Shown piece by piece: positions 1 through 64,000 of a DNA stretch of 64,000 nt. Origin of the DNA: a virus; the IMG/VR virus record IMGVR_UViG_3300042503_000209, positions 32,001 through 96,000 of that record. One strand, given 5' to 3'. The stretch's first letter is position 1. Every line of letters starts with the position of its first letter. Made by a program: the position numbers and the translations under genes. The notes under the pieces are model-generated. The model was not told the origin of the DNA. It did not search any database and saw nothing but the letters and a program-made list of their open reading frames with translations.

Positions 1-252
1 TTACAAGCTGTAATGTATTGCACTTTAACCAGTATAAAATTCAGAGACTTACTAGAATCTGGATACACACTTAAGTTTCACTTTGTAGTTATAGATAGAT
101 CGTTTCAAACATATTCTTTCTATGTAAGTGAACCAACTTTAAATAGCTGGTTAGATAGAATGAATAAAGTATTAGAAGCAGCTAAGTGGCATTACGTTAA
201 TAAAAACTATACTTTACCTTACGAATTTGCAACAGGAAGTGTAGTTCTTTAA
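1..252 (+). CDS. C-terminal fragment of a PD-(D/E)XK (RecB-like) nuclease; 5' truncated
   Basis: Frame is open from base 1 (LQAVMY...), matching the Q-x-x-x-Y motif of RecB-family nucleases, followed by FHFVVID; lies in the replication block. Confidence 0.6.
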   Translation, partial: LQAVMYCTLTSIKFRDLLESGYTLKFHFVVIDRSFQTYSFYVSEPTLNSWLDRMNKVLEAAKWHYVNKNYTLPYEFATGSVVL

Positions 253-261
253 AGATTCATC

Positions 262-819
262 ATGATAGAGAGCTTATATGGTAAATATTTTCAAAAGTCT
301 AGGTCTTTTTTGTACCCAGCTTTAGGAATTAAAAAAAGCAGTAGCACTCATCCTACAGGTACTTATCTTTCTCTTGAGGGAAAGATAGGTCCTGAAGATA
401 TGAAGCTCATCTGTAGTTATAACAATTGTGAGACAGATGGTTTTAAAGCATTTGAAAACAAGATGCTGCTCACAAACCCTTTATTTGAACAAGTCATCCA
501 AGTACAGGATTATAAGCTCTATGTGTTTGATTATCAAACATATAAAGATGACTGGTTCAACTTCTTACTAGGAAAATATTCTAAGCTATCAACTGTTCTA
601 AAAAGAGCTATTAAAGTTTACTATGGAGAAAACTCTTCTGAGTATAAATACATGGATTCATACCTCTATCCTGAAAAGTACCACGGCTTGTACGCAAAAA
701 TTTTAGATGTGGATATCAAAACAATAAAGTCAAGCGGTGGTGAGTTATGTGATCCATGTAACATAGATAAAGAAACTTTAAAAATTCCAATAGAACATTT
801 GGTAGTCTTAGATAAGTAA
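262..819 (+). CDS. hypothetical phage protein (185 aa)
   Basis: ORF co-oriented and tightly packed; no recognised motif. Confidence 0.75.
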   Translation: MIESLYGKYFQKSRSFLYPALGIKKSSSTHPTGTYLSLEGKIGPEDMKLICSYNNCETDGFKAFENKMLLTNPLFEQVIQVQDYKLYVFDYQTYKDDWFNFLLGKYSKLSTVLKRAIKVYYGENSSEYKYMDSYLYPEKYHGLYAKILDVDIKTIKSSGGELCDPCNIDKETLKIPIEHLVVLDK

Positions 820-828
820 GTAAATTTG
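798..828 (+). promoter_or_regulatory. Bacteroidota sigma70-type promoter (TTTG-N19-TAAATTTG)
   Basis: TTTG at 798-801 and TAAATTTG at 821-828, matching the -33/-7 consensus TTTG...TAnnTTTG, 20 bp upstream of the ATG at 849. Confidence 0.65.
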
Positions 829-848
829 TATAAATAAAAAACCAAACA

Positions 849-1265
849 ATGAATAAATCAATGATGCTAGTTACATCTAGCTGGGGTCCACGGAAGACTT
901 TTAAACTGATCCCTATTACACCTGAAGCTATTTACAATGAAGGAATCTTTGATCCGGATAGTAAAGTGTTGGCTCTAATTGGTAAAGAAAAGAAACAATC
1001 TTTACACATGTTAGCTAAACTTAACGATCTAGGTGACCCACAAGAACTTAAGATTGGTAAAAGAGCTAACGGTAAATCATACGCAGAAGAACGCAGACAG
1101 CTAGAAAGTTTTTATGAGTATTATGTAGAGCATCCAGAAGAGATTATCAATATCATCAACATGATTGCTATTAACGCAGATTCATTTGATTACAAAGAAC
1201 ATATGGAATCACCGGCTACACCTCCTGCAGGTCTAAAGAACAGTGGTATCATCACAGAAGTATAA
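849..1265 (+). CDS. hypothetical phage protein (138 aa)
   Basis: ORF with A-rich leader, flanked by promoter and terminator. Confidence 0.75.
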   Translation: MNKSMMLVTSSWGPRKTFKLIPITPEAIYNEGIFDPDSKVLALIGKEKKQSLHMLAKLNDLGDPQELKIGKRANGKSYAEERRQLESFYEYYVEHPEEIINIINMIAINADSFDYKEHMESPATPPAGLKNSGIITEV

Positions 1266-1291
1266 GTTATCATTCCTATTAATAACCAACT

Positions 1292-1318
1292 AAAGGGGAG
1301 AGAAATCTTCCCTTTTTT
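1292..1318 (+). terminator. rho-independent terminator
   Basis: AAAGGGGAGA-GAAA-TCTTCCCTTT followed by a T run. Confidence 0.75.
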
Positions 1319-1363
1319 CAGCTTCAACAATTACGGGGGGACAGCTTAACTGAACAATCACAT

Positions 1364-3322
1364 ATGGCACAATCTGCAACACCTACTCATTGGGTTATGG
1401 ACTATGAAACAATTGTAAACTGTTTTGTAGCTGTATTCCAACATTACAAAGATGATGATATTAGTGAAGTATTTATCATTACTAAAGACCAAAACGATAC
1501 AGCTAAGTTTGTTAAATTTCTTAATAAGTGTGTATCACTAAAACAGTGGCATATATCTTATAATGGTTTAGCATTTGACGCTCAGATAAGTCAACATGTA
1601 CTTATACATCAAAAGGAATATCTTAAACTAAATGGTGAAGAAGCTGCCAAGAAGCTATATAATTATGCACAATCTGTTATAGGCAGATCTGATAGAGGTG
1701 AGTTTTTAGATTATGCACCATACAAGCTTAAAATAAGGCAGATAGATCTATTTAAAATGAATCACTGGGACAACCGTGCCAAGATGAGTAGTCTTAAATG
1801 GATACAGTATTCTATGGACTGGCAGAATGTAGAAGAGATGCCACATCATCATTATGAGCCTGTAGATACATCTGATCAACTAAGTAGTATTGTTTCTTAT
1901 TGTATTAATGACGTACTAAGTACTAAAGAAATACTCAAACATTCTACAGAACAAATACAGTTAAGACAAACTCTTACAAGAGAATATGGAATTGATCTAT
2001 ATTCTGCATCAGAACCAAGAATATCTAAAGAGTTATTCTTGTATTTCTTAAGTAAGAAGTTAAACTGGGATAAATCTGAGATCAAAACACTCAGAACTCC
2101 ACGTCAGTACATTGTCTTAGCAGACTGTATTCTTCCCTACGTAAAGTTCCAGACCCCAGAGTTCCAAAAAATCTTAGACTATTTTCGTACAAAGGTAATT
2201 ACATCTACTAAAGATGGATTTAAATATACTCTTGAAAATAGAGGTGTTAAAACTGACTACGGTCTAGGTGGTATTCATGGTGCTGCAGATGCAGGAGTTT
2301 ATCAAGCAGAAAATGGATGGACTATAATGACATCAGATGTTACATCTTTCTATCCTAATCTAGCTATCAAGAACAAGTTTCATCCTGAACACTTACCGCA
2401 AAAAGAATTTGGTGATCTATATGAATGGTTCTTTGAAGAGCGTAAAAAAATACCTAAGTCTGATCCTAAAAACTATGTCTACAAGATTATTCTTAATAGC
2501 ACATACGGTTTAACAGGTGATGAAAATAGTTTCCTGTATGATCCACGAATGACTATGCAGATTACTATCAACGGTCAGTTATTACTATCTATGCTCTATG
2601 AGATGTTGTGCTTAGCCATACCAGAAGCTATGCCTCTAATGCAAAACACAGACGGTTTAGAAATGATGATACCAACATCAGCCATTTCTAAATATATGGA
2701 AGTATGTGATAAGTGGCAGGTACTAACTCAACTTAATCTAGAGCATGATGAGTATTCTAAAATGGTTATTGGTGATGTAAATAATTACATAGCAGTAACT
2801 AAAGATGGTAAAACTAAATGCAAAGGTCGTTTTGAGTGGGAAGACTTACAGAAAAAGAAAGTTAGTGTATTCCACAAGAATAAATCTTTCTTAATTATTC
2901 CTAAAGCTATCTATGCATACTTTACAAAAGGTATAGACCCTGAGAAATTTTTAGAAGACAACCAGTCTATCTATGATTACTGTGCAGGTGTAAAAGCTAA
3001 AGGCGGATGGTATTACGAGACTCGAAGATTAGTGCATGAAAATGAAGGATCTTCTGTAGAAAAGATTAGACTACAAAAAATAGTAAGATACTATGTATCT
3101 GAAAAAGGTATAAAGCTAATGAAGTGTCACCCGGATGGACGTGAAGCTCAAGTAGAAGCAGGACCTTGGATGCAAACAGTAGTCAATGACTTAAGAGACA
3201 TTAACAAACCTCTTAGTGAATACGGCATCAACAAACAGTACTATCTGGAAAACATATACAAACAGATAGAACAGATTAACAAAGTAAAAAGAAGAAGTTT
3301 TACTCAACTGTCATTATTTTAA
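1364..3322 (+). CDS. polB: family B DNA polymerase with 3'-5' exonuclease
   Basis: ExoI DYET, ExoII YNGLAFD, ExoIII YCINDV; polymerase motifs SDVTSFYPN, KIILNSTYG, NTDG. Confidence 0.93.
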   Translation: MAQSATPTHWVMDYETIVNCFVAVFQHYKDDDISEVFIITKDQNDTAKFVKFLNKCVSLKQWHISYNGLAFDAQISQHVLIHQKEYLKLNGEEAAKKLYNYAQSVIGRSDRGEFLDYAPYKLKIRQIDLFKMNHWDNRAKMSSLKWIQYSMDWQNVEEMPHHHYEPVDTSDQLSSIVSYCINDVLSTKEILKHSTEQIQLRQTLTREYGIDLYSASEPRISKELFLYFLSKKLNWDKSEIKTLRTPRQYIVLADCILPYVKFQTPEFQKILDYFRTKVITSTKDGFKYTLENRGVKTDYGLGGIHGAADAGVYQAENGWTIMTSDVTSFYPNLAIKNKFHPEHLPQKEFGDLYEWFFEERKKIPKSDPKNYVYKIILNSTYGLTGDENSFLYDPRMTMQITINGQLLLSMLYEMLCLAIPEAMPLMQNTDGLEMMIPTSAISKYMEVCDKWQVLTQLNLEHDEYSKMVIGDVNNYIAVTKDGKTKCKGRFEWEDLQKKKVSVFHKNKSFLIIPKAIYAYFTKGIDPEKFLEDNQSIYDYCAGVKAKGGWYYETRRLVHENEGSSVEKIRLQKIVRYYVSEKGIKLMKCHPDGREAQVEAGPWMQTVVNDLRDINKPLSEYGINKQYYLENIYKQIEQINKVKRRSFTQLSLF

Positions 3323-3333
3323 AAACCAAACTT

Positions 3334-4152
3334 ATGCCAATTAAAACAGAGTTCACAACTGAACAAAGAATTAGACTAGCCTCTTTACCTAACCACGGTA
3401 AAAGCTATGCTGTTATACCTCACAGTTATGTAATTGATGAGACTAAAAAAGAATTAGCTGCTGCAGGATTTACAATTTCTAACGAGCTATACAAGACTAA
3501 TCTAAATGGAGAAGTAGCACAAGGTATCTACCATTTAAATTACGGTAATGACCAAGATATGGGTCTAATGTTTGCATGGTCAAACTCATATAACAAAATG
3601 ATGAGATTTAAATGTGCAGTAGGTGCACAAGTATTTGTATGTATGAACGGTATGGTATCTGGAGACATCGGTAACTACGCCAGAAAACATACAGGCACTG
3701 CATTATCAGATGCTACACAAACTATTCAATATCAGATATCTAAAGCTAAGGAACACTATGATAACTTAGTTGCTGATAAAGAAACATTTAAACAGATCAT
3801 ACTAACCAAAAAAGAACAAGCATCTATTATTGGTCAGCTATATGCAGATCAAGAAATATTAACCTTGTCACAAGTTGGTATAGTTAAGCGTGAACTAGAT
3901 ACTCCTAGTTATTTATATAATGCATCTGCTGACTCAGCATGGAGTTTATATAATCATATTACATACGCACTAAAAGATTCTCATCCTATGAGATATCTTA
4001 GTGATCATCAAAAGGTGCATACATTTTTCTTAACTAATTTGTCTTCACAAACAGCAGTACCTGCTATAGAAGAAGATGTAGTAGAAGAACAAGAAACGTT
4101 ATCTTACTTTGAAGAGGTAGAAAGACCAATATTTGGTGTAACCTTTTTATAA
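3334..4152 (+). CDS. DUF932-like phage protein
   Basis: NSYN...GAQVFVCMNGMV...RKHTG and W-x-LYN-x-x-T motifs typical of DUF932; acidic C-terminal tail. Confidence 0.65.
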   Translation: MPIKTEFTTEQRIRLASLPNHGKSYAVIPHSYVIDETKKELAAAGFTISNELYKTNLNGEVAQGIYHLNYGNDQDMGLMFAWSNSYNKMMRFKCAVGAQVFVCMNGMVSGDIGNYARKHTGTALSDATQTIQYQISKAKEHYDNLVADKETFKQIILTKKEQASIIGQLYADQEILTLSQVGIVKRELDTPSYLYNASADSAWSLYNHITYALKDSHPMRYLSDHQKVHTFFLTNLSSQTAVPAIEEDVVEEQETLSYFEEVERPIFGVTFL

Positions 4153-4157
4153 ACTAG

Positions 4158-4194
4158 AACAAGTAGGATGTAGAAATGCATCCTACTTGTTTTT
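4158..4194 (+). terminator. rho-independent terminator
   Basis: AACAAGTAGGATGTA-GAAA-TGCATCCTACTTGTT followed by TTT. Confidence 0.8.
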
Positions 4195-4206
4195 AAATTT
4201 AAATAT

Positions 4207-4542
4207 ATGAACTACTATATATTAAACGAAGATAAAACATTTACAATGTTACCTGATGGAGAATATCCAAAAGAAGAAGTATTTACAGATCCACGTATTG
4301 CACTTAATGTAATAGGTGACCAAAGAATATCTACAGTGTTTTTACACTTTGATCATGGTCTTAACTTTGGGCAAAAAGATAAAGTTTATCCACCAGTATT
4401 ATTTGAGTCTATGATATTTAAAGGTCCACATGATCAGTATCAACGTAGATACCATACTTATGACGAAGCTTTAGAAGGACACAATAACTTAGTTAAAGCT
4501 TTAGAAGAGGAAAAACATCCTGACTTTTACTTTAACGATTAA
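4207..4542 (+). CDS. conserved hypothetical phage protein (111 aa)
   Basis: STVFL..DH...P.LFESMIF.G...YQRRY.T..EA..GH pattern seen in small phage proteins. Confidence 0.7.
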   Translation: MNYYILNEDKTFTMLPDGEYPKEEVFTDPRIALNVIGDQRISTVFLHFDHGLNFGQKDKVYPPVLFESMIFKGPHDQYQRRYHTYDEALEGHNNLVKALEEEKHPDFYFND

Positions 4543-4554
4543 ACTTAACACAAA

Positions 4555-5154
4555 ATGATTATAGGAATTTCAGGATACTCTGGATCTGGAAAAGATCTAG
4601 TGGGTACTATTATACAAGAGATTAGCCTAAACAAATGGCATATTAAGAAGTGGGCTGGTAAACTAAAAACCATTGCTTCTATACTTACAGGTATTCCTGT
4701 AGAAAACTTTGAGGATCAAGAGTTTAAAAAAACATTATTAGGTCCTGAATGGGGTACAGTTAAAGATATTCCTTTAAATAGTGTACCAGCATTTGCTGAC
4801 ATGCAGTTTAATAGTTTAATAACTGTTAGAGACTTTCTACAAAAACTAGGTACAGAAGCTATCAGAGATAGCTTGCATGAAAATACTTGGGTAAATGCTA
4901 CTATGGTTGATTATACAGTTGAATCTAACTGGATTATTACAGATACACGTTTTCCTAATGAAGCAGAAGCTATTAAAAAAGCCGGTGGTATTGTTGTCCG
5001 TATAAACAGACCAGGTGTACAACCTATTAATCCACATCCATCTGAAACTAGTCTTGATGACTGGAACTTTGATGCTGTAATTAATAACGATGGTGATGTA
5101 TCAGATATTGTACACAAAGTTGGCTTATTACTTTACAGACATAATATTAAATAA
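4555..5154 (+). CDS. deoxynucleoside monophosphate kinase
   Basis: P-loop GYSGSGKD, RDFLQKLGTE, ITDTRFPNE, HPSE motifs of T4 gp1-like dNMP kinases. Confidence 0.88.
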   Translation: MIIGISGYSGSGKDLVGTIIQEISLNKWHIKKWAGKLKTIASILTGIPVENFEDQEFKKTLLGPEWGTVKDIPLNSVPAFADMQFNSLITVRDFLQKLGTEAIRDSLHENTWVNATMVDYTVESNWIITDTRFPNEAEAIKKAGGIVVRINRPGVQPINPHPSETSLDDWNFDAVINNDGDVSDIVHKVGLLLYRHNIK

Positions 5155-6008
5155 TGAAGATCATTCATCAAAAAACTAAAACTTTAATCACCCGAGACAA
5201 TGGAAGAAGTTCAGACGCAGTTAGTCCGAACTTCATCTATGGGTGTTTAGGTGGTTGTATGAATTCCTATTGTTATGTAGGTAGATATAACCATGATAAA
5301 GTGTATGTAAATGAAAATACAGATGATATTCTACACTCTGTTTATGATTGGCTAGTAACTAAACCATGGCCTAAAGTTCCTAATCAGTGTGACGAAAAGT
5401 ATTACACTATAGATATAGGCTGCAGTACTGATGTAGCTTTAATGAGTAAACATTATAACTGGCAAAATGTATTTGATTGGTTTGATTTTCACAAAATGGC
5501 TAAGAGTACATTTGCTACCAAGTATCCCACTATGTTTCTTCCTAATGAAAAGTTTGTATTTCATCCGGATAAACACCGGATCAGGGTAAGTCTGATGCCT
5601 CAGCTTTATTCTGATGTATTAGAACCAGGTACAGATACTATAGAAGAACGTATTTGGAGTATACCTAGGTTACAGCAGTATATGGAAGTACATATTAACT
5701 TTAGCCCAATTGTTTATACAGATGGTTGGTTACATGAGTACCGTAAACTATTTCAACAACTAAAAGCTGCTAATGTAGATGTTAAGTGTGAATGTATATT
5801 TCTTACACACAACGTACATCAACATGAGCGTAACTCTGATATAGTAAGAGATCTACTCTGGCGTCCTGACATACAAGAATCTAAAGATTCTCAGTATGCT
5901 GCTGACAATATTCGTTACCAGTGGCAGCTTAAGAAAGAAATGATCAATCAGTTTACTAAACTTTACTCAGAGTTCTTTGATCCCGCTAACATTAGATATA
6001 TATTTTAA
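5154..6008 (+). CDS. spore photoproduct lyase-like radical SAM protein
   Basis: GCLGGCMNSYCY Cys cluster, DIGCSTD, FATKY, RIRVSLMP, ERI, HINFSPIV, RY motifs of the SplB family. Confidence 0.8.
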   Translation: MKIIHQKTKTLITRDNGRSSDAVSPNFIYGCLGGCMNSYCYVGRYNHDKVYVNENTDDILHSVYDWLVTKPWPKVPNQCDEKYYTIDIGCSTDVALMSKHYNWQNVFDWFDFHKMAKSTFATKYPTMFLPNEKFVFHPDKHRIRVSLMPQLYSDVLEPGTDTIEERIWSIPRLQQYMEVHINFSPIVYTDGWLHEYRKLFQQLKAANVDVKCECIFLTHNVHQHERNSDIVRDLLWRPDIQESKDSQYAADNIRYQWQLKKEMINQFTKLYSEFFDPANIRYIF

Positions 6009-6010
6009 CT

Positions 6011-6127
6011 ATGAAACTCATTGTAAAAGAAGGAAGCTATGAAGCTGATACCCTATGGGGTATAATAGTAGAAGTCTTGAAACACAGATTTTGGCATCTT
6101 AGAAAACACGGTAAATGGATGGACTAA
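6011..6127 (+). CDS. small hypothetical protein (38 aa; not in ORF track)
   Basis: MKLIVKEGSYEADTLWGIIVEVLKHRFWHLRKHGKWMD*; fills the gap and is TAATG-coupled to the next gene. Confidence 0.6.
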   Translation: MKLIVKEGSYEADTLWGIIVEVLKHRFWHLRKHGKWMD

Positions 6128-6354
6128 TGAAAAGACAAACTCCTGTAGAAAGACTAGCAGACTATGTACGGTCAAGGTATGAAACAACTGAAGTGTTTAA
6201 CAATCTGGTAACCAATCTGTTACATAGAGAAATGCTACAACGTGTTGAAGACTACAATGCAGGTCATGCTGATGGTCTATGCAATCATGTTAATGATGCT
6301 ACCAATTATATAAACGAACAAAACTATTTAAAAGATGAAGATACTACACATTAG
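6127..6354 (+). CDS. hypothetical protein (start likely ATG 6127, MKRQTPVER)
   Basis: ORF; TAATG overlap with the upstream small gene. Confidence 0.65.
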   Translation: MKRQTPVERLADYVRSRYETTEVFNNLVTNLLHREMLQRVEDYNAGHADGLCNHVNDATNYINEQNYLKDEDTTH

Positions 6355-7024
6355 TGATACCCATGGGTTCCATTATCAATTTCCTGAAACAACTTGGGAT
6401 GGTGTTGATGTAGTAGTCCATAGTGGAGATTGTTCTAATTACTATGATGTATTTAGAAACGAACAGGAAGTATGGGATTTTATTGACTGGTATAAAGGTG
6501 TACCCGTAAAGTATAAAATATACGTAGCGGGTAACCATGACACCTCTATAGAAAGGAAACGAATAACAAAAAAGGATTTTGAAGAACGTGGTCTCATCTA
6601 CTTGGAAGATAGCTTTGTAAATATAGACGGAGTTAAGTTTTATGGCACACCTATTACACCTACATTTGGTCAATGGGCATTCATGAAAGCCAGAGATAAA
6701 ACTCACCATGTATGGGAAGCTATCCCAGAAGACACCGGGGTCTTAATTGTCCATGGTCCTCCTAAAAGCATACGAGACTTATCGTATGACAGACATGGAC
6801 AGCTAGAGTTCTGTGGAGATAATGCACTTCTAAAGAGATGTATGGCTCTAAAGAACACATTAAAGTTTATGTGTTTTGGTCATATTCACAATATGGATGG
6901 AGTTTTAAACCAGGGAACTTCTACCTTTGCTACAACACAAACTGTCTTTTCTAACGCAGCTTGTGTAGACGATGGTAGGTTTGACCGAGGCTTAACTTCT
7001 TTTGGTAATGTCCTAGAAATTTAA
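6335..7024 (+). CDS. calcineurin-like metallophosphoesterase (MPPED/239FB-like)
   Basis: SDTH, HSGD, AGNHD, HGPP, FGHIH motifs. Confidence 0.9.
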   Translation: MKILHISDTHGFHYQFPETTWDGVDVVVHSGDCSNYYDVFRNEQEVWDFIDWYKGVPVKYKIYVAGNHDTSIERKRITKKDFEERGLIYLEDSFVNIDGVKFYGTPITPTFGQWAFMKARDKTHHVWEAIPEDTGVLIVHGPPKSIRDLSYDRHGQLEFCGDNALLKRCMALKNTLKFMCFGHIHNMDGVLNQGTSTFATTQTVFSNAACVDDGRFDRGLTSFGNVLEI

Positions 7025-7042
7025 TAACTTTAATAAGTAACT

Positions 7043-7270
7043 ATGAAAGATTTATGTGTATCATGCGGTGCAGAAACCGCATACGAAGTGTCTACTCATG
7101 TTGATATGAGGAACGCATATATAGAAGGTGTAGGCCAACTATGTAGTAAATGTTTTACCTCTGGTACCAATCGTAATCATATTCTTGTACCAGAAGTCAC
7201 AATCATTAACACACCAAACAATAGTGAGCTTGGTGCTAAAGTGAGGGAGATCTATCATGAAACGAAGTGA
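7043..7270 (+). CDS. small Zn-finger-like protein
   Basis: CVSC...CSKC pairs. Confidence 0.6.
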   Translation: MKDLCVSCGAETAYEVSTHVDMRNAYIEGVGQLCSKCFTSGTNRNHILVPEVTIINTPNNSELGAKVREIYHETK

Positions 7271-7511
7271 TGATCTTGTTAAAACTCTTATTGACCAAAT
7301 GTTCATCATAGCAGGGCATGAGCTCCGCTATGATGACGTTATTGGTAGAAAAGATAACTGGTTTCAGCAATACACTATGACAGAAACTCAAAGAGATGAG
7401 TGGAAAGAATGGGGTATATCTTATATTCGTAAAAAGAAACGATGGAGTAAAAAGCTAGCTGAAAGAGAGATGGCTTTTCTAGATCTTTATTGTGGATTAA
7501 AAACAGCTTAA
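7257..7511 (+). CDS. hypothetical protein (84 aa)
   Basis: ORF in operon. Confidence 0.65.
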   Translation: MKRSDDLVKTLIDQMFIIAGHELRYDDVIGRKDNWFQQYTMTETQRDEWKEWGISYIRKKKRWSKKLAEREMAFLDLYCGLKTA

Positions 7512-7512
7512 C

Positions 7513-7773
7513 ATGAAAAAATACATAAGTGCAGTGCTTAGTATAGGCACTGTAGGTATACTATTTTATACACTCTTTGATTTAAGACAACAAGTTAGCT
7601 CTTTAAAAAAAGAGTTAGTAGTTGTTACGGCTCAAAAAGATAGTTTGTATGATGAAAATTTTATAAAGCATGTACAGCTTGATAGGTATGAATTATCAGT
7701 AGATTATTTACTGACTAAAAATCCTAACGCTGCTTTACAATTAATAAATTATATGAACCATGAAACGGAATAA
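7513..7773 (+). CDS. small membrane-anchored coiled-coil protein
   Basis: N-terminal hydrophobic helix then a heptad-like segment. Confidence 0.6.
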   Translation: MKKYISAVLSIGTVGILFYTLFDLRQQVSSLKKELVVVTAQKDSLYDENFIKHVQLDRYELSVDYLLTKNPNAALQLINYMNHETE

Positions 7774-7864
7774 ATGGAACTGGGACTTTATCTTTGTATG
7801 GATAGTAATAGCTGCTACAAGTTTTACTCTTTGGTACAATATTATAAAGTTCTTTACACGATAA
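7760..7864 (+). CDS. small membrane peptide (34 aa; not in ORF track)
   Basis: MKRNKWNWDFIFVWIVIAATSFTLWYNIIKFFTR*; fills the gap; single TM helix. Confidence 0.55.
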   Translation: MKRNKWNWDFIFVWIVIAATSFTLWYNIIKFFTR

Positions 7865-7867
7865 ACC

Positions 7868-8134
7868 ATGAATAATTTTATATACAGACTTACAAGACTT
7901 AACGATGGTCTTGTTAAAGAAGGTACACAACTAGCTTGGATTAATTACAAACTAACTGGTAACTCAATATATAAAAGAATAGCAAAAGGTAGAGGTTTAG
8001 TTATTTATAGAAGCATGGGAAGCTATTGGCAAACTACACTAGTCCAGTCTTATAAAAAACTAGAAGATGGTACAATAATGTTTACTACAGAAAATAGTGA
8101 TTATAAATTAGAAAAAATAAAGAAAGAAAAATGA
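7868..8134 (+). CDS. hypothetical protein (88 aa)
   Basis: ORF; C-terminal WQTT...F.TENS.Y.L pattern common in small phage proteins. Confidence 0.65.
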   Translation: MNNFIYRLTRLNDGLVKEGTQLAWINYKLTGNSIYKRIAKGRGLVIYRSMGSYWQTTLVQSYKKLEDGTIMFTTENSDYKLEKIKKEK

Positions 8135-9126
8135 GCTTAGAAGACAAGAAAAAAAACATTTTTGAACCTAGAGTAAACATCCTACCCTATGAGTATCCAC
8201 AACTATTAGCATACAAAGATGCTATCCGTCACTCATATTGGATTGATACTGAGTACAACTTTACTACAGACATTGACGACTTTAGAGTCAAGGTGACTGA
8301 TGAGGAAAGAGAAGTGATCAAAAGAACAATGCTAGCCATTGCTCAGATTGAAGTTAACGTTAAGACCTTTTGGGCTGACTTGTATAAGAGAATGCCTATC
8401 ACTGAGATCGGTGATGTAGGCATGACGTTTGCAGAGTCTGAGGTGAGACACAAAGATGCTTATGCTAGACTACTTAGAATCTTAGGATTAGAAGAAGAGT
8501 TTAGAACAGTAATTGAAATACCAGCTATTGAGGGTAGAATCAAATACCTAAAGAAGTATCTTGACGGATCTCGTAGTAAAGACAATAAGATGTACACCAA
8601 AAGTGTTCTTCTTTTCTCTCTGTTCATTGAGCACGTAAGCTTATTCAGCCAGTTCTTGATCATGATGTCTTTCAACAAAGAGAAGAACTTATTCAAAGGT
8701 ATCTCTAACGTGGTAGAAGCTACTTCTAAAGAAGAGGATATCCACGGTAACTTTGGAGCTGAGCTGATTAATATAGTCAGATCAGAAAACCCAGAATGGT
8801 TTGACGAAGAGTTTGAAGAACTAATTTATTCTGCTTGTAACAAAGCTTACATTGCAGAGTGTGACATCTTAGACTGGATCTTTGAAAAAGGTGAGCTTGA
8901 CTTTCTTCCTAAAGAAAACATTAGACAGTTTATTATGAACAGGTTTAATAACTCTCTTGCAAAGATTGGTATGAAACCATTGTTCTATGTAGAGAATACC
9001 TTACTAGAACAGACTCATTGGTTTGACGTAGAGATTACAGCTACTAAAGAAGGGGACTTCTTTTACAAGAAACAAATTGATTACAATAAAAAATCTAAAG
9101 CAATCACAGAAGATGACCTATTCTAA
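8131..9126 (+). CDS. nrdB: ribonucleotide reductase beta subunit (class I, subclass Id-like)
   Basis: Ferritin-like ligands QIE74, E104xxH107, radical Y111, IEHVSLFSQF, EEDIH; C-terminal DFF. Confidence 0.92.
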   Translation: MSLEDKKKNIFEPRVNILPYEYPQLLAYKDAIRHSYWIDTEYNFTTDIDDFRVKVTDEEREVIKRTMLAIAQIEVNVKTFWADLYKRMPITEIGDVGMTFAESEVRHKDAYARLLRILGLEEEFRTVIEIPAIEGRIKYLKKYLDGSRSKDNKMYTKSVLLFSLFIEHVSLFSQFLIMMSFNKEKNLFKGISNVVEATSKEEDIHGNFGAELINIVRSENPEWFDEEFEELIYSACNKAYIAECDILDWIFEKGELDFLPKENIRQFIMNRFNNSLAKIGMKPLFYVENTLLEQTHWFDVEITATKEGDFFYKKQIDYNKKSKAITEDDLF

Positions 9127-10738
9127 CTACTATTGGCTTAATGATGAAAGCCGCAAGTTCCTCTCAAGAGGTTACATTACAGAATCACCTGAACAAAGAA
9201 TTAAAGACATAGCTAGAACTGCTGAGAAGCATCTTAGTATTAATGGTTTTGCACAAAAGTTTGAAGACTATATGAGCCGTGGGTTCTACAGCTTATCTAC
9301 TCCAGTGTGGATTAACTTTGGTAAGCAGAAAGGTTTACCTATTAGCTGTTATGGATCTAACGTAGACGACAATCTAGACAGCATTCTTAACGCAGGTCGT
9401 GAGATTGGTATGATGTCTAAGTACGGTGGAGGTACTAGTGTATACCTGGGAAACATCCGGGCCCGGGGAACAGTAATTTCTACAGGAGGTACTGCAGATG
9501 GACCTGTACACTATGCACGTATATACGATACAGTGGTAGATGTTTGTAAACAGTCTGAAGCAAGACGTGGAGCATGTGCTGCATACTTACCAGTAGAGCA
9601 TCCAGACATCATGGAATTCTTAGATATTGGTACAGAAGGTAACCTTATCCAAAATCTTCAATATGGTGTGACAGTTGGTGACGCTTGGTTAGAAGAGATG
9701 AAAGCAGGGGACCCTGAAAAACGTAAGATCTGGGCAAAGATTATTCAGAGACGTAATGAGTTCGGCTTTCCTTACATCATGTTTAAAGATAACTCTAATA
9801 ATAACTCTCCTTATAAAGAGTTAGATATGGAGATTACAGCAAGTAATTTATGCTCTGAGATCCAGTTACCTACAGATAGTTACAACTCTTTTGTATGTTG
9901 TCTTGGATCTATAAATCTATTACACTGGGACGAAATTAAACAGACAGATGCTATTGAAACATACACTCTGTTTCTTAATGCAGTAATTGATGAGTTCATT
10001 ACTAAAGCTGCTACACTTCCCGGTATGTCTAGGGCCCACAGATTTGCTAAAAACCACAGAGCTATTGGTCTTGGTGTATTAGGATACCACTCTTATTTGC
10101 AATCTAAGCTTGTTGAATTTGAATCTATGCACGCTAAGATGTTAAACGTAGAAATCTTTAAAACTATTAAAGAAAGATCTGACAATACATCTAAGATGCT
10201 TCATGATGCTAAAGGAATAACATCCATTAGACCAGGTTACGCTAACACAACCTTAGTTGCTATAGCACCTACTAAGTCTAGTTCATTTATCCATGGACAA
10301 GTTAGTATGGGTATTGAGCCTATTAAGTCTAACTACTTTATTAAAGACTTAGCTAAAAGTAAGACCGTCTATAAGAACCCTTTCTTAGAAGAAGAGCTTG
10401 AGAAGCATGGTCTTAACACACCAGAGACTTGGGAAAGCATTCTAAAGAAAGACGGTTCGGTACAACACTTAGACTTCCCTACTAAAGCAGTATTTAAATC
10501 CTTTATAGAGATTAGTCCTAAAGAGATTATCATTCAAGCTGCTGCAAGACAGAAGTTTATTGATCAGTCTCAATCTTTGAACCTAATGATTCACCCTAGT
10601 ATTCCAGCTAAAGACATCAACCAGTTGTATCTATTTGCTCACGAGCAAGGTGTAAAGACACTATACTATCAGTTCAGTATAAGTAGTGCTCAATCATTTA
10701 CAAGAAACATCCTAGAATGTGCTAGCTGTGAGGGATAA
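9113..10738 (+). CDS. nrdA: ribonucleotide reductase alpha subunit (class I, no ATP cone)
   Basis: ISC, SNLCSEI, VCCLGSINL, APTKSSS, KTLYY, C-terminal CASCEG; ATG at 9113 overlaps the nrdB end. Confidence 0.93.
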   Translation: MTYSNYYWLNDESRKFLSRGYITESPEQRIKDIARTAEKHLSINGFAQKFEDYMSRGFYSLSTPVWINFGKQKGLPISCYGSNVDDNLDSILNAGREIGMMSKYGGGTSVYLGNIRARGTVISTGGTADGPVHYARIYDTVVDVCKQSEARRGACAAYLPVEHPDIMEFLDIGTEGNLIQNLQYGVTVGDAWLEEMKAGDPEKRKIWAKIIQRRNEFGFPYIMFKDNSNNNSPYKELDMEITASNLCSEIQLPTDSYNSFVCCLGSINLLHWDEIKQTDAIETYTLFLNAVIDEFITKAATLPGMSRAHRFAKNHRAIGLGVLGYHSYLQSKLVEFESMHAKMLNVEIFKTIKERSDNTSKMLHDAKGITSIRPGYANTTLVAIAPTKSSSFIHGQVSMGIEPIKSNYFIKDLAKSKTVYKNPFLEEELEKHGLNTPETWESILKKDGSVQHLDFPTKAVFKSFIEISPKEIIIQAAARQKFIDQSQSLNLMIHPSIPAKDINQLYLFAHEQGVKTLYYQFSISSAQSFTRNILECASCEG

Positions 10739-10769
10739 TTTAGTAACTTTATATAATTAAAAAACAATC

Positions 10770-11072
10770 ATGGAAAATTTCGATACACTTATTAATAACG
10801 TAGTAGGATGGGCAGCAGATAAAAACATCTTGAAGCCTGAGAACGCACCTAAGCAAATGCTTAAAGTGATGGAAGAAGTTGGTGAAACAGCCGGTGCACT
10901 AGCTAAGAACAAGCAAGAAGAGCTTAAAGATGGTATAGGTGACGCATTTGTCACTCTAATCATTCTAGCTAAGCAAGTAGGTATGGAACCTGCAGACTGT
11001 CTAGAAGCAGCTTGGAATGAGATTAAAAGCCGTACAGGTAAAACTGTTAACGGTGTATTTATTAAAGACTAG
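10770..11072 (+). CDS. MazG-like NTP pyrophosphohydrolase
   Basis: KVMEEVGE...DGIGD...CLEAAWNEIK.R.G motif. Confidence 0.85.
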   Translation: MENFDTLINNVVGWAADKNILKPENAPKQMLKVMEEVGETAGALAKNKQEELKDGIGDAFVTLIILAKQVGMEPADCLEAAWNEIKSRTGKTVNGVFIKD

Positions 11073-11075
11073 TAT

Positions 11076-11216
11076 ATGATTAAAACACATTTAGATGTAG
11101 AAGATCTCTATGTAAAAAGAATTGTTAAAAGAGCTGTTAGAAGACTTAGATGTAAAGGCATTAGATTAATAATGAGACAATCTAAAGAATCAGCACTCAA
11201 TATAGACTGGTTATGA
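11076..11216 (+). CDS. small basic hypothetical protein (46 aa; not in ORF track)
   Basis: MIKTHLDVEDLYVKRIVKRAVRRLRCKGIRLIMRQSKESALNIDWL*; ATGA overlap with the next gene. Confidence 0.5.
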   Translation: MIKTHLDVEDLYVKRIVKRAVRRLRCKGIRLIMRQSKESALNIDWL

Positions 11217-11653
11217 AAAAAGCATTATACCTAGATGATCAGCGTACACCTACTGATACTCTTCCTAATTACGAGCCTTGGTATGTAGTGAGAAACTATA
11301 ACGAGTTTGTAGACTGGATTAGTAAAAACGGTATGCCTGATTTTGTATCATTTGATCATGATCTAGCAGAAGAACATATAGAAGACTTCTTCAAACAAAA
11401 ATTATCACAGGGGTACCAGCATCCTAATTATGCAGAGTACACTGAGAAGACTGGTCTAGACTGTGCTAAATGGTTAGTAGATTATTGTCAAAGCAATAAC
11501 ATTCCTATATGTGGTTGTTCTGTACATAGTCATAATCCTGTAGGAGCTAGCAACATACATAGTTTGATCAACGGATTTAAAAAACACTTGGGCTTACCAG
11601 AAGATTGCTACATCGGTAAACACCCATTCACAGTAGAAACAAAAACCAAATAA
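11213..11653 (+). CDS. cyclic-phosphate-processing receiver-like (cREC) domain protein
   Basis: LYLDD.R.P, VRNY.EF, SFDHDL, TGLDCAKWL, VHS.NPVG motifs. Confidence 0.75.
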   Translation: MKKALYLDDQRTPTDTLPNYEPWYVVRNYNEFVDWISKNGMPDFVSFDHDLAEEHIEDFFKQKLSQGYQHPNYAEYTEKTGLDCAKWLVDYCQSNNIPICGCSVHSHNPVGASNIHSLINGFKKHLGLPEDCYIGKHPFTVETKTK

Positions 11654-11656
11654 TAT

Positions 11657-11824
11657 ATGAAGAAGTACGGAGTTGAATTTCATTTCTTTAGTCCATCAAG
11701 AATATGTCTTGGACTAGAGTTCTTACAAGGAATTATACATGAAGAGTCAGGAGACAGCTATTACAAAGAGTTAGTAATAGGTTTCTTTTTCTTTCATATA
11801 GAAATCACCCTTAGACAACAATAA
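11657..11824 (+). CDS. small hypothetical protein (55 aa; not in ORF track)
   Basis: MKKYGVEFHFFSPSRICLGLEF...IGFFFFHIEITLRQQ*; ends just before the terminator. Confidence 0.55.
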   Translation: MKKYGVEFHFFSPSRICLGLEFLQGIIHEESGDSYYKELVIGFFFFHIEITLRQQ

Positions 11825-11827
11825 AAC

Positions 11828-11858
11828 AAAAGGAGAGGCTAATAACCTCTCCTTTTTT
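11828..11858. terminator. bidirectional terminator at convergence of the replication and virion blocks
   Basis: AAAAGGAGAGG-CTAATAA-CCTCTCCTTTTTT with A run before and T run after. Confidence 0.85.
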
Positions 11859-11862
11859 ATTT

Positions 11863-14800
11863 CTATCTGATATAGAAGTTTTTAACTGTTTCAAATGATT
11901 CCCATCTATTTAAAATATTCAATGCTGGTATAACGTCAGTCATTTCTTTAAATAGTTTCAACTCACCTTTGTTTACCCCACGCTCAAAGTAGTTATCATC
12001 ATATGGAGGAAACGGCATAGCAGCAGCTGTTGCTATTATTTGACCATAGTCTCGTAGAGTAGTTAAAGCAGCAAATGGATTTTTAGCAAGTTGATACTGT
12101 TCTAAAGTACCTAATCCAGGAATAAAAGTTAATATTTCATTCTGTTGACGAGTCTGCTGATAAGTTAAGAAATTAAGAAGACGTTTCATTTGTTCATCAT
12201 CATCATCCAATCCAGAAGCTAACATATTAAATAAGTAAGCAGCTACAGCAGAAGCCATAAAGAAGCCAAGTTCAGCAATATTCTTATGCATATTTCTTAC
12301 TTCTAACTCAGACATATTCTTATACGTCTTAGACCCTGGTACAAGTGCACCTAACATACCGCCTGTCTTAGCTAAGAAACCTTGTTCAGTTTGATAAACG
12401 TGTTTCATTACATTCCAGAATGTTCTGTAACGTCCTTCTATCACACCTAAGTTTTCATTATCATATCTCTTAGCAAATCTAGCTCTAAACAAAGGATAAA
12501 CCCACTTGTGAAACTGAGCTCCTAACTCACCTAACCAGTGAGACTGAATTACCATACGATCTTCCCACGCATAGTTACCATGTATTTGTTTGTTAACTTC
12601 ATAGATGTAATTAGTAACTCTGGTACGAAAAGCTTCATCTATATCAAAACCTGGCTTAAGAGTAAGTTCGTTAGTATTTTCATCAAAGTTAAAAGCATCA
12701 TAGATGCTCATCTTTTCACCAGTATTTTTATTAGTAAGCTCAAATTTACTACTCATTGTAACAGCAATACCTGTCTTGGACTGTACGTTAAATTCACCAG
12801 CTTCTTGAAACACGTAAGCTAATTGTAAAGCATCAACTTTTCCAGAAGTTTCTTGATACTTACGAATCATTCTAAAGTATTTAACTACTGCCTCATACTT
12901 AGAGTTAGGTTTATTTAAATTATAAAGACCATCTTTAGAACCCATACCTTTCATTAGACCAGGCATATAGTCTTTATTATACTCACCAGTAGCTCTAAAA
13001 TATGCAGGACGATCAAAATAAACACCGCCATAAGCTTCTATAGCATTGTTTATTCTACCCATTACATAGTTATTTACAGCACCGAATACGTTAAAACCTA
13101 TACCTTTTAATGATGTAATGTTTTGAAGCTTAGCTGCAACTTGAGCAAATGTACTATAGTCATACTGATCATTGTTGTAGTAGACCATTTTAAACCATTT
13201 CTTAAGACGCTTATTAGCTAATGACTCTCCTTCTTTTTGATATACAGCATCAGCATCACTGCCTTTTTTCAAAAACTTTTCACCAATGCTATTAGAAACA
13301 TAGTATTTTTTCTTTTCTACAATCTTAGATATAGCTAACAAAGAAGTTTCAATATCAGACATCTGCTCAAACTTTTCTGCCATCATTCTAAAAGCAATCA
13401 AGTTTTCTACAAGGTCAGTATTAATATCATTAAAATTAATCTTAGAGTTTTCTATAGCTAAAGAAAGCTGTAATTTTTTAAGCTCTTGCTCGTACACCTC
13501 ATTGCTAATACTTTTTTCTAGTACATAAGCATTCTTAAGATCTGATATTTTTTCGTTTATTGCGTTTATACGAGCTTCATTACGAGGATCATTAGTATAA
13601 AGAATAGGTAAGTTATCTACAGGTACACCATCGTCATCTGTTAATCTTTGTGTAGAATGCACTTTACCAGATATATCAAACCAACTTCTTAGAGACTTAG
13701 TTATAGCTGTAAAAATTGATGACCCGTTTCTTTTAGCAGTGTTAATATAATTATCTTTAACTCTAGCTACCTTACCTAACATTTTTTGCTGAACGTCAAT
13801 AGGAAGCTTTTCTAATGTAGCTTTCATCTCTTTATTAAAGACTTCATAGAAGTCCTTCTGAGCACGCTCTAAATCCGTAGTAGGATTCATAAGCTTTACA
13901 TAACGTTCATCCCGCATATCTACACCAGATAATGTAGTTTCTCTAGTCTCAACGTATTTACTCTTAACAAAGTAGCCTGTTTTTAATTCTGTACGACCTC
14001 TATAAGAACCATCTTTTTCAAATATAGTTCCCATGTATTCAATACGATCATAATACTTATCTCTAAACTTTCTATAAGCTTCATCTGTAACTGTAGATTT
14101 TTTAACCCATGATAGTATTCCACGTTTAGCAGAAGGACCATGAGGCATCTCATACATAGCACGCTCATTTATAAACTCACTAGAATATCTATGATACTCT
14201 CCACTAGTAATATTATTATTAGCATCTAGTTGTTCAGCTTCTCTAAACTTTCTTACTTTATCTTTACGTCTTTGAAGTTCAATATTATATAATACATCCT
14301 CACCTTTAGCATCTTCAAGATTTTCAATAAGAATGTATTCCATCTTTTCTCCCTTATCATCTCTTAAAAGACCGTAAATTTCTTTTTTAAGATCATAATA
14401 CTTTTGACCTATAGCTTGTAAATATCTACCACTAAAGTTGCCGTCTTTGTCGTAGTTAAGCATGAATGAAAAGTCAATCTTACCTCCAAAAGCTGCAGCT
14501 AATTTATTACCTATAGATTTAATCTTGATTATAAATTCATCTGTACGGTTCATAGCTTTTTGATTAGCTTCCGTATATAGATTAGCTGCTATAGCTAAGA
14601 GTCTTTCTTTACTATTCTGAAGATCACCTAAAGCATATTGATCTAAACTAATATCAAAACCTTCTTTAAGGATCTTGGTAAGTTCTTCTTCTGTTAGAGA
14701 AGCATTAGATTTTTTAGAAATCAAATCCTTAACATATGCTTCTAAAGCTGGATTGATTTCATCTTTTACAGCGTTAAGTAAACTTTGTACCTCACGCATA

Positions 14801-17019
14801 AGCTTTAACTGCTCTTGTGATCCTAATCCTAATTCAGGAACAGATGCAAGTCCTCTATAAGATTCAACGAATTTTTCAGCTTCTAATATTACGTCTATAT
14901 ATCCTGGATTACCAACCTTAGATGGATCAGTAATATACTTATACATACTTGATAACGTAGACTTAGTATAGTTAAGTAATCTACCAAATGAAATATCTGG
15001 TCTACCAGCATCTTTCATCTCAATAGAAGATAATAACTCAGAAACTTTATCAACGCTCTGCTCACGACTCTCTTCTGAAAAAGATTCAAATCTTCTAGAC
15101 TTAGCTAGATCTTTTAAATATATCTCACGTTGGCGTAGCTTATCTACAAAGGTTTTAATAGTTGCTTGAAGCTTATCTAACATATCTCCAGGAATATCCT
15201 CTTCAGGCATTTCTTCCTCAGCTGTTAAAAAGTCTTCATCATTAGCAGGGTTATTTAAACCTAAAGCTTTCTTGTATCCTTTAACTTTACTTCTACCACC
15301 TTTAGTCTTAACAATCTGATCTACAAAAGATACGTTAGCACTTGGTTGGTGAGTTTGTATACCTTCCCACTCAAAGTCTGTAACTTTTTGTTCTTTACCC
15401 AAACCTTCTATAGACAACTTAATATGAAGAGTTTGAATTCCCTTAACAGGAAATCCGTTAACTTCAGCAAGTCTTTTGTAAGTAGCAACTTGTATACCAT
15501 GCTGTTGCTGTGTAGTTAGAGGTCCTTCCAGTACTGACTCTTCCCCTACTGGAAACTTTTTGTTACGATAGTTATCACTCTTATAACTGTTCTTAGAAAC
15601 CTTTAGATCTGTAATAAATATATCACCGTTAGGTTTAACAATAAATATATCTAGAGATCCTGCTATACCACTTTGTGCATCAGACAAAACTACTTGTGGT
15701 AGTATAATAGAGCCATCTGACATTACACCAATAAAATATCCCTGTAAAGCATCATAAGCTCTTCTTGAGATATCTTCTGATATAATACCACTCATACTCT
15801 GTTTAGCCTGATCAAAAGTTTTACCTTCAATAATGTCTTGAAGAGTCTGATCAAATTGAGATCCAAACAAACGGTTAAGTTCAAACATCCCTTCTGGATC
15901 ATCAAGCTTACCTTTGATAGCTGTAGTTACAGACTTATATGTTTGACCTGTACTTGTATGTACATACACGTGATTTTTTTCTTCTAGAATTACACGTCCT
16001 GGGTCTTCTTGACCAGCTTTAGGTTCAAAATAGATATCATCTACTATACGCTTCTGAAGATCGTTTCCTAATTGTCTAATACGATTCTTAAAAGTTCTAG
16101 TACGTTCATCTAACTGATACAATGGTTTAACTGATACCGGCATACCAGTAAGATCTATCTTACTTTCAGACAAGCTAATCATATCAGCAATGTCTTGTAA
16201 GTTATAGTTTAGTTCTAAATCAGATATCTTAATACTAAACACTTTATTAAACATTCTACGTAACCAGTTTTTAAACTGGGTCATCATAGAAAGTCTCACT
16301 CTACTAACTTGACTATCTTCTATATTACCAGCATCGGTCATATTACCTGCAGCTAGTTTACCAAGATAGCTAATCAAAGCTTCATCCATTTGATCTTCTT
16401 CAGATAGATTACTATATCCTTCTGTAGCTTTAACATTCTCAATCTCAGATAATCCTTCCTCTATAGACTGAAGCTCTTTCATTAGCTTATCATATAAAGA
16501 CTTATTATCTGTCTTTAGTACACTGATGAATGGATGTAGATACTCATGAAACGGAGTATCTTTAGTTATCTCTTTAGCAGAGTTAATATACACCTTACCG
16601 TTTTGAAACTTAGCTTTCCATTCAGAATTAGGTTCATTAACTACTTGATAATCAACACCAAATCTTTCTTTAAGTCTATCAAGCATCTTGGTAGCTGTTT
16701 CAATATCTACAGGCACTTGAGGTATTACAGCTGTAGGAGTTTCTACTACTGGTTCAGATCCTAAAAACTTTCTAACTGAACTTATAAACGGCTCGTTATT
16801 ACTATCTACTAAACCTTTAGCTTCCCCAGCTTCAAAGTCTCCAAAGTAGGATTTAAAAGACGGGGTGTATGCAAGTAGATACATATCTACAGCTAACTCT
16901 TGATCTTTAGCTACTTCTGGTAATGATATAATATCATTGTATAGTCTAGACTCCTCACCGTTAGGAGCTTTAACTGCTACAACTTTACCTTCATCATTTC
17001 TAAATATTTTACAAGCCAT
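11863..17019 (-). CDS. large virion cargo protein with zincin (HEYLH) and PD-(D/E)XK nuclease domains
   Basis: HEYLH at 16534-16548; GIAGSLD...ITDLK...QVATY nuclease motif; long helical C-terminal region; adjacent to the vRNAP gene as in crAss-like phages. Confidence 0.75.
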   Translation of the reverse strand: MACKIFRNDEGKVVAVKAPNGEESRLYNDIISLPEVAKDQELAVDMYLLAYTPSFKSYFGDFEAGEAKGLVDSNNEPFISSVRKFLGSEPVVETPTAVIPQVPVDIETATKMLDRLKERFGVDYQVVNEPNSEWKAKFQNGKVYINSAKEITKDTPFHEYLHPFISVLKTDNKSLYDKLMKELQSIEEGLSEIENVKATEGYSNLSEEDQMDEALISYLGKLAAGNMTDAGNIEDSQVSRVRLSMMTQFKNWLRRMFNKVFSIKISDLELNYNLQDIADMISLSESKIDLTGMPVSVKPLYQLDERTRTFKNRIRQLGNDLQKRIVDDIYFEPKAGQEDPGRVILEEKNHVYVHTSTGQTYKSVTTAIKGKLDDPEGMFELNRLFGSQFDQTLQDIIEGKTFDQAKQSMSGIISEDISRRAYDALQGYFIGVMSDGSIILPQVVLSDAQSGIAGSLDIFIVKPNGDIFITDLKVSKNSYKSDNYRNKKFPVGEESVLEGPLTTQQQHGIQVATYKRLAEVNGFPVKGIQTLHIKLSIEGLGKEQKVTDFEWEGIQTHQPSANVSFVDQIVKTKGGRSKVKGYKKALGLNNPANDEDFLTAEEEMPEEDIPGDMLDKLQATIKTFVDKLRQREIYLKDLAKSRRFESFSEESREQSVDKVSELLSSIEMKDAGRPDISFGRLLNYTKSTLSSMYKYITDPSKVGNPGYIDVILEAEKFVESYRGLASVPELGLGSQEQLKLMREVQSLLNAVKDEINPALEAYVKDLISKKSNASLTEEELTKILKEGFDISLDQYALGDLQNSKERLLAIAANLYTEANQKAMNRTDEFIIKIKSIGNKLAAAFGGKIDFSFMLNYDKDGNFSGRYLQAIGQKYYDLKKEIYGLLRDDKGEKMEYILIENLEDAKGEDVLYNIELQRRKDKVRKFREAEQLDANNNITSGEYHRYSSEFINERAMYEMPHGPSAKRGILSWVKKSTVTDEAYRKFRDKYYDRIEYMGTIFEKDGSYRGRTELKTGYFVKSKYVETRETTLSGVDMRDERYVKLMNPTTDLERAQKDFYEVFNKEMKATLEKLPIDVQQKMLGKVARVKDNYINTAKRNGSSIFTAITKSLRSWFDISGKVHSTQRLTDDDGVPVDNLPILYTNDPRNEARINAINEKISDLKNAYVLEKSISNEVYEQELKKLQLSLAIENSKINFNDINTDLVENLIAFRMMAEKFEQMSDIETSLLAISKIVEKKKYYVSNSIGEKFLKKGSDADAVYQKEGESLANKRLKKWFKMVYYNNDQYDYSTFAQVAAKLQNITSLKGIGFNVFGAVNNYVMGRINNAIEAYGGVYFDRPAYFRATGEYNKDYMPGLMKGMGSKDGLYNLNKPNSKYEAVVKYFRMIRKYQETSGKVDALQLAYVFQEAGEFNVQSKTGIAVTMSSKFELTNKNTGEKMSIYDAFNFDENTNELTLKPGFDIDEAFRTRVTNYIYEVNKQIHGNYAWEDRMVIQSHWLGELGAQFHKWVYPLFRARFAKRYDNENLGVIEGRYRTFWNVMKHVYQTEQGFLAKTGGMLGALVPGSKTYKNMSELEVRNMHKNIAELGFFMASAVAAYLFNMLASGLDDDDEQMKRLLNFLTYQQTRQQNEILTFIPGLGTLEQYQLAKNPFAALTTLRDYGQIIATAAAMPFPPYDDNYFERGVNKGELKLFKEMTDVIPALNILNRWESFETVKNFYIR

Positions 17020-17044
17020 GTGTTATGTGTATATAAATTAATAA

Positions 17045-20000
17045 TTATTCTCCTTTACAACCAGCGTCATCTTCTTTTTTACGTTCCTGTAGTTCACTTC
17101 TTTTAGCAGCTAGAAGCTTCTGTAAGTTCTTCTTAGCTTCTTCTGGGTCTATGTCAGTTGGTACAGGATTGGTAAAGTTAGGCATTTCTCCCTCAGATTC
17201 ATCAGTAGCTTTAAAAGTATTTTTCATAGCTTTTGGTGAAACAGGCTGCTCTTGACGAGTCTCTTTTAGAACACGCAATAGCTCAGCTGGTTCAGTAATC
17301 TCAGTGTCATACTTAACATCTTTACCGTTTTCTTTTTTATAGAAGGTAAGTTTATTACCTACTATCTGGAAGGTAATTCCCCAATCTTCTTGCAGATCTC
17401 TAGCTTCAGTACTAAATCTTAAAGGATCAAAGTTTCCGATAATATTATCTAGTTCAATTTCTGCTTTAGCTAAAGCTGCTTCAGAAAGATTAAACTTATT
17501 ATTATTAGAAGCTTTTCTATTTCTAAGTACCAAGTTAGTAGGCATCTCACCTGTAAGTCCACCAACCTTCCATTGTTTTCTAGAACCAGTAGGCTCAAAT
17601 TTCTCATATACAGCTGTGTTGCTTAGTGCTATAGTATCACCTACATTTTTAATAAATGACCCAACACCTTCTATAGGAGTAGATTGAGTTACTACTTCTT
17701 CTAATCTCTTAAGCTCAGCGTTTAAGTATTCCCAAGTTCTTGGAGCTTTTTCAGCAAGCTTAGCTAAACCTACACCAATTGGAGGCACAGTTAACTTGTT
17801 ATACTTACCAGTGTTCCATACTGCTATAATAGCATCTATGTCTTGAGTAATTATACGTGCATTTTCTTCAAAATCAGCATCAGATTTGAAAGCAGAATCA
17901 TCCATGTTAGGAGCTTTCTTAGTAGAAATACCCATAGCATTAGGCTCACCTCTCATCTCTTTAGCTTGCCCACCTAAACCTTTTCTTGTATCATTATCAC
18001 CAAATACATATAGTGTACCTGGATTTTTCTGAAGATCTTCTCTTTTAAGAATCTTTGTAGTTCTTGAAAAAGCTGTAGCAGTGCTTACCTTCTTAGCTAC
18101 ACTTCTAAGTTTATAATATGTAGCTTTTTCATTTACACCTTTTTCACCTGTAAGTATCTTAACTGTATAAGGTAGTTCAATATAGTATCTATTGTTACCT
18201 TGTTCATCAGGACGATTAGTAAGTTTAAAACCATTAGCTTTTAAAACTTCTTTATTATAGTTTAACTTATCTAAATCCTTTTGCTCAAACTTACCTTTTT
18301 CAAGTACTTCAGTATAAAATTCATTACCAAACTCATCAATCAACAACATGAGTTCAGGTTTACGAACTCCACCAAACAAGTCAATAGCTAGTATAGTTTC
18401 ATCTTCAGACTGCATTATAACTTCAGGTACATATCCTTTAGGTTTATTTTTTTCAGCCTGTGCATTTACTTTCTTACCAGCAAATACTCTTGTTATATTG
18501 AATGTATTATTAATGTTAGTAGTGTACAAAGAAGTAAACTCATTAAACATTTCTGGAGCTGTAGAACCAAATATTTCTTTGTACTTTTCAGTGTTACCAA
18601 CTAAAGAGTCTTCCTTAAGAAGTTGATGAGCTGCCCCTGTAGAATCTAACAACTCTTTAAACATTGCAGGTGGAATAAACTTAATAAAACTACCACTCTT
18701 AAACTGAGCACCATCTTTAACTATAAGATAGTTAAATAAATTGTAAGCTAAAGATCTAGTTTTTGGATTACTATATATCTCTAAGAAGCTATCTTCAATA
18801 CGATTTTGTTCGTGCTGCCCAAGCTTAGCCCATGTATTAGACTCTACAGTGTTAATACCACCTCTTGATTTAGCATTAAAGTATTCTTGACCTGAGTTAA
18901 CATCATATAGTTTTACAGGAACAATGTTTAAGAATTTATTAGCAAAGTAGTTTTTAGGAAGTTGTTGTCTGATAGATTTTACAGTATCAATAATATCCAT
19001 AAACTGATCTCCTCTAGCTACTGCTTCTGCATCATAGATCATTGAATTATCTAAACCGGCTAGCTTTGCACCTTTACCGTTTACTTTTAGATACTGCATG
19101 TAAGCTTTAATACCTAAATAAGAAATGATATCACGCTTTAGTGTAACGTTAAAGGTTTCTGCTTCTTTAGAATTAACTCTTAAATTTTTAAGAATAGTTT
19201 CTTTAAATCTCTGGAAGATATATGTCTTTTCCATAAAGATACTTTTCTGAAGATCTTGAATCTGATTCTTAATTCTTAAATAGTTAGCCGTAATATTATG
19301 ATGAGGTTTAGAAGCATCTTTACCTGTAAGCACTTGACGTAAATCAAATGGTAATTTACTTTCAGAGAATGTAGAGTCATCCATATTTAAACCAAGCATC
19401 TCTTCTTTCTCTTCAATAGCATCAATAGCTTCATTACTTGTACCTAAACCTTTAGATAACTTAAGTACTTGAGCTACAGCAGAATAGTAAGATGTTTGAT
19501 TATAGAAATTTAAGAATGAACTAAATATTGCAACATTAGCTTCTGGGTTAGAACCAGCAGACTTAATATTGTTTTCCAAAAGTTCTGTTGTAATTTCAGG
19601 TAAAGTAGAATCTTTTACTAATTCATTAGAAAGTTCTTCTAAAAGTTCCTCACCAACCTTAGCTTTTACTAAATCTTGTTCTTGAGGTGTTTTAATCTTC
19701 TTAGAAGCTACAGCGATACGCTTATAAAACTCACGAACAGAAGGTTGTAAGTTAAACATAAGTGCTGTTTCTAAAGGTACACCAAGTGCAACCATATTAG
19801 ATACTACACCTACAGCATTAATATTCAATCCAAGACGTGCAGCCAAACGTTCTTTGGCGTTATCCGTCATAGCTGATACTATAGCAGAAATGTGATAGAA
19901 TATACGCTCACCTGTGTATCCTTCAACCTCACTTACTGCACCACCATCACCAATTTCTGTACGTTTTTGGAAAGCTTTGTTATACTCATAACTATTAAAC

Positions 20001-23000
20001 TTATGACCATCTATAGTTAATACATACAATTCTTCTCCTTTACCGTTTGTTTCTCTAACTCTAGTTAGTTTACCATAACTATTCATAATGGCATAAACTA
20101 GCATTGAGTTTACAGCTGGTCCAATATTACGAGCACCTTCTTTATTATTTTTGAAAGCTTTGTATTGACCGATCATAGAGTCAACATCAGATCCAGTTTC
20201 TACTAACACATCTCTTAGTATTGGGAATCTTTCAATAAAGCTATTAACAATATCTATAAGTGGTTGTACCTCAGCTACTTGGAATGCAGAAGCAACTTTT
20301 CCTTCTGTAGACTTAGTAACTCCATCATTGTTTTGAAGCTTAATCTTAGCTTCAAGAATACGGTTGTTAAGTACACCATTGTTAAGTTCACCATATTGTT
20401 CTACAGCTTTAGCATATTCATCTGCATTACTAGGTAATCCTAATTCTTTTAAAGCACTCTCAATCATCATTGAGTCTAGAGATCTACTAAATAAGTCTTT
20501 AGCTAGATCTTCAAAGCTTTGATAAACACCGCCCTCTTCATCACTATAAGTTTCTTCATTCACAGCTTCAGCTCTAAGTTGAGCAAGCTTTGTTTTAAAA
20601 GTCTTATTGCTTGACTGCAAGTACATTACATACTCAGTAAACTTACCGTCTTTAGTCTTAGCTGTACCATAAGGTATACGTTCTCCATCTTTACGATAGA
20701 AGTCCATAATTTGCATGTACACCTTATCAATATCAAAGTCAGCTCCAGATATTTCAATAAGCTCGTGAGGAAACACTGCTGTAGATCCGTAGAAAGCAGG
20801 TAAGAAATCAACCAACTTACTGGTTACAAATGAGTGCTTATCTTGTGAAGGAATACGTACTGCAAAAGATTTTAAAGCTGCTTCTGAAATAGATCCATCT
20901 TCATTATATAAGTTCATGTCTTCTCTAAAGTGAGGAGGCATCATATACTCTGTAAAGTAACCAGTAATATTACCTTGTTCATCAAACTCTGGAACGTTAT
21001 GTCTTAGATCATCTATGTAGATATCACCCACTTTAAGACCATCAAACTCACGATCTAGATTATTATTATAACGTTTAGCATCTTTAATTTGAGCTAATAA
21101 AGCTTTGTCTTTTTCATACTGGCGTCTAGTAATAACTTCCCAGCTTAAAGGTTGCCCGTTCTCATCTAATCTTGTTACACGTTTAGCAACCTTCATACCG
21201 TAGTTAGAAGCTAACGCTAAAGAGTGTCCTGGAGTTTTTTCACTCATAACACCTTTAGAAAAGTAAGCTAAGAATAACTGAGTAAACTTATCTAAAGTGA
21301 TAGGATGGTTAAGATCATACTTAGGTACATATTCACCAGTCTGCTCATTCTTAATAGGAGTAAAGAACTCAATAAGTTGTGAGTCAGCTCCTGTAGCTTT
21401 AAGAGTTTCAACTTGTTTATTTAAAAACTTACCAAGCTTAGGAGTAATCTGAGATTGTTTAAGTGACTTCTTAAGTTCTTTAAATGCACCTTCAATATCA
21501 AACATCTCATCACGAGCCGCAAAGTAGTTATTCTTAACACGTTGTTCAGTATCAGATAAATAGTTATCAATTACTTGACCAAGAGTCATCTCTTCACCCT
21601 GGAAATTAACTATAAGATCTCTTGACTGTTCTGCAATAATCAACTGCTTAGCTTGAGTAGGATCAGTAATTAATAACTTATTAGAAGGGTTTTCTAACTG
21701 AAGTCTCCAGAAGTTATTATCATGTTCTACAAAGTTCTCATCTGAAATAGAATTAGGGTCAGCAGCAATATTAGTCTTATATCCTTTAGAAGCAGACTTA
21801 GGTATAGCAAATGTAATAGTTTCATTTGCTGACTCATATGCCTCAAGCTTTTCTCTTATTGTATGAAGCTCTTCATATCCTGGTCTAGCTACCCAAGTAT
21901 TACCTTCTTCAACAGAAGTAAGTTGTTTACTTAATAGAATACCTGAAGTCTTAACATACTTCTTACCATCGTTATACACAAGCTTAATAGAGTTAGTCTG
22001 AGCATTATAGCTAACAGAACCTCCTCTTGTACGAGATATTCCATTTTTATCTTTATATATCTCTCCAAAGATATCTTTTGTAGATACACTTTCTCCTCTT
22101 TCAATTTTATCTAGTAAGTCAGCTTGAGCTTGATTAAGTTTACCAAGTCCAAACAATGTATAGCGGAAAGATTTTACAGACATCCACATTTGAGCATCTG
22201 CTTGTTCTTTATTCTTACCAGCATACTTACCTCTATATTGAGGATCATTAATTGTAACTACATGTGACTTTGTATTAGCATGATTAATGCCTAAGTTAGA
22301 TGCTGTAACAATACTAGAAATAGATGCTCCAGAACCATTCAAACCTTTATTACGCTTAACCTCATCAATACCACCATCGTTTTTATAGTTCTCAGCAGCA
22401 TCTCCAATAAACAATTGTCTAGCTGATAATGTATTAATAAAGTTGTTGATAAGTACCTGAGCTATATTATGTTCAGGTGCATCTACAACCATATTAAGCA
22501 TCTTATTTCTATCCTTATCAGTTTTATTATCAGATTTAAAACCTCTAAAAATATAATTAGTAAGAAGTCTATTCTCTAGTTTATCTTCTTTGGTTGCTCC
22601 AATTACGTTTTGTTCTTTTAAAACGGTAATCATTTCATCAAGTTTACCGCCATCCGCTAACCAATACTTTTCAATTTCATTTAGAATTTGGTCATTGTAT
22701 TGTGATATATCTTCAAAGTTTTTAGCAGCATCTTCTAAAGTAGATAATAAACTACCAAGCATATTACCAGTCTTAATAAACTTAAGACCTCTTTCTTCAC
22801 CATTATGGTATCCTTCTATAATACCATTTAAATAATTACCACTATTAATTTCAGTGGTCACTCTAGCTATTCTGTCAAACTCACGTTTAACTTCATTGAG
22901 CAACATATCCTTAGCTTCTTTAGTAAGAACTATCTTACCACTCTTATATTCTACAGCTCTGATTACAGGTAAGTTTAACATATCACCTGTGTTAGAAGCT

Positions 23001-26000
23001 TCCAATACTCCTAATAATACTGAAGAAGTCATAAACTGCTTAGTAGGTTGTCCTTCCTGACCAGGAATAACATGCTTTTTATTATTAGCATATAGATCAA
23101 ACAAACTAATTAAGAATTCACGGTCAGACATTGAGCCATAAGTAATACCTTCATTCTGGTTTACGTTAAGTCTCTTATCTTCTACTAAAGAACCATCTTC
23201 ATTTTTAGTAAGGCTAGATGATTTAATACCATCTATACGTGCAATCTTAAGACCGTCAGCAATATAGTTAAAGAACGGATTGTTCAATAAGTAGTTAGTA
23301 GTTAAGAACTTATCTTTTTTAAGTTCTTGACGGAACTCTTCACTCTGCAATTGTGCAGCTCTTACTAAGTTGTATGTTGGTAACTGATGTGAAAACACTA
23401 ATTCACCTTCTGCATTCTTATAAGAAGTAGAAGATACTTGCTCATCAAACACAGCATTACCAGCAGCTATCTTAGTCAAACGACCAATAGCAGCATCTAC
23501 ATCATCCTCTACATCTTCACTTTGTTCTTCAAATTCTTCCTCAGATATAACCTTTGGTTCTTCTGCAGCAGTAAGTGTAGCCACTTGCTCTTCAGATTCT
23601 GCAAGTTTGTCTGGGTCAATATTTGTACCAAAAGGATTCTTACCACTTCTAATAGAAGATGCAATCTCTCTAGCATCTGACTCAGTCATCACCTCTACAC
23701 CTTCAAAAGCTCTAAGTATTCTTAAGTCATTAGCTGTTAACTTTTTAGTATCAACAGTAGATAAATAACTATACTTAACAAACAATGGAGATAATGATAT
23801 ACCTAGTTCATCTTTTAGAGATAATACTATATTATCAATTTCAGTAGCTAGTACACTTTCCTTATAAGTGTTACCTTTCTTTAAAAGGGTAGCAAGCTTG
23901 TCTAATGCAGCTGTTTTAGATTTAATAAATCTAGAAAGACTTTCAGAATCTTTTGATACATTTTCATACTGATCAACAAAAAGTCTTAGGTATGCATTAT
24001 ACCAAATAGAAAACTGGTTTCTAGCAGCACCTTTACGATTAGCTTCACTAACTCTAGTTTCCTTTTTACTAATATCTTTATTAATAAAGTAGTAATCTAC
24101 TGAGAATTGGTTAAAACCTTTTATAACAGCTTGGAATAAATTAGCTTGATTCTTATTACCAATATCTATGAAGTTACCATCTTCGTCATATTGAAGATCG
24201 ACATCATTAGAAAACTTAGTCCAGAACTTTCTAGCTTCTGGATTATTCTCAGCAAATATTCTTAAACGCTCAAGCATCTGAAACTGATCTGTAGAACCAG
24301 CTACCGCTTTAAGAATACCATTATAAAGAACGTTTGCGTTTACAGCTTCAATTAGTACTTCTTCAGTAGGAGAACCATCCTCAGATATAAATCTAGTATT
24401 ACCAAATTCATCTGTAGTTTCTTCTACAATAGTAGATATATATTGACGTAGTTCTTTAGATAAAGAACCGTAACCACCAATGCTATAAGTTTCTTTCCAA
24501 TTATCAGTAGTCACTCTATCTCCATACTCATCTACTTTATCATCAAAGTCATTAGATTCAACCTCTTCCTGATAACCCATGATACGGGTATGTTCAATAA
24601 CAGCAACTTTAAGAACATTAAAAAAATCTTTATTTGAAAATACAGCAAATAATTGATCTAATTTTTCTATAGCTTTGCGTAAAGCTACTGGATCGTCTCC
24701 GTACCTATCAATAAACTCATCTGAATCATAATAAGGATTATTATTTTTATCATATAAGTTAGCATAATCTTCAAAAACAGTATCTAAAACATCTTCACTA
24801 TGCATTGTTAAACCTGCTTCAGACATACGTCTATGATATACTGCAGCAATAGTAGAAGCTAATATATCACCTTCTTGTTGACTTAAGTAAATAGGAATAG
24901 ATTCTCTTTCACCATCTTCATTATCTATTACAGTAGTTCCAATTTGAATAGCTTTTAAAGCTGTTTGTGTAATAGCAATATTAGGACCAGTAGTAAATCT
25001 ATTCTTTGCTAAAGAAGCATTTCTATAATTACCTTTCTCAATAGACTGAAATAAATCATCTAAAGGAGAAGCTTTAAGACGCTTAAAGAAGTTCTTAACG
25101 AAATCTAATAATCTTCTAAAAAAACTTTTATTTTCTGCAGATGTTGGTGTCTTAACGTCAGACTTCCATGCATCAAACTTATCAGCTAAGTATTCTTCAT
25201 ATACACGCTCTTCTAATTGCTCTTCTGTAAGCTTAGAGTAAAACTCAGGTTTAGTAGCTAGCAACTCTTGTTTAAGCTTAGCAATACTCTTACCTTGTTG
25301 ACGAAGTTCTTGTTTAGCTATATTTAAGTACTTATCAATCTGTTGATCAGTAAGTAACATACGGAATACAGCATGAAACGCTTCATGGTATTTAAACGGT
25401 GTATCTTTACCTACAGCAATCTTACCTTCTAGTTTATTATTTAACTCATTCATATGAGTGTAGAACATACCAACGGTAACACCCTCCACTTTCATTTGAC
25501 GAGCAATATTATTTAACTCTTCTACAGAAATAAACTCTGGAAGATTTTGTTGTGCCCATTTTTTAAATGCATTAATATGTACAACGTCTTGACCAGTAAG
25601 TCTATCTGAAACTTTAAGAGCAGCACTATTATTAATCTTAGCAATTTCTTGATTAATTGCAGCTACACGTGGTTCAGCATCATAATTATGCCTCATTACT
25701 TCACGTCTTGTTTTTCCAGATTTTTTTAAAGCATCACCAATTTCTCTAATTATAGCATATCTCTCATCTTTAAGATCTTGTAGCTGATCTTGAATACTCT
25801 TAGTCTGTTGCTTAGCTTTACGTTCTTCCTCTTCTTTACGTTTTTTTTCTTCCTGCTCTGCTATACGCTTAGCAATCATTTCAGCTTGTGCAGTATCTAT
25901 ATCAGAAGGTAGATTAATACCAGCTAGTTCTTCATCAGTAGGTTCCTCTTGTTGAGGTACTGGTCTCATTTCTGAAATAACAACATTGCTAGATGGAGAA

Positions 26001-29000
26001 ATTTGTTGTTTCTTAGGGTATATAAAAATACCTTCATTCTTTACAATACTTGGATTAACACCAGAAATCATCTGACGAGCTTCATCAACTGAAGCATTTT
26101 CAGAAAAAGTATTTTTAAAACTGTTTTTAGTTAATCTTACATTACCAATCTTATATGGAAATTTAGCATCATGATCTACAATAGCACGATTAATTCTTTC
26201 TATAAAGTCAGTGCTGTCCTTTATGTTTAAAGGTTTTTTACCATCAGATTCAGACTCTTGTAATACTATAATAGATCTCTGAGGATTCTTACTACCTTTT
26301 GTAAATGTTGCAAACTCTACTCTAACATTACCTGTTGGACTAAGAGCAATGTTCACTCTATAACCTCTTCTACCAGGTACAGCTACATAGATAGTTTGAT
26401 TAATCTCATTATTAATATCATCCGCTGCTGAAGTATCAACCGCAGCAAAATAAGTTTTATCTGTTTTTGGATCAGTCTTTTCTTCTAGATTGTTTTCTTT
26501 AATTTCTTTAGACTTAGCATTGATTCTTTGTACTAAATCATTAAAGCTTTCTGTAGAATAAACACTTGGTTGTAATTCTATAAACTTAATACTACCGTTA
26601 GGTAATTCTACTACAGCTACATAACGACCATAGTTTCTAAGCTTATCTTCACCGCCTTCAAATCTAGCAGCTTCAATTCTTTTTTCTAGTTCTTCAGTAT
26701 TAAGAGACTCTGTAATAGGAGCATTGGGAACATCTTCATACATTCCGTTTCCTAAATACTTAGTTCTACGATCATAGATATAAGTAGAACCACCTATTGT
26801 ACTGTAATCTAAATCATCTAAAGTAACTCTTGTATCACCTTCTTCTGCAAAATCATATTCACCAGCCGATGGTACAACATTAAATAAGCCATTAACCTCC
26901 TCATTGTTTAAAGTAACTTCGGTAGCACCTCCTAACAACTGGTTAGTCATTGCACTATATAACTTCATACCAGAAGCATAGCTTTCTTTAAACTTTCTAA
27001 ACTCCTCATTAACATCTTTCTTTTGAGGATCAAAAATTTGTATAAACTGGTCTTTAGTAATATTACTTAAAGCAATAGGTTTACCAGCATTATCTAAATA
27101 TGTGTATCTATTATAGTATGTAACAAAACCAATAGTCTCACCACCATATACAATTTCAATCTTGTATGGTTCTGGGTTCTGCTGTAGATGTCTATTTTGA
27201 TCTGTACCTTCACTACCAACTAAAGTTGTATTACCAAGAGTTTGATTCTTAGTAATCTTAATAGTAACACCAGACTGAAAAGCATCTTTAGACGTAGTAT
27301 AAATAAGTTGTCTTAATCTAGCATTAGCTTGCTCTTGAGTTTCATCCTCATTTCTTTTAGCATAAATTCTATTAAGCTCATTAGTTCTTTTTAGTCTAAA
27401 TGCGTCAGGATTTTCTGGTTGTAACGCAGCTTCAAAAGCACTTTCTAGTTTATAACCAGCAAGACTTTCAATAGTAAGAGTAGCTGCAGAACCCTGCATA
27501 GGCTGAATAGTAATCTTAGGTTTACCTTGTATTAGTTTAGGCTTAGTCTTTGTAATTACTCTATACTTTCTTCCTTTAGCATCTACAAGAATATCACCAA
27601 ACTTTAATGTTTGACCATCAAATTGATACTCAGCATACTCGTCTTTATTAAGCTCTGCCAATGCTTCAAAATAAGTTGTAACTTCTTCTAAAGATTCATA
27701 TGCTTTAGCAGCTTCCCATAATGGGAACTTCTTAGCATCTAACGTTAGCTCTGTTACAGGAGCCCCTCTTCTATTTAAAATATAATAGAACTTAGAACCT
27801 TCGTATTCTTCTTCTATAAGATAAATACCGTTTTTCTTATTTATTACTTTAGCACCTTCAGGAAGACCATCTGGTACATCTTCAGTCTGTTCAGTTGGAG
27901 CTAATGGATCTTTTCTTTCTACCGGAGGCTTACCTTCAAACTCATTTTTAATTTCCTCTAAATGCTCTTCTAAAAGTTTTTTACCAGTAGTGTCAATAGA
28001 TTCCATCAATCTTTGGTGCACCCTTACAAACTGAATAGGGTTAGCCATAATGTTATAAGCATCTACATACTCTTTAACATCATTATTAAGATCAATATAT
28101 TCAGTAAGATTCTTATAGATTTCTTGAATGTCATCCGCTTTTATAGTAGTATCAATACCTGCCTCTTTGTTCTTAGCATTAACATACTTCTCAAAACTTT
28201 TAGCTGCCTTGTTAAACTTACGTTTCTGACCAGGCTCCATACTCTTAAGATCCTGATGGTGTTGTAACCACTCTTCTAAAGATTTTAATTGTTCTTTCTT
28301 AGATTTAAGAAGCTCTCTAGTTGCAGTATCCTTTTTAGGATTAGCAGCTAGTGCTTCAATCTCAGCTTTAAGAATATCAATTTCTTTCTGTGTGTTTTGA
28401 ATAACACCTAGATTACGGAACGCTGTACCCACAGAAGCACCAATTTGTGGTGTAGCTGCCATTTCAGTTTGTAACTGAACAGCACGCTGAGCTGCTTTAT
28501 GAGCTTTGTAATCATTAGTAGCCATTATTTCAATAGCATCATCTAACGCACGCTTAGCCATTAAAGCAGTCTTACGCTCTGGTGTACCCTCTTTGTACAT
28601 ATCAATTAGTACAGAGTCACCATATTTATCTTTAAGAGCTTTCCAATTCTTATGGAATGTCTCTACATCATTTGCAATATTATTAAAAAAGTCTTTGGTT
28701 GATTTAATGTTGTCTGCAGTTTTGTCTAAGCCAAAAGCTTGTTTAAACTCTTCGTCATTAAATGTCTCACCATACCCACGTAATGTGTCAAGAACTGCTC
28801 CTGCCATATCTGTTTTGATAGCAGAAGAAATCATTTTAGCAAAACCTGAGTTCTTATTGTTGTTAAAAACATATTGGTCTCTGTTAGCAACAGCTTCCTC
28901 CATGTTCTTAGCAATCTTATTTTGTACTTTAATATTAGCTATATGCTCTGGTAAAAACTTATTAGGGTTTTCATAGAAAGCATTAACCTCTCTTACAGCT

Positions 29001-30682
29001 TCATTAATATTTTTATAACGTGTAGCTCTTTGCTCTGATGTGGTAGATGCAAACTCTTTAGTTTTACCAACTGTATAGTTGATAGGAGATAACAATCTTC
29101 CAGTCAAAGCTCCCATTAAAAAGGTCTTTAAACCTTGAATGTTAGCTTGCTCATCAATAGCTTTGTCTATTGATTTATCCATAGTTGTACCCTTATACCC
29201 GTGGTACAAATCATAATAGTAATCTTGTAAAGCTATATTAGAACCTTCTTGGAACAATTCCTGAAGACCTTCGCTTGCTTCCCATTTAAATACATTCTTA
29301 CCTAAAGACTTTGTTGCTTGCCATGCAGCTGTACGACCACCAAAATCTCTAGCTACCTGACCAATTAAACCTAATGTTCCTAACTTACCTTTTGTATATA
29401 GTTTAGTAGTTTCTTCTGCAGCTTCTTTACCTACACGTTTACCAGTTACTTTTAATACATCATCTGCAAATTCACCGGTAGTACCAAATAATCCACGGCT
29501 AGTTCCAAACTTAGAAAATAAGTTATCAAATTGTAAGCGGTTACTTAACATCAAGATACCTGTATTAACCATAAAGTTATCTTGAGCTGCAGCTTGTGCA
29601 GAAGCTTTCATTCTTTCTTCTTGAGCAAAACTAGGAGCTTGTCCTGTTTTCTGAAGTTCTTCATCATATAACTTATTATATAATTCTCCATATGTACCAG
29701 CAGCTTCCATACGAGCTTCTGTAGTAGCCATATTAACTTCAGATAAAGCACGTCTTAAACCACCTACACCAATAGCTGCCATTTGTCCAATACCTGCCCC
29801 AGCTTTACCGTACTTACTTAATGTGTAAGCAGTATCACCTAAAGGTACAAGTTGTCTAGCACCTTGTACTAAACCTTCGGCAACTGAACGAGATTTCCAT
29901 ACTGGACTACCAAGTCTAGTTAAATCTGCAGCAATGTCTGCTTTACTAATAACTTTACCAAAAATAGAAGGTGCTTTTAAACCTAACTTAGCTATTGAAA
30001 ACTCAGTGGATAAACCAAATGTAATAAGCTCTTCTGTTAAGAATTGACCAATAGCTCCTACAGCAAAACCAGATTGCTGTAACATATCACCAAAAAACTT
30101 ACGGTTGAATATACCTTCTTCAGATTCAGGTGTTGAATAGATAGCATATCTATTCATAATGTCTTTAGTAATCTTATCTTGTTCTAAAAGTTGTTCTGGA
30201 GTACCTAATAAATCTTGTTTAGCCTCATCCCAACTACTACTTGCTATAGCATCTGTTAAGTTAGCCCAACCTTTCCATCCTTCAATATAAGTATTACCTG
30301 CTAATCTAAACATACCGTTTAGACCATTAGACCAAATATCTCCCCAAGTTTGACGAGCTCCATACTTATATTCATTATTAGTTTGACCAGATGGATCAAA
30401 ACCTAATATATTAAAGTTATCCGAACTCTTATATCTATCTACTTGAGCTGCATTATAATCAAAAAACTTTGGAGCAGCTAATCTATTCATAGTAGCTCGT
30501 GAACTACTAAAAGCATCAAGACCACTTTGTACAATATCTACACCAGAAGATATAGGTGCTGAAATACTAGGACGAGCTAGTAAATCTAACATACTAGTAT
30601 TGGTTTCTGGTAAAGGAAGAAATGGATCTTGAGAATAAACTCCTTGTAATTCTTGAGGTATTACACCAGTTTCTAGTGCCAT
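17045..30682 (-). CDS. giant virion RNA polymerase polyprotein (crAss-like, two-barrel), 4545 aa
   Basis: RIPSQ...SGADFDIDK catalytic motif (20723-20746); zincin HEAFH (25373-25387); glycine/alanine-rich hydrophobic N-terminal region. Confidence 0.88.
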   Translation of the reverse strand: MALETGVIPQELQGVYSQDPFLPLPETNTSMLDLLARPSISAPISSGVDIVQSGLDAFSSSRATMNRLAAPKFFDYNAAQVDRYKSSDNFNILGFDPSGQTNNEYKYGARQTWGDIWSNGLNGMFRLAGNTYIEGWKGWANLTDAIASSSWDEAKQDLLGTPEQLLEQDKITKDIMNRYAIYSTPESEEGIFNRKFFGDMLQQSGFAVGAIGQFLTEELITFGLSTEFSIAKLGLKAPSIFGKVISKADIAADLTRLGSPVWKSRSVAEGLVQGARQLVPLGDTAYTLSKYGKAGAGIGQMAAIGVGGLRRALSEVNMATTEARMEAAGTYGELYNKLYDEELQKTGQAPSFAQEERMKASAQAAAQDNFMVNTGILMLSNRLQFDNLFSKFGTSRGLFGTTGEFADDVLKVTGKRVGKEAAEETTKLYTKGKLGTLGLIGQVARDFGGRTAAWQATKSLGKNVFKWEASEGLQELFQEGSNIALQDYYYDLYHGYKGTTMDKSIDKAIDEQANIQGLKTFLMGALTGRLLSPINYTVGKTKEFASTTSEQRATRYKNINEAVREVNAFYENPNKFLPEHIANIKVQNKIAKNMEEAVANRDQYVFNNNKNSGFAKMISSAIKTDMAGAVLDTLRGYGETFNDEEFKQAFGLDKTADNIKSTKDFFNNIANDVETFHKNWKALKDKYGDSVLIDMYKEGTPERKTALMAKRALDDAIEIMATNDYKAHKAAQRAVQLQTEMAATPQIGASVGTAFRNLGVIQNTQKEIDILKAEIEALAANPKKDTATRELLKSKKEQLKSLEEWLQHHQDLKSMEPGQKRKFNKAAKSFEKYVNAKNKEAGIDTTIKADDIQEIYKNLTEYIDLNNDVKEYVDAYNIMANPIQFVRVHQRLMESIDTTGKKLLEEHLEEIKNEFEGKPPVERKDPLAPTEQTEDVPDGLPEGAKVINKKNGIYLIEEEYEGSKFYYILNRRGAPVTELTLDAKKFPLWEAAKAYESLEEVTTYFEALAELNKDEYAEYQFDGQTLKFGDILVDAKGRKYRVITKTKPKLIQGKPKITIQPMQGSAATLTIESLAGYKLESAFEAALQPENPDAFRLKRTNELNRIYAKRNEDETQEQANARLRQLIYTTSKDAFQSGVTIKITKNQTLGNTTLVGSEGTDQNRHLQQNPEPYKIEIVYGGETIGFVTYYNRYTYLDNAGKPIALSNITKDQFIQIFDPQKKDVNEEFRKFKESYASGMKLYSAMTNQLLGGATEVTLNNEEVNGLFNVVPSAGEYDFAEEGDTRVTLDDLDYSTIGGSTYIYDRRTKYLGNGMYEDVPNAPITESLNTEELEKRIEAARFEGGEDKLRNYGRYVAVVELPNGSIKFIELQPSVYSTESFNDLVQRINAKSKEIKENNLEEKTDPKTDKTYFAAVDTSAADDINNEINQTIYVAVPGRRGYRVNIALSPTGNVRVEFATFTKGSKNPQRSIIVLQESESDGKKPLNIKDSTDFIERINRAIVDHDAKFPYKIGNVRLTKNSFKNTFSENASVDEARQMISGVNPSIVKNEGIFIYPKKQQISPSSNVVISEMRPVPQQEEPTDEELAGINLPSDIDTAQAEMIAKRIAEQEEKKRKEEEERKAKQQTKSIQDQLQDLKDERYAIIREIGDALKKSGKTRREVMRHNYDAEPRVAAINQEIAKINNSAALKVSDRLTGQDVVHINAFKKWAQQNLPEFISVEELNNIARQMKVEGVTVGMFYTHMNELNNKLEGKIAVGKDTPFKYHEAFHAVFRMLLTDQQIDKYLNIAKQELRQQGKSIAKLKQELLATKPEFYSKLTEEQLEERVYEEYLADKFDAWKSDVKTPTSAENKSFFRRLLDFVKNFFKRLKASPLDDLFQSIEKGNYRNASLAKNRFTTGPNIAITQTALKAIQIGTTVIDNEDGERESIPIYLSQQEGDILASTIAAVYHRRMSEAGLTMHSEDVLDTVFEDYANLYDKNNNPYYDSDEFIDRYGDDPVALRKAIEKLDQLFAVFSNKDFFNVLKVAVIEHTRIMGYQEEVESNDFDDKVDEYGDRVTTDNWKETYSIGGYGSLSKELRQYISTIVEETTDEFGNTRFISEDGSPTEEVLIEAVNANVLYNGILKAVAGSTDQFQMLERLRIFAENNPEARKFWTKFSNDVDLQYDEDGNFIDIGNKNQANLFQAVIKGFNQFSVDYYFINKDISKKETRVSEANRKGAARNQFSIWYNAYLRLFVDQYENVSKDSESLSRFIKSKTAALDKLATLLKKGNTYKESVLATEIDNIVLSLKDELGISLSPLFVKYSYLSTVDTKKLTANDLRILRAFEGVEVMTESDAREIASSIRSGKNPFGTNIDPDKLAESEEQVATLTAAEEPKVISEEEFEEQSEDVEDDVDAAIGRLTKIAAGNAVFDEQVSSTSYKNAEGELVFSHQLPTYNLVRAAQLQSEEFRQELKKDKFLTTNYLLNNPFFNYIADGLKIARIDGIKSSSLTKNEDGSLVEDKRLNVNQNEGITYGSMSDREFLISLFDLYANNKKHVIPGQEGQPTKQFMTSSVLLGVLEASNTGDMLNLPVIRAVEYKSGKIVLTKEAKDMLLNEVKREFDRIARVTTEINSGNYLNGIIEGYHNGEERGLKFIKTGNMLGSLLSTLEDAAKNFEDISQYNDQILNEIEKYWLADGGKLDEMITVLKEQNVIGATKEDKLENRLLTNYIFRGFKSDNKTDKDRNKMLNMVVDAPEHNIAQVLINNFINTLSARQLFIGDAAENYKNDGGIDEVKRNKGLNGSGASISSIVTASNLGINHANTKSHVVTINDPQYRGKYAGKNKEQADAQMWMSVKSFRYTLFGLGKLNQAQADLLDKIERGESVSTKDIFGEIYKDKNGISRTRGGSVSYNAQTNSIKLVYNDGKKYVKTSGILLSKQLTSVEEGNTWVARPGYEELHTIREKLEAYESANETITFAIPKSASKGYKTNIAADPNSISDENFVEHDNNFWRLQLENPSNKLLITDPTQAKQLIIAEQSRDLIVNFQGEEMTLGQVIDNYLSDTEQRVKNNYFAARDEMFDIEGAFKELKKSLKQSQITPKLGKFLNKQVETLKATGADSQLIEFFTPIKNEQTGEYVPKYDLNHPITLDKFTQLFLAYFSKGVMSEKTPGHSLALASNYGMKVAKRVTRLDENGQPLSWEVITRRQYEKDKALLAQIKDAKRYNNNLDREFDGLKVGDIYIDDLRHNVPEFDEQGNITGYFTEYMMPPHFREDMNLYNEDGSISEAALKSFAVRIPSQDKHSFVTSKLVDFLPAFYGSTAVFPHELIEISGADFDIDKVYMQIMDFYRKDGERIPYGTAKTKDGKFTEYVMYLQSSNKTFKTKLAQLRAEAVNEETYSDEEGGVYQSFEDLAKDLFSRSLDSMMIESALKELGLPSNADEYAKAVEQYGELNNGVLNNRILEAKIKLQNNDGVTKSTEGKVASAFQVAEVQPLIDIVNSFIERFPILRDVLVETGSDVDSMIGQYKAFKNNKEGARNIGPAVNSMLVYAIMNSYGKLTRVRETNGKGEELYVLTIDGHKFNSYEYNKAFQKRTEIGDGGAVSEVEGYTGERIFYHISAIVSAMTDNAKERLAARLGLNINAVGVVSNMVALGVPLETALMFNLQPSVREFYKRIAVASKKIKTPQEQDLVKAKVGEELLEELSNELVKDSTLPEITTELLENNIKSAGSNPEANVAIFSSFLNFYNQTSYYSAVAQVLKLSKGLGTSNEAIDAIEEKEEMLGLNMDDSTFSESKLPFDLRQVLTGKDASKPHHNITANYLRIKNQIQDLQKSIFMEKTYIFQRFKETILKNLRVNSKEAETFNVTLKRDIISYLGIKAYMQYLKVNGKGAKLAGLDNSMIYDAEAVARGDQFMDIIDTVKSIRQQLPKNYFANKFLNIVPVKLYDVNSGQEYFNAKSRGGINTVESNTWAKLGQHEQNRIEDSFLEIYSNPKTRSLAYNLFNYLIVKDGAQFKSGSFIKFIPPAMFKELLDSTGAAHQLLKEDSLVGNTEKYKEIFGSTAPEMFNEFTSLYTTNINNTFNITRVFAGKKVNAQAEKNKPKGYVPEVIMQSEDETILAIDLFGGVRKPELMLLIDEFGNEFYTEVLEKGKFEQKDLDKLNYNKEVLKANGFKLTNRPDEQGNNRYYIELPYTVKILTGEKGVNEKATYYKLRSVAKKVSTATAFSRTTKILKREDLQKNPGTLYVFGDNDTRKGLGGQAKEMRGEPNAMGISTKKAPNMDDSAFKSDADFEENARIITQDIDAIIAVWNTGKYNKLTVPPIGVGLAKLAEKAPRTWEYLNAELKRLEEVVTQSTPIEGVGSFIKNVGDTIALSNTAVYEKFEPTGSRKQWKVGGLTGEMPTNLVLRNRKASNNNKFNLSEAALAKAEIELDNIIGNFDPLRFSTEARDLQEDWGITFQIVGNKLTFYKKENGKDVKYDTEITEPAELLRVLKETRQEQPVSPKAMKNTFKATDESEGEMPNFTNPVPTDIDPEEAKKNLQKLLAAKRSELQERKKEDDAGCKGE

Positions 30683-30703
30683 GAATCTATCTTTATGTAT
30701 TGA

Positions 30704-33700
30704 TTACTTAATTAAATGACCTAAACCTACTGCTTTTAATGCTGCTTTAGGGTCCCAAACATTAACGTTTGCTTGTGTTGTGTTAAACTTTTGATACTCT
30801 AAATGAACATTTCTATTGTTATTCATATTCTGAAGATACAAACTTTGAAGATATGAAACAATTTCATCTGGAGATTTAGCACTATCACCTTGTAAATTTA
30901 TAGTGTGAAAATACGATTTATCTTCCACTTTTTTAACTAATTGTCCAGTTTGTGGATCTTTTACATTAGTTGCAACTTTATACTTTAAATCTACAGTAAC
31001 GTATTGTGGAACAGCAGAACCATTATCTGACATGACATTTGGTGTAATAGTATAACTAAATCCAGCAGCATCTAATATAGGGTCAGATTTAATCTGCTTA
31101 CCTCTAGTAATAGCATCATAAACCTGGAAACCAGTATTATTTGGAAGCTGATCAAGATAAGTACCAGAAGTATTATCTTTAACTACAAAATTAACTTCAG
31201 TACCTGAACTTATACTACTTAAATCAACTCCAGCAACTTGATCTTTAGATTCAGTTGAAATTGGTTTACTAAATATATATCTAATTGTTTTTTTACCATT
31301 AATGCCTTGAGGTATATACTGACCAGTACCGTATTCTTCAATGTTCTTTTCACTAGATAATAAAGTTTGAATACCTTTTATCATACTAGGATCTAAAGGT
31401 TTACCATCTTTATCATAAACATCCTGAACATTTCCTGGTTGTACAGCTTGATAAATTATCAAAGCTGCATTATCACCATTACCCATTGTCTTATTACCTT
31501 TTGTGTTTAAAGCAAAAAGAGTACCTTGTTGACCAGTTAAGTTCTTATACATTAAAAGATCTGGTACAACAGACTCGTGAGCAGCTTTAAGATTCTTTAC
31601 AAGATCTTGAGAAGACTTATATGTGGTGTTTAAAGATCCAATAGTTTTTCCTAAATCTTCCAAACCTGCTGGAATTGAATTATTACTATAACCAATACCT
31701 GAATTATATCTTCCATACAAATGATATTCTTTACCATCTTTTTTTACAGTATATCCAGCATATGTTGTAGTATTTCCACCTCCACCAAGTGCTGCTGCAC
31801 TAGACGATAAATTTTGAAAAAATGTAGGATCGTAGTCAGTTATATTACCTGTAACATAAGCTTTAGCTAAATCATCACTTGTTAACTTAACTTTATTACC
31901 ATCATCATCTTCAAAGTCATATGAACTTTTAAACTTAGGTGCTAAATTACTAGCTGTAACTAAATCTTTTTCTCCATTACCTACGTCAACTAATAATCCT
32001 TTATATTTTGGATCATTTTGAAGTTTATCTTGTACAAGTTTTTTTCTTTGAACTTCGTTAGCGTTATAACTATCTAATTTAGTTACTGCTGTAGAATATC
32101 TCATTAAAGCTTCAAACTCAGTATTAGTTAAAGCTATATCAGAACCATCAGCAGCTATCTTACTACGTTCAGATAAATAATCTCCAGCATATGCAATAAG
32201 AGCATTTCTTAATGTACCAGGTCCAGTTATAGTAGTTATACCTGCAGTTTTAACACCTTGACTATTAAGTAAGGCTGTTTCTAATTTTTTACTAGCAGCT
32301 GCTTGTTCTTTAGTAAACTTGTGAGCATAATCAGTAGCCACCTCAGTTTGTAAAGCTGTAGCTACATGTGCTATTTCTGCAGGATCTAATCCAAGTTTTG
32401 ATGCAAAACCTAAAATACCTTTTTGATCAAAGATCAAATTATGAGCATCAAGAAAAGCTTGCTTTTGATTTTTAGAATAAATATCAAAAGCTGTTTCAGC
32501 AGTCTTAGTAATATCTATACCTGATAAACCAGAATAAATTAATGAACCACTTTCATCTACTCCAGGTACAGGTGTACCATCAGCATTAGTTCCTGTACCT
32601 GTTCCAGTACCAGTTCCTGTGCCAGTTCCTGTAGCACCTTTAGCAGCTTTTATCTTTAAGTCTTCAGTCTTATACCATTGATCAAATGCAGCATTACTTA
32701 CTGCCAAGTTATGTTCAGCTCTTCTAAGTTCAAGACTTTGTGCAGCTGTAAAAGCAGCGTTTTCTTTAATAAGTTTTTGATCAATACTAGCTCTACCTGT
32801 AGCCCAGTTGTTAACAAGACGTTGTTTAGCTAATACACTAAAATATTGTTTTGGAGCAGCTAATACAGCTTCTTCCACTTTACCTTTTTCTTTATCAAAA
32901 TATTTATACTCTTCACCAATTGAAGCTTTTCTACCCATTAATTCAGAACGTTCTTCAACAAGTTTATTAAACATTGCTTGATTATTCGGACCACCTGTCT
33001 GACCTATTGAAGATAACAAACTATCAATTCTAGCTACTTCTACATCAATCTCTTGATTTCTTTTAGTATATCCTTGATTTAATTCTGATATAATATCTTT
33101 AGCAATTAGTTTTTGTATATCAGGTTCTGTAAGGTTTGGATTATTACGTTTTAATATTTTAGCACGCTCTTCATTCTCAACAGTACCAGTTATTTCAAAC
33201 TGACCTTGAAAGTTATTACCAATCATAGCAGATGCCCAAGTAGCATATTTCTTTTGAGAACGCTGTCCATTAACAGTCTCAATTAAATATGGTCCATTAG
33301 GATCATCATACTTAACATCCATACCTTGATCTTTAGCTTGTTTTTGTAACCAAGCTTCAATATTAGTAAACGGTTCAGCTTTACGCATTTCTATAGCACC
33401 AAACGCTTCAGGTGTTAACTCAGCATTCTGAAGTTTGCTTAAACCGTTTTGAAGATACATCATACCAATGTTGTTATACTTCTCACGCTCTTCTGGTTTA
33501 GCTGAATCTTTCCATGACATATATTTCTGCATCTCATTCTGATAAGACTTAGTCATAGCAATGTCTTGAACCATAAACTTGTTCTGCCAAAAAGGAGAAA
33601 AGATTTGTTCTGCAGCATTTACATTTTCCATAAGAGAAAGATCAGATGAAGAAAGTTTTGTCAACTTTTCTTGTGCATCTTTAATATACTGATCTCTTAA

Positions 33701-33886
33701 AGGAATAAGATTCTTATTAGAAAGAGGTGCGTTAAGCACTGAGGTATACGCAGATCTAACTCTACTAGCTCCTTGTTCAAACATAGATTGCTTCCTTTGA
33801 AGCATTCTATCATAGAAGTTAAAGTCCGGTTTATATAAAGCCGGTTCAGGAATTGTCTCTGGTATATAAGGAAGGTATTGTGCCAT
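30704..33886 (-). CDS. virion cargo/ejection protein (1060 aa)
   Basis: Position directly upstream of vRNAP; helical N-terminus; GT-repeat linker. Confidence 0.6.
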   Translation of the reverse strand: MAQYLPYIPETIPEPALYKPDFNFYDRMLQRKQSMFEQGASRVRSAYTSVLNAPLSNKNLIPLRDQYIKDAQEKLTKLSSSDLSLMENVNAAEQIFSPFWQNKFMVQDIAMTKSYQNEMQKYMSWKDSAKPEEREKYNNIGMMYLQNGLSKLQNAELTPEAFGAIEMRKAEPFTNIEAWLQKQAKDQGMDVKYDDPNGPYLIETVNGQRSQKKYATWASAMIGNNFQGQFEITGTVENEERAKILKRNNPNLTEPDIQKLIAKDIISELNQGYTKRNQEIDVEVARIDSLLSSIGQTGGPNNQAMFNKLVEERSELMGRKASIGEEYKYFDKEKGKVEEAVLAAPKQYFSVLAKQRLVNNWATGRASIDQKLIKENAAFTAAQSLELRRAEHNLAVSNAAFDQWYKTEDLKIKAAKGATGTGTGTGTGTGTGTNADGTPVPGVDESGSLIYSGLSGIDITKTAETAFDIYSKNQKQAFLDAHNLIFDQKGILGFASKLGLDPAEIAHVATALQTEVATDYAHKFTKEQAAASKKLETALLNSQGVKTAGITTITGPGTLRNALIAYAGDYLSERSKIAADGSDIALTNTEFEALMRYSTAVTKLDSYNANEVQRKKLVQDKLQNDPKYKGLLVDVGNGEKDLVTASNLAPKFKSSYDFEDDDGNKVKLTSDDLAKAYVTGNITDYDPTFFQNLSSSAAALGGGGNTTTYAGYTVKKDGKEYHLYGRYNSGIGYSNNSIPAGLEDLGKTIGSLNTTYKSSQDLVKNLKAAHESVVPDLLMYKNLTGQQGTLFALNTKGNKTMGNGDNAALIIYQAVQPGNVQDVYDKDGKPLDPSMIKGIQTLLSSEKNIEEYGTGQYIPQGINGKKTIRYIFSKPISTESKDQVAGVDLSSISSGTEVNFVVKDNTSGTYLDQLPNNTGFQVYDAITRGKQIKSDPILDAAGFSYTITPNVMSDNGSAVPQYVTVDLKYKVATNVKDPQTGQLVKKVEDKSYFHTINLQGDSAKSPDEIVSYLQSLYLQNMNNNRNVHLEYQKFNTTQANVNVWDPKAALKAVGLGHLIK
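32590..32640 (-). repeat. (Gly-Thr)n low-complexity linker
   Basis: Encodes GATGTGTGTGTGTGTGT with varied codons. Confidence 0.8.
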
Positions 33887-33890
33887 AGTT

Positions 33891-33948
33891 TACATATATA
33901 ATATACAATAAAATCTTTAAAGTTTAAAACTAAACCTTTAAAGTTTAA
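33891..33948 (-). promoter_or_regulatory. putative late promoter with two upstream AAAY-N7-GTTT palindromes
   Basis: Minus-strand core GTATATTATATATGTA; architecture is colinear with 53076-53133. Confidence 0.6.
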
Positions 33949-35978
33949 TAACCATATCCATCATCATAACCAAATGGGTATGCACTTTGAGCCATAGGTG
34001 CTCTATTTAAAGCAGCATATTGAGCATTAATAGCTGCAGCATTACCTGCACCCCTATTAGATTGAAAAGCATTAGGAAATTGAGATCTTAAAAACCCATT
34101 AATAGTAGCAGCATCATGTCCTTCATTTTTTAATTCAAGAGCAAATCTTCTCATAGCTGCTAAACTTTGTTCAGATGGTGCAGCACTTTGTCCAGTAATC
34201 ATACTCATCCAGTTATTCTTATCTTTCCATTTAAGAGTTTCACCTTGTGGTCCTTCTTCTATAGAATAATACGGATTAGTTTCATTAAGCATGTTAAGCT
34301 TACTGTATCTATCACGCTCATTCATATTATACATTTCTCTAGCTTTAAGATCCATTCTCATAGTATTACGATAAGCTTTATCTTCTTGCTGAGCATTAAA
34401 TGCTAACTTGTCTCCAGCATCTGCTCTATAAGCCATCACTCTATTCATAATATCAGTTTGTAAAGGACTAAACTGATTAGCTACCCCAACATTCATGTTT
34501 TGATATCTACCCATAGTGTTAGCTGCTTGCTCAGCTCCTTGTGCATTTAATGCACTAGCTCTAGCAGAAAACTGCTGAGGATCCATTTGAGACATATAAG
34601 CCGCCATCATGTTACGATTAGATGCACCTTCAGCTAACTCTCTATTAGGATCGTAGAACGTAGGTTCTGGTATCATAGCATTAAGAGGTGCTGCATAAGG
34701 AGTGTAACGTTTAGGAGGAACCATAAACTGCATACCAAAGAACGGTCTTCTACCACCGCCTCCACCACCGCCACCGGTTGTAGTTATAGTAGTAGGATCT
34801 TCTTCATAGGTAATCTCATCCATCTTTTCCCATGCTTTTATACACTTAGTAGGATCATTAGGATCTGGTGTATAACCTTCAGGACAAGTTTTAGTCTCAG
34901 GTGTTGTAGGTGTAGTTGTAGGTTTAGTACCAGGTGTATACTTTGGCATTCTACCACGTAAAAGCTCATCTAATCCTTTTTGCTTTTCCCCATCTGAAGC
35001 ATCTTTAAAACCTTGTTTATTTAAAAAAGTACTATAACAATTAGGTCTAGCATTCATATCAGCGACTGTGTACTTAAGATTAGCACATGGTCCACTACCA
35101 CCTCTACTACTGCCACCAGTTGGAATATTATATCCTGGAGTTAATGTTCCTGGTGTACCCCCAGATATAGTACCTGGTTTACCAGGAGTTATAATAATAT
35201 CTTTAGTATCTTTACCAGATGTTGCTTTTCTCCATACATTAGTATTACCTACACGCTTATATCCTTCTTTCTCATATTTACTTATTTCTTCCTTCTTAAC
35301 TTTTTTAGGAGTAGTTCCACCACCTTGATAATAACCTTCATCACCACCATAAAAACCTCCCATCTCAGCAAGTTGTTGTCCCATACCTTCTGGTAATACA
35401 GACATAGCTACATCAGGAATACCTTGAGGAAATCCTTTCATAGACTCTTGTACTAATGCAAGTCCACCAAGTTTTTTTTCATAGTTATCAATCATTCTTT
35501 CAGCTGTACGTTTAGCCATCTTATCAGCATAAGGATCATCAAGTATAGCTCTGTACTTGTTAACATCATACTGCTTAGCTAAAGCTGCTGGGGTAAATTT
35601 CTGTTTAGTGTTTTCTGACTTACCAAACTTTGCAAGTACAGGTCCACCTATTCGTAACTTCTTTGTATCAGAATAAATAAAAGTACCTTCAGGAACATTT
35701 AAAGGTGTACCACCATTAGTATGTCTTTCACCACCAATCTTCATATGTTCTTTACGACCATCATTATTAAAGTCTCCATATGCTGTTTCACCAAGCTCAG
35801 CTTCAATATTAGCTTCAGCTCTATCAACAGGTTGAAGAGTGTTAGATACTGACTCATATGGATTTTGGTTCATATCAGTGTATACATCTCGTTGCCCAAG
35901 ATCTAGACCATAGTTTTTTTGACCACCATACGCCATAGATTCTGGAGCACTTTTAATTCTTACTTTATACTTTTTCAT
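33945..35978 (-). CDS. virion protein with xxxGG linkers (677 aa)
   Basis: N-terminal EAExGE...GxxHxxGG...FIYSD domain; MAYGG/AEMGG/YQGGG linkers; Pro/Thr-rich middle. Confidence 0.65.
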   Translation of the reverse strand: MKKYKVRIKSAPESMAYGGQKNYGLDLGQRDVYTDMNQNPYESVSNTLQPVDRAEANIEAELGETAYGDFNNDGRKEHMKIGGERHTNGGTPLNVPEGTFIYSDTKKLRIGGPVLAKFGKSENTKQKFTPAALAKQYDVNKYRAILDDPYADKMAKRTAERMIDNYEKKLGGLALVQESMKGFPQGIPDVAMSVLPEGMGQQLAEMGGFYGGDEGYYQGGGTTPKKVKKEEISKYEKEGYKRVGNTNVWRKATSGKDTKDIIITPGKPGTISGGTPGTLTPGYNIPTGGSSRGGSGPCANLKYTVADMNARPNCYSTFLNKQGFKDASDGEKQKGLDELLRGRMPKYTPGTKPTTTPTTPETKTCPEGYTPDPNDPTKCIKAWEKMDEITYEEDPTTITTTGGGGGGGGRRPFFGMQFMVPPKRYTPYAAPLNAMIPEPTFYDPNRELAEGASNRNMMAAYMSQMDPQQFSARASALNAQGAEQAANTMGRYQNMNVGVANQFSPLQTDIMNRVMAYRADAGDKLAFNAQQEDKAYRNTMRMDLKAREMYNMNERDRYSKLNMLNETNPYYSIEEGPQGETLKWKDKNNWMSMITGQSAAPSEQSLAAMRRFALELKNEGHDAATINGFLRSQFPNAFQSNRGAGNAAAINAQYAALNRAPMAQSAYPFGYDDGYGY

Positions 35979-35999
35979 ATTCTTATAGATATTACAAAT

Positions 36000-37760
36000 T
36001 TATAGAAATTCTACTTCACCACCTGAAGCTAATATACTTTTTATTTCATCCTCTGTTAGTTCATATATACCTCCAGATTCATATTGTGATATTGTACCGC
36101 CATCAGCATACAACTTCATACCACTTAATTTATTGTATGCTTGCTTACCTTCCCATCTAGCAAATTGTTTTATTAACTTATCACGTTCTTCAGGAGTAAG
36201 ATCTGCTAACACTTTATCTGTCCCCATAGCTTTTACAATATCTGGGGTAGACGCATTAGTTTTATCTGGACTACCACTAACCCATTTGTTTCTAGCTTGA
36301 GATATTGTAAGGTTAGAATAAGCCGGACCAAATAAAAGATCTTGAGCTGCTCTAATACCTGTTTGAAAATCTGGAAATTTACTTACAAAACCACCACTAT
36401 CTTTAGCACCTTGTACACCACCATACTTAGAAGTAAAATCACCATGATGTATATTCAAAGGATTATTATGACTTAAAGCAATTTCACCATCCACATTACC
36501 ACCAGATGCTCTATTAAAACTTACATGAACATGATCTGTATGTGGACTTTTGCCATTATATGGTCTCCATGAATTAGAAACAGATGGATTCCAAATCTGT
36601 TTATTCCAAATAATATATTTAATATTTTTATCTTGAGCTTCTTTAATAAGCTTTTGAGCTATTTCGTTTCCTTGATCTAAACCTGTTATACCAATATCTA
36701 AAGCATCTCCAGTATTATGATCACTTACTGATTTCTTATGGTTTGCATCACCCCATATCCCCCAATTTTGAACTCCTTGAAACTGAGAAGAAACTTCTTT
36801 CCATGTTTGTTCTGCAACCGGATTAGCACCACTAGATTTAACTGGAGCTGGAGAAGCATTTTCAGAAGTAGCGTAAGCTTCACCTGTAGCCATTGGACTC
36901 TGTAAAGGCATAGAAAAAGGAATTTGGTCAACCGGTAACATTAACTCATCAGGTATAATGCCTCCACCATACTGTGCCATTCTTGGTAAGAATTGACCAG
37001 TATACATGCCTTTATTTACAACATACTCATCAGGTCTAAACTCTCCAAATCTGCTACCACTAACTACATAGTCTCCACGGTTACCTGACATCTCACTAGG
37101 TACTTCAGGAAACAAAGAATCTGTAGATGTTTGGCGTCTTAACCTTTTATCAAATTCTTGTTTTCTTTTATAACTATTTACAAGTTCAGTACCAAAGTTT
37201 CCCCATGATGTTAATCTATTAATATCTTGAAAAGCTTTTTCTACTGGTTGACCTATATTTTTACTGTACCAACTAACTGGATTTGTGGATGTATTAGATT
37301 GAGTATTAGCTGCTGCAGCTTGTGGTGCTTGATAAAACGGTGAAGCAGGATCTGTATCAAACTCCTCATCATCCCATTCAGAATGCCAAAATCTTTTAGG
37401 AGTTGTAGATGTTGTATTTGCAGCTGGAGCAGCAGTAGTATTAGTAGGTTGTACAGTAGGAGTAACTATAGAAGAACTACCACTAGGTTGTACAGGTGCT
37501 TGACCAAACGGTTTAAAAGTTAAACTAGGAAACTTAGGACCAGCGGCTTTAAGAGCATCTATCTTATTACCATTTTGCAAACCGAGTTTTTGTCTACCAG
37601 AATTTAAAAATAATGAAGACTGACTCATAAGTTGAGCATATCTAGGATCATTAGGAGATATTAATTCACCATTATAACTTAAAGTAGTAGGGACATTACT
37701 TTTCTGTTGTCCAGCAAGTTGAGCTTTAGGTAAACCTTTTCCTGTAATACGTATTTTCAT
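36000..37760 (-). CDS. modular virion protein: M15-type (Hedgehog/DD-peptidase fold) peptidase plus lysozyme-like NNPLNI domain
   Basis: SDHNTGDALD...HTDHVHVSF; HNNPLNI...F.....G..A...L...Y..LTI.....KW...ARWEG. Confidence 0.7.
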   Translation of the reverse strand: MKIRITGKGLPKAQLAGQQKSNVPTTLSYNGELISPNDPRYAQLMSQSSLFLNSGRQKLGLQNGNKIDALKAAGPKFPSLTFKPFGQAPVQPSGSSSIVTPTVQPTNTTAAPAANTTSTTPKRFWHSEWDDEEFDTDPASPFYQAPQAAAANTQSNTSTNPVSWYSKNIGQPVEKAFQDINRLTSWGNFGTELVNSYKRKQEFDKRLRRQTSTDSLFPEVPSEMSGNRGDYVVSGSRFGEFRPDEYVVNKGMYTGQFLPRMAQYGGGIIPDELMLPVDQIPFSMPLQSPMATGEAYATSENASPAPVKSSGANPVAEQTWKEVSSQFQGVQNWGIWGDANHKKSVSDHNTGDALDIGITGLDQGNEIAQKLIKEAQDKNIKYIIWNKQIWNPSVSNSWRPYNGKSPHTDHVHVSFNRASGGNVDGEIALSHNNPLNIHHGDFTSKYGGVQGAKDSGGFVSKFPDFQTGIRAAQDLLFGPAYSNLTISQARNKWVSGSPDKTNASTPDIVKAMGTDKVLADLTPEERDKLIKQFARWEGKQAYNKLSGMKLYADGGTISQYESGGIYELTEDEIKSILASGGEVEFL

Positions 37761-39151
37761 TAGTCAATAATTTCAAAGTTATAACCACCTTGTTTTAACA
37801 TTTGTAGTTCTTCTGGAGTGACATCTAATATATCACCTTCTACTGGACCACCCATTTGCTTAGCAAAGTTCCTAGCAAAGTTAGCTTTTTTCCTCATAGC
37901 AGGACTATATCTTCCTTCTGGTGCGTTAAGTATTGCTGATGCAGCTTCTTGTACTCCCATACCCATACGAGTAGCCTGTGCTTTAAATGTGCCAGCTTTA
38001 GCAGGATCTAATTGTATACCACCGTATGCCATATTAGATAATATCTGTTGTTGTACAAATTCAGGTAGAGCTCTAAAACCTGCATTGTTAGTACCACCTT
38101 TCTCATAAAAAGCATTACCACTAAATGTAGTACCACCTTCTTTCCATGTAGCTCTAGCAAATGCTCTAAAGAAAGGATTATTAGCTAAGTTCTTTTTATG
38201 ACGAGCATAGAAAGCTTTCTTTCTTTCTGGATCTTTAGGATGCTGACCTAACTTAGAATCACCAAAATATTTAACAACTCCACCAGGTCCTGTCACTTTA
38301 TGTGTCTTACCCTTACGATCATTACTTCTAGTTACAGTGTATCCACCTCTTGCCATCATTTCTTTTTCATCTTCTTGCTCATACTCTTCATCTTCCATTT
38401 CTTCACCTTGAGCTTCAGGATTATACATCATATAATCTGAAATACTATTTACACTATCATCAATCACAGCAAGCTTAGAAGCAATCCATGGATCTAAGTT
38501 TTGTTCTGGAGAAACAAACTGACGTAGTTTATTCATCTTATCAGCAACAGCAGACATTTGACCTAGTGCCATACCACCGTTTGGTTCACCACCTTCAGCA
38601 AACACTCCTGTCATATAACCACCATATCTCATAGCAGCTTGCTGCATGTCTGGTTGTTGCATACCAGGTTGTTGTGAACCAGCTCCTTGTTGTTGTACAG
38701 CTTGAACCATTTGTTCAAAAGCTCTTTGCTGATCTTCTGGAGACATCTGCTGTAATTGCTGTAAAATCTTTTCAGGTTCTACTTGGTTCATTTGAGCAAA
38801 CTGCTGAATAACCATCATAATCTGATCTTGTTGTCCACCCTGCTGCATATATTGGTTTCCACCATACATCATTTCTGGAGCATATCCACCATAGGCATAA
38901 CCGTAATTATCCATTTGATCTAGATTACCAGCTGCTGCAAAACGTGCACGAGCTATTTCAGGTGGCATTTTTTCTCCACCACCTCCCATTACTTCCATAC
39001 CGTATTCAGCTTTACGCCAAGTGCCGCCTTTAGATTTATACCACTTAGCAGCCCATCCGTTAGCATAAGCACTAGGGTAGACATCAAATTTTTGTTTAGC
39101 CATAGACTTAGCTCTAGACCACAAGGCAGGATTATTAGGTTTGTTTGCCAT
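37760..39151 (-). CDS. multi-module protein with 12 xxxGG linkers (463 aa)
   Basis: Short basic, acidic and Gln-rich modules each bounded by a GG motif. Confidence 0.7.
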   Translation of the reverse strand: MANKPNNPALWSRAKSMAKQKFDVYPSAYANGWAAKWYKSKGGTWRKAEYGMEVMGGGGEKMPPEIARARFAAAGNLDQMDNYGYAYGGYAPEMMYGGNQYMQQGGQQDQIMMVIQQFAQMNQVEPEKILQQLQQMSPEDQQRAFEQMVQAVQQQGAGSQQPGMQQPDMQQAAMRYGGYMTGVFAEGGEPNGGMALGQMSAVADKMNKLRQFVSPEQNLDPWIASKLAVIDDSVNSISDYMMYNPEAQGEEMEDEEYEQEDEKEMMARGGYTVTRSNDRKGKTHKVTGPGGVVKYFGDSKLGQHPKDPERKKAFYARHKKNLANNPFFRAFARATWKEGGTTFSGNAFYEKGGTNNAGFRALPEFVQQQILSNMAYGGIQLDPAKAGTFKAQATRMGMGVQEAASAILNAPEGRYSPAMRKKANFARNFAKQMGGPVEGDILDVTPEELQMLKQGGYNFEIID

Positions 39152-39160
39152 AATATATAA

Positions 39161-42100
39161 TTATTTTTTGTATTTAAATTTAGGATTATTAGGATTAAAA
39201 GGAGCATACTGATTAGTGTTCCATATACGTCCATACCATGTATCATAATAATCACTATTAGGTACACCCGGTGCTGGGTTATTTATATTTCTATAATACC
39301 AATCTCTACCTTTATTCATTAAAACTCTTCTCTTATTTTCAGGAAGTTTACCAATAGTATTAGCATACTCTTTATCAAAAGAATAAGCTGGATTTTTTCT
39401 ACCAGACCATTTGCCATCAGCATCTAATTTAGATGGATCATATTGTCTGTAATATTCTTGTAAAGCATATGCTCTAGGATCTTTAGTTATTTTATTATTA
39501 GTTTTATCCCAACCAGCATTAAATATAAAATCCATAGCTTCACCAGCTTCCATAGCACTTGCACCTGGCATTATCTTTTTTACTTCTGGATAAACCTTTT
39601 CCATTAACATTTTCATGTAACTAGGATCACTATAATATGGTAAAGGAGAACCGCCAGGACCACCTCTAAGTTCCTCATACTTTAATATATTTCCAGCAAT
39701 GTTTCTTACACTATCAGCTGAAGAAACTTGACCAGCAAACTGCATTTTTTTATGATTGTATGGAATACGTTCACTACTTGTTTTAGTCCTTTTAAATTTA
39801 TCTTTTTCTGCAGAACTCATTTCAGATGATGTCTTAGGTGTCTGAGAGTTTACTCTTTTAGAAGGACGACATGCTGGATAGCCGGCTCTCTTTTCTCCTT
39901 CTTGTCTACCGCACGCTTTACCAGTCTTTACATCTACCCACTTCTCTGCAAACCATCTATCTAAACCACCATGTTGTCCACCACTTTTCATCTTAACAGT
40001 ACCACCACACTTATGACAAGTCATTGGATCATAACCACCATCAGCAGCTTTCCATGACCATCCACAATTAGAACAAGAAACATTCTTGCTTAAAAGTCCA
40101 CCATTCTTAACTTGAGGTATAGCATCAGAAGCATAAGATGTTTTATTCTTTACTACATTATTATGAAGATCTGCAAGCTTTTGAGGATCGTTTCCAATTA
40201 TCTTTAAAATATCATCTAAACTATTCAGACTATTTTCTTTGCTCTTAAAAAGTTCATCACGAAAATTTTTAAAACTTCCCTTATAGTTATTATGATCATT
40301 AATGATCTTTTTCATATCCTCTGCTGTATACTTCTTTTTTGGATCTAGATTATACTGATATCTAAACTCATTAAGACGAGCATTTATTTCAGTTGGAGTA
40401 GAAAGATAATCATATTCATTTCTGGTACTAACATATCTATCAGTTTTAAAATTTTTGTTTTTAGGAATTACTTGTTTAGAAATAAAACTACTAGGAGTAC
40501 TGTATAAATTAGCATCCCAAAACCATCTAGGTTGATCATAAAAAGTATTATCCTCATAATCCATTTTATGAGTAAGTTCATGAATTTGAGTAGGGGCACT
40601 AAAACTTGTTGGATAATCAGTATTAAAGTTTAATGAAGAATCTTTAGGGGTATAAAAAGCCTGAGTATTATATAGATTTTCATTTGTCTCTATATCTTTA
40701 TTAGTGTATGTTTTATATTTTCCTGATAAATTATCTAAAACAGATAATCTGCTATTAGCCCATTCAGTAAACTTAGGATCCTTAGCTCTTTCAGTTAACC
40801 AATACTGCATAAAATTACGCATATCTTTGTAACCTTCTTTTAAAGAACCATCTTCAACTGTTATTCTAGTGTCATGATTATGAGCATACTTTTTCTTATT
40901 AACGTTTTTATTAAGAGCTGCCATAGTTGCCAAGTCAGATCTAGATAGACCACCACCTGACCACCCACCTTTTTGCATCATTGGATATTCATCTACATAA
41001 GATGCACCACCAAAGTTATAATCCTTACCAGGATACATTACTTGTTTCTTACCGTTGTTACCTATTCCTAATACAGGATATGGTACACCTTGCATTGTAA
41101 TATCTGATCCAGGTATACGAGTAACTTTACCAGGGTGAGCCCATTGACCACGAGGATCTAATATAGGTCCACCTTGTTTTTTATAATTTTGCATTCCTGC
41201 ATACACTCCAAATTGACCTACTTCAGCTGGGGGAGCTGAAGGAAAAAATGGAACATTAGGAGCTTGTTGAATAGCTTGTATAGCATCTGTACCACGACCT
41301 GCATAGGGTACTCCCTGTATAACTTTACTAACTGCATCTAATCCAATTTTATGACGGGCTTTCAAACCAACTTTAGATGCATTACTCATCATCTTACCAA
41401 ATTTACCTACCTTTCCTAACAAAGGAAGTGCACCAAATATTTCAAGTTCTGTTTGAGGAGACATTCCAGTTTCTTTGTATGATTTGTAAACATCATCCCA
41501 AGAACTTAGTCCTGTTGGATCAATTATTTCAAATATATTTTCTAAAGTAGAATCAGTTTGACCACCTCGTTGCTTCTTAGCACTACCCTTTTGTTTTTCA
41601 AATTCAGTAATACGAGGTTGTCCAGTAAACGGTTGAATGTTATTTAACAACTCATAATACTCTGCATAAGTAGGATTAGATTTATTCTTATTAATATATT
41701 CTAAACTTTTAACAAAGTTAGGATTTGTAAAGATCTCAGGATACTTAGCTTTAAGTTCATCAAACGCAGTCTTTTGTCCTTCTTTAGCTAAGCCAATATG
41801 TGCAACGTCCCAGTCTTCAAGATGATACATTCCTGTTTTATCAGCAGCACTCCAAAGAACATCTTTATATAACTTTTTATTTACATTAGCATCAATAGGT
41901 TTACCATCTACATATAGAACGTAATCTTTTGCTGCATCAAAATTATGAAGAGATACTGGAGTTTGAGAGTTACCTTTTTTCTGAATCTCAAGTTGTGATT
42001 GTATATCACGTCCACCAGTCTTATCATAAAGACCAGTGTTTTGATAGCCAACACTAACCTTTTTACCAGGATATAATGATTGAAGTTTCTTAGTAGCTTC

Positions 42101-45100
42101 TTGTTCAAACTCTGCAAACTTAGCCAATGGTCTACTAGTTTGTTGACCAGGTAGTAAATAAGCAAAGTTACCACCACCTGTATTTAAATTATCATATGCT
42201 CTTAAATCAGCAGCAGTAAATTTTTGATCTTTTGTACGAAGTCCACGAGAATAAGAACCATTATCTAAACTAACTACAGTTACATATGGATTCTTTCCTT
42301 TAATACGTTTAAACTCTTCTTCAATATTTTTTAAAGATCCACTTACTAAACGAGTCTGTCCATCAGGAGTCTTAAAAATAAAACGTCCACCTGTTGCTAC
42401 ACCAAAAGCTTCATCAGCTTTATCTCCTTTAGGTAGCACTAAATTAAGCTTTCCTTGTACTTGTTTACCTTGGTCATCAAGTACTGTAACAGCTGGTGAA
42501 AAAGCGTTCTTACTAACCTTAGATCCAGCAGCAACTTTTTTAATACTTCCTGATGGTTCTCTAATAAAATCTACTACTCTATTAGAAAATACACGACTTA
42601 CTTGTACATCTTTATTTTCAAAGTCTTTACGTTGACCAACTTGTATTTTACCATCTGGACTATAAGCTAAATATGTAGCGTTAGCTGGATCATCTTTAGC
42701 ACTAGCAAAATATGTTTTAGCATTTTCAAAAGGATGGAATGCTGTAATAGAAGCAGCTTCTGAATCTATAGGGGTAAAGTCTCCTCTGTTACGTACACCA
42801 AAACGTAATGCATCAATATCCATACTTTCTGGTATATGGTATTGACGACCACCAGCATCAGGAATAGTATCTCCTGTAACATACATAGGAGCAAAATCAT
42901 ACTTAGGAACTATGATTCTACTCTTAGGATCGTTAGCCATGTTCTTAATAGCCTGTTGACGGTCTAACCAGTTTTCATACTTTTGAGCCATGTCTGGAGA
43001 AAACAAACCTATTGCTTTTTTAGTAACGTCTCTTGTTATCTCATTAGCTCCTTGTGGAGACATACCCGATGGTCCAAAACTCATGTTGCTAAAATCAAGA
43101 CCACTTTTATTTACAGCTTCTGAATAAGAATCATAAAGATCTGAAAAGAAGTTTGATGTATTATCAATAAATTCTTCATACCAAGGTTTTTCTACTTCAG
43201 TTGTAACCTTCTCAGTTTTTACAGCTGGTTTATTAGCTGGTATATATGGAAGTAAGTTTTTTTGTTGTGGTCTATAGAAAGAATAAAAATTTGGGTTAGT
43301 AAACATATTGTTTTGACCCATTAAATTTTTTACACCAAATCCTGATTCTTGATTCATAGGACTTACTTCTTCTTCAGTATTGTATACCTCAGAAGTAAGC
43401 GGACCCAGTATTGGTTTTCTAGTAGCTGGAACAAAAGGATTGTATTGAGGAAAAGTTAGTGTTGATTTTGGAGTAGCACCAGTTACAGGACGAGTAACTT
43501 CAGGTGTAACTTCAGGTGTTATTTGAGTAGTAGTATTTCGTTTACCAAATCCAAAAGGTAAAGGAATAACCATTTGAGGCTTTAAAGAAAACTTATCATA
43601 CTTAACTTTAGGTTGTAAAGATACATTTATCTTTGGAGGAGTTATTCTCATATCTCCATATTCAGGACTAAACGTATAATAATTACCAGGATTAACAGGT
43701 CGTTGAGCTGGTGGTGGAGCAGCATTTTGAGCAGCAGCTTGTCTTGCAGCTCTAGCTTGGTTCTCCATCTCCATTATTCTTTCTACAGATATTGGAGCCT
43801 GTGTTGGTTGATAACTTTGTTCTAATAAATCATCATTCTCACGAAGTTTATTAAGAAGCTCTGTATTCTTAGCAGCAGAATAATCATAACCTTCTATACC
43901 ATACTTATCAGCAAGTTCTTTTCTAAATGCTTTCTTACCAGAATATCCTCTAGTAGCTAAATAATCTACAATACTTGGTCCTTTATATTCTAAACCTTCT
44001 TGAGCAAACACTCTAAACATATTGTTTTCTCCACCATATCTTTGTTCTTTTTGACCAGCCATATTCATACCAGCATTGTATGCAGCATTAGTTAGAATAA
44101 AAGGTATACGTGGATTTTCATAATTTCTATTACGTCCAAAAAAAGCATTAGTTCTTCTTTTAGCATAGTCACCAACAACACTAGGAATTCTAGATAAAGG
44201 ATTACCTTTTACCATGTAAATACTAGGTTGTTCATAATATGAAGCCCATGCATTATTTCCAATGTTTTCATCTAATATTTTAGTCATAGGAAAGTTTAAA
44301 CCTGTCTTTCTATTAACTTCAATAATAGGTTTATCTAATGTAGGTTTATAATTATTTAAAAACTCTTCAAAAGACTTTTTAGCGTTATAATCTGTCTGAG
44401 CTGCATACGGTAAATCACTTATAATTTGAGAACTTATACCATCTCTTTCTAACTGAGCAGCTTTTTGTAAAGATTGAGGATCACCTAGTTTCTTTAAATA
44501 GTCAACACGATTTTTTAAATTCTCAGCGTAAGTAGCTGCACCAGGTATTGTACTTTCTACGTTTTTTGGTAGGGCGTTACTAACCCTTTTACCCATATTA
44601 CCTGACCAGTTTAATGTTTGAGTTGTACCAGGATTAACTACAGTAAATCCTTTTGGAGATCTAGCAGCTTGTGTCCAAAATAATGGAGCTGAGTTTTTAC
44701 TCATATTTCCATCAAAAGTAAATGCTCCTTTAGGTAGTGAAGCCATTTCTTGAGACATCATTCTAGACACTTCATCCGCAGGTATATTAAAATATGAGTG
44801 ACCATATATATCACCTGGTCTTGTACCACTAAGTTCAAGAGCTCCAGCATTAGCTGCATTTCTTATTCTACCCAAGCCACTAGTCATTCCTGCTGTACCC
44901 TTATATGCTTTAGTAGCTCCTTGTAATCCTTTAGAAACAAAGTTAGCTCCTTGAACACCTTCTGCTACAAAAGGAATAGCTCCTAAACCATGCATTGCTG
45001 TATTTAAAAAATCCATTCCACTTAAACTAAATGGATCAGTTACTCCTTTATATGCTATATTGCCAACACCTTTACCAAACTCTTTTGCTTCATTCATATA

Positions 45101-45514
45101 GAAAAAAGGATTAACCAAATTTGCAGCTAAATCTAAAGAGTTCTTTTTTCCTCTCTCTAAATGATCAGGTATATCTCTTCCTTGAACTTTATAAGCTAAA
45201 GCTGTCATAGGATTAGTAGCAATAGACCAAGCTTTAGAAGCCATGGATTGTGCAGGTTCTGCTTGTCTAATATATCCTTGTCTATCTCTAGCAGCTTGAT
45301 CTGCAGCACGTTTAGCTAAAACTTGTTTAGCTATAGCATCCTTTTGTATTTTTGCTCTAACAACAGCAGGATTAGGTATGTTATCATAGACAGGTCTTTC
45401 GTTAACTGGAACTTTAAACATTACTGTACCAGCCCTCTGCATTTTTGGAAGCCCAGGAAGAATCTTGTGATCTACATCACCTGCATTAATAATATGTTGT
45501 AATAACTTATTCAT
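39161..45514 (-). CDS. multi-module virion polyprotein (2117 aa): cell-wall hydrolase, zincin, Zn-ribbon and basic modules
   Basis: SIVDYL (DUF3597-like), SLHNFDAAKD...WDVAH (M15), HELTH...EINARL zincin, CxxC-CxxC, GH108-like C-terminus; GG linkers. Confidence 0.7.
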   Translation of the reverse strand: MNKLLQHIINAGDVDHKILPGLPKMQRAGTVMFKVPVNERPVYDNIPNPAVVRAKIQKDAIAKQVLAKRAADQAARDRQGYIRQAEPAQSMASKAWSIATNPMTALAYKVQGRDIPDHLERGKKNSLDLAANLVNPFFYMNEAKEFGKGVGNIAYKGVTDPFSLSGMDFLNTAMHGLGAIPFVAEGVQGANFVSKGLQGATKAYKGTAGMTSGLGRIRNAANAGALELSGTRPGDIYGHSYFNIPADEVSRMMSQEMASLPKGAFTFDGNMSKNSAPLFWTQAARSPKGFTVVNPGTTQTLNWSGNMGKRVSNALPKNVESTIPGAATYAENLKNRVDYLKKLGDPQSLQKAAQLERDGISSQIISDLPYAAQTDYNAKKSFEEFLNNYKPTLDKPIIEVNRKTGLNFPMTKILDENIGNNAWASYYEQPSIYMVKGNPLSRIPSVVGDYAKRRTNAFFGRNRNYENPRIPFILTNAAYNAGMNMAGQKEQRYGGENNMFRVFAQEGLEYKGPSIVDYLATRGYSGKKAFRKELADKYGIEGYDYSAAKNTELLNKLRENDDLLEQSYQPTQAPISVERIMEMENQARAARQAAAQNAAPPPAQRPVNPGNYYTFSPEYGDMRITPPKINVSLQPKVKYDKFSLKPQMVIPLPFGFGKRNTTTQITPEVTPEVTRPVTGATPKSTLTFPQYNPFVPATRKPILGPLTSEVYNTEEEVSPMNQESGFGVKNLMGQNNMFTNPNFYSFYRPQQKNLLPYIPANKPAVKTEKVTTEVEKPWYEEFIDNTSNFFSDLYDSYSEAVNKSGLDFSNMSFGPSGMSPQGANEITRDVTKKAIGLFSPDMAQKYENWLDRQQAIKNMANDPKSRIIVPKYDFAPMYVTGDTIPDAGGRQYHIPESMDIDALRFGVRNRGDFTPIDSEAASITAFHPFENAKTYFASAKDDPANATYLAYSPDGKIQVGQRKDFENKDVQVSRVFSNRVVDFIREPSGSIKKVAAGSKVSKNAFSPAVTVLDDQGKQVQGKLNLVLPKGDKADEAFGVATGGRFIFKTPDGQTRLVSGSLKNIEEEFKRIKGKNPYVTVVSLDNGSYSRGLRTKDQKFTAADLRAYDNLNTGGGNFAYLLPGQQTSRPLAKFAEFEQEATKKLQSLYPGKKVSVGYQNTGLYDKTGGRDIQSQLEIQKKGNSQTPVSLHNFDAAKDYVLYVDGKPIDANVNKKLYKDVLWSAADKTGMYHLEDWDVAHIGLAKEGQKTAFDELKAKYPEIFTNPNFVKSLEYINKNKSNPTYAEYYELLNNIQPFTGQPRITEFEKQKGSAKKQRGGQTDSTLENIFEIIDPTGLSSWDDVYKSYKETGMSPQTELEIFGALPLLGKVGKFGKMMSNASKVGLKARHKIGLDAVSKVIQGVPYAGRGTDAIQAIQQAPNVPFFPSAPPAEVGQFGVYAGMQNYKKQGGPILDPRGQWAHPGKVTRIPGSDITMQGVPYPVLGIGNNGKKQVMYPGKDYNFGGASYVDEYPMMQKGGWSGGGLSRSDLATMAALNKNVNKKKYAHNHDTRITVEDGSLKEGYKDMRNFMQYWLTERAKDPKFTEWANSRLSVLDNLSGKYKTYTNKDIETNENLYNTQAFYTPKDSSLNFNTDYPTSFSAPTQIHELTHKMDYEDNTFYDQPRWFWDANLYSTPSSFISKQVIPKNKNFKTDRYVSTRNEYDYLSTPTEINARLNEFRYQYNLDPKKKYTAEDMKKIINDHNNYKGSFKNFRDELFKSKENSLNSLDDILKIIGNDPQKLADLHNNVVKNKTSYASDAIPQVKNGGLLSKNVSCSNCGWSWKAADGGYDPMTCHKCGGTVKMKSGGQHGGLDRWFAEKWVDVKTGKACGRQEGEKRAGYPACRPSKRVNSQTPKTSSEMSSAEKDKFKRTKTSSERIPYNHKKMQFAGQVSSADSVRNIAGNILKYEELRGGPGGSPLPYYSDPSYMKMLMEKVYPEVKKIMPGASAMEAGEAMDFIFNAGWDKTNNKITKDPRAYALQEYYRQYDPSKLDADGKWSGRKNPAYSFDKEYANTIGKLPENKRRVLMNKGRDWYYRNINNPAPGVPNSDYYDTWYGRIWNTNQYAPFNPNNPKFKYKK

Positions 45515-45517
45515 GTC

Positions 45518-48500
45518 TTACCTAAAAGATTGTTGTATTTTCTGATTAGATATCTTAAAGATCATTTTTAAATCATTGCTAGTTAGTTTTCTAAGCAACA
45601 CTTTATTTACATTATGTCTAAACTTCTTACGTTCTAATACAGGTTTCTGATAGTTTACGTAAGCTGGGTTAATTTGAAACTGATAACCATTAGCTCTTGT
45701 ATTAAACATAGGTACATTATTACTAGCAAACTCTCCACGATTTTTAGTTATATCCCAGAACTGATTAAATCTATATTTATTCTCTTCTTTAGAATAATTA
45801 ATCTTTATAGAAGATGTGCCTACTTGAGGATAAGATAGCATATCTACTGGATTAACCTTACTCTTTAAAGTCATCTCTAATAAACCAGATACTTGTTCAG
45901 AGTTATATATAATAGCTTGATCAAAGTTCTCATCTAAGATATGAAATTTATCAGCACATCCATTATGATATTTATAAGTTTCAAGCAAGTATTCTATATT
46001 CCTTACAGTTGTAACTGTCTGACCTGTAGACGATATAAACTCAACCTCAAACGGATAATCTTTATTATAGAAGTTAGCAAACTTATCACAACGCTGATTA
46101 TGCTTCCACACCGTATTAGAATTCACACTTAAGAAATGAGCTCTACCAGGAAGTAAGAATGTAGGAATCCAATCATGGAAAGAAATCCACATCTTGCTTT
46201 TAGGATCATAACTTATAGTCCAAGAAGCTTCTTCAAATGCTTCACTCTTAAATGTGTAATAAGTCTTGGTTCCGTTTATAGTTCTATAAAATCCATTAGA
46301 GTCATATGCTAAGTCAGAAAACTTTGGTTTGTAATCTTTCTTAGTAATATATAAAATCTCGTGTGTATTGTCATAGATCATCTGTACGCCAACACCAGAT
46401 ACTGGATTATCATATAATGGATAATCTGGAAAAGCTTTTAGTAACTCACTAGGTAAATACTTAGCAAACCACCATTTCATTCCATTACGAGATATTTCAT
46501 TTAACCCACCGGCATACTGAAATACTTTACCCTGGTTCTGACTTACCCAGAATACACCATGTGTAGTACCTACAGAACAATATCTACCTTGGTTTGATCC
46601 ATACTCATATGAGTCATCAGCATTTACTAAGTTCTGGAAAGGTTGACTAAACAATCCGCCATCACCAATAGTAATCTTAGTACCTGCATCTGTCTGTAAC
46701 TGATCTACTCCCATAAACTGTATAGGACTTTGATCAGCTAACATGAACAACGCACCGTTTTTATTAACAGACTTAATATTAGATATTCTAGAGCTAAAGT
46801 CTTTATAGTTATTAGCTAAGAATACTCTCCAGTTATCTTTGCTAATCTCATCCTGTTGAGGAAGAGAATAGATTGCACGGTTAGGTCTATATGTATAGCA
46901 TGTAGAGTAAGTCTCAGGATCATAGTTCCTAGGAAGTACGTTACCCCATGAAATAAAATTACTGTATAGTTTAGATACACTTAAAGAGTAATCATACTTG
47001 TAATAGTTACCGCTTCTAATAATATCACTTCTAAACATCAAGCTTAGATCAGTAAATGAACTGCTATCATAGTGACGCTTAGATGTTTCGTCTTCCCAAT
47101 CACGGTAAGCTAAGTTAATCTCAGACTCAACAAAAAACTCTCTTACACCAGAGTTAAACAAGTAAATATATCCTTGGTGGATATAAAAGAATCTACTTAC
47201 ACTTTTATCTAGGTGATGATGTTCTTTAGCTGAACTCTGTAAAAGTTTATATTCTGCTTCAGCAGTATTCATCCAATATCTTGGATAAGGTACATTTATA
47301 TAGTTTCTATAGTCATAAGCAGTTTCATCTGGGAAGTCAATCATCCAGTCATTAAAGAATGGCATAGTGTTCTTCTCAGTAAACTTATTGATGTATACAT
47401 CACCTCCAAATAAAATATCAGAAGTAAACTTAACTCCTGTTGCACCATTAGTCTTTCCAACACAGGTAGAAACTGGTACTTGTTTAATAGACTCTAACTG
47501 ACCATACTGTGCTGGTAAAGGAATTTTAATAGCACCATAGTGACATGATATATTTCTTTGAAATCCTTTTCTAGGTTCTACACCAGCATCACTAATAAGC
47601 ACTCTACTATTATCAACATTCCTAGGGTTTGCAAAAGTCTTTCCAGATGGAAGTTTAATAACTACAAAGTTTCCTCTGTATAAGTTATTGATTCTAAATC
47701 CATTATTAAAACCTTGAACGTTTCCTCCTACATATAAACTATCATCAATTTTTCTTCTTCTGTTACCAGTTTGTGACTGAGTAAACTTATTAAAAAATCC
47801 ATGAGAGTTATATTGTAAAGCATACTGACGTCTAGGAATTAAACCATAAACTAAAATTTGTATCTGAGCACTAGTAGTTTCAGTATGTATGTATTTTACT
47901 ACAACTAGTTGAGCTGCATAACTAAATTGATTAATACCATAAGCTATATTATCAACTAAACCTGATACTAATGATCCTGCACCAGGAGCAATTAGATTTG
48001 TTATACCTCCAAGAACCGATCCTAATACTGTTTTCTTTGGTTCAGGTTTTACAGGAGTAACATTAAGTTTAACAGGAAGTTTATCATTACCTGTAAATTC
48101 TACAGCACCTGGAGGTAATTCACTAGATATACTATTAATAATTCTAACTATTTGTAAAGCTTTATTTATGAATTCTATATCTTTACCAATAAACTTATTT
48201 TTAGGATGTCTCCAAGGATGCTCAAAAGCTCCTTGAGATTTACCATAAACTTCACCATACAGTTTTACTTCCTGTACAGATAAAAATGGTTTAGTAAACG
48301 TTGTATCAGGACTATGAAAAGAAAATATATCTTTTCTATAATCTCTTAAAGGATCTTTCTTACGATTAGTAAATGAACCGTCATTAATGATCTCTTCATT
48401 AGAAGTTAAATAGTAGTCATCTGATAAGTCATTATACGGATAGTTCTGGAACAATCCTTGAACACCTACTGTACCCTCTTGAATTGTATACTCACGCATA

Positions 48501-50560
48501 TTGTTAAATACACCTGTAGCTACAATAGTTTTATGACCTTCTCTTGTTCCTCTTAATATTTCATATCCAACCACAGAAGCAATTGGCTTACCATCTATAC
48601 CTAATGGATGTGTAATGTTTTCAAACTGTACACCTAAAACAACAATGTTTTGACCATCTGTATTAAAGTGATTAATAATAGGATCTACAGTGGCATCAGG
48701 AAACTTATGATGTCTAATAGGTTGACCACACAAAGCTCCCCATATTTGTGGTTTATTATCAGGATATAATTCTGTAGATTCCCAATAACCCATTTGCCCA
48801 CTTGCAATAACTTTACCACCATCCGCTAATGTTCTTGTTGTTAAATTGTCTATTGTTGCTGTGTTTTCTACTTTCCAACGTTGTGGTGTTACACCATCTT
48901 CTATTTCAAATACATCTTCTCCTGCAACAGTAGCTCTATCAGATGCTACAGCAGGTCTACCTGGAATATGATATGAATCAGAACGCTCACCTGTATTGTA
49001 TACCCATCTAATAAAAAATGCATATTGTTCATCTCTCATAAAAGAAGGATTGTTTCCTCCCTTTACGTAATATGTAGATGGATACTGTACAGCTACCCAC
49101 TTCGATCTAATAGCGTTAGCTTGTTGTTGATAGTTAAATCTAAACTTAGTATATGTACCTACACGTATTAAATAATCAGTTACAGAATATAATGCATCTG
49201 ATTTTTCAATTGGTTCTGTTCTAAGAACAACCATTGTAAGAGGTACAGTAATTAATTCTGGACCTACACTGCTTATATAAATAACTCCTTGACTAGTAGA
49301 ATAGTAACCAAGACTTTTAGCTACTGTCTGCTGGTTAATATTAGATATAACTATTAACTCAAACTCGTCAAAGTTTTTATCAATGTCTGTAATAGTCACT
49401 TCTAAAGAACCAGATAAGTTCTGATGACTAAACAATGACTGCACTTCACTTAAACCAAAGTAGTCAGTCACTTTAACTTGATCTACTGTATACGCTAATG
49501 CCACTTGGTAAGAACCATTGGCTAACGTACCAGCACCTTTACCCTTTTGTAAAGACACGCAAGGATGTTTTACAATACTTGCTAATCTTATCTTTTCACA
49601 ATCAAGTCTGTCTGAACAGATAGGAGTTGTACATCCAATACCATTACTAGTTGGAGATATAACTGTAACATCGTTTAAACTATATGGAGTTGTGGTTGTA
49701 CTTTGAGATATACATCCACAAGGTATAGAATTTCCATTATTATCTAATTTTCTAGATATAACAGTTAATGCATCAAGAACTCCTCCTGGAAACTGTTGTT
49801 CGTAAGCTTGTTGATCTGTAAGACATAACTCATAAGCAGTACGACCAGCTGTAGGAATTGTAATATTAATTATGTGAGTATAACATGGTTCTGCAACACA
49901 GGATTGCGTAGTAACCTGCATATCAGAAGCTTTATCAAAAGATAAAAACTCAAATACTTCTCCATCAACTAAATATTTAGTCTGAGAAACATAATTAATG
50001 TCTTTATATATAATGGTTGTCCTAGCCGTTTTAGCAGGACAAGTAGCTCCAATAAGTTTATACTTAAAAGGTTGTTGTGCTGTATTTACTGTACTATCTG
50101 TACATACATAAGGTATGTCATTAATATTCAGAACTCTAGTAGGGTTTAGACCATCGTCCCAATAAAGTAATGTATCACAATCAAATCTTGAACGTGACAC
50201 ACCAGTGATTAAGTTTGTACGTTTAAAGTTTAAACATGGATCATTTATAATCTTAGTATAAGAACAAGCTGACTCATCAAAAATTCCAATCTCAGAGTTA
50301 AGATCATCTGTAGTAAATACAGCCCATTGATCATCCCCAAGATGTACAGTACCAATTAATGTATAAGGAAGTGTAGCACAATATAAATTAGCTGGTTCGT
50401 TTCCAATTACTCCCACTTGTCCATCATGTGAGTTATTAACTGCGTTACGTGCATGCGTATACAATCCCTCACCAACGAAAGTCTCGTTATAGTCTTTAAC
50501 CATACCCTTATTAAAGGTATTAGTTGTAGCTCCCGGATTTTGTGATTCTTGTTCAGCCAT
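45518..50560 (-). CDS. tail stabilization/muzzle protein (crAss-like, P22 gp10 analogue)
   Basis: N-terminal NTFNKGMVKD...YTHARNA; C-terminal WTISYD...WISFHDWIP typical of crAss-like stabilization proteins. Confidence 0.75.
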   Translation of the reverse strand: MAEQESQNPGATTNTFNKGMVKDYNETFVGEGLYTHARNAVNNSHDGQVGVIGNEPANLYCATLPYTLIGTVHLGDDQWAVFTTDDLNSEIGIFDESACSYTKIINDPCLNFKRTNLITGVSRSRFDCDTLLYWDDGLNPTRVLNINDIPYVCTDSTVNTAQQPFKYKLIGATCPAKTARTTIIYKDINYVSQTKYLVDGEVFEFLSFDKASDMQVTTQSCVAEPCYTHIINITIPTAGRTAYELCLTDQQAYEQQFPGGVLDALTVISRKLDNNGNSIPCGCISQSTTTTPYSLNDVTVISPTSNGIGCTTPICSDRLDCEKIRLASIVKHPCVSLQKGKGAGTLANGSYQVALAYTVDQVKVTDYFGLSEVQSLFSHQNLSGSLEVTITDIDKNFDEFELIVISNINQQTVAKSLGYYSTSQGVIYISSVGPELITVPLTMVVLRTEPIEKSDALYSVTDYLIRVGTYTKFRFNYQQQANAIRSKWVAVQYPSTYYVKGGNNPSFMRDEQYAFFIRWVYNTGERSDSYHIPGRPAVASDRATVAGEDVFEIEDGVTPQRWKVENTATIDNLTTRTLADGGKVIASGQMGYWESTELYPDNKPQIWGALCGQPIRHHKFPDATVDPIINHFNTDGQNIVVLGVQFENITHPLGIDGKPIASVVGYEILRGTREGHKTIVATGVFNNMREYTIQEGTVGVQGLFQNYPYNDLSDDYYLTSNEEIINDGSFTNRKKDPLRDYRKDIFSFHSPDTTFTKPFLSVQEVKLYGEVYGKSQGAFEHPWRHPKNKFIGKDIEFINKALQIVRIINSISSELPPGAVEFTGNDKLPVKLNVTPVKPEPKKTVLGSVLGGITNLIAPGAGSLVSGLVDNIAYGINQFSYAAQLVVVKYIHTETTSAQIQILVYGLIPRRQYALQYNSHGFFNKFTQSQTGNRRRKIDDSLYVGGNVQGFNNGFRINNLYRGNFVVIKLPSGKTFANPRNVDNSRVLISDAGVEPRKGFQRNISCHYGAIKIPLPAQYGQLESIKQVPVSTCVGKTNGATGVKFTSDILFGGDVYINKFTEKNTMPFFNDWMIDFPDETAYDYRNYINVPYPRYWMNTAEAEYKLLQSSAKEHHHLDKSVSRFFYIHQGYIYLFNSGVREFFVESEINLAYRDWEDETSKRHYDSSSFTDLSLMFRSDIIRSGNYYKYDYSLSVSKLYSNFISWGNVLPRNYDPETYSTCYTYRPNRAIYSLPQQDEISKDNWRVFLANNYKDFSSRISNIKSVNKNGALFMLADQSPIQFMGVDQLQTDAGTKITIGDGGLFSQPFQNLVNADDSYEYGSNQGRYCSVGTTHGVFWVSQNQGKVFQYAGGLNEISRNGMKWWFAKYLPSELLKAFPDYPLYDNPVSGVGVQMIYDNTHEILYITKKDYKPKFSDLAYDSNGFYRTINGTKTYYTFKSEAFEEASWTISYDPKSKMWISFHDWIPTFLLPGRAHFLSVNSNTVWKHNQRCDKFANFYNKDYPFEVEFISSTGQTVTTVRNIEYLLETYKYHNGCADKFHILDENFDQAIIYNSEQVSGLLEMTLKSKVNPVDMLSYPQVGTSSIKINYSKEENKYRFNQFWDITKNRGEFASNNVPMFNTRANGYQFQINPAYVNYQKPVLERKKFRHNVNKVLLRKLTSNDLKMIFKISNQKIQQSFR

Positions 50561-50912
50561 GTTTTATTTCCAGCTTCTTCTTTTCTAAAAATTTATATAC
50601 CACTGCGGTTAAATGTCCAGCTAACCATGCTTGAGCTTCTTCATCTGATATTCCTCTATCTTCTGTCACTCTAACTACAGCGTGAAACATCTCGTGAGCT
50701 ATTGTGTTATGCGTTAGATATTTAACACCTAGTAATAAATAGTAAACATCTATATCATGCATAATCAAAGCTCCTTCTGCTTCATCACCAAAATCATCTT
50801 TTATTTTGCACTTCTTGTAAATCTTCTCTGCTTCAGCAGCAACACTGTCAACTATACTTATAATTATCTTACAACTATAAGTAGGTAAATTTATCGTGGT
50901 GCTTAGCTTCAT
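50553..50912 (-). CDS. small stand-alone zincin-like metallopeptidase
   Basis: IAHEMFH...DEEAQAWLAG (HExxH plus downstream Glu). Confidence 0.6.
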   Translation of the reverse strand: MKLSTTINLPTYSCKIIISIVDSVAAEAEKIYKKCKIKDDFGDEAEGALIMHDIDVYYLLLGVKYLTHNTIAHEMFHAVVRVTEDRGISDEEAQAWLAGHLTAVVYKFLEKKKLEIKHG

Positions 50913-50915
50913 ACA

Positions 50916-51809
50916 TTACAATCCCTCTGTTGATTTAAACATATCGTAATACTTACTATACATAGCTTTACGATTTGTTTGCCATAACTTATACATTTCT
51001 GCAAAGTCAGGAGTGTTAACAATACTTAATGCATTATTTCTTGCTGCTCTTAAACGCTGCTCTACTAGCTGAATTCTTTGAGAAACATCCTCCCCGTTCA
51101 TGTATAAGTTTTCTAGAATACGCTGCTTCATAGCATATTCATAATACTCATTAATTACAGGATGATCTAATACCAATAAATTACCATCATCATCTTGTAA
51201 TGCACCTTGATATGATATAAATAGTTTTCCTTCTTCTACATTACTATAAACAAAACCATTCTTAATATATCCGTTTTTACCACTATCGTTTAAAGCATCT
51301 ATTCTTCCTGTAGAAGTAGAGATACTTATCTTTTCAAAGTTGTTGTAAGTCCTAGTTTCATACTTACGCTTTTCTACAACCTGTACATATATCTTCTCAC
51401 CTGTCTTACACTCTACACTGTATGTTCTTTCACAAAGACAAGTAGTGTCAACTTCTCCGCATTTATTACATACATTCTTACCATCTACAGTTTTGCAATG
51501 TCTAGGATCAAGTATAACATTCTCAGTATGACGACCATGCATTACAGGATAAGTAGCTGTTACCTCTCCACACAAGTATGCATAGTTTAACACATAGAAA
51601 TCATCAGGTAACTTAGCCTTATTCTTTTCTATGTCAATTATCTTTTCTTTAGTTCCATGAATTCTTAAACCTAAATCATAACTTACACGCTGAGCCACCT
51701 TAATAAGCTGACCAGCTTCAATCATGCCCTCATTACTATACGTACTAAAATCCACCGAAACTTCATCAAGAAGTTGGTTAAAAGTTCTATATTGTAATTC
51801 AGTTTTCAT
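50916..51809 (-). CDS. tail ring/tubular protein (crAss-like)
   Basis: Synteny with the stabilization gene; AKLPDDF, ISYQG...DDDGNLLV.D pattern. Confidence 0.6.
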   Translation of the reverse strand: MKTELQYRTFNQLLDEVSVDFSTYSNEGMIEAGQLIKVAQRVSYDLGLRIHGTKEKIIDIEKNKAKLPDDFYVLNYAYLCGEVTATYPVMHGRHTENVILDPRHCKTVDGKNVCNKCGEVDTTCLCERTYSVECKTGEKIYVQVVEKRKYETRTYNNFEKISISTSTGRIDALNDSGKNGYIKNGFVYSNVEEGKLFISYQGALQDDDGNLLVLDHPVINEYYEYAMKQRILENLYMNGEDVSQRIQLVEQRLRAARNNALSIVNTPDFAEMYKLWQTNRKAMYSKYYDMFKSTEGL

Positions 51810-52480
51810 CGTAATCCACTTTGTTTATCTTGAGCAGTATCTGAAGGAATTTGCATCATTCCCATAAGATCCTTAAATACGTTGTTCTCTATCTCACCAA
51901 ATAAATAATCTGGTACATTAAACGGTTGATCTGTTTTTTGAACACAACTGTCATCTGCACAAGTAAACATAGAAATATCTTCTTCAAAGATTCCCTCTAT
52001 ACGTACAGCATCCCATTCTAAATTAGGAAAGTATAAGTAGTCATTTAAATACCAAAAGTATTTTGACTTATTAAACTTAAAGTTTTTAGATTTAGTCATT
52101 GCCATGTAAGTACCTGGATTGGTTGAACTTACGCTTTGAGAACCATCAATAGATGTGGTAGCTCTAATTAGTGGACCATAAAAACCCTGCATAAAAATTG
52201 GCATCTTCTCTTTTGTACGTTTGATTTTACAATCAGAAGTTAAGCCTGTGCAGCATGCCTCCACTTTATCCACTTCAATAAGTTCTACATAATCCATAGT
52301 TTGAACAACACCAGAATAACTAAGAAGTTGGTTCTTACCATCTTCACGTTTCATCAACCACTTAGCATGCTTTAATATAAAAGCATAGATAGCTCTGTCA
52401 GTCAAGAAAGCATCTTGTCTAACTGCTTTTATCTGTGTACGCATTCTAGAGATTACATCTCCTATAGTAGTTTTAGCCAT
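51806..52480 (-). CDS. tail ring/adaptor protein (crAss-like)
   Basis: Synteny; YFWYLNDYLYF...VRIEGIFEED pattern. Confidence 0.6.
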   Translation of the reverse strand: MAKTTIGDVISRMRTQIKAVRQDAFLTDRAIYAFILKHAKWLMKREDGKNQLLSYSGVVQTMDYVELIEVDKVEACCTGLTSDCKIKRTKEKMPIFMQGFYGPLIRATTSIDGSQSVSSTNPGTYMAMTKSKNFKFNKSKYFWYLNDYLYFPNLEWDAVRIEGIFEEDISMFTCADDSCVQKTDQPFNVPDYLFGEIENNVFKDLMGMMQIPSDTAQDKQSGLR

Positions 52481-52482
52481 GG

Positions 52483-53067
52483 TTAATCCAGATTAAACTC
52501 ATCATACTGTTCTAACAGTTGTTCCGTTTCATTTTTAATAAAGTCCTGAATTTTCTGCTTTCTAAAGATTCTACTCACTTTAATCATGTTATCAAGTAGT
52601 ATATATCTTTTCCAGTTTTCAGGATATGTTTTAGCCACCGTTCTTTTAAAATCTCTTACACCAGTAAAAGACCACATCTCATTGTTTTTAAAACGATACT
52701 TAGTCTCATAGTTTGTGTACAAAATTTTAGCTACGTAGTTATCACTTTCCCAGTTCTGAAACTGTACCTTAGAACCAAGTTCGTTAGATATCTTGTAGTT
52801 AGTATTGTGTCTTTTCTTTCGTGGGCAAGATCCAATAAATAAATTACCTAACTGTTCTGGTAGTTCTACACCATCACGTTCATTAATAGCTGTTTCCCAA
52901 AGTTTACCATTAAATGTGGATATTACTTCTTTAAACTTGTCTATGGTTAAAGAAGCGTTCTTTGGGTGCTCTTGTATGAACCTATTGTAAAACTCTACGT
53001 TTGTAAAGTTTAACTTCTTAGATCTATACCTAGGAGCATTGAGGTCAGGTCTTTTATATGTTTTCAC
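52483..53067 (-). CDS. IHF/HU-like protein of the crAss-like tail module
   Basis: DGVELPEQLGNLFI motif; position upstream of ring genes; GTG start. Confidence 0.55.
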   Translation of the reverse strand: MKTYKRPDLNAPRYRSKKLNFTNVEFYNRFIQEHPKNASLTIDKFKEVISTFNGKLWETAINERDGVELPEQLGNLFIGSCPRKKRHNTNYKISNELGSKVQFQNWESDNYVAKILYTNYETKYRFKNNEMWSFTGVRDFKRTVAKTYPENWKRYILLDNMIKVSRIFRKQKIQDFIKNETEQLLEQYDEFNLD

Positions 53068-53075
53068 TATTCCGC

Positions 53076-53133
53076 TACATTAATAATTTACGAAAAATCT
53101 ACGAGGTTTCCTACTTAAACTTTCAGGGTTTAA
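53076..53133 (-). promoter_or_regulatory. putative late promoter with two upstream AAAY-N7-GTTT palindromes
   Basis: Minus-strand core GTAAATTATTAATGTA; colinear with 33891-33948. Confidence 0.6.
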
Positions 53134-54446
53134 GCATTATGAGTAAACTCTGATATTTTACCTTTGGTCAAGTGGTGGATTTCCATAACTGCTTGACGCT
53201 TAGACCCCGTAAACTTGTTGTGATAATGCCAATAATCTGACTTAGATAAAGAAGGAAGATGTTTAATTGAGAAGCCATGTACCTCATTATCTGTTACAAA
53301 TTCTACTACTTTCTTAGTATGAAAGTGTCCAGTGTAACAAGTTCTAAAGCTAGTCATACCCCATTGTAAAGGGAACTCAGTAGCATAAACGAGAGGTGTG
53401 TTTTTCTTAGTTACGTCACCATGTTCAAATGCAAAGAAGTTCTCACCCCATGTGATAACCTTTCTTTCAGCGTAGTTGGCATTAAACGTAATAGAAATTT
53501 CTTGTGTAAAGCACTTAGATAGTGCATGTACTAAATGGTAGGAAGATAAACGGTCATGGTTACCAGGTAGGTAAACCACCTCTAGTTCTTTACAGAACTG
53601 CTTAATAAAGTTAATTGACCAGAACATTGCGTCAAAAGCCTCATCATAGGCATCCTGAGCTCTAAGGTCAGAGTCTACAGGTGTTCCCTTAGTAGTTAGT
53701 CCACTAAAGGTATCCATGTTAAGAAGGTCCCCTCCAATCACATATATGATCTTTTCGACCATATGAGCATGATAAGATCTTAGTACAAGACTCTTAATGC
53801 TTTCTTTAAAGTCATCTACTATAGATAGGTTACCCTCTTTACCAAAATGGAGATCCTGTATAGACAAGATCCCCACCGTAGGCTGGTCAAAACTTTCATT
53901 TATAAAAACCTCTGCAACGGGTTTATATACAGGTTGAAATGACTTTAGCGTTTCAGCTAAAAAGTCTTTCGGCTCCAGTTGTTTCTGAGTGACCATAGCA
54001 GAAACCAACCAGTAATCTTTGTGTTGTTTATTCCAATAAGAACTAAGCTTCCACTTATCAGTGTCTATCTTAAGTATTCTAATAATTTCTTCTGGACTTT
54101 TAGGTTCAGCAAAGGCTATACCTTTTATTTCTGCTGTACCATCATCCAAGTTTTCTTTAAACTCTACCACCTTTTCTTTGTTTTGATTGATAGCTTCTAC
54201 TAAACTATCTTCAAGTTGGGTGATATACTGTGACTTAATTGCCTCATCATCAATGAGTTCTAACATTCTTTGTCCAGCAAAGTTTATTAGTTGTGTGTCC
54301 AGTTCGTCTTGTAAAAGACTCTTAGTTTGTAAAATTTGTTTTTTGATTTCTTGGTATTTCTCTAAAGAAATCCCTAATTTTATGGCACAGAACTCATCTG
54401 TTTTTTTCCATTTGAAGGAGCCATACACCTGGTTGATTAGTGTCAT
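53130..54446 (-). CDS. metallophosphoesterase-domain protein with N-terminal helical extension
   Basis: QDLHFG, GGDLLN, PGNHD, EHGD, TGHFH motifs. Confidence 0.8.
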   Translation of the reverse strand: MTLINQVYGSFKWKKTDEFCAIKLGISLEKYQEIKKQILQTKSLLQDELDTQLINFAGQRMLELIDDEAIKSQYITQLEDSLVEAINQNKEKVVEFKENLDDGTAEIKGIAFAEPKSPEEIIRILKIDTDKWKLSSYWNKQHKDYWLVSAMVTQKQLEPKDFLAETLKSFQPVYKPVAEVFINESFDQPTVGILSIQDLHFGKEGNLSIVDDFKESIKSLVLRSYHAHMVEKIIYVIGGDLLNMDTFSGLTTKGTPVDSDLRAQDAYDEAFDAMFWSINFIKQFCKELEVVYLPGNHDRLSSYHLVHALSKCFTQEISITFNANYAERKVITWGENFFAFEHGDVTKKNTPLVYATEFPLQWGMTSFRTCYTGHFHTKKVVEFVTDNEVHGFSIKHLPSLSKSDYWHYHNKFTGSKRQAVMEIHHLTKGKISEFTHNA

Positions 54447-54532
54447 ACGTTGTATTTTGGTATATGGTGTATAAAGCTAGACGTAATTTATCACTCTAAT
54501 TATTTTTTATACACAACTTACTAACATTGGTT

Positions 54533-54568
54533 AAAAAGAAACCCCCGATGTAGAAACACCAGGGGTCT
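54533..54568 (-). terminator. rho-independent terminator ending the tail-fibre block
   Basis: Minus strand AGACCCCTGGTGT-TTCT-ACATCGGGGGTTT-CTTTTT. Confidence 0.75.
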
Positions 54569-54613
54569 TGTTTGCCAGATGGAAACCAACAAAACCACTG
54601 ACTTTTTTATATT

Positions 54614-54841
54614 TTAAACTACTGTAGTAAAGCTCCTTGGTGATCCATAAGTTCCACCACCACAATTTGCTTCTACAGTACCAGTATACGATGATTCTGT
54701 TAATCCTGTAACTATTAATAAATTTGTAGGTGTAAGAGTTGTAGTTACGTCTGAAGGATTAGTAGTAGGCCAATACTTTACCCTATACCCCAACGAAGGA
54801 GTCGGTACTACTGCTGGAAAAGTTATATTTAAAGTTGGCAT
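54614..54841 (-). CDS. single FN3-like domain protein
   Basis: LNITF...GYRVKYW...VTGL....Y...VEANC pattern. Confidence 0.65.
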   Translation of the reverse strand: MPTLNITFPAVVPTPSLGYRVKYWPTTNPSDVTTTLTPTNLLIVTGLTESSYTGTVEANCGGGTYGSPRSFTTVV

Positions 54842-55044
54842 TATGAATTAGTATTTATCCAGTTATCTGCTTCAATAAGATTATTAAAGAATGGACTAAG
54901 TGTATTATAATCTTTCATTACCACGTTTTTCATACCATCATATTCTTTATAAATAGTATAGTGGGAACCGTTAAGATCATATGAAGCATGGATTACATTA
55001 TCCATTCCTAAATTATTTTCTACTATAGCTGTTAATTCTTTCAT
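54841..55044 (-). CDS. hypothetical protein (67 aa)
   Basis: TAATG-coupled on both sides. Confidence 0.6.
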   Translation of the reverse strand: MKELTAIVENNLGMDNVIHASYDLNGSHYTIYKEYDGMKNVVMKDYNTLSPFFNNLIEADNWINTNS

Positions 55045-56162
55045 TATACGACAGGTGTTGTTGTATCATTAGTATCTATGTTACCTACGTTTGTAGATCT
55101 GTTATATGTAATAACAGCTAAACGCTGACCTCTTGATATAGCCGCATTAACATTAGGACTTTCTAAATCAGAAGATCCTGTAGCCGTGCCGCCATTATTT
55201 CTAGCTGTAATAACTTTACTTGCAGATGTTCCTACTAAAGTTGCTGTAGCTGTAGGGTTAGTATAACCAAATGCTGGACTACCTGGAGAAGGACCTTGCT
55301 TAATCATACATCCTCCTTTATAAAGAGTAAAACTTATATTAACAGGATTAGTACCTAAAGTTACCCACCATAACGCACGACAATCAATTACTACCTCATT
55401 TTGACCAGCTCCAAGCTGTGTAAAGTCAATTAATACAGTTTCAAAACCTTGAAGTTGATTATCTCCACCCCACATTGCTAATGGTTTAACAACCATATCA
55501 CAAACATTACCACTGTTTATATACCCTGCAGATTGCGGAGTTCTTAAGTACTGACCATAACCAATATGTTTACCTTGACCATTTTGATCAGCATAAGTTG
55601 TACCATCAATAGATACTATTCTTGTACGTGTATCTAAGTCTGTACCATTAGTAAACTGATAAGTTACTACCATGTAATCAGCATCAAACGTAAAGTTTGT
55701 TTCACCAATTACAATGTTTTCTGTATTTACACAACCCGTAATAGTATCTGTAACAGTAGCAATATATGTTTGACCACCAGTTAAACCAGTAGCAGTTATT
55801 GTTGTTTGTACAGGAGATGTATTCCAGCTATATGTATATGAACCAGAACCGCCTACAATATTACTAATTGTAGCAGTACCATTAGTACCTTGCTGATTAG
55901 TTGGAGATGTAGAAGAAATATTAAATGTTACATTACAAACAACGTCTGTAAAGTTTACTCTAGTAGAGTTACCAAAGCTACAAACTGACTCAATAGTACC
56001 AGTATAATCATATCCAGATAAATTACTTATAACGGCAGGACTACTTGTAACAGTTGTAGTTAATACTGTTCCAGGTGTACTAGTTTCCCAATATCTAACT
56101 AGATATCCTCCAGACGGTGCTGGACTAGCTGCAGTAAAATTTATAGTTAATTGATTAGCCAT
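55044..56162 (-). CDS. FN3-like plus SprB-like repeat virion/tail protein
   Basis: N-terminal FN3-like domain; GGSGSYTYSW...ATGL..G.TY..TVTD...GC SprB-type repeat. Confidence 0.65.
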   Translation of the reverse strand: MANQLTINFTAASPAPSGGYLVRYWETSTPGTVLTTTVTSSPAVISNLSGYDYTGTIESVCSFGNSTRVNFTDVVCNVTFNISSTSPTNQQGTNGTATISNIVGGSGSYTYSWNTSPVQTTITATGLTGGQTYIATVTDTITGCVNTENIVIGETNFTFDADYMVVTYQFTNGTDLDTRTRIVSIDGTTYADQNGQGKHIGYGQYLRTPQSAGYINSGNVCDMVVKPLAMWGGDNQLQGFETVLIDFTQLGAGQNEVVIDCRALWWVTLGTNPVNISFTLYKGGCMIKQGPSPGSPAFGYTNPTATATLVGTSASKVITARNNGGTATGSSDLESPNVNAAISRGQRLAVITYNRSTNVGNIDTNDTTTPVV

Positions 56163-56166
56163 CTAA

Positions 56167-56604
56167 TTATCCTAAACATTGATTTTTACGAGTGTAGCTA
56201 CCACCACTAACTGATCCGTCAATGGCACATACTATTTGTGGTGTTGATAAGCCTGTAGAATTAAATACTGTTACAGCTGTTGAACCACCGCATGGTGTAT
56301 ATGAGTATTCAGCATTATCAAGAAGTTCAAATTCGTAACAAACAGAACCACCAGTTCCTTGTACGCCAAATGTTTCGACTACTTCTAAACCTGAACCACA
56401 ATCAACTAATAGTTTAACTTCTAAAGGATAACAAGCTGGTACTCCAGATATTACAATAGGGTTAGCTCTTTTATTAGGTTCTGTATACCAAACATCATCT
56501 CCTACAATTTTCCACTGAACAGTATATCCACTATCAGGCATAATACTAGCTGTAGAATACTGAATAGTTAAAGTCTTTAATACATTACAAGGTGCTACTG
56601 GCAT
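56167..56604 (-). CDS. Cys-rich FN3-like virion protein
   Basis: LTIQY...GYTVQWK pattern paralogous to neighbours. Confidence 0.6.
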   Translation of the reverse strand: MPVAPCNVLKTLTIQYSTASIMPDSGYTVQWKIVGDDVWYTEPNKRANPIVISGVPACYPLEVKLLVDCGSGLEVVETFGVQGTGGSVCYEFELLDNAEYSYTPCGGSTAVTVFNSTGLSTPQIVCAIDGSVSGGSYTRKNQCLG

Positions 56605-56615
56605 ATGGTTATTTA

Positions 56616-57272
56616 TTATAGAATTGTACCTGTACCACTCACTTTAACTGGTGAGCCGACAAATGCTCTAAATATTCTTGGTGTTCCTTGAACTACTGTA
56701 ATTGTAAATATTTGATGATCAGTTCCTGTTGCAGTAATAACTGTAGCACCACCAGACAATGCTGTAGTCGGTGCAGCAGAAACTACAAAAGCTGTAGCAT
56801 TAGTAACAGAAACAACTGTAGTGTTTGCAGGAAAAGCTCCAACACCAGCAGTAACTTCAACAGTCATGCCAGCAACAAGACCTGTAGTTGAACCTACAAC
56901 AATAGTTGTAGTAGATCCGGTTGCTCCAGCAGCTGATGTATAAATTGGACCTAAACCTAAATATCTTACTACCATTGGTGTAGTAGTAGTTGAAGTAGCT
57001 GTATAATTGATTCTAGCAATTGGAGTAACTAATAATGAATTAACAACTTTATGTAACTTAGTCAATACAGTTGTCAATCTATCACCATCTAAAATAGATA
57101 ATGCAGGTAAATTTGAACCAATAAACTTGGTGCAATCAGCTACAATAAGTTCATCACAAACTTCTCCACCAACACATGGTGTCAAATTAATTGCGTTAGT
57201 AGGTTGGCAATCTGCACAACCATCGTTGCAGTTACCTAATGGTAGGGGAGTATCGTTACAACCGCATGACAT
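56616..57272 (-). CDS. Cys-rich N-terminus tail-associated protein
   Basis: CGC...C..C N-terminus; Thr/Val-rich beta domain. Confidence 0.6.
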   Translation of the reverse strand: MSCGCNDTPLPLGNCNDGCADCQPTNAINLTPCVGGEVCDELIVADCTKFIGSNLPALSILDGDRLTTVLTKLHKVVNSLLVTPIARINYTATSTTTTPMVVRYLGLGPIYTSAAGATGSTTTIVVGSTTGLVAGMTVEVTAGVGAFPANTTVVSVTNATAFVVSAAPTTALSGGATVITATGTDHQIFTITVVQGTPRIFRAFVGSPVKVSGTGTIL

Positions 57273-57297
57273 AGTCTTATATTATTAAAAGTTTATA

Positions 57298-57852
57298 TTA
57301 TGGTTGAGCTGTTAATTCAGCAGTTACGTTTGTAGGAGCGTTACATACAGGAGGAGCAGATGTCACACCAGTTGTAAACGCACAATCAGTTTTAGTAAAT
57401 GTTCCTGCTGTAGGAATCACTCTAAGTTTATAAGTTGTACTAGCAGTTAAACTACTAAAAGTTCCTGTAAGAGTTGTAGTTCCTGTAGGAGTTTGTGAAG
57501 CTAGTTCTGAGTTACCTGTTGAGTCAAATAACTTAACAGAATAAGTTGTCACTGATCCACCAATCTCTGGAAAACTATAAGACAAACTTGTAGAAGCTGG
57601 TGTTATAGTAACCGTTGGACAAATTATATTAATCTTTTGTACAGTAGGACTTACTGTAGATGTTCCACCATTACAAGCAGTAGTGATTCTAAAATCATAA
57701 ATTAAATTATCACTAAGTCCAGTAACATTCACCGTAGCAGTTGTACCCGACACAGTACTAAAAGTAGTCCATGAAGTAGTTGTTGCAAGTTTATATTGCA
57801 CACTCTGAGATGTAGACCCTACGCCAGGTGTCCAGGCTAATGTTACGTTCAT
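57298..57852 (-). CDS. tandem FN3-like domain protein
   Basis: Two repeats: VTGLSDNLIYDFRI and FSSLTASTTYKLRV. Confidence 0.7.
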   Translation of the reverse strand: MNVTLAWTPGVGSTSQSVQYKLATTTSWTTFSTVSGTTATVNVTGLSDNLIYDFRITTACNGGTSTVSPTVQKINIICPTVTITPASTSLSYSFPEIGGSVTTYSVKLFDSTGNSELASQTPTGTTTLTGTFSSLTASTTYKLRVIPTAGTFTKTDCAFTTGVTSAPPVCNAPTNVTAELTAQP

Positions 57853-57853
57853 A

Positions 57854-59089
57854 CTATGTTAGTGTTGCAGTTACTGATGAAATAATTGGACAAGGTACAG
57901 CAACTGTAAATGTAGCTGTCTTAGAACAACTGTTACCGTTCTTAGTAAGACATCCTTCTACAGTAATTGTATATGCTTGTGAAGTATTAAGTGCAGCTCC
58001 AGAAACAGTGTATGTAATACCATCAGTATCTGTAACAGCTGTTACAAGATTTACAAAATCAGTATATGTTTTACCTGAAGCATCTTTAATAGTGATTTTA
58101 GATCCTTGAGCTGTACAGTTAGTAAATCCAGAAGGAATTACAGTACCACCACCATTAAAAAATACAGTAACTTGAGTACGGTCTTGATTAGTTGCTGCAC
58201 TAAATCCAAGAAGAAATGCAGAACAATCTGTAGCACCAACTGAAGTTTTAAGATCAAAAATTGTTTGACGCATATCACATAATACAACCCAAAGGTTTTG
58301 AACTGCAGAAGCAACTGTAGTAGAAGCAGCGTTCCATCCAGGTAGGCTACTAATAGTTCCTGTAGTACTTAAAGCACTAGATGCTCCAAGTCCTTGACAC
58401 TGCTGAGCAATAGCTGTTGTTAACGCAGTGTTTGTTCCTAATACACCTCTTAATGTACAATACTGAGCTTCTAGTTCATCAAGAACTAAATTCATAGCTG
58501 TAGGTGTACCAGGAGTTAAAATACAATTAGGAGTTACTAAAGGAAGAGTTGTTGTAGGTCTATTTTCTAAAGCAGTAATTCTAGTATTATGAGAAGCAAT
58601 AGTAGTAGCATGACTATCTACGGTAGCTTTTAAAGTACAAAACTGATTACCAAGTCTTAAAGTGTATTGATTATGAATCAAACTAGTAACAGGTTGACCT
58701 GTTGTTGGATCATTATATTGTAAACAAGTAGGTAAAGCTATATTAGGTTCTGTAAAAGAAGAACCACCACCACTAGGTAAAGCATCTACTTTTGCATTAA
58801 GACAACATACTTTATCAATAATGAAATCCAATACTGCTGACAGGGTCTTAGTAGTTGGAGCAGGATTTACGGACGAGCAAAAAGATACGAGACATGCTAG
58901 GTCCAGATTAGTTAAATCTAAAGATGTCTTAATCGTACAAAGGTCCGTTGCTACCTTGTATACTACACTCGATATAGTGTCACCGTTGCAGAGGTTAATA
59001 CATGACAAGTCTGGACCTTGCCATATGACACAGTTTGAAGATACTGGGGAACAGCCCTGATCAGCAGTATTAGATTTCGTAGGTAACAT
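57854..59089 (-). CDS. Cys-rich tail fibre/spike-associated protein
   Basis: SSNCVIWQGPDL.CI.LC.GD N-terminus; coiled segment HNTRITALEN. Confidence 0.6.
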   Translation of the reverse strand: MLPTKSNTADQGCSPVSSNCVIWQGPDLSCINLCNGDTISSVVYKVATDLCTIKTSLDLTNLDLACLVSFCSSVNPAPTTKTLSAVLDFIIDKVCCLNAKVDALPSGGGSSFTEPNIALPTCLQYNDPTTGQPVTSLIHNQYTLRLGNQFCTLKATVDSHATTIASHNTRITALENRPTTTLPLVTPNCILTPGTPTAMNLVLDELEAQYCTLRGVLGTNTALTTAIAQQCQGLGASSALSTTGTISSLPGWNAASTTVASAVQNLWVVLCDMRQTIFDLKTSVGATDCSAFLLGFSAATNQDRTQVTVFFNGGGTVIPSGFTNCTAQGSKITIKDASGKTYTDFVNLVTAVTDTDGITYTVSGAALNTSQAYTITVEGCLTKNGNSCSKTATFTVAVPCPIISSVTATLT

Positions 59090-59113
59090 AATGTATTGGA
59101 TATCAAAGAGTTA

Positions 59114-59620
59114 TTAACAATCAACCACGTTGGCTGCACCAAACAGACCTTCTAGTTTCATTTTTAAATGACCGTAACCAAACTCAAATACATCTACACC
59201 TTCAGCAGAAGTTAGATCAGGAACAGTCTTAGTGATTGTTTCTTCTACATCTTGCTCTTGCATTTCTGTACGAGTTCTAGTAACCGTATTAGTTGTAGGA
59301 TTACCGTCAGAATCCAAAGGACCAGCAACTTCTTCTTCAAACTCTACTTGTACAGGAACCATACGCTTTACCGTAATGGTTTCTTCTACTTGTTTAGTTA
59401 AAGCTACATACAAACTCTCACCAATTTGTTGGTTACGAGCTACACCGCCACCCATTCCTGGGTAAGAAGTAGGAGGTGTTGCATCCTCTTGACTTTGGAA
59501 AAGTTCAATTCTGAAGTTAGCAGACCCATATTTAGAGATCTGATAATCAGCAATTCTTACATAAGCCTCAGATGTAATACCTTTATCGGTTCCAATCTGG
59601 GTAGTAATTTTAAGTGCCAT
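59114..59620 (-). CDS. hypothetical virion-associated protein (168 aa)
   Basis: ORF in the tail block with its own putative promoter. Confidence 0.65.
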   Translation of the reverse strand: MALKITTQIGTDKGITSEAYVRIADYQISKYGSANFRIELFQSQEDATPPTSYPGMGGGVARNQQIGESLYVALTKQVEETITVKRMVPVQVEFEEEVAGPLDSDGNPTTNTVTRTRTEMQEQDVEETITKTVPDLTSAEGVDVFEFGYGHLKMKLEGLFGAANVVDC

Positions 59621-59648
59621 ATTATTTATGTTTAGATTTTAAGTAGTC

Positions 59649-59664
59649 TACAATATAATATACA
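59649..59664 (-). promoter_or_regulatory. third copy of the putative late promoter core
   Basis: Minus strand TGTATATTATATTGTA upstream of the 168-aa gene. Confidence 0.45.
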
Positions 59665-59683
59665 TTATTTTTGTGGAAATAAC

Positions 59684-59715
59684 AAAAAAAACCACCCCAG
59701 ATGGGATGGTCTTTT
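59684..59715 (-). terminator. rho-independent terminator
   Basis: Minus strand ACCATCCCA-TC-TGGGGTGGT hairpin followed by a long T run. Confidence 0.65.
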
Positions 59716-59738
59716 CTATATATAAAGAGGGGCAGGAG

Positions 59739-60251
59739 TTAGTTCAAAGGAACCACCTTAGTTTCTTCAACCTTAATAAGCTTAAAGAAGGTTCCGTAGT
59801 TCTCAGAGGTTTCCACTTTTTCAAAGTCCTCAAGAGTAAAAGCTTTATACTCCAACTCTTTCTCTGTTTGAAGCAAGTCGTTAAACTCTTTCTCAAATAA
59901 TTGAAAGTCAGGGTTAATAACTTTCTTAGTAAACCAGTTACCATCCTTATCTACGTCTTTCATAGGTTGACCTTCTGAGTCAAGCTCTTCAATAACCATA
60001 GGGATAGAAATACCACCCTTTTCATCTTCCTTACCGTACTTCTTGATAAGGTCATTCTTTAGTTCTTCGACAGCAGCCTTTTCAGCAGCCACCTTCTTAC
60101 CTAGTTCTGTTAACCAGTACTTAGTAACTAAAGACAGTTTTTCCTGGATAAGACCAGAAGCAATTTTTTCACCAGTTTGCTGGTTGGTTAAACCGTTAAG
60201 TTCTGCATCTAGATTGTAGAACTCAAACAGTTTCAAAGAAATTTTTTCCAT
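59739..60251 (-). CDS. acidic helical protein, possible tail-fibre assembly chaperone
   Basis: KYWL..L.K....E......LIKKYG...F..E...LL..E.E pattern (DUF1617-like). Confidence 0.5.
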   Translation of the reverse strand: MEKISLKLFEFYNLDAELNGLTNQQTGEKIASGLIQEKLSLVTKYWLTELGKKVAAEKAAVEELKNDLIKKYGKEDEKGGISIPMVIEELDSEGQPMKDVDKDGNWFTKKVINPDFQLFEKEFNDLLQTEKELEYKAFTLEDFEKVETSENYGTFFKLIKVEETKVVPLN

Positions 60252-60339
60252 GTGTTTTTAAATTTTTAGATTAATCTGTTACGAATATACAAAGATATGC
60301 AATTGTTAGACCAAATTAGTTATCCACAAATGTGAATGA

Positions 60340-60567
60340 CTATATGACAGACAATGCTGCTAACACTTCTGACTTAGCAGTATTAAACACTTCTTCTGTA
60401 GTAAGAGGCCATTCTTCAGCACCAGCTACATATCTTGTATAGTACTCTTCATTAGTCATAAACCCTAAAATTTTTTCAGTAGGTTTGTTTACAACATTAG
60501 TAATTGTTTTAGCATCCGTATCAATTCTAACTGGAATCGAATCTGGTCTTAGTTTGTAAATTATCAT
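60340..60567 (-). CDS. hypothetical protein (75 aa)
   Basis: ORF in the tail block. Confidence 0.6.
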   Translation of the reverse strand: MIIYKLRPDSIPVRIDTDAKTITNVVNKPTEKILGFMTNEEYYTRYVAGAEEWPLTTEEVFNTAKSEVLAALSVI

Positions 60568-60584
60568 ATTATTTTATTTATTAA

Positions 60585-61052
60585 TTAACAAGGTACAATA
60601 TCACTATAAGCAACATTAGGAAAATAGTTTTGACTACCACTACTTGTTGGAAAGATAGACCAAAATTCATTTTGTCTAACTTCTCCTATACAGTTAACAC
60701 CTCCTCCTGAGTATACTGATGCACTACCGCAAGCAGTTCCAGAAGGTATAGTTACACTACCTGTAAAAAATCCACCTAAATCACCATACCAGTTTATACC
60801 AACGTTTACATTTGTATTTACAACCTGTGATGATGTTGCTGCAAAAGTATAATAATTATAACAACCAACATAAGCTGGAAGATATACATCAATGTTTACA
60901 GTAACTGATGCACTATATCCATAGAACTCACTCATAGCATCTGGTGTAGATTTACCAGCTAATCCTGAAAGGTTTCTAAGACTTCCATCACTTGTTCCAA
61001 GTTCTGTTCTAATTTGACTGATGCTTATAGCACCTGATGATGGTAATGGCAT
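60585..61052 (-). CDS. putative tail-fibre tip adhesin
   Basis: MPLPSSGAISISQIRTELG...MSEFYG N-terminal module usually found downstream of S74-chaperone fibres. Confidence 0.6.
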   Translation of the reverse strand: MPLPSSGAISISQIRTELGTSDGSLRNLSGLAGKSTPDAMSEFYGYSASVTVNIDVYLPAYVGCYNYYTFAATSSQVVNTNVNVGINWYGDLGGFFTGSVTIPSGTACGSASVYSGGGVNCIGEVRQNEFWSIFPTSSGSQNYFPNVAYSDIVPC

Positions 61053-61055
61053 ATG

Positions 61056-64000
61056 TTATTTATTTTTTAGTTCTTTGATTTCTTTCTTTAACTCTTCTAT
61101 CTGAGATTGCTGCTCTTTAATACCTTCTATTAACAAAGGTACAATACGATCATATTTTACAGTAAGATAATTTTCTCCAGTCTTAGATATTACTTCTCCT
61201 GTCTCAGCTATACCCTGCATATCAAATGGAGCTAACGAAACTGCTTGAGGTAGTACGGCTTGAATCTGTTGTGCAGAAACCCCAGCTTGTTCTTTTTGAT
61301 TAGTATATCCAAGACTACGTGCTAAATCATTTTCTACGTATACAAAACCTTCTAATGATTTAATTTTTTCTATAGCATCTGTAATAGTATTTATCTTAGT
61401 TTTTAATCTTTCATCAGAATAGTATGCTGTAATATCTCCAGAAGCTAATATATTACCATTTCCAAACTCACCTCCGCTAGATTGAAATCCAACTAATGAA
61501 GAACCATTTATTATTTGATGATGCCAAGTTGCTGAGTTACTAAAGTTCCATAATGCACCATATGATTCAGATAATCTAGCCCCAGTACTATTACTAGTAG
61601 AAGCTCCTGATCCAGTTAATGCTAAAACACCACCAAAGTTTAGTCCATTAACAGTTGCATTGTTAGATAATGTACCGGCACTACCTGCACTTCCTGTAAT
61701 ATTTATACCCCACGTTCCTGAAGCATTGCCACCAGTTAATGTAGGAGAATATGAGTTATAATTACTTGAATGTAAAGATTGAACAAGACTAAAATCTACT
61801 TGTTTATCTGTAGTAGGTTGAGAACTATTTGTTATACTTGTTACTTTATTAATTACTCTACCTGCATAAGCTGTATAAACTTTAATATTAAAACCTTCCC
61901 AATAACCACCAGTAGGCCACCAAAAAGCTAAGTTTCCACCAACTCTTATAGCTCTTACACTTATTGGTTTACCGTTAGATAAACCAGCAGTTGCTATAAT
62001 AGTACCACCATATATATACCCTTGAATTTGTATATCAATCAACATTTGATTAAAATAGGAATTACCACGTATTTCTAATACAAAAGGATCACCATACTCC
62101 CCGTATACTATACTAGTTTGAACAAGAGTACCATTTGGAAAATCTCTATTACTATGTAAAAAATCAGTAGATGAGTCTGTTGCAGAACCTGCAATATTAA
62201 TACTCCAAGTACCATCGGCTATACCACGAATAGAGTTTTTAACATGAGCTAATGTAGATTTTCTAGACCACCCATCACCATTAGAAGTAATAAAGCTACT
62301 AATAGTAGGATTTTCTGTTTCAGTTGTATTAAAATTAATATGATTAGCATAAATATAACCATTAGCATCACGTTGTACAATATGACTACCATTAACACCT
62401 GTTGTTATATTTCCTGCTGCTACACTGCTTCCTGATATAGCTCCAGTATTTGATAATGTAATTACTGGTGTACCGCCTCTATTTGCAGAAAATATTCTTA
62501 CACCAGCACTAAATCTCATTGAACAATAAGCATCATTAAGATCTACTATGTCTCCATCATCTGCTAATATAATACCACCTCCTGTAGCATTTCCAGATGA
62601 TACAGTCAAATTACCAGTTAAAGTTAATGATGTTGCTGATGATGTAATATAACCTGGGCCGTTACTTAATTGGTTTAAATTAGTTAGATTGCCCGCATGC
62701 CAAATAGCATAGTCAGTATCTCCTCCATTTGCTTTTACATAAGTAAACCAAGATAAATATAAAGTACCTTGACCGTATACCCCTAATGTGTTAACATAAA
62801 GTTCAGCCCAAGCTGATAGTGAATTATTGTGTCCAAATACACCAGGTCTACCTGTATAGTTTCCAAGAAAAGATGACTTATCAGCACTAGCATTAAATGA
62901 ACCTATCCTACCTCTCCATGCTGTAGAAGTACCATCATGCTGAACTTTTAAAGCTGAGTCAATACCATTTATTGTTATAGCGGTACTTGTACTTGCACCT
63001 CTACCAGTTACTGAGGAAAGTGTATCAGTTTCTGTGTATCCAGTTATATAACCGCTTGGATTTGTACTATTGTATGGTATATATCCTAAAGCATTAGTTA
63101 CTTGTGTAGATGTAATACTAGTAAGATATCCTGGACCATTTGTAAGCTGGTTCAAATTAGTCAAGTTTCCTGCATGATATACTGTATTACCACCAACAGA
63201 TAAAACACCACCAAAACTAATAGCCATTACTGAACTATTGTTTATTCTCCATTCATAAGTAGTACCGTTAGTTTTAGCAGCAGGTGTACCAATAATAGTA
63301 TTATATTCTGAATCCCACGATCCTACGTTTTGTACAAGTCTTGCACCACCTTGAAACCAAAGTTCATCAGAATGCACTCCAGGTCCTTGAAAATCATTAA
63401 AAACTCCAATAGTCATTCTAATGTCCTCAGTAGTTGGAGCACCATTTGTATTAGCAGAATCATCCTGCATTAATATCCAACCATAATCTGAAGTTTGGTT
63501 AACCTTGGACTCAAATTTCATCATGGTGTAACCACCAGATGTAGTTGGTCTAAAGTGAGCTACAATACCATCTTGTTCATTTACAGTATCAAGTCTAATA
63601 TATCTTCCATCATGGTTATGAGATGGCAAAGAAGTTAAATATGTATTATTATCATAAGATACAGTTGTACCTGAAACTTTTACAAACCCTGTTCCATTTA
63701 ATGTTGTACCAGAACTAATTGCTACACCATTAACTCTAAATGTTCCTGTAATATTTACATCACCAGCAACTTGTAATAAACCAGCTCCTGTAATAGCTGT
63801 TGAAGATCCTACTAGTACAACACCACCTGCTGGCTGAAGTCTTAATGTACCAGAAGCAATAGATGTACCATAATATGTTTGCCACTGACCAAATGCTGTA
63901 GCAGTATTACCACCAGCTACTAGTTGAACAAATCCATTATTACCACCTGTTGCAGGATTAGAATCTATTAATATTAACTGTGCAGGTACACCTGAAGTAT
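61056..64000 (-). CDS. tail fibre with C-terminal peptidase S74 intramolecular chaperone; 5' end lies beyond the window
   Basis: GDITAYYSDERLK...GVSAQ...V.Y..IVPLLIEGIKE; frame read manually stays open from 63629 to the window edge; internal repeats. Confidence 0.85.
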   Translation of the reverse strand, partial: TSGVPAQLILIDSNPATGGNNGFVQLVAGGNTATAFGQWQTYYGTSIASGTLRLQPAGGVVLVGSSTAITGAGLLQVAGDVNITGTFRVNGVAISSGTTLNGTGFVKVSGTTVSYDNNTYLTSLPSHNHDGRYIRLDTVNEQDGIVAHFRPTTSGGYTMMKFESKVNQTSDYGWILMQDDSANTNGAPTTEDIRMTIGVFNDFQGPGVHSDELWFQGGARLVQNVGSWDSEYNTIIGTPAAKTNGTTYEWRINNSSVMAISFGGVLSVGGNTVYHAGNLTNLNQLTNGPGYLTSITSTQVTNALGYIPYNSTNPSGYITGYTETDTLSSVTGRGASTSTAITINGIDSALKVQHDGTSTAWRGRIGSFNASADKSSFLGNYTGRPGVFGHNNSLSAWAELYVNTLGVYGQGTLYLSWFTYVKANGGDTDYAIWHAGNLTNLNQLSNGPGYITSSATSLTLTGNLTVSSGNATGGGIILADDGDIVDLNDAYCSMRFSAGVRIFSANRGGTPVITLSNTGAISGSSVAAGNITTGVNGSHIVQRDANGYIYANHINFNTTETENPTISSFITSNGDGWSRKSTLAHVKNSIRGIADGTWSINIAGSATDSSTDFLHSNRDFPNGTLVQTSIVYGEYGDPFVLEIRGNSYFNQMLIDIQIQGYIYGGTIIATAGLSNGKPISVRAIRVGGNLAFWWPTGGYWEGFNIKVYTAYAGRVINKVTSITNSSQPTTDKQVDFSLVQSLHSSNYNSYSPTLTGGNASGTWGINITGSAGSAGTLSNNATVNGLNFGGVLALTGSGASTSNSTGARLSESYGALWNFSNSATWHHQIINGSSLVGFQSSGGEFGNGNILASGDITAYYSDERLKTKINTITDAIEKIKSLEGFVYVENDLARSLGYTNQKEQAGVSAQQIQAVLPQAVSLAPFDMQGIAETGEVISKTGENYLTVKYDRIVPLLIEGIKEQQSQIEELKKEIKELKNK

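Follow-up and report, generated by a model that had tools for sequence, protein, structure and literature searches.

A Gly-Gly junction peptide at the module borders of cargo-position proteins in a virus with crassvirus-like virion genes

Internal virion proteins and the cargo position

The IP proteins of phage T4 carry a capsid-targeting sequence that is cut by gp21, and the inner-body proteins of phiKZ are cut by gp175. In adenovirus and ASFV, core proteins mature at Gly-Gly through the adenovirus protease (adenain) and pS273R, respectively. Polyvalent proteins of phages and conjugative elements were reportedly described by Iyer, Burroughs, Anand, de Souza and Aravind in 2017 (J Bacteriol). 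Like the proteins discussed here, these are very large, are thought to enter the host with the DNA, and contain many unrelated modules; they often embed a zincin-like peptidase that is proposed to release parts of the chain.

Cargo protein 1 (gp45, C1) of Bacteroides phage crAss001 is the 842-aa product of one gene and corresponds to Pfam PF25725, crAss_CARG1 (PMC10172136). Two of its segments, 214-245 and 425-552, have been resolved by cryo-EM, and its parts lie 420 A apart, at the tail barrel and the portal wing (Bayfield et al. 2023, PMC10172136). Neither a motif nor module exchange is described for gp45 in that account.

The stretch analyzed here (the window) comprises 64,000 nucleotides, positions 32,001 to 96,000 of IMG/VR record IMGVR_UViG_3300042503_000209. 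The four ORFs of interest, their modules, and the ring, muzzle-position, and giant genes around them are all on the minus strand. The ORFs are adjacent, as in the preliminary description, whose motif coordinates (given as the lowest position of each five-codon site) were also right, and encode a modular cargo-position protein of 2117 aa (P0001, 39161-45514), a "beads on a string" protein of 463 aa (P0002, 37760-39151), a 586-aa protein with a predicted LAS/M15-type metallopeptidase-like core (P0003, 36000-37760), and a 677-aa protein whose N-terminal module is flanked by MAYGG and YQGGG (P0004, 33945-35978). Upstream are the genes for tail ring protein 1 (50916-51809; CrAss_Ring_1, E=2.4e-12), tail ring protein 2 (51806-52480; CrAss_Ring_2, E=1.8e-21), and a 1680-aa muzzle-position virion protein (45518-50560; PHROG virion structural protein, E=4e-70). 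A 119-aa HExxH protein is encoded at 50553-50912. Downstream, three giant proteins occupy the virion RNA polymerase position (11863-33886) as judged by BLASTP against crAss001 gp47, gp49, and gp50: the 4545-aa giant has gp47-like and gp50-like parts, the 1718-aa giant is gp49-like, and the 1060-aa giant matches none of gp44, gp46, gp47, gp49, and gp50. This is the place of the gp45/gp46 cargo genes in crAss001, in line with the cargo role proposed at the outset, and we infer that these four genes of a crAss-like phage most likely encode proteins that are packed into the particle and injected.

The likeness to gp45 goes beyond gene order, with the muzzle gene immediately preceding and the virion RNA polymerase genes following. 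gp45, too, is a Gly-rich, largely disordered chain, and aromatic-x-GG junction peptides flank its resolved segments. Motif sites are found at gp45 residues 205-210, 259-264, 329-333, 370-374, 424-428, and 558-563, such that both resolved segments fall within or at motif-bounded modules. P0002 residues 377-434 (37850-38023), bounded by MAYGG and KQMGG, are homologous to a module found in gp45-position proteins of Steigviridae and of Dulem virus 41. The relationship is clear for Dulem virus 41 (76% identity, E=7e-24) and for the gp45 homologue of cr128_1 (42%), extends to a small cr10_1 protein (58%), and is weak for crAss001 gp45 at about 373-419 (E=0.05); in Suoliviridae the counterpart is a stand-alone 75-aa gene. 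In that family the stand-alone module has an HExxH "peptidase" gene as its neighbor, with the portal and capsid genes on either side. In contrast to the single 842-aa gene of crAss001, however, four genes totaling 3843 aa are found here, with LAS peptidase-like, HExxH, and DUF5872-half modules added. The record contains no PF25725 match, and profile comparison of P0004 with the portal-bound domain of gp45 was weak (hhalign E=0.014, probability 3%).

A conserved motif at module borders

With the strict motif defined as [MFYWH]-x-x-G-G, its first residue being P5, the four ORFs carry 0.57 copies per 100 aa, versus 0.09 for the remaining 66 ORFs of the genome (odds ratio, 6.5; p=4e-9), which bears out the enrichment predicted in the preliminary description. 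P0002 and P0004 account for most of the signal. In shuffle tests, P0002 had 17 GG pairs against 5.9 expected and 10 strict motifs where 1.0 was expected (p<=0.001), and P0004 had 19 against 7.8 (its nine-glycine run counted in) and 5 against 1.1 (p=0.006). P0001 was borderline (19 GG versus 12.9 and 5 motifs versus 1.9; p about 0.05), and P0003 alone was not significant (8 versus 4.7 and 2 versus 0.6; p about 0.1). None of the neighboring giants (1680, 1060, 4545, and 1718 aa) showed an excess when shuffled individually, in line with the scattered GG pairs noted in them at the outset. The recurring junction motif is thus as real as first described, but its original definition was too broad: K was accepted at the first position, and MQRAG, FAQEG, MQFAG, and AQLAG are A-G-type variants rather than Gly-Gly. 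Several GG pairs in P0001 and P0004 are not junctions and belong to CxxCGG zinc knuckles or lie within conserved folded modules. The 15-nt motif copies share a mean DNA identity of only 57%; the statement that codons differ between copies nevertheless holds only for the three non-Gly positions, since GGT accounts for 42 of the 56 Gly codons.

The same pattern extends to 74 related viral contigs, in which 140 cargo ORFs contain 1937 GG pairs versus 1154 expected, compared with 1120 versus 1148 in the other ORFs. Among 1193 unique sites in these cargo ORFs, P5 is M/F/Y/W/H in 52% (background, 13.8%) and is depleted of L/I/V; further preferences are Q/A/K at P4, Y at P3, and Y/E at P1'. Non-cargo ORFs from these contigs lack this position-specific context. 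Gain, loss, and reshuffling of modules take place precisely at motif borders, with homology breakpoints and whole-module indels coinciding with motifs, as the preliminary description had foreseen. It could be argued that the pattern is a functionless by-product of a low-complexity composition rich in Gly, Met, Tyr, and Gln, given that the four proteins are 8 to 11% Gly and that P0003 and P0001 taken singly are not significant and borderline, respectively. We consider this highly improbable, as it is contradicted by the composition-keeping shuffles of P0002, by GG pairs that are invariant across orthologues of 48 to 86% identity, by the context that is confined to cargo ORFs, and by the breakpoints. 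The aromatic/Met-x-x-Gly-Gly junction peptide is real and conserved, and apparently without earlier description, none having been found in the literature.

P0002 illustrates the arrangement best. Its 12 Phi-x-x-GG junctions, the number first reported, separate modules of 8 to 80 aa, and in alignment A1 the GG pairs form invariant columns between which modules are deleted or moved whole. In an AF2 model of low confidence (pLDDT 43; a second model reached 37), 6 of the 12 junction GGs lie 1 to 4 residues past a helix end, the others are in coil, and none is within a helix or strand. Many modules span just 8 to 30 residues, so "small effectors", as the cargo had been called, is only partly apt. 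P0002 modules have matches in more than 2300 small metagenome proteins (under 254 aa), of which the 16 examined share the punctuation.

Modules known from small viral proteins (DUF5872, DUF5754, DUF6321) recur in the locus. P0002 residues 5-50 (39002-39139), ending in KSKGG, match profile positions 1-45 of DUF5872 (PF19197) at 19.2 bits, below the cut-off, and are 89% identical to cyanophage proteins, while P0001 residues 1841-1913 (39776-39994), directly after MKSGG, match positions 46-111 at 50.6 bits (cut-off, 27.5). The profile is therefore split at 45/46, at the KSKGG junction of P0002; unlike in the small viral proteins, the halves reside in two genes and in swapped order.

A conserved 28-aa leader ending in MQRAG opens P0001. 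Next come a peptidoglycan-binding-like stretch and a variable middle; a conserved beta module and an HExxH module then precede a CxxC zinc ribbon, behind which lie the DUF5872 C-terminal half and, last, a C-terminal domain. In comparisons with relatives, 20 of its 72 unique homology breakpoints lie within 3 aa of a GG junction, where chance would give 3.7 (p<=2e-4). The small beta module (residues 1450-1517; 40964-41167), between KKQGG and MQKGG, is its most widely shared module, with 30 invariant columns in alignment A2, and the sole part of its AF2 model to reach pLDDT 56-75; residue 1517 is the endpoint of 15 homology segments. The adjoining HELTH module (residues 1518-1806; 40097-40963), between MQKGG and VKNGG, is a candidate zincin as read from its sequence. 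No Pfam family was detected for it, and it is missing from most orthologues (absent in L007-L011, present in L030/L031).

The remaining genes appear to be matched at their ends. The P0002 tail (37763-37846) consists of a helix, GG, and an acidic strand (YNFEII); residues 436-448 are conserved in 10 orthologues of A1, and the last 15 residues are kept in all 15 related loci checked, where a gene starting M[KR]IRI (MKKKVRI in L059) follows 0 to 5 nt after the P0002 homologue. P0003 opens with a basic strand, MKIRIT, and an LPKAQ-x-AG motif variant (37704-37760). Its core shows the pattern H-x6-D ... H-x-H, weakly matching Extensin-like_C (E=0.013), and three GG junctions lie near its C terminus, where the tail (36003-36095; GG, helix, GG, acidic strand EVEFL) is kept in 10 related loci with split genes (G51, G52, E55, and F56 invariant in A4). 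P0004 begins with the basic strand KYKVRIK and P-x-x-MAYGG (35922-35978), with M1, K2, V6, R7, I8, P12, and M15-Q20 invariant in alignment A3. In fused relatives this element is found inside the chain, and the P0004 module 20-221 is widely conserved, at times within larger fusion proteins.

Cutting or docking at the motif

It was originally suggested that the motif is cut or serves for docking. In the first case, cargo polyproteins would be diced at GG by a phage protease, in the capsid or after ejection, releasing small basic peptides and enzymes, in analogy with adenovirus core maturation, T4 gp21 or phiKZ gp175 processing, or the self-processing proposed for polyvalent proteins. The motif is short, resembles a recognition sequence, and is strictly conserved, P5 and P3 being specific; P0004, crAss001 gp45, Dulem virus P0005, and the stand-alone cr10_1 protein have leaders of 20 to 25 residues that end in it; certain modules are too small to form domains; and separate fragments would simply account for gp45 parts found 420 A apart. 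Possible enzymes are the HELTH module, the 119-aa protein, an unrecognized enzyme, or the gp47-like giant, in which a HEAFH stretch is conserved with crAss001 gp47 (E=5.6e-5); the HExxH gene of Suoliviridae fits as well. However, Peptidase_C48, C5, C39, and S78 matches were absent from this record (83% complete), as were C48 and S78 matches from the complete crAss001 genome, and no HExxH segment matched a Pfam peptidase. Moreover, most orthologues do without the HELTH module, the last GG of P0002 is QG in half of the orthologues, and the split genes retain end strands that match, which would be unexpected for pieces meant to separate. Published accounts gave no sign of processing. AFGG 425-428 opens both PF25725 (gp45 424-555) and the published portal-bound model; hence, judging by the published residue range, the Gly-Trp bond there appears intact in virions if that range was modeled as one chain, although this concerns one site in one phage, and cutting after ejection would leave no trace in virions. 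Taken together, cutting is unsupported, and we regard it as doubtful.

The known systems differ in the same respects. T4 and phiKZ internal head proteins are likewise capsid-internal and injected, with a short recurring signal at leaders and between parts, but their signals have Glu as the last residue and are the targets of a known serine protease encoded in the head module, whereas here there is no known protease or cut product and one site appears uncut. Adenovirus and ASFV share a hydrophobic residue before Gly-Gly in basic, DNA-associated internal virion proteins, yet the adenovirus (M/I/L)xGG site has Met/Ile/Leu at P4 rather than Met/aromatic/His at P5 with Leu/Ile depleted, and no clan CE protease was found here. 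The description of polyvalent proteins includes no conserved junction peptide, and the HExxH module here matches no Pfam polyvalent-protein peptidase and can be dispensed with in orthologues.

Alternatively, the uncut motif may be a repeated docking or loading signal. Each copy would recognize one of many equivalent sites on the inner capsid wall, portal, tail rings, a scaffold, or the DNA, and their number would give avidity for packaging; encapsulin cargo-loading peptides and the capsid-targeting sequence of T4 would be comparable. Aromatic/Met/His at P5 and Tyr at P3 would suit a pocket-binding linear motif, the motif also occurs at extreme N termini and in the small metagenome proteins, and the portal- and ring-bound gp45 segments adjoin motifs. 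Yet gp46, gp47, gp49, and gp50 are packaged without it, and their counterparts here also lack it, so it cannot be the general packaging signal; there is no known receptor, published work on the only solved case names the adjacent folded segment or helix as the binder, and DUF5754 modules occur in other phages without GG punctuation. We consider this reading unlikely.

An uncut joint between modules

We favor, with a probability of roughly 0.45, the view that the motif is an uncut hinge-plus-handle joint between modules of ejection proteins. A plain hinge leaves unexplained why P5 is limited to aromatic/Met/His with Leu/Ile/Val depleted, why some proteins start M-K-x-G-G directly ahead of the first module (L059, P0048), and why the motif bounds even modules of 8 to 10 residues. 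In the proposed joint, the junction peptide [M/Y/F/W/H]-[Q/A/K]-x-G-G would end the preceding helix at each module border, its aromatic/Met residue may act as a small anchor or handle, and Gly-Gly would be a flexible hinge that allows each module to fold, unfold, and thread through portal and tail independently. Where the chain is split, as in the 463-, 586-, and 677-aa proteins, an upstream acidic end strand and a downstream basic start strand might re-couple the pieces head to tail. The four genes would then represent an expanded, partly split ejection protein of the crassvirus cargo protein 1 type, built as chains of small exchangeable modules that may include peptidoglycan hydrolase-like, zincin-like, and basic DUF5872/DUF5754-type modules and short helical pieces.

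Gene order and likeness to crAss001 gp45

The source record is linear, 108 kb long and, by the CheckV estimate, 83% complete. Within the window (about 34% G+C), the virion genes form one long minus-strand block, transcribed from a tail-fibre gene through several small structural genes to ring protein 2 and ring protein 1, followed by a 119-aa HExxH ORF, a 1680-aa protein in the muzzle position, the genes for the 2117-, 463-, 586- and 677-aa proteins (39161-45514, 37760-39151, 36000-37760, and 33945-35978, respectively), and three giants (11863-33886). The tail ring proteins were recognised by Pfam (CrAss_Ring_2, E=1.8e-21; CrAss_Ring_1, E=2.4e-12). The 4545-aa giant is a fusion of parts resembling crAss001 gp47 and gp50, and the 1718-aa giant is gp49-like. 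In crAss001, the muzzle gene is followed by the cargo genes C1 (gp45) and C2 (gp46) and then by the virion RNA polymerase genes. Our four genes have Ring_2, Ring_1, and a muzzle-like gene upstream and the gp47/50- and gp49-like giants downstream. Because this is the order seen in crAss001, we place them in the cargo position, and we infer that their products are packaged in the virions of the uncultured source phage. In the 108 kb of the record, we recognised neither a portal nor a major capsid or terminase gene; as related contigs measure 110-130 kb, the head module is probably absent from it. A megablast of the region against the phage collection gave no match.

One module of the 463-aa protein (residues 377-434) ties it to proteins in the gp45 position. 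It shares 76% identity with that of Dulem virus 41 (E=7e-24) and matches the gp45 homologue of cr128_1 (E=1e-11), with E=0.05 at best for crAss001 gp45 itself. In the Suoliviridae phage cr10_1 (MT774382.1, 10643-12174), the same module (E=8e-15) stands alone as a 75-aa gene annotated as 'transcriptional regulator', whose product opens with a leader of 20 residues, the last of them YKNGG. This gene directly follows an HExxH 'peptidase' gene and lies between the portal and major capsid genes, an interval in which many phages have their prohead protease. The profile PF25725 (crAss_CARG1) maps to gp45 424-555 and hence starts at a motif; a six-frame search of the record with it gave no match at E<=10, with crAss001 gp45 as the control at E=2.6e-69. 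The likeness of the N-terminal family of the 677-aa protein to three gp45 homologues is weak (hhalign E=0.014, probability 3%), and BLASTP of the 2117- and 677-aa proteins against crAss001 gp45 returned nothing significant. Given the missing PF25725 match and this weak likeness, we do not file the four proteins as proven C1 members but class them as C1-like, on the strength of their position and of a single shared module.

The junctions are found in crAss001 gp45 as well: FSAYGG (205-210), AFAEGG (259-264), KAFGG (329-333), AKDGG (370-374), NAFGG (424-428), and MFAYGG (558-563). The two gp45 segments visible by cryo-EM, a tail-barrel helix (214-245) and a portal-bound domain (425-552) (PMC10172136), both lie within or at motif-bounded modules.

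A motif at the borders of exchangeable modules

The coordinates listed for the motif copies in the preliminary description all proved right. Enrichment of the strict motif, [MFYWH]xxGG, in the four ORFs was assessed protein by protein with composition-preserving shuffles. The 463-aa protein has 17 GG pairs (5.9 expected) and 10 strict motifs (1.0 expected; p<=0.001), and the 677-aa protein has 19 GG pairs, a nine-Gly run included (7.8 expected), and five motifs (1.1 expected; p=0.006). The excess in the 2117-aa protein is borderline (p about 0.05), that in the 586-aa protein taken alone is not significant, and the four neighbouring giants show none over shuffles. Genome-wide, the four ORFs carry the strict motif at 6.5 times the density of the 66 others (p=4e-9). 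Codon variation between copies was borne out by their 57% DNA identity, except that the Gly codons are mostly GGT.

Scanning viral contigs with the 463-aa protein yielded 74 loci with 140 distinct cargo ORFs. These contain 1937 GG pairs against 1154 expected; non-cargo ORFs on the same contigs contain 1120 against 1148 expected, with none of the cargo-type position context. That context emerges from 1193 unique GG sites, where, counting the second Gly as P1, Met, Phe, Tyr, Trp, or His occupies P5 in 52% (background, 13.8%) and Leu, Ile, and Val are depleted there (5.9%; background, 14.6%), with further preferences for Q/A/K at P4, Y at P3, and Y/E at P1'. We regard an artefact of composition as highly improbable. 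The motif is real, it occurs specifically in C1-type cargo proteins and in small proteins related to them, and it lies at the borders of exchangeable modules. Literature searches turned up no account of such a motif in crassviruses, nor of their cargo being processed.

An excess of Cys at P6 and P3 of the family GG sites represents CxxCGG zinc knuckles, a separate feature; a zinc-ribbon-like CxxC...CxxCGG knuckle lies between two junctions of the 2117-aa protein (residues about 1818-1841; 39991-40063, minus strand). Outside the window, upstream of the tail-fibre gene, an 1852-aa ORF (G000:C1:97632-103190, minus strand, in coordinates of the whole record) has seven strict motifs; its density of 0.38 per 100 aa is the highest among large ORFs besides the four genes.

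Module gain and loss in relatives occurs exactly at the motifs. In BLAST comparisons, 20 of 72 unique homology-segment ends in the 2117-aa protein fall within 3 residues of junctions (3.7 by chance, p<=2e-4), as do 23 of 65 ends at junctions of the 463-aa protein (14.2 by chance, p=0.009). When eleven proteins of the 463-aa type are aligned, the columns without variation are those of the GG pairs, and the modules between these pairs are missing or moved whole: a Gln-rich module is missing from three of the sequences, and a 'PGF-ALP...MAxGG' module that comes late in our protein comes early in most relatives. Orthologues of the 2117-aa protein keep its 28-residue N-terminal leader, which ends in MQRAG, and have the sequence after it swapped. 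Most of them also lack its HExxH (HELTH) module, and the deletion spans exactly MQKGG to VKNGG.

Modules of the 463-aa protein are matched by more than 2300 metagenomic proteins of under 254 aa, with the same punctuation in all 16 inspected, and some of these short proteins have the Pfam domains DUF5872, DUF5754, or DUF6321. Of DUF5872 (PF19197), only the C-terminal half is present in the 2117-aa protein (residues 1841-1913; 50.6 bits, above the gathering cut-off of 27.5), and the N-terminal half matches residues 5-50 of the 463-aa protein at 19.2 bits, below that cut-off. In Phage C72C1 (OQ984150.1, 4995-5401), DUF5872 is split into two adjacent small genes, the first ending soon after ...RRGG and the second opening with the 'GKWF..WVD' half, so that the halves are separable also outside crassviruses. 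A DUF5754-like module was seen in the 1393-aa 'portal protein' of Aphanizomenon phage CL131 (MG209611.1, 3402-7583) at residues about 533-598; it is free of GG punctuation there, a small basic module thus residing inside the capsid-internal protein of an unrelated phage.

The borders between genes, too, show a conserved arrangement. At the C termini of the 463- and 586-aa proteins, a helix is followed by GG and a short acidic strand (YNFEII, 37763-37846; EVEFL, 36003-36095), and the next gene, starting 0-21 nt on, opens with a basic strand (MKIRIT, 37704-37760; KYKVRIK, 35922-35978), Pro, and a further motif. The 463/586 border is kept in all 15 related loci checked and the 586/677 border in the 10 related loci with the genes split; in fused relatives, the basic strand and motif are internal to a single chain. 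We propose that pairing of these strands reconnects the products of gene fission in head-to-tail order. A complex prediction for the C-terminal tail of the 586-aa protein with the N-terminal domain of the 677-aa protein scored 0.04, which gives no verdict either way.

An uncut joint or a cleavage site

The AF2 model of the 463-aa protein (pLDDT 43) is too poor for domain claims. In this low-confidence model, six of the 12 junction GG pairs sit 1-4 residues past a helix end and the other six are in coil; helices and strands contain none of them. We take the pattern Phi(C3)-x-x-G(Ccap)-G(C')-Phi(C'') to fit a Schellman-type helix cap; a generic helix cap would not exclude Leu, Ile, or Val. Residues 1300-1930 of the 2117-aa protein were modelled no better (pLDDT 37, again too poor for domain claims), the sole moderately confident part being a beta module (1450-1517) between two motifs. 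A fold search with this model returned generic helical-hairpin matches only (Z<=7). A protein atlas search with the conserved beta module produced no lead, PDB sequence searches with the 463- and 677-aa proteins nothing relevant, and Pfam at E<=10 on the middle and C terminus of the 2117-aa protein nothing usable. The reading we favour, at a little under even odds (about 45%), is that the motif is an uncut joint, hinge and handle in one. That it acts purely as a loading or docking signal seems to us rather unlikely.

The preliminary description had these proteins cut at the motif or docked by it to the capsid interior; our analysis does not support cutting. A protease site, possibly cut after ejection, would suit the conservation of the junctions, which resembles that of a recognition site, the leaders of 20-25 N-terminal residues that end in the motif, and the 'modules' of only 8-10 residues. 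Several cargo-block proteins have HExxH, with HEAFH common to crAss001 gp47 and the 4545-aa protein, and separate fragments would simply explain why parts of gp45 are found 420 Å apart. However, the published residue range of the portal-bound gp45 model starts at AFGG and continues to 552; if residues 425-552 are one chain, the Gly428-Trp429 bond would be intact in virions. Moreover, half of the orthologues have QG in place of the terminal GG of the 463-aa protein, the embedded HExxH module of the 2117-aa protein is dispensable, and neither crAss001 paper mentions processing. We therefore consider cleavage of this kind doubtful, though it is the foremost competitor of the uncut joint.

Adenain, ASFV pS273R, and Ulp1-type proteases (clan CE) recognise (M/I/L)-x-G-G-x, in which P4 is the hydrophobic position. 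Unlike the adenovirus rule, the present sites have M/H/W/Y/F at P5 and Q/A/K at P4, and neither Peptidase_C48 nor C5 matched in the 83%-complete record, which probably lacks the head module; a divergent enzyme could have gone undetected. With regard to double-glycine leaders cut by Peptidase_C39, N-terminal leaders of 20-25 aa do end in the motif, but it also recurs internally, in contrast to bacteriocin leaders; PF03412 had no match in the record. As for prohead-protease systems (T4 gp21, phiKZ gp175, HK97 S78), Peptidase_S78 had no match in the same incomplete record; both it and C48 were also without a match in the complete crAss001 genome. Polyvalent proteins are reportedly giant multi-module proteins with an embedded zincin-like peptidase (Iyer et al. 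2017). The 2117-aa protein has its HELTH module, which has no Pfam peptidase match and is lacking in most orthologues. Two further mechanisms were rejected from sequence: 2A-like ribosome skipping (no NPGP) and intein, hedgehog, or Ntn-type self-cleavage (Cys/Ser/Thr not enriched at P1').

Giants of the window (17045-30682, at about residue 1766; 11863-17019, at about residue 158) share with crAss001 gp47 (residue 2157) a conserved HExxH stretch (TPFKYHEAFH / TYHEAFH / TPFHEYLH), which could, by its sequence, be a packaged zincin. The 119-aa HExxH ORF (50553-50912, minus strand), between the ring protein 1 and muzzle-like genes, has a faint SprT-like match (E=0.077). Searched against Pfam at E<=10, the HExxH segments and the cr10_1 'peptidase' gave nothing usable.

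Published virion data were compared with these readings. MALDI peak lists of crAss001 virion gel bands 1-10 (Shkoporov 2018 source data), matched to tryptic digests of gp19-gp52, resolve as gp50+gp47, gp49 (+gp44), gp20 (weak), gp26+gp22, gp22+gp25, gp25, and gp23. In all ten bands, gp45 is at or below decoy level, and semi-tryptic GG peptides are at chance level. The Bayfield 2023 supplement is without a peptide list, and its mass spectrometry carries no intact-mass information since the whole sample was excised as one band.

A more far-reaching version of cleavage would make the GG pairs sites of a particle-carried protease, either an HExxH module or an unrecognised enzyme. Within the capsid, or shortly after injection, C1-type cargo would then be cut up, yielding small basic peptides and enzymes by the dozen. 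We think this improbable. If true, it would amount to adenovirus-like core maturation in a tailed phage, and the tail-bound and portal-bound pieces of gp45 would be separate fragments, not one threaded chain.

Consequences for crassvirus cargo

Among phages of the human gut, crassviruses are the most abundant, and their relatives are common in water. They load and eject several megadaltons of protein. A conserved junction peptide at each module border of the first-ejected cargo protein, crAss001 gp45 included, gives a prediction of the points at which the chain would bend, dock, or be cut, and explains the evolution of these proteins through exchange of cassettes. Should the sites prove to be cut, the present model, in which a single gp45 chain threads from tail to capsid, would have to be revised.

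What the first reader, a model, noticed from the sequence alone, without database searches (positions are those of the whole stretch)
37760..39151. 463-aa 'beads on a string' protein: 12 GG linkers separating 5-80 aa modules
Seen: MGGGG 38975, YAYGG 38885, MMYGG 38858, MQQGG 38834, MRYGG 38618, FAEGG 38588, MARGG 38342, WKEGG 38132, YEKGG 38093, MAYGG 38018, KQMGG 37847, LKQGG 37784. Between them lie a basic N-terminal module, a short helix (PPEIARARFAAAG), a Gln-rich helical module, a helical hairpin with acidic tail (MALGQM...PWIASKL...DYMMY), a basic module, NNAGFRALPEFVQQQIL, and a basic ...RKKANFARNF module. Several linkers are only 8-13 aa apart, which looks like empty slots left by module loss or linker duplication. 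Inference: a precursor of small basic DNA-condensing and acidic scaffold-like peptides, comparable to adenovirus core pVII/mu.
Basis: partly seen in the sequence, partly recalled or inferred. Interest (0 to 1): 0.8.

Follow-up and report, generated by a model that had tools for sequence, protein, structure and literature searches.

The report
Gly-Gly-seamed modular crAss-phage cargo protein
This 463-residue protein of an uncultured crAss-like phage is most likely carried in the virus particle and injected. It is a string of small swappable modules joined by one short conserved peptide (bulky residue-x-x-Gly-Gly); the pattern is real and widespread, but nothing shows that the string is cut into peptides.

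Summary
The ORF (37760-39151, minus strand) has 15 GG runs, not 12, against 5.3 +/- 1.8 in shuffles. Ten carry [MFYW]-x-x-G-G, against 0.95 expected. Basic and acidic modules alternate as described. More than 4,000 relatives exist. Modules are deleted, inserted, moved or stand alone, and breakpoints fall on the GG seams. The target's MGGGG is the scar of a mini-module that now sits at residues 354-378.

The setting is the cargo block of a crAss-like phage: ring proteins R2 and R1, a muzzle-sized protein, a 2117-aa protein, then this gene. Module 379-435 also occurs in gut crassvirus cargo protein 1 homologues.

The "cleaved precursor" reading is not supported. No Gly-Gly or prohead protease family was found in this genome or in a 92%-complete relative. 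The bulky residue sits one position off the adenain consensus. In crAss001 gp45, the stretch reported as resolved (425-552) spans a seam.

New here: a roughly 30-residue C-terminal tag ends this protein and the next one. Every tag-ending gene examined is followed by a gene starting MK-x-(K)-V/I-R-I-K/T, which may be a head-to-tail coupler.

The scan has noted the same seam motif before in other crAss-like genomes.

The parts
37760..39151 (-). 463-aa cargo-block protein (whole CDS). ATG lies 9 nt after the stop of the 2117-aa gene; its TAA overlaps the ATG of the next gene (TAATG).
39023..39151 (-). Module M1, aa 1-43. Basic (+7), contains SAYANGWAAKWYKSKGG. Resembles the N-terminal half of DUF5872. 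Widespread in phage proteins of many architectures and also found as a small stand-alone ORF.
38975..38989 (-). MGGGG, aa 55-59. Fused double seam: the deletion scar of a mini-module that is present here in 24 of 28 orthologues.
38834..38974 (-). aa 60-106. Short helix PPEIARARFAAAG followed by three tandem seam units (YAYGG, MMYGG, MQQGG) 8-9 residues apart.
38618..38833 (-). Module M3, aa 107-178. Gln-rich helical module (net -4) ending in MRYGG. Deleted cleanly in several orthologues. pLDDT 70-78 over aa 110-150.
38342..38572 (-). Module M4, aa 194-270. Helical hairpin (MALGQM...PWIASKL...DYMMY) with an acidic tail (net -12), ending in MARGG.
38132..38341 (-). Module M5, aa 271-340. Basic (+12): three short strands plus helices (YTVTRSNDRKGKTHKVTGPGG...FYARHKKN...), ending in WKEGG. 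It is the module found most often in other architectures.
38018..38092 (-). Mobile mini-module, aa 354-378 (TNNAGFRALPEFVQQQILSNMAYGG). Most orthologues carry it near residue 60 instead.
37847..38017 (-). Module M6, aa 379-435. Basic (+6), three-helix. Shared with gut crassvirus cargo protein 1 homologues and weakly with crAss001 gp45 371-420. Stand-alone 75-aa gene in cr10_1. Weak ribbon-helix-helix resemblance.
37763..37846 (-). C-terminal tag, aa 436-463 (PVEGDILDVTPEELQMLKQGGYNFEIID). Acidic, predicted strand-helix-GG-strand. Found at the extreme C-terminus of 164 of 256 collected relatives.
36003..36083 (-). The same kind of C-terminal tag on the next gene, the 586-aa protein (YESGGIYELTEDEIKSILASGGEVEFL).
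37725..37760 (-). Basic N-terminal strand of the 586-aa protein (MKIRITGKGLPK), directly after the target's tag. Candidate docking partner (inference).
35943..35978 (-). Basic N-terminal strand of the 677-aa protein (MKKYKVRIKSAP), directly after the 586-aa protein's tag. It is internal, and preceded by a seam, in the fused relatives L003 and L004.

Best explanation
The protein is a virion cargo (ejection) protein of a crAss-like phage, encoded second in the cargo block behind the tail muzzle.

It is not one fold. It is a chain of small autonomous modules of 20-80 aa: three basic, two acidic or Gln-rich helical, and one C-terminal tag. They are joined by a conserved seam, [M/Y/F/W]-x-x-G-G.

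I read the seam as a structural joint that stays intact. The Gly-Gly gives a sharp flexible break. The bulky residue caps the neighbouring module. Each bead can then fold and unfold on its own while the chain is stored in the cargo zone and threaded through the portal and tail.

Because every module ends in the same short peptide, usually encoded GGTGGW, deletions, insertions and exchanges at seams give in-frame, functional products. That would explain the combinatorial variety of relatives.

The C-terminal tag is the addressing or coupling element. It probably docks the protein in the particle, possibly onto the basic N-terminal strand of the next cargo protein.

Shown: motif enrichment and conservation, module exchange at seams, cargo-block position, a module shared with crassvirus cargo protein 1, and the tag shared by neighbouring genes. 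Inferred: presence in the virion, an uncut chain, hinge and threading function, DNA binding by the basic modules, and tag docking.
For: Setting:
- CrAss_Ring_2 and CrAss_Ring_1 score above Pfam cut-offs at 51806-52480 and 50916-51809. They are followed by a 1680-aa muzzle-position protein, a 2117-aa protein, and then the target.
- The same gene order holds in six related loci.
- A relative's genome has a crAss-type portal and the Crass_capsid MCP.

Link to a known cargo protein:
- M6 matches cr108_1 gp_22604 at E 1e-12. That protein carries PF25725 crAss_CARG1 and sits directly after the muzzle.
- The M6 profile aligns to crAss001 gp45 residues 371-420. gp45 was a row in that profile, so this score is not independent. 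The pairwise match of the target to gp45 is weak, E 0.05.

Seam:
- 15 GG runs against 5.3 expected.
- Logo over 2,200 unique sites: 66% M/Y/F/W at position -3.
- GG columns are invariant among orthologues.
- 62% of homology breakpoints lie within 3 residues of a GG, against 26% for random positions.
- Cassette indels are bounded exactly by GG.
- GG enrichment is confined to cargo genes, both here and in crAss001, where gp45 has z 3.2 and portal, MCP, muzzle, gp46 and gp47 are near 0.

Uncut chain:
- The gp45 segments reported as resolved, 214-245 and 425-552, start just after, or at, a seam (GG 209-210; AFGG 425-428). The second spans its seam.
- No protease family was found.

No global fold: AF2 gives pTM 0.20, with confident islands only in M3, M6 and the tag.

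Tag: an HMM built from the tag hits the target and the next gene at their extreme C-termini in four genomes, at E 1e-8 to 1e-19.
Against: - Presence in the virion is inferred from gene position and one shared module. The target has no crAss_CARG1 domain.
- A plain hinge does not need a conserved bulky residue at -3, nor tandem 'empty' seams 8-9 residues apart. Both fit a recognised peptide motif, for cutting or docking, better.
- Stand-alone modules keep an upstream seam behind a short leader, for example MKELEGVYPLYPVPSYKNGG in cr10_1. This resembles a leader-plus-cleavage-site layout.
- Only one seam in one distant relative is known to be uncut.
- This contig lacks its head genes, and an unknown protease fold would escape family searches.
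- The crAss001 mass spectrometry used one excised gel band of whole virions, so it says nothing about whether gp45 is intact.
Confidence: 0.55

Rival explanations
1. Polyprotein: the chain is loaded into the procapsid through its C-terminal tag. An unrecognised phage or host protease then cuts after each Phi-x-x-G-G. This releases small basic, DNA-associated peptides and acidic peptides, as adenain does with pVII and mu, or ASFV pS273R does with pp220.
For: - The seam has a defined consensus with a bulky residue at a fixed distance from GG, as cleavage sites do.
- Seams flank every module and also occur in tandem.
- Modules exist as separate small genes elsewhere, and these keep a leader plus seam.
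- Different parts of crAss001 gp45 lie on opposite sides of the portal tunnel, 12 copies each. Free fragments would explain that simply.
Against: - No C5, C48, C39, S78, S77 or MPTase family in this genome or in a 92%-complete relative.
- Nothing protease-like lies between portal and MCP in the relative.
- The bulky residue is at P5, not P4 as in the (M/L/I)XGG or LXGG sites of clan-CE enzymes.
- The conserved GG-P seam at 434-436 would resist most such enzymes (established knowledge of Ub/SUMO-type proteases).
- The gp45 AFGG seam at 425-428 lies inside the stretch reported as resolved.
Confidence: 0.15
2. Multivalent docking or cohesive motif: Phi-x-x-G-G is a short linear motif repeated for avidity. 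It would bind repeated pockets of the 12-fold portal or tail barrel. Alternatively it would stick to itself, like FG repeats between Q-rich spacers, and hold the cargo as a compact gel in the DNA-free cargo zone until ejection.
For: - Tandem seam units with no module between them (YAYGG-x7-MMYGG-x6-MQQGG), next to Gln/Met-rich low-complexity sequence.
- The conserved bulky residue.
- In gp45, the ordered portal-bound domain begins with the seam residues AFGGW.
- The cargo zone is a distinct low-density region.
Against: - No binding partner has been identified.
- Seams coincide with evolutionary module borders, which a pure binding motif need not do.
- AF2 gives the seams low confidence and no defined contacts.
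Confidence: 0.15
3. Not a virion component: a modular, DNA-binding late or regulatory protein that happens to be encoded in the structural operon. The stand-alone M6 homologues are annotated 'transcriptional regulator'.
For: - Depositors' annotation of the cr10_1 and cr50_1 M6 genes.
- Weak ribbon-helix-helix resemblance: ParG at E 0.019, and CopG/NikA-like Atlas rows at TM 0.3-0.5.
Against: - The gene is translationally coupled inside the muzzle-to-vRNAP cargo operon.
- M6 is part of bona fide cargo protein 1 homologues.
- The stand-alone M6 gene in cr10_1 lies between portal and MCP.
- Fold searches do not confirm an RHH fold.
Confidence: 0.05

Closest known systems
Cargo protein 1 (gp45) of Bacteroides phage crAss001 and its homologues (Pfam PF25725 crAss_CARG1; PDB 7QOG and related entries; Bayfield et al. 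2023, PMC10172136)
   Same: - Encoded just downstream of the tail muzzle.
- GG runs enriched: gp45 has 20 against 11.4 expected, z 3.2.
- Seams of the type F/Y-GG at the borders of the segments seen in the virion.
- Shares the M6 module (cr108_1 E 1e-12; gp45 371-420 weakly).
- Module order differs between relatives: CARG1 then M6 in cr108_1, M6 then CARG1 in crAss001 and Dulem virus 41.
   Different: - The target lacks the CARG1 portal-binding domain and the Gly-rich putative membrane segment.
- It is half the size.
- It has a far denser seam pattern.
- It carries M1, M5 and the C-terminal tag, which gp45 lacks.
- In this phage it is the second gene after the muzzle, not the first.
Ejection (internal virion) proteins of podoviruses (T7 gp14-16, P22 gp7/16/20; Swanson, Hou and Cingolani 2022, PMC8954989)
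   Same: - Stored in the head and expelled through the portal and tail before or with the DNA.
- Must partly unfold to pass.
- Domains swap between genes, described as a 'mosaically modular organization'.
   Different: - No conserved junction peptide is described for them.
- Their domains are large.
- No sequence similarity to the target was found.
Polyvalent proteins of phages and conjugative elements (Iyer et al. 2017, PMC5512222)
   Same: Many unrelated domains in one polypeptide that is delivered with the invading DNA, in combinatorial architectures.
   Different: - Polyvalent proteins are built from enzymatic anti-defence domains and usually carry an MPTase peptidase thought to release them.
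- Here no MPTase and no enzymatic domain was found.
- The modules here are tiny.
- The paper mentions neither glycine nor a linker motif.
Gly-Gly-processed virion polyproteins (adenovirus pVII/pX-mu with adenain; ASFV pp220/pp62 with pS273R)
   Same: Basic core peptides separated by sites that end in Gly-Gly; the precursors are loaded into the capsid.
   Different: - A cognate clan-CE protease is encoded by those viruses but was not found here.
- Their consensus has the hydrophobic residue at P4; here it is at P5.
- No cleavage has been shown, and one related seam appears uncut.
DUF5872 (PF19197), a family of unknown function in giant viruses and phages
   Same: Residues 5-50 align to profile positions 1-45 (SAYANGW...KGG.W). 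The neighbouring 2117-aa protein carries profile positions 46-111.
   Different: The score is 19.2 bits, below the 27.5-bit cut-off. Only the first 45 of the 116 profile positions are present, which shows that this 'family' is itself composed of separable modules.

Membership tests
Crassvirales cargo protein 1 (gp45-like) | crAss_CARG1 compact portal-binding domain (PF25725) | tested here: not met
   Pfam scan of the target at E <= 1 lists no CARG1. The positive control cr108_1 gp_22604 scores 196 bits.
Crassvirales cargo protein 1 (gp45-like) | Encoded in the block between the tail muzzle and the virion RNA polymerase genes | tested here: met
   The order is R2, R1, a 119-aa gene, a 1680-aa protein, a 2117-aa protein, the target, then 586-, 677-, 1060- and 4545-aa proteins. 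The same order holds in six related loci.
Crassvirales cargo protein 1 (gp45-like) | Detectable sequence homology to known C1 proteins | tested here: met
   Homology covers module M6 only: E 1e-12 to cr108_1 C1 and 76% identity to Dulem virus 41 C1. The pairwise match to gp45 itself is weak, E 0.05.
Crassvirales cargo protein 1 (gp45-like) | Physically present in the virion | not testable with these tools
   The phage is uncultured, so no proteomics exist.
DUF5872 (PF19197) | Score above the curated cut-off over the full 116-position profile | tested here: not met
   19.2 bits against a cut-off of 27.5; only profile positions 1-45 match.
Gly-Gly-cleaved virion polyprotein (adenovirus / ASFV type) | Cognate cysteine protease encoded by the virus (Peptidase_C5, C48 or similar) | tested here: not met
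   No match at E <= 1 for PF00770 or PF02902. The same holds for C39, S78, S77 and MPTase. Both G000 (83% complete) and G001 (92% complete) were searched. An unknown protease fold is not excluded.
Gly-Gly-cleaved virion polyprotein (adenovirus / ASFV type) | Site consensus (M/L/I)-X-G-G|X, with the hydrophobic residue at P4 | tested here: not met
   The logo of 2,200 sites puts M/Y/F/W (66%) at P5. P4 is A/Q/E/K.
Gly-Gly-cleaved virion polyprotein (adenovirus / ASFV type) | Cleavage products in mature particles | not testable with these tools
   There is only indirect evidence. The gp45 stretch reported as resolved, 425-552, spans the seam at G427-G428.
Polyvalent proteins (Iyer et al. 2017) | Enzymatic or anti-defence domains plus an MPTase processing peptidase | tested here: not met
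   PF18818 is absent from both genomes. No enzymatic Pfam domain was found in the target.
Ribbon-helix-helix DNA-binding domain (for module M6) | Strand-helix-helix fold that dimerises | tested here: inconclusive
   The M6 profile hits ParG at E 0.019 over its RHH core. Atlas rows for CopG, NikA and RHH antitoxin reach TM 0.3-0.5. The AF2 monomer shows three helices and no strand, at pLDDT 68. Foldseek and VIA give no clear match; the best VIA score is Z 4.3.

The most novel reading that the evidence does not exclude
The cargo block encodes one ordered 'train' of beads. Modules are linked covalently by Phi-x-x-G-G seams within genes. Between genes they are linked non-covalently by an acidic C-terminal tag (strand-helix-GG-strand) that pairs with the basic N-terminal strand (MK-x-K-V-R-I-K) of the next gene product. 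The proteins would then leave the particle in gene order. Fusion and fission of genes simply convert one kind of link into the other, as seen in relatives where the 586- and 677-type genes are fused, the tag is lost and a seam precedes the same strand. A more radical variant, still not excluded, is that some seams are cut by an unrecognised protease. That would make this a phage polyprotein system.
Probability: 0.2. Interest if true: 0.8.

Novelty: new variant of a known kind. Interest (0 to 1): 0.6.

Why it matters
Crassviruses are among the most abundant phages in the gut and are common in other habitats. How they store about 5 MDa of protein cargo and push it through a narrow tail is unresolved.

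A conserved junction peptide that marks every module border gives a concrete handle on that problem. So does a C-terminal tag shared by successive cargo proteins. The seam shows where cargo proteins can be dissected, where they recombine, and which residues to mutate to test threading, docking or cutting.

It also offers a reading of the crAss001 finding that two parts of gp45 lie on opposite sides of the portal.

In practice, the seam and tag are simple sequence signatures for finding cargo genes in uncultured phage genomes. They also show that 'families' such as DUF5872 are composites of smaller mobile units.

Tried and rejected
Gene context therefore came from IMG/VR loci and public phage records instead.
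- PDB sequence searches with the target, the muzzle-position protein and the 2117-aa protein gave nothing usable.
- Whole-protein AF2 model: pLDDT 45.8, pTM 0.20. Its VIA search returned only generic helical hairpins over residues 186-254, Z <= 7.3.
- M6-only model (pLDDT 68): Foldseek found no match at E <= 0.001, and the best VIA score was Z 4.3. No fold was assigned.
- Complex prediction on two copies of M6, as a test of an RHH-type dimer, returned 'no answer' with score 0.01. This is not evidence either way. It also used the single job, so the tag/N-strand pairing could not be tested.
- Family searches for proteases (S78, C48, C5, C39, S77, MPTase) were negative in G000 and G001.
- The gene annotated 'peptidase' next to the cr10_1 portal matches no peptidase family. 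Pfam gives only an aRib domain, and PHROGs gives nothing.
- No paralogy between the target and other proteins of its own genome beyond seam-sized matches.
- The alignment of both tag types was too divergent to seed a collection scan. The 586-type tag alone worked.
- Library searches for DUF5872, crassvirus cargo proteolysis and glycine-rich linkers in ejection proteins found no description of the seam motif.
- I considered whether the GGTGG coding of the seams is a recombination signal. It follows from the genome's Gly codon usage (GGT is 70% of Gly codons), so I make no claim.
Full report
**1. The observation**

Its ATG lies 9 nt after the stop of the upstream 2117-aa gene. Its TAA overlaps the ATG of the next gene as TAATG.

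All twelve listed motifs are at the stated coordinates. Three further GG runs exist, at residues 42, 192 and 290, giving 15. In 20,000 shuffles of the protein's own residues the mean was 5.3 +/- 1.8, and no shuffle reached 15. The fuller motif [MFYW]-x-x-G-G occurs ten times against 0.95 expected.

Across the 108-kb contig, GG enrichment is confined to four adjacent genes:
- the target, z 5.2
- the 677-aa protein, z 2.4
- the 2117-aa protein, z 1.9
- the 586-aa protein, z 1.6

Those four genes hold 20 of the genome's 41 motif instances in 11% of its residues. The alternation of basic and acidic segments is also as described.

**2. Relatives and modularity**

A word-indexed search found more than 4,487 relatives. 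An exhaustive HMMER search found 3,101 cluster representatives, 138-2,293 aa long. The query's segments recur at different places and in different company. The segments are roughly 1-54, 55-100, 101-189, 185-259, 262-342 and 373-462. Companion domains include DUF3597 and DUF5754.

An alignment of 28 colinear orthologues shows clean cassette events bounded by GG on both sides:
- The Gln-rich module is absent in several.
- Module 379-435 is absent in nine.
- One orthologue has a ~100-residue insertion between two seams.

In 24 of the 28, a ~25-residue mini-module (N-x-GF-x-ALP...NM-x-x-GG) sits where the target has only MGGGG. In the target and its two closest relatives, the same mini-module sits at 354-378 instead.

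Of 415 internal homology breakpoints, 62% fall within three residues of a GG. Random positions give 26%. The GG columns are invariant or nearly so, while mean column identity is 53%. A logo over 2,200 unique seams gives M 33%, Y 19%, F 8%, W 6% and K 10% three residues before the first Gly. The next position is A/Q/E/K, and E/Y/I follow the GG.

**3. Where the gene sits**

Pfam places CrAss_Ring_2 and CrAss_Ring_1 above their curated cut-offs at 51806-52480 and 50916-51809. After them come, in order:
- a 119-aa gene
- a 1680-aa protein in the muzzle position
- a 2117-aa protein with an M15-type peptidase match and the C-terminal half of DUF5872
- the target
- the 586-, 677- and 1060-aa proteins
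- a 4545-aa protein

Six related IMG/VR loci keep this order. The contig itself lacks terminase, portal and capsid genes and is rated 83% complete. A 92%-complete relative (G001) has a crAss-type portal, with E 9e-25 to crAss001 gp20, and the Crass_capsid MCP.

In crAss001, the genes after the muzzle gp44 are cargo proteins gp45 and gp46 and then the RNA-polymerase proteins. The target is therefore in the cargo block.

**4. A direct link to a known cargo protein**

Module M6 (379-435) matches gut crassvirus proteins:
- In cr108_1 it lies in gp_22604, directly after the muzzle. That protein scores 196 bits for crAss_CARG1, and M6 aligns to it at E 1e-12.
- In Dulem virus 41 it lies in the equivalent protein, at 76% identity.
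- In cr10_1 it is a stand-alone 75-aa gene between the portal-adjacent gene and the capsid gene.
- crAss001 gp45 has a weak copy at 371-420. The pairwise match is E 0.05. The profile hit is not independent, because gp45 was in the profile.

The order of M6 and CARG1 is reversed between cr108_1 on one side and crAss001 and Dulem virus 41 on the other. Module shuffling is therefore a property of crassvirus cargo proteins in general.

gp45 is itself enriched in GG, with 20 runs against 11.4 expected (z 3.2). Portal, MCP, muzzle, gp46 and gp47 are not.

**5. Cut or not cut**

Against it:

(a) Family searches for Peptidase_C5, C48, C39, S78, S77 and MPTase-PolyVal found nothing at E <= 1 in this genome or in G001. 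The genes between portal and MCP in G001 match no protease family.

(b) The bulky residue is at P5, not P4 as in the (M/L/I)XGG sites of clan-CE enzymes.

(c) The conserved seam at 434-436 is GG-Pro.

[quoted passage not shown] In the 842-residue sequence, which is identical to the PDB chain, the seams are at GG 209-210 (FSAYGG), 427-428 (NAFGG) and 562-563 (FAYGG). Both resolved segments therefore begin at or just after a seam. The second includes A425-F426 upstream of its GG, so that seam appears intact in the mature virion.

The paper's mass spectrometry used a single excised band of whole virions. It cannot speak to intactness. Cleavage at other seams, or by an unknown protease, is not excluded. 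I give it 0.15.

**6. What the modules are**

AF2 on the whole protein gives pTM 0.20 and mean pLDDT 45.8. Confident islands occur only in the Gln-rich helices, M6 and the C-terminal tag. There is no global fold.

M1 (SAYANGW...KGG.W) is the N-terminal half of DUF5872, below the curated cut-off. It occurs in hundreds of viral contigs of many sizes and at many positions, usually in proteins without GG enrichment. It also occurs as 57-85-aa ORFs. Examples are a gene next to the small terminase in a T4-like cyanophage and a 61-aa gene in a roseophage.

M6 alone folds as three helices at pLDDT 68. A profile of M6 hits the ribbon-helix-helix protein ParG at E 0.019. The ESM Atlas lists CopG, NikA and RHH rows at TM 0.3-0.5. 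Neither fold search confirms this, and the dimer test gave no answer. DNA binding by the basic modules is plausible but not shown.

**7. A shared C-terminal tag**

Of the 256 collected relatives, 164 end in the same ~30 residues. The pattern is GG, then [DE][LV][TS]xx[EQ][LI]xx[LI]xxxG[GYQ]x[FVI][EQ][IFL]. Very short relatives keep this tag while carrying different module sets.

An HMM of the tag hits the extreme C-terminus of the target and of the next gene in this genome and in three related loci, at E 1e-8 to 1e-19. That next gene is otherwise unrelated to the target.

Every tag-ending gene I examined is followed by a gene beginning with a basic strand-like N-terminus, such as MKIRITGKGLPK, MKKYKVRIKSAP or MKVRITKKPG. 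This held in seven loci and in 17 more found with the 586-type tag, down to 48% tag identity.

In two relatives the 586-type and 677-type genes are fused. There the tag is gone, and the same strand (IKIRITGKP...) is internal, preceded by a seam (MFEMGG).

This is compatible with the tag pairing with the next protein's N-terminal strand. Shared synteny among related phages could produce the same co-occurrence, and I could not test binding.

**8. Verdict**

The modular reading is supported. The cleaved-precursor reading is not supported, though it is not excluded.

The best-supported account is an intact, bead-on-a-string cargo protein of a crAss-like phage. Its conserved Phi-x-x-G-G seams are structural joints and evolutionary exchange points. 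Its C-terminal tag addresses or couples it inside the particle.

The same seam motif has been noted before by this scan in other crAss-like genomes. I found no description of it in the searchable literature.

Noticed in passing
window 36003-36083, 37725-37760 and 35943-35978 (-); loci L002-L007 and L093-L109: A C-terminal tag (...ELTEDEIKSILASGGEVEFL) ends successive cargo genes. Each tag-ending gene is followed by a gene starting MK-x-(K)-V/I-R-I-K/T. This held in 7 loci plus 17 more. In L003 and L004 the two downstream genes are fused, the tag is lost, and a seam precedes the same strand.
   Followed up: partly
window 39775-39991 (-), residues 1841-1913 of the 2117-aa protein: The C-terminal half of DUF5872 (profile positions 46-111, E 3e-13) lies in the neighbouring gene, while the N-terminal half lies in the target. 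This stretch is 73% identical at DNA level to a hypothetical gene of the T7-like Prochlorococcus phage P-SCSP2, which suggests a widely mobile module.
   Followed up: partly
L084 (crAss001) gp45, residues 209-210, 427-428 and 562-563: The two gp45 segments resolved by cryo-EM (214-245 in the tail barrel, 425-552 on the portal) are bracketed by x-A-F/Y-G-G seams. The region between them would have to pass the portal tunnel in 12 copies if the chain is intact.
   Followed up: partly
window 53130-54446 (-): A 438-aa protein inside the tail and ring gene block matches PHROG 704, 'DNA repair exonuclease' (E 3e-48), but no Pfam family. A 448-aa gene sits at a comparable position in G001; I did not compare the two sequences. 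This is an odd function for that position.
   Followed up: no
G000 contig ends (genome 1-32000 and 96001-108133): The contig carries replication genes (helicases, UDG, MoxR-like ATPase, DnaB, primase, PolA, RNR) and three Gly-rich proteins of 1444-1852 aa. It has no terminase, portal or MCP, so it is truncated at the head-gene end. Relatives are 120-131 kb.
   Followed up: partly
L082 (cr10_1) 7643-8941: The gene annotated 'peptidase' between portal and MCP in this gut crassvirus matches no peptidase family. Pfam gives only an aRib domain and PHROGs gives nothing, so the annotation looks unsupported.
   Followed up: partly
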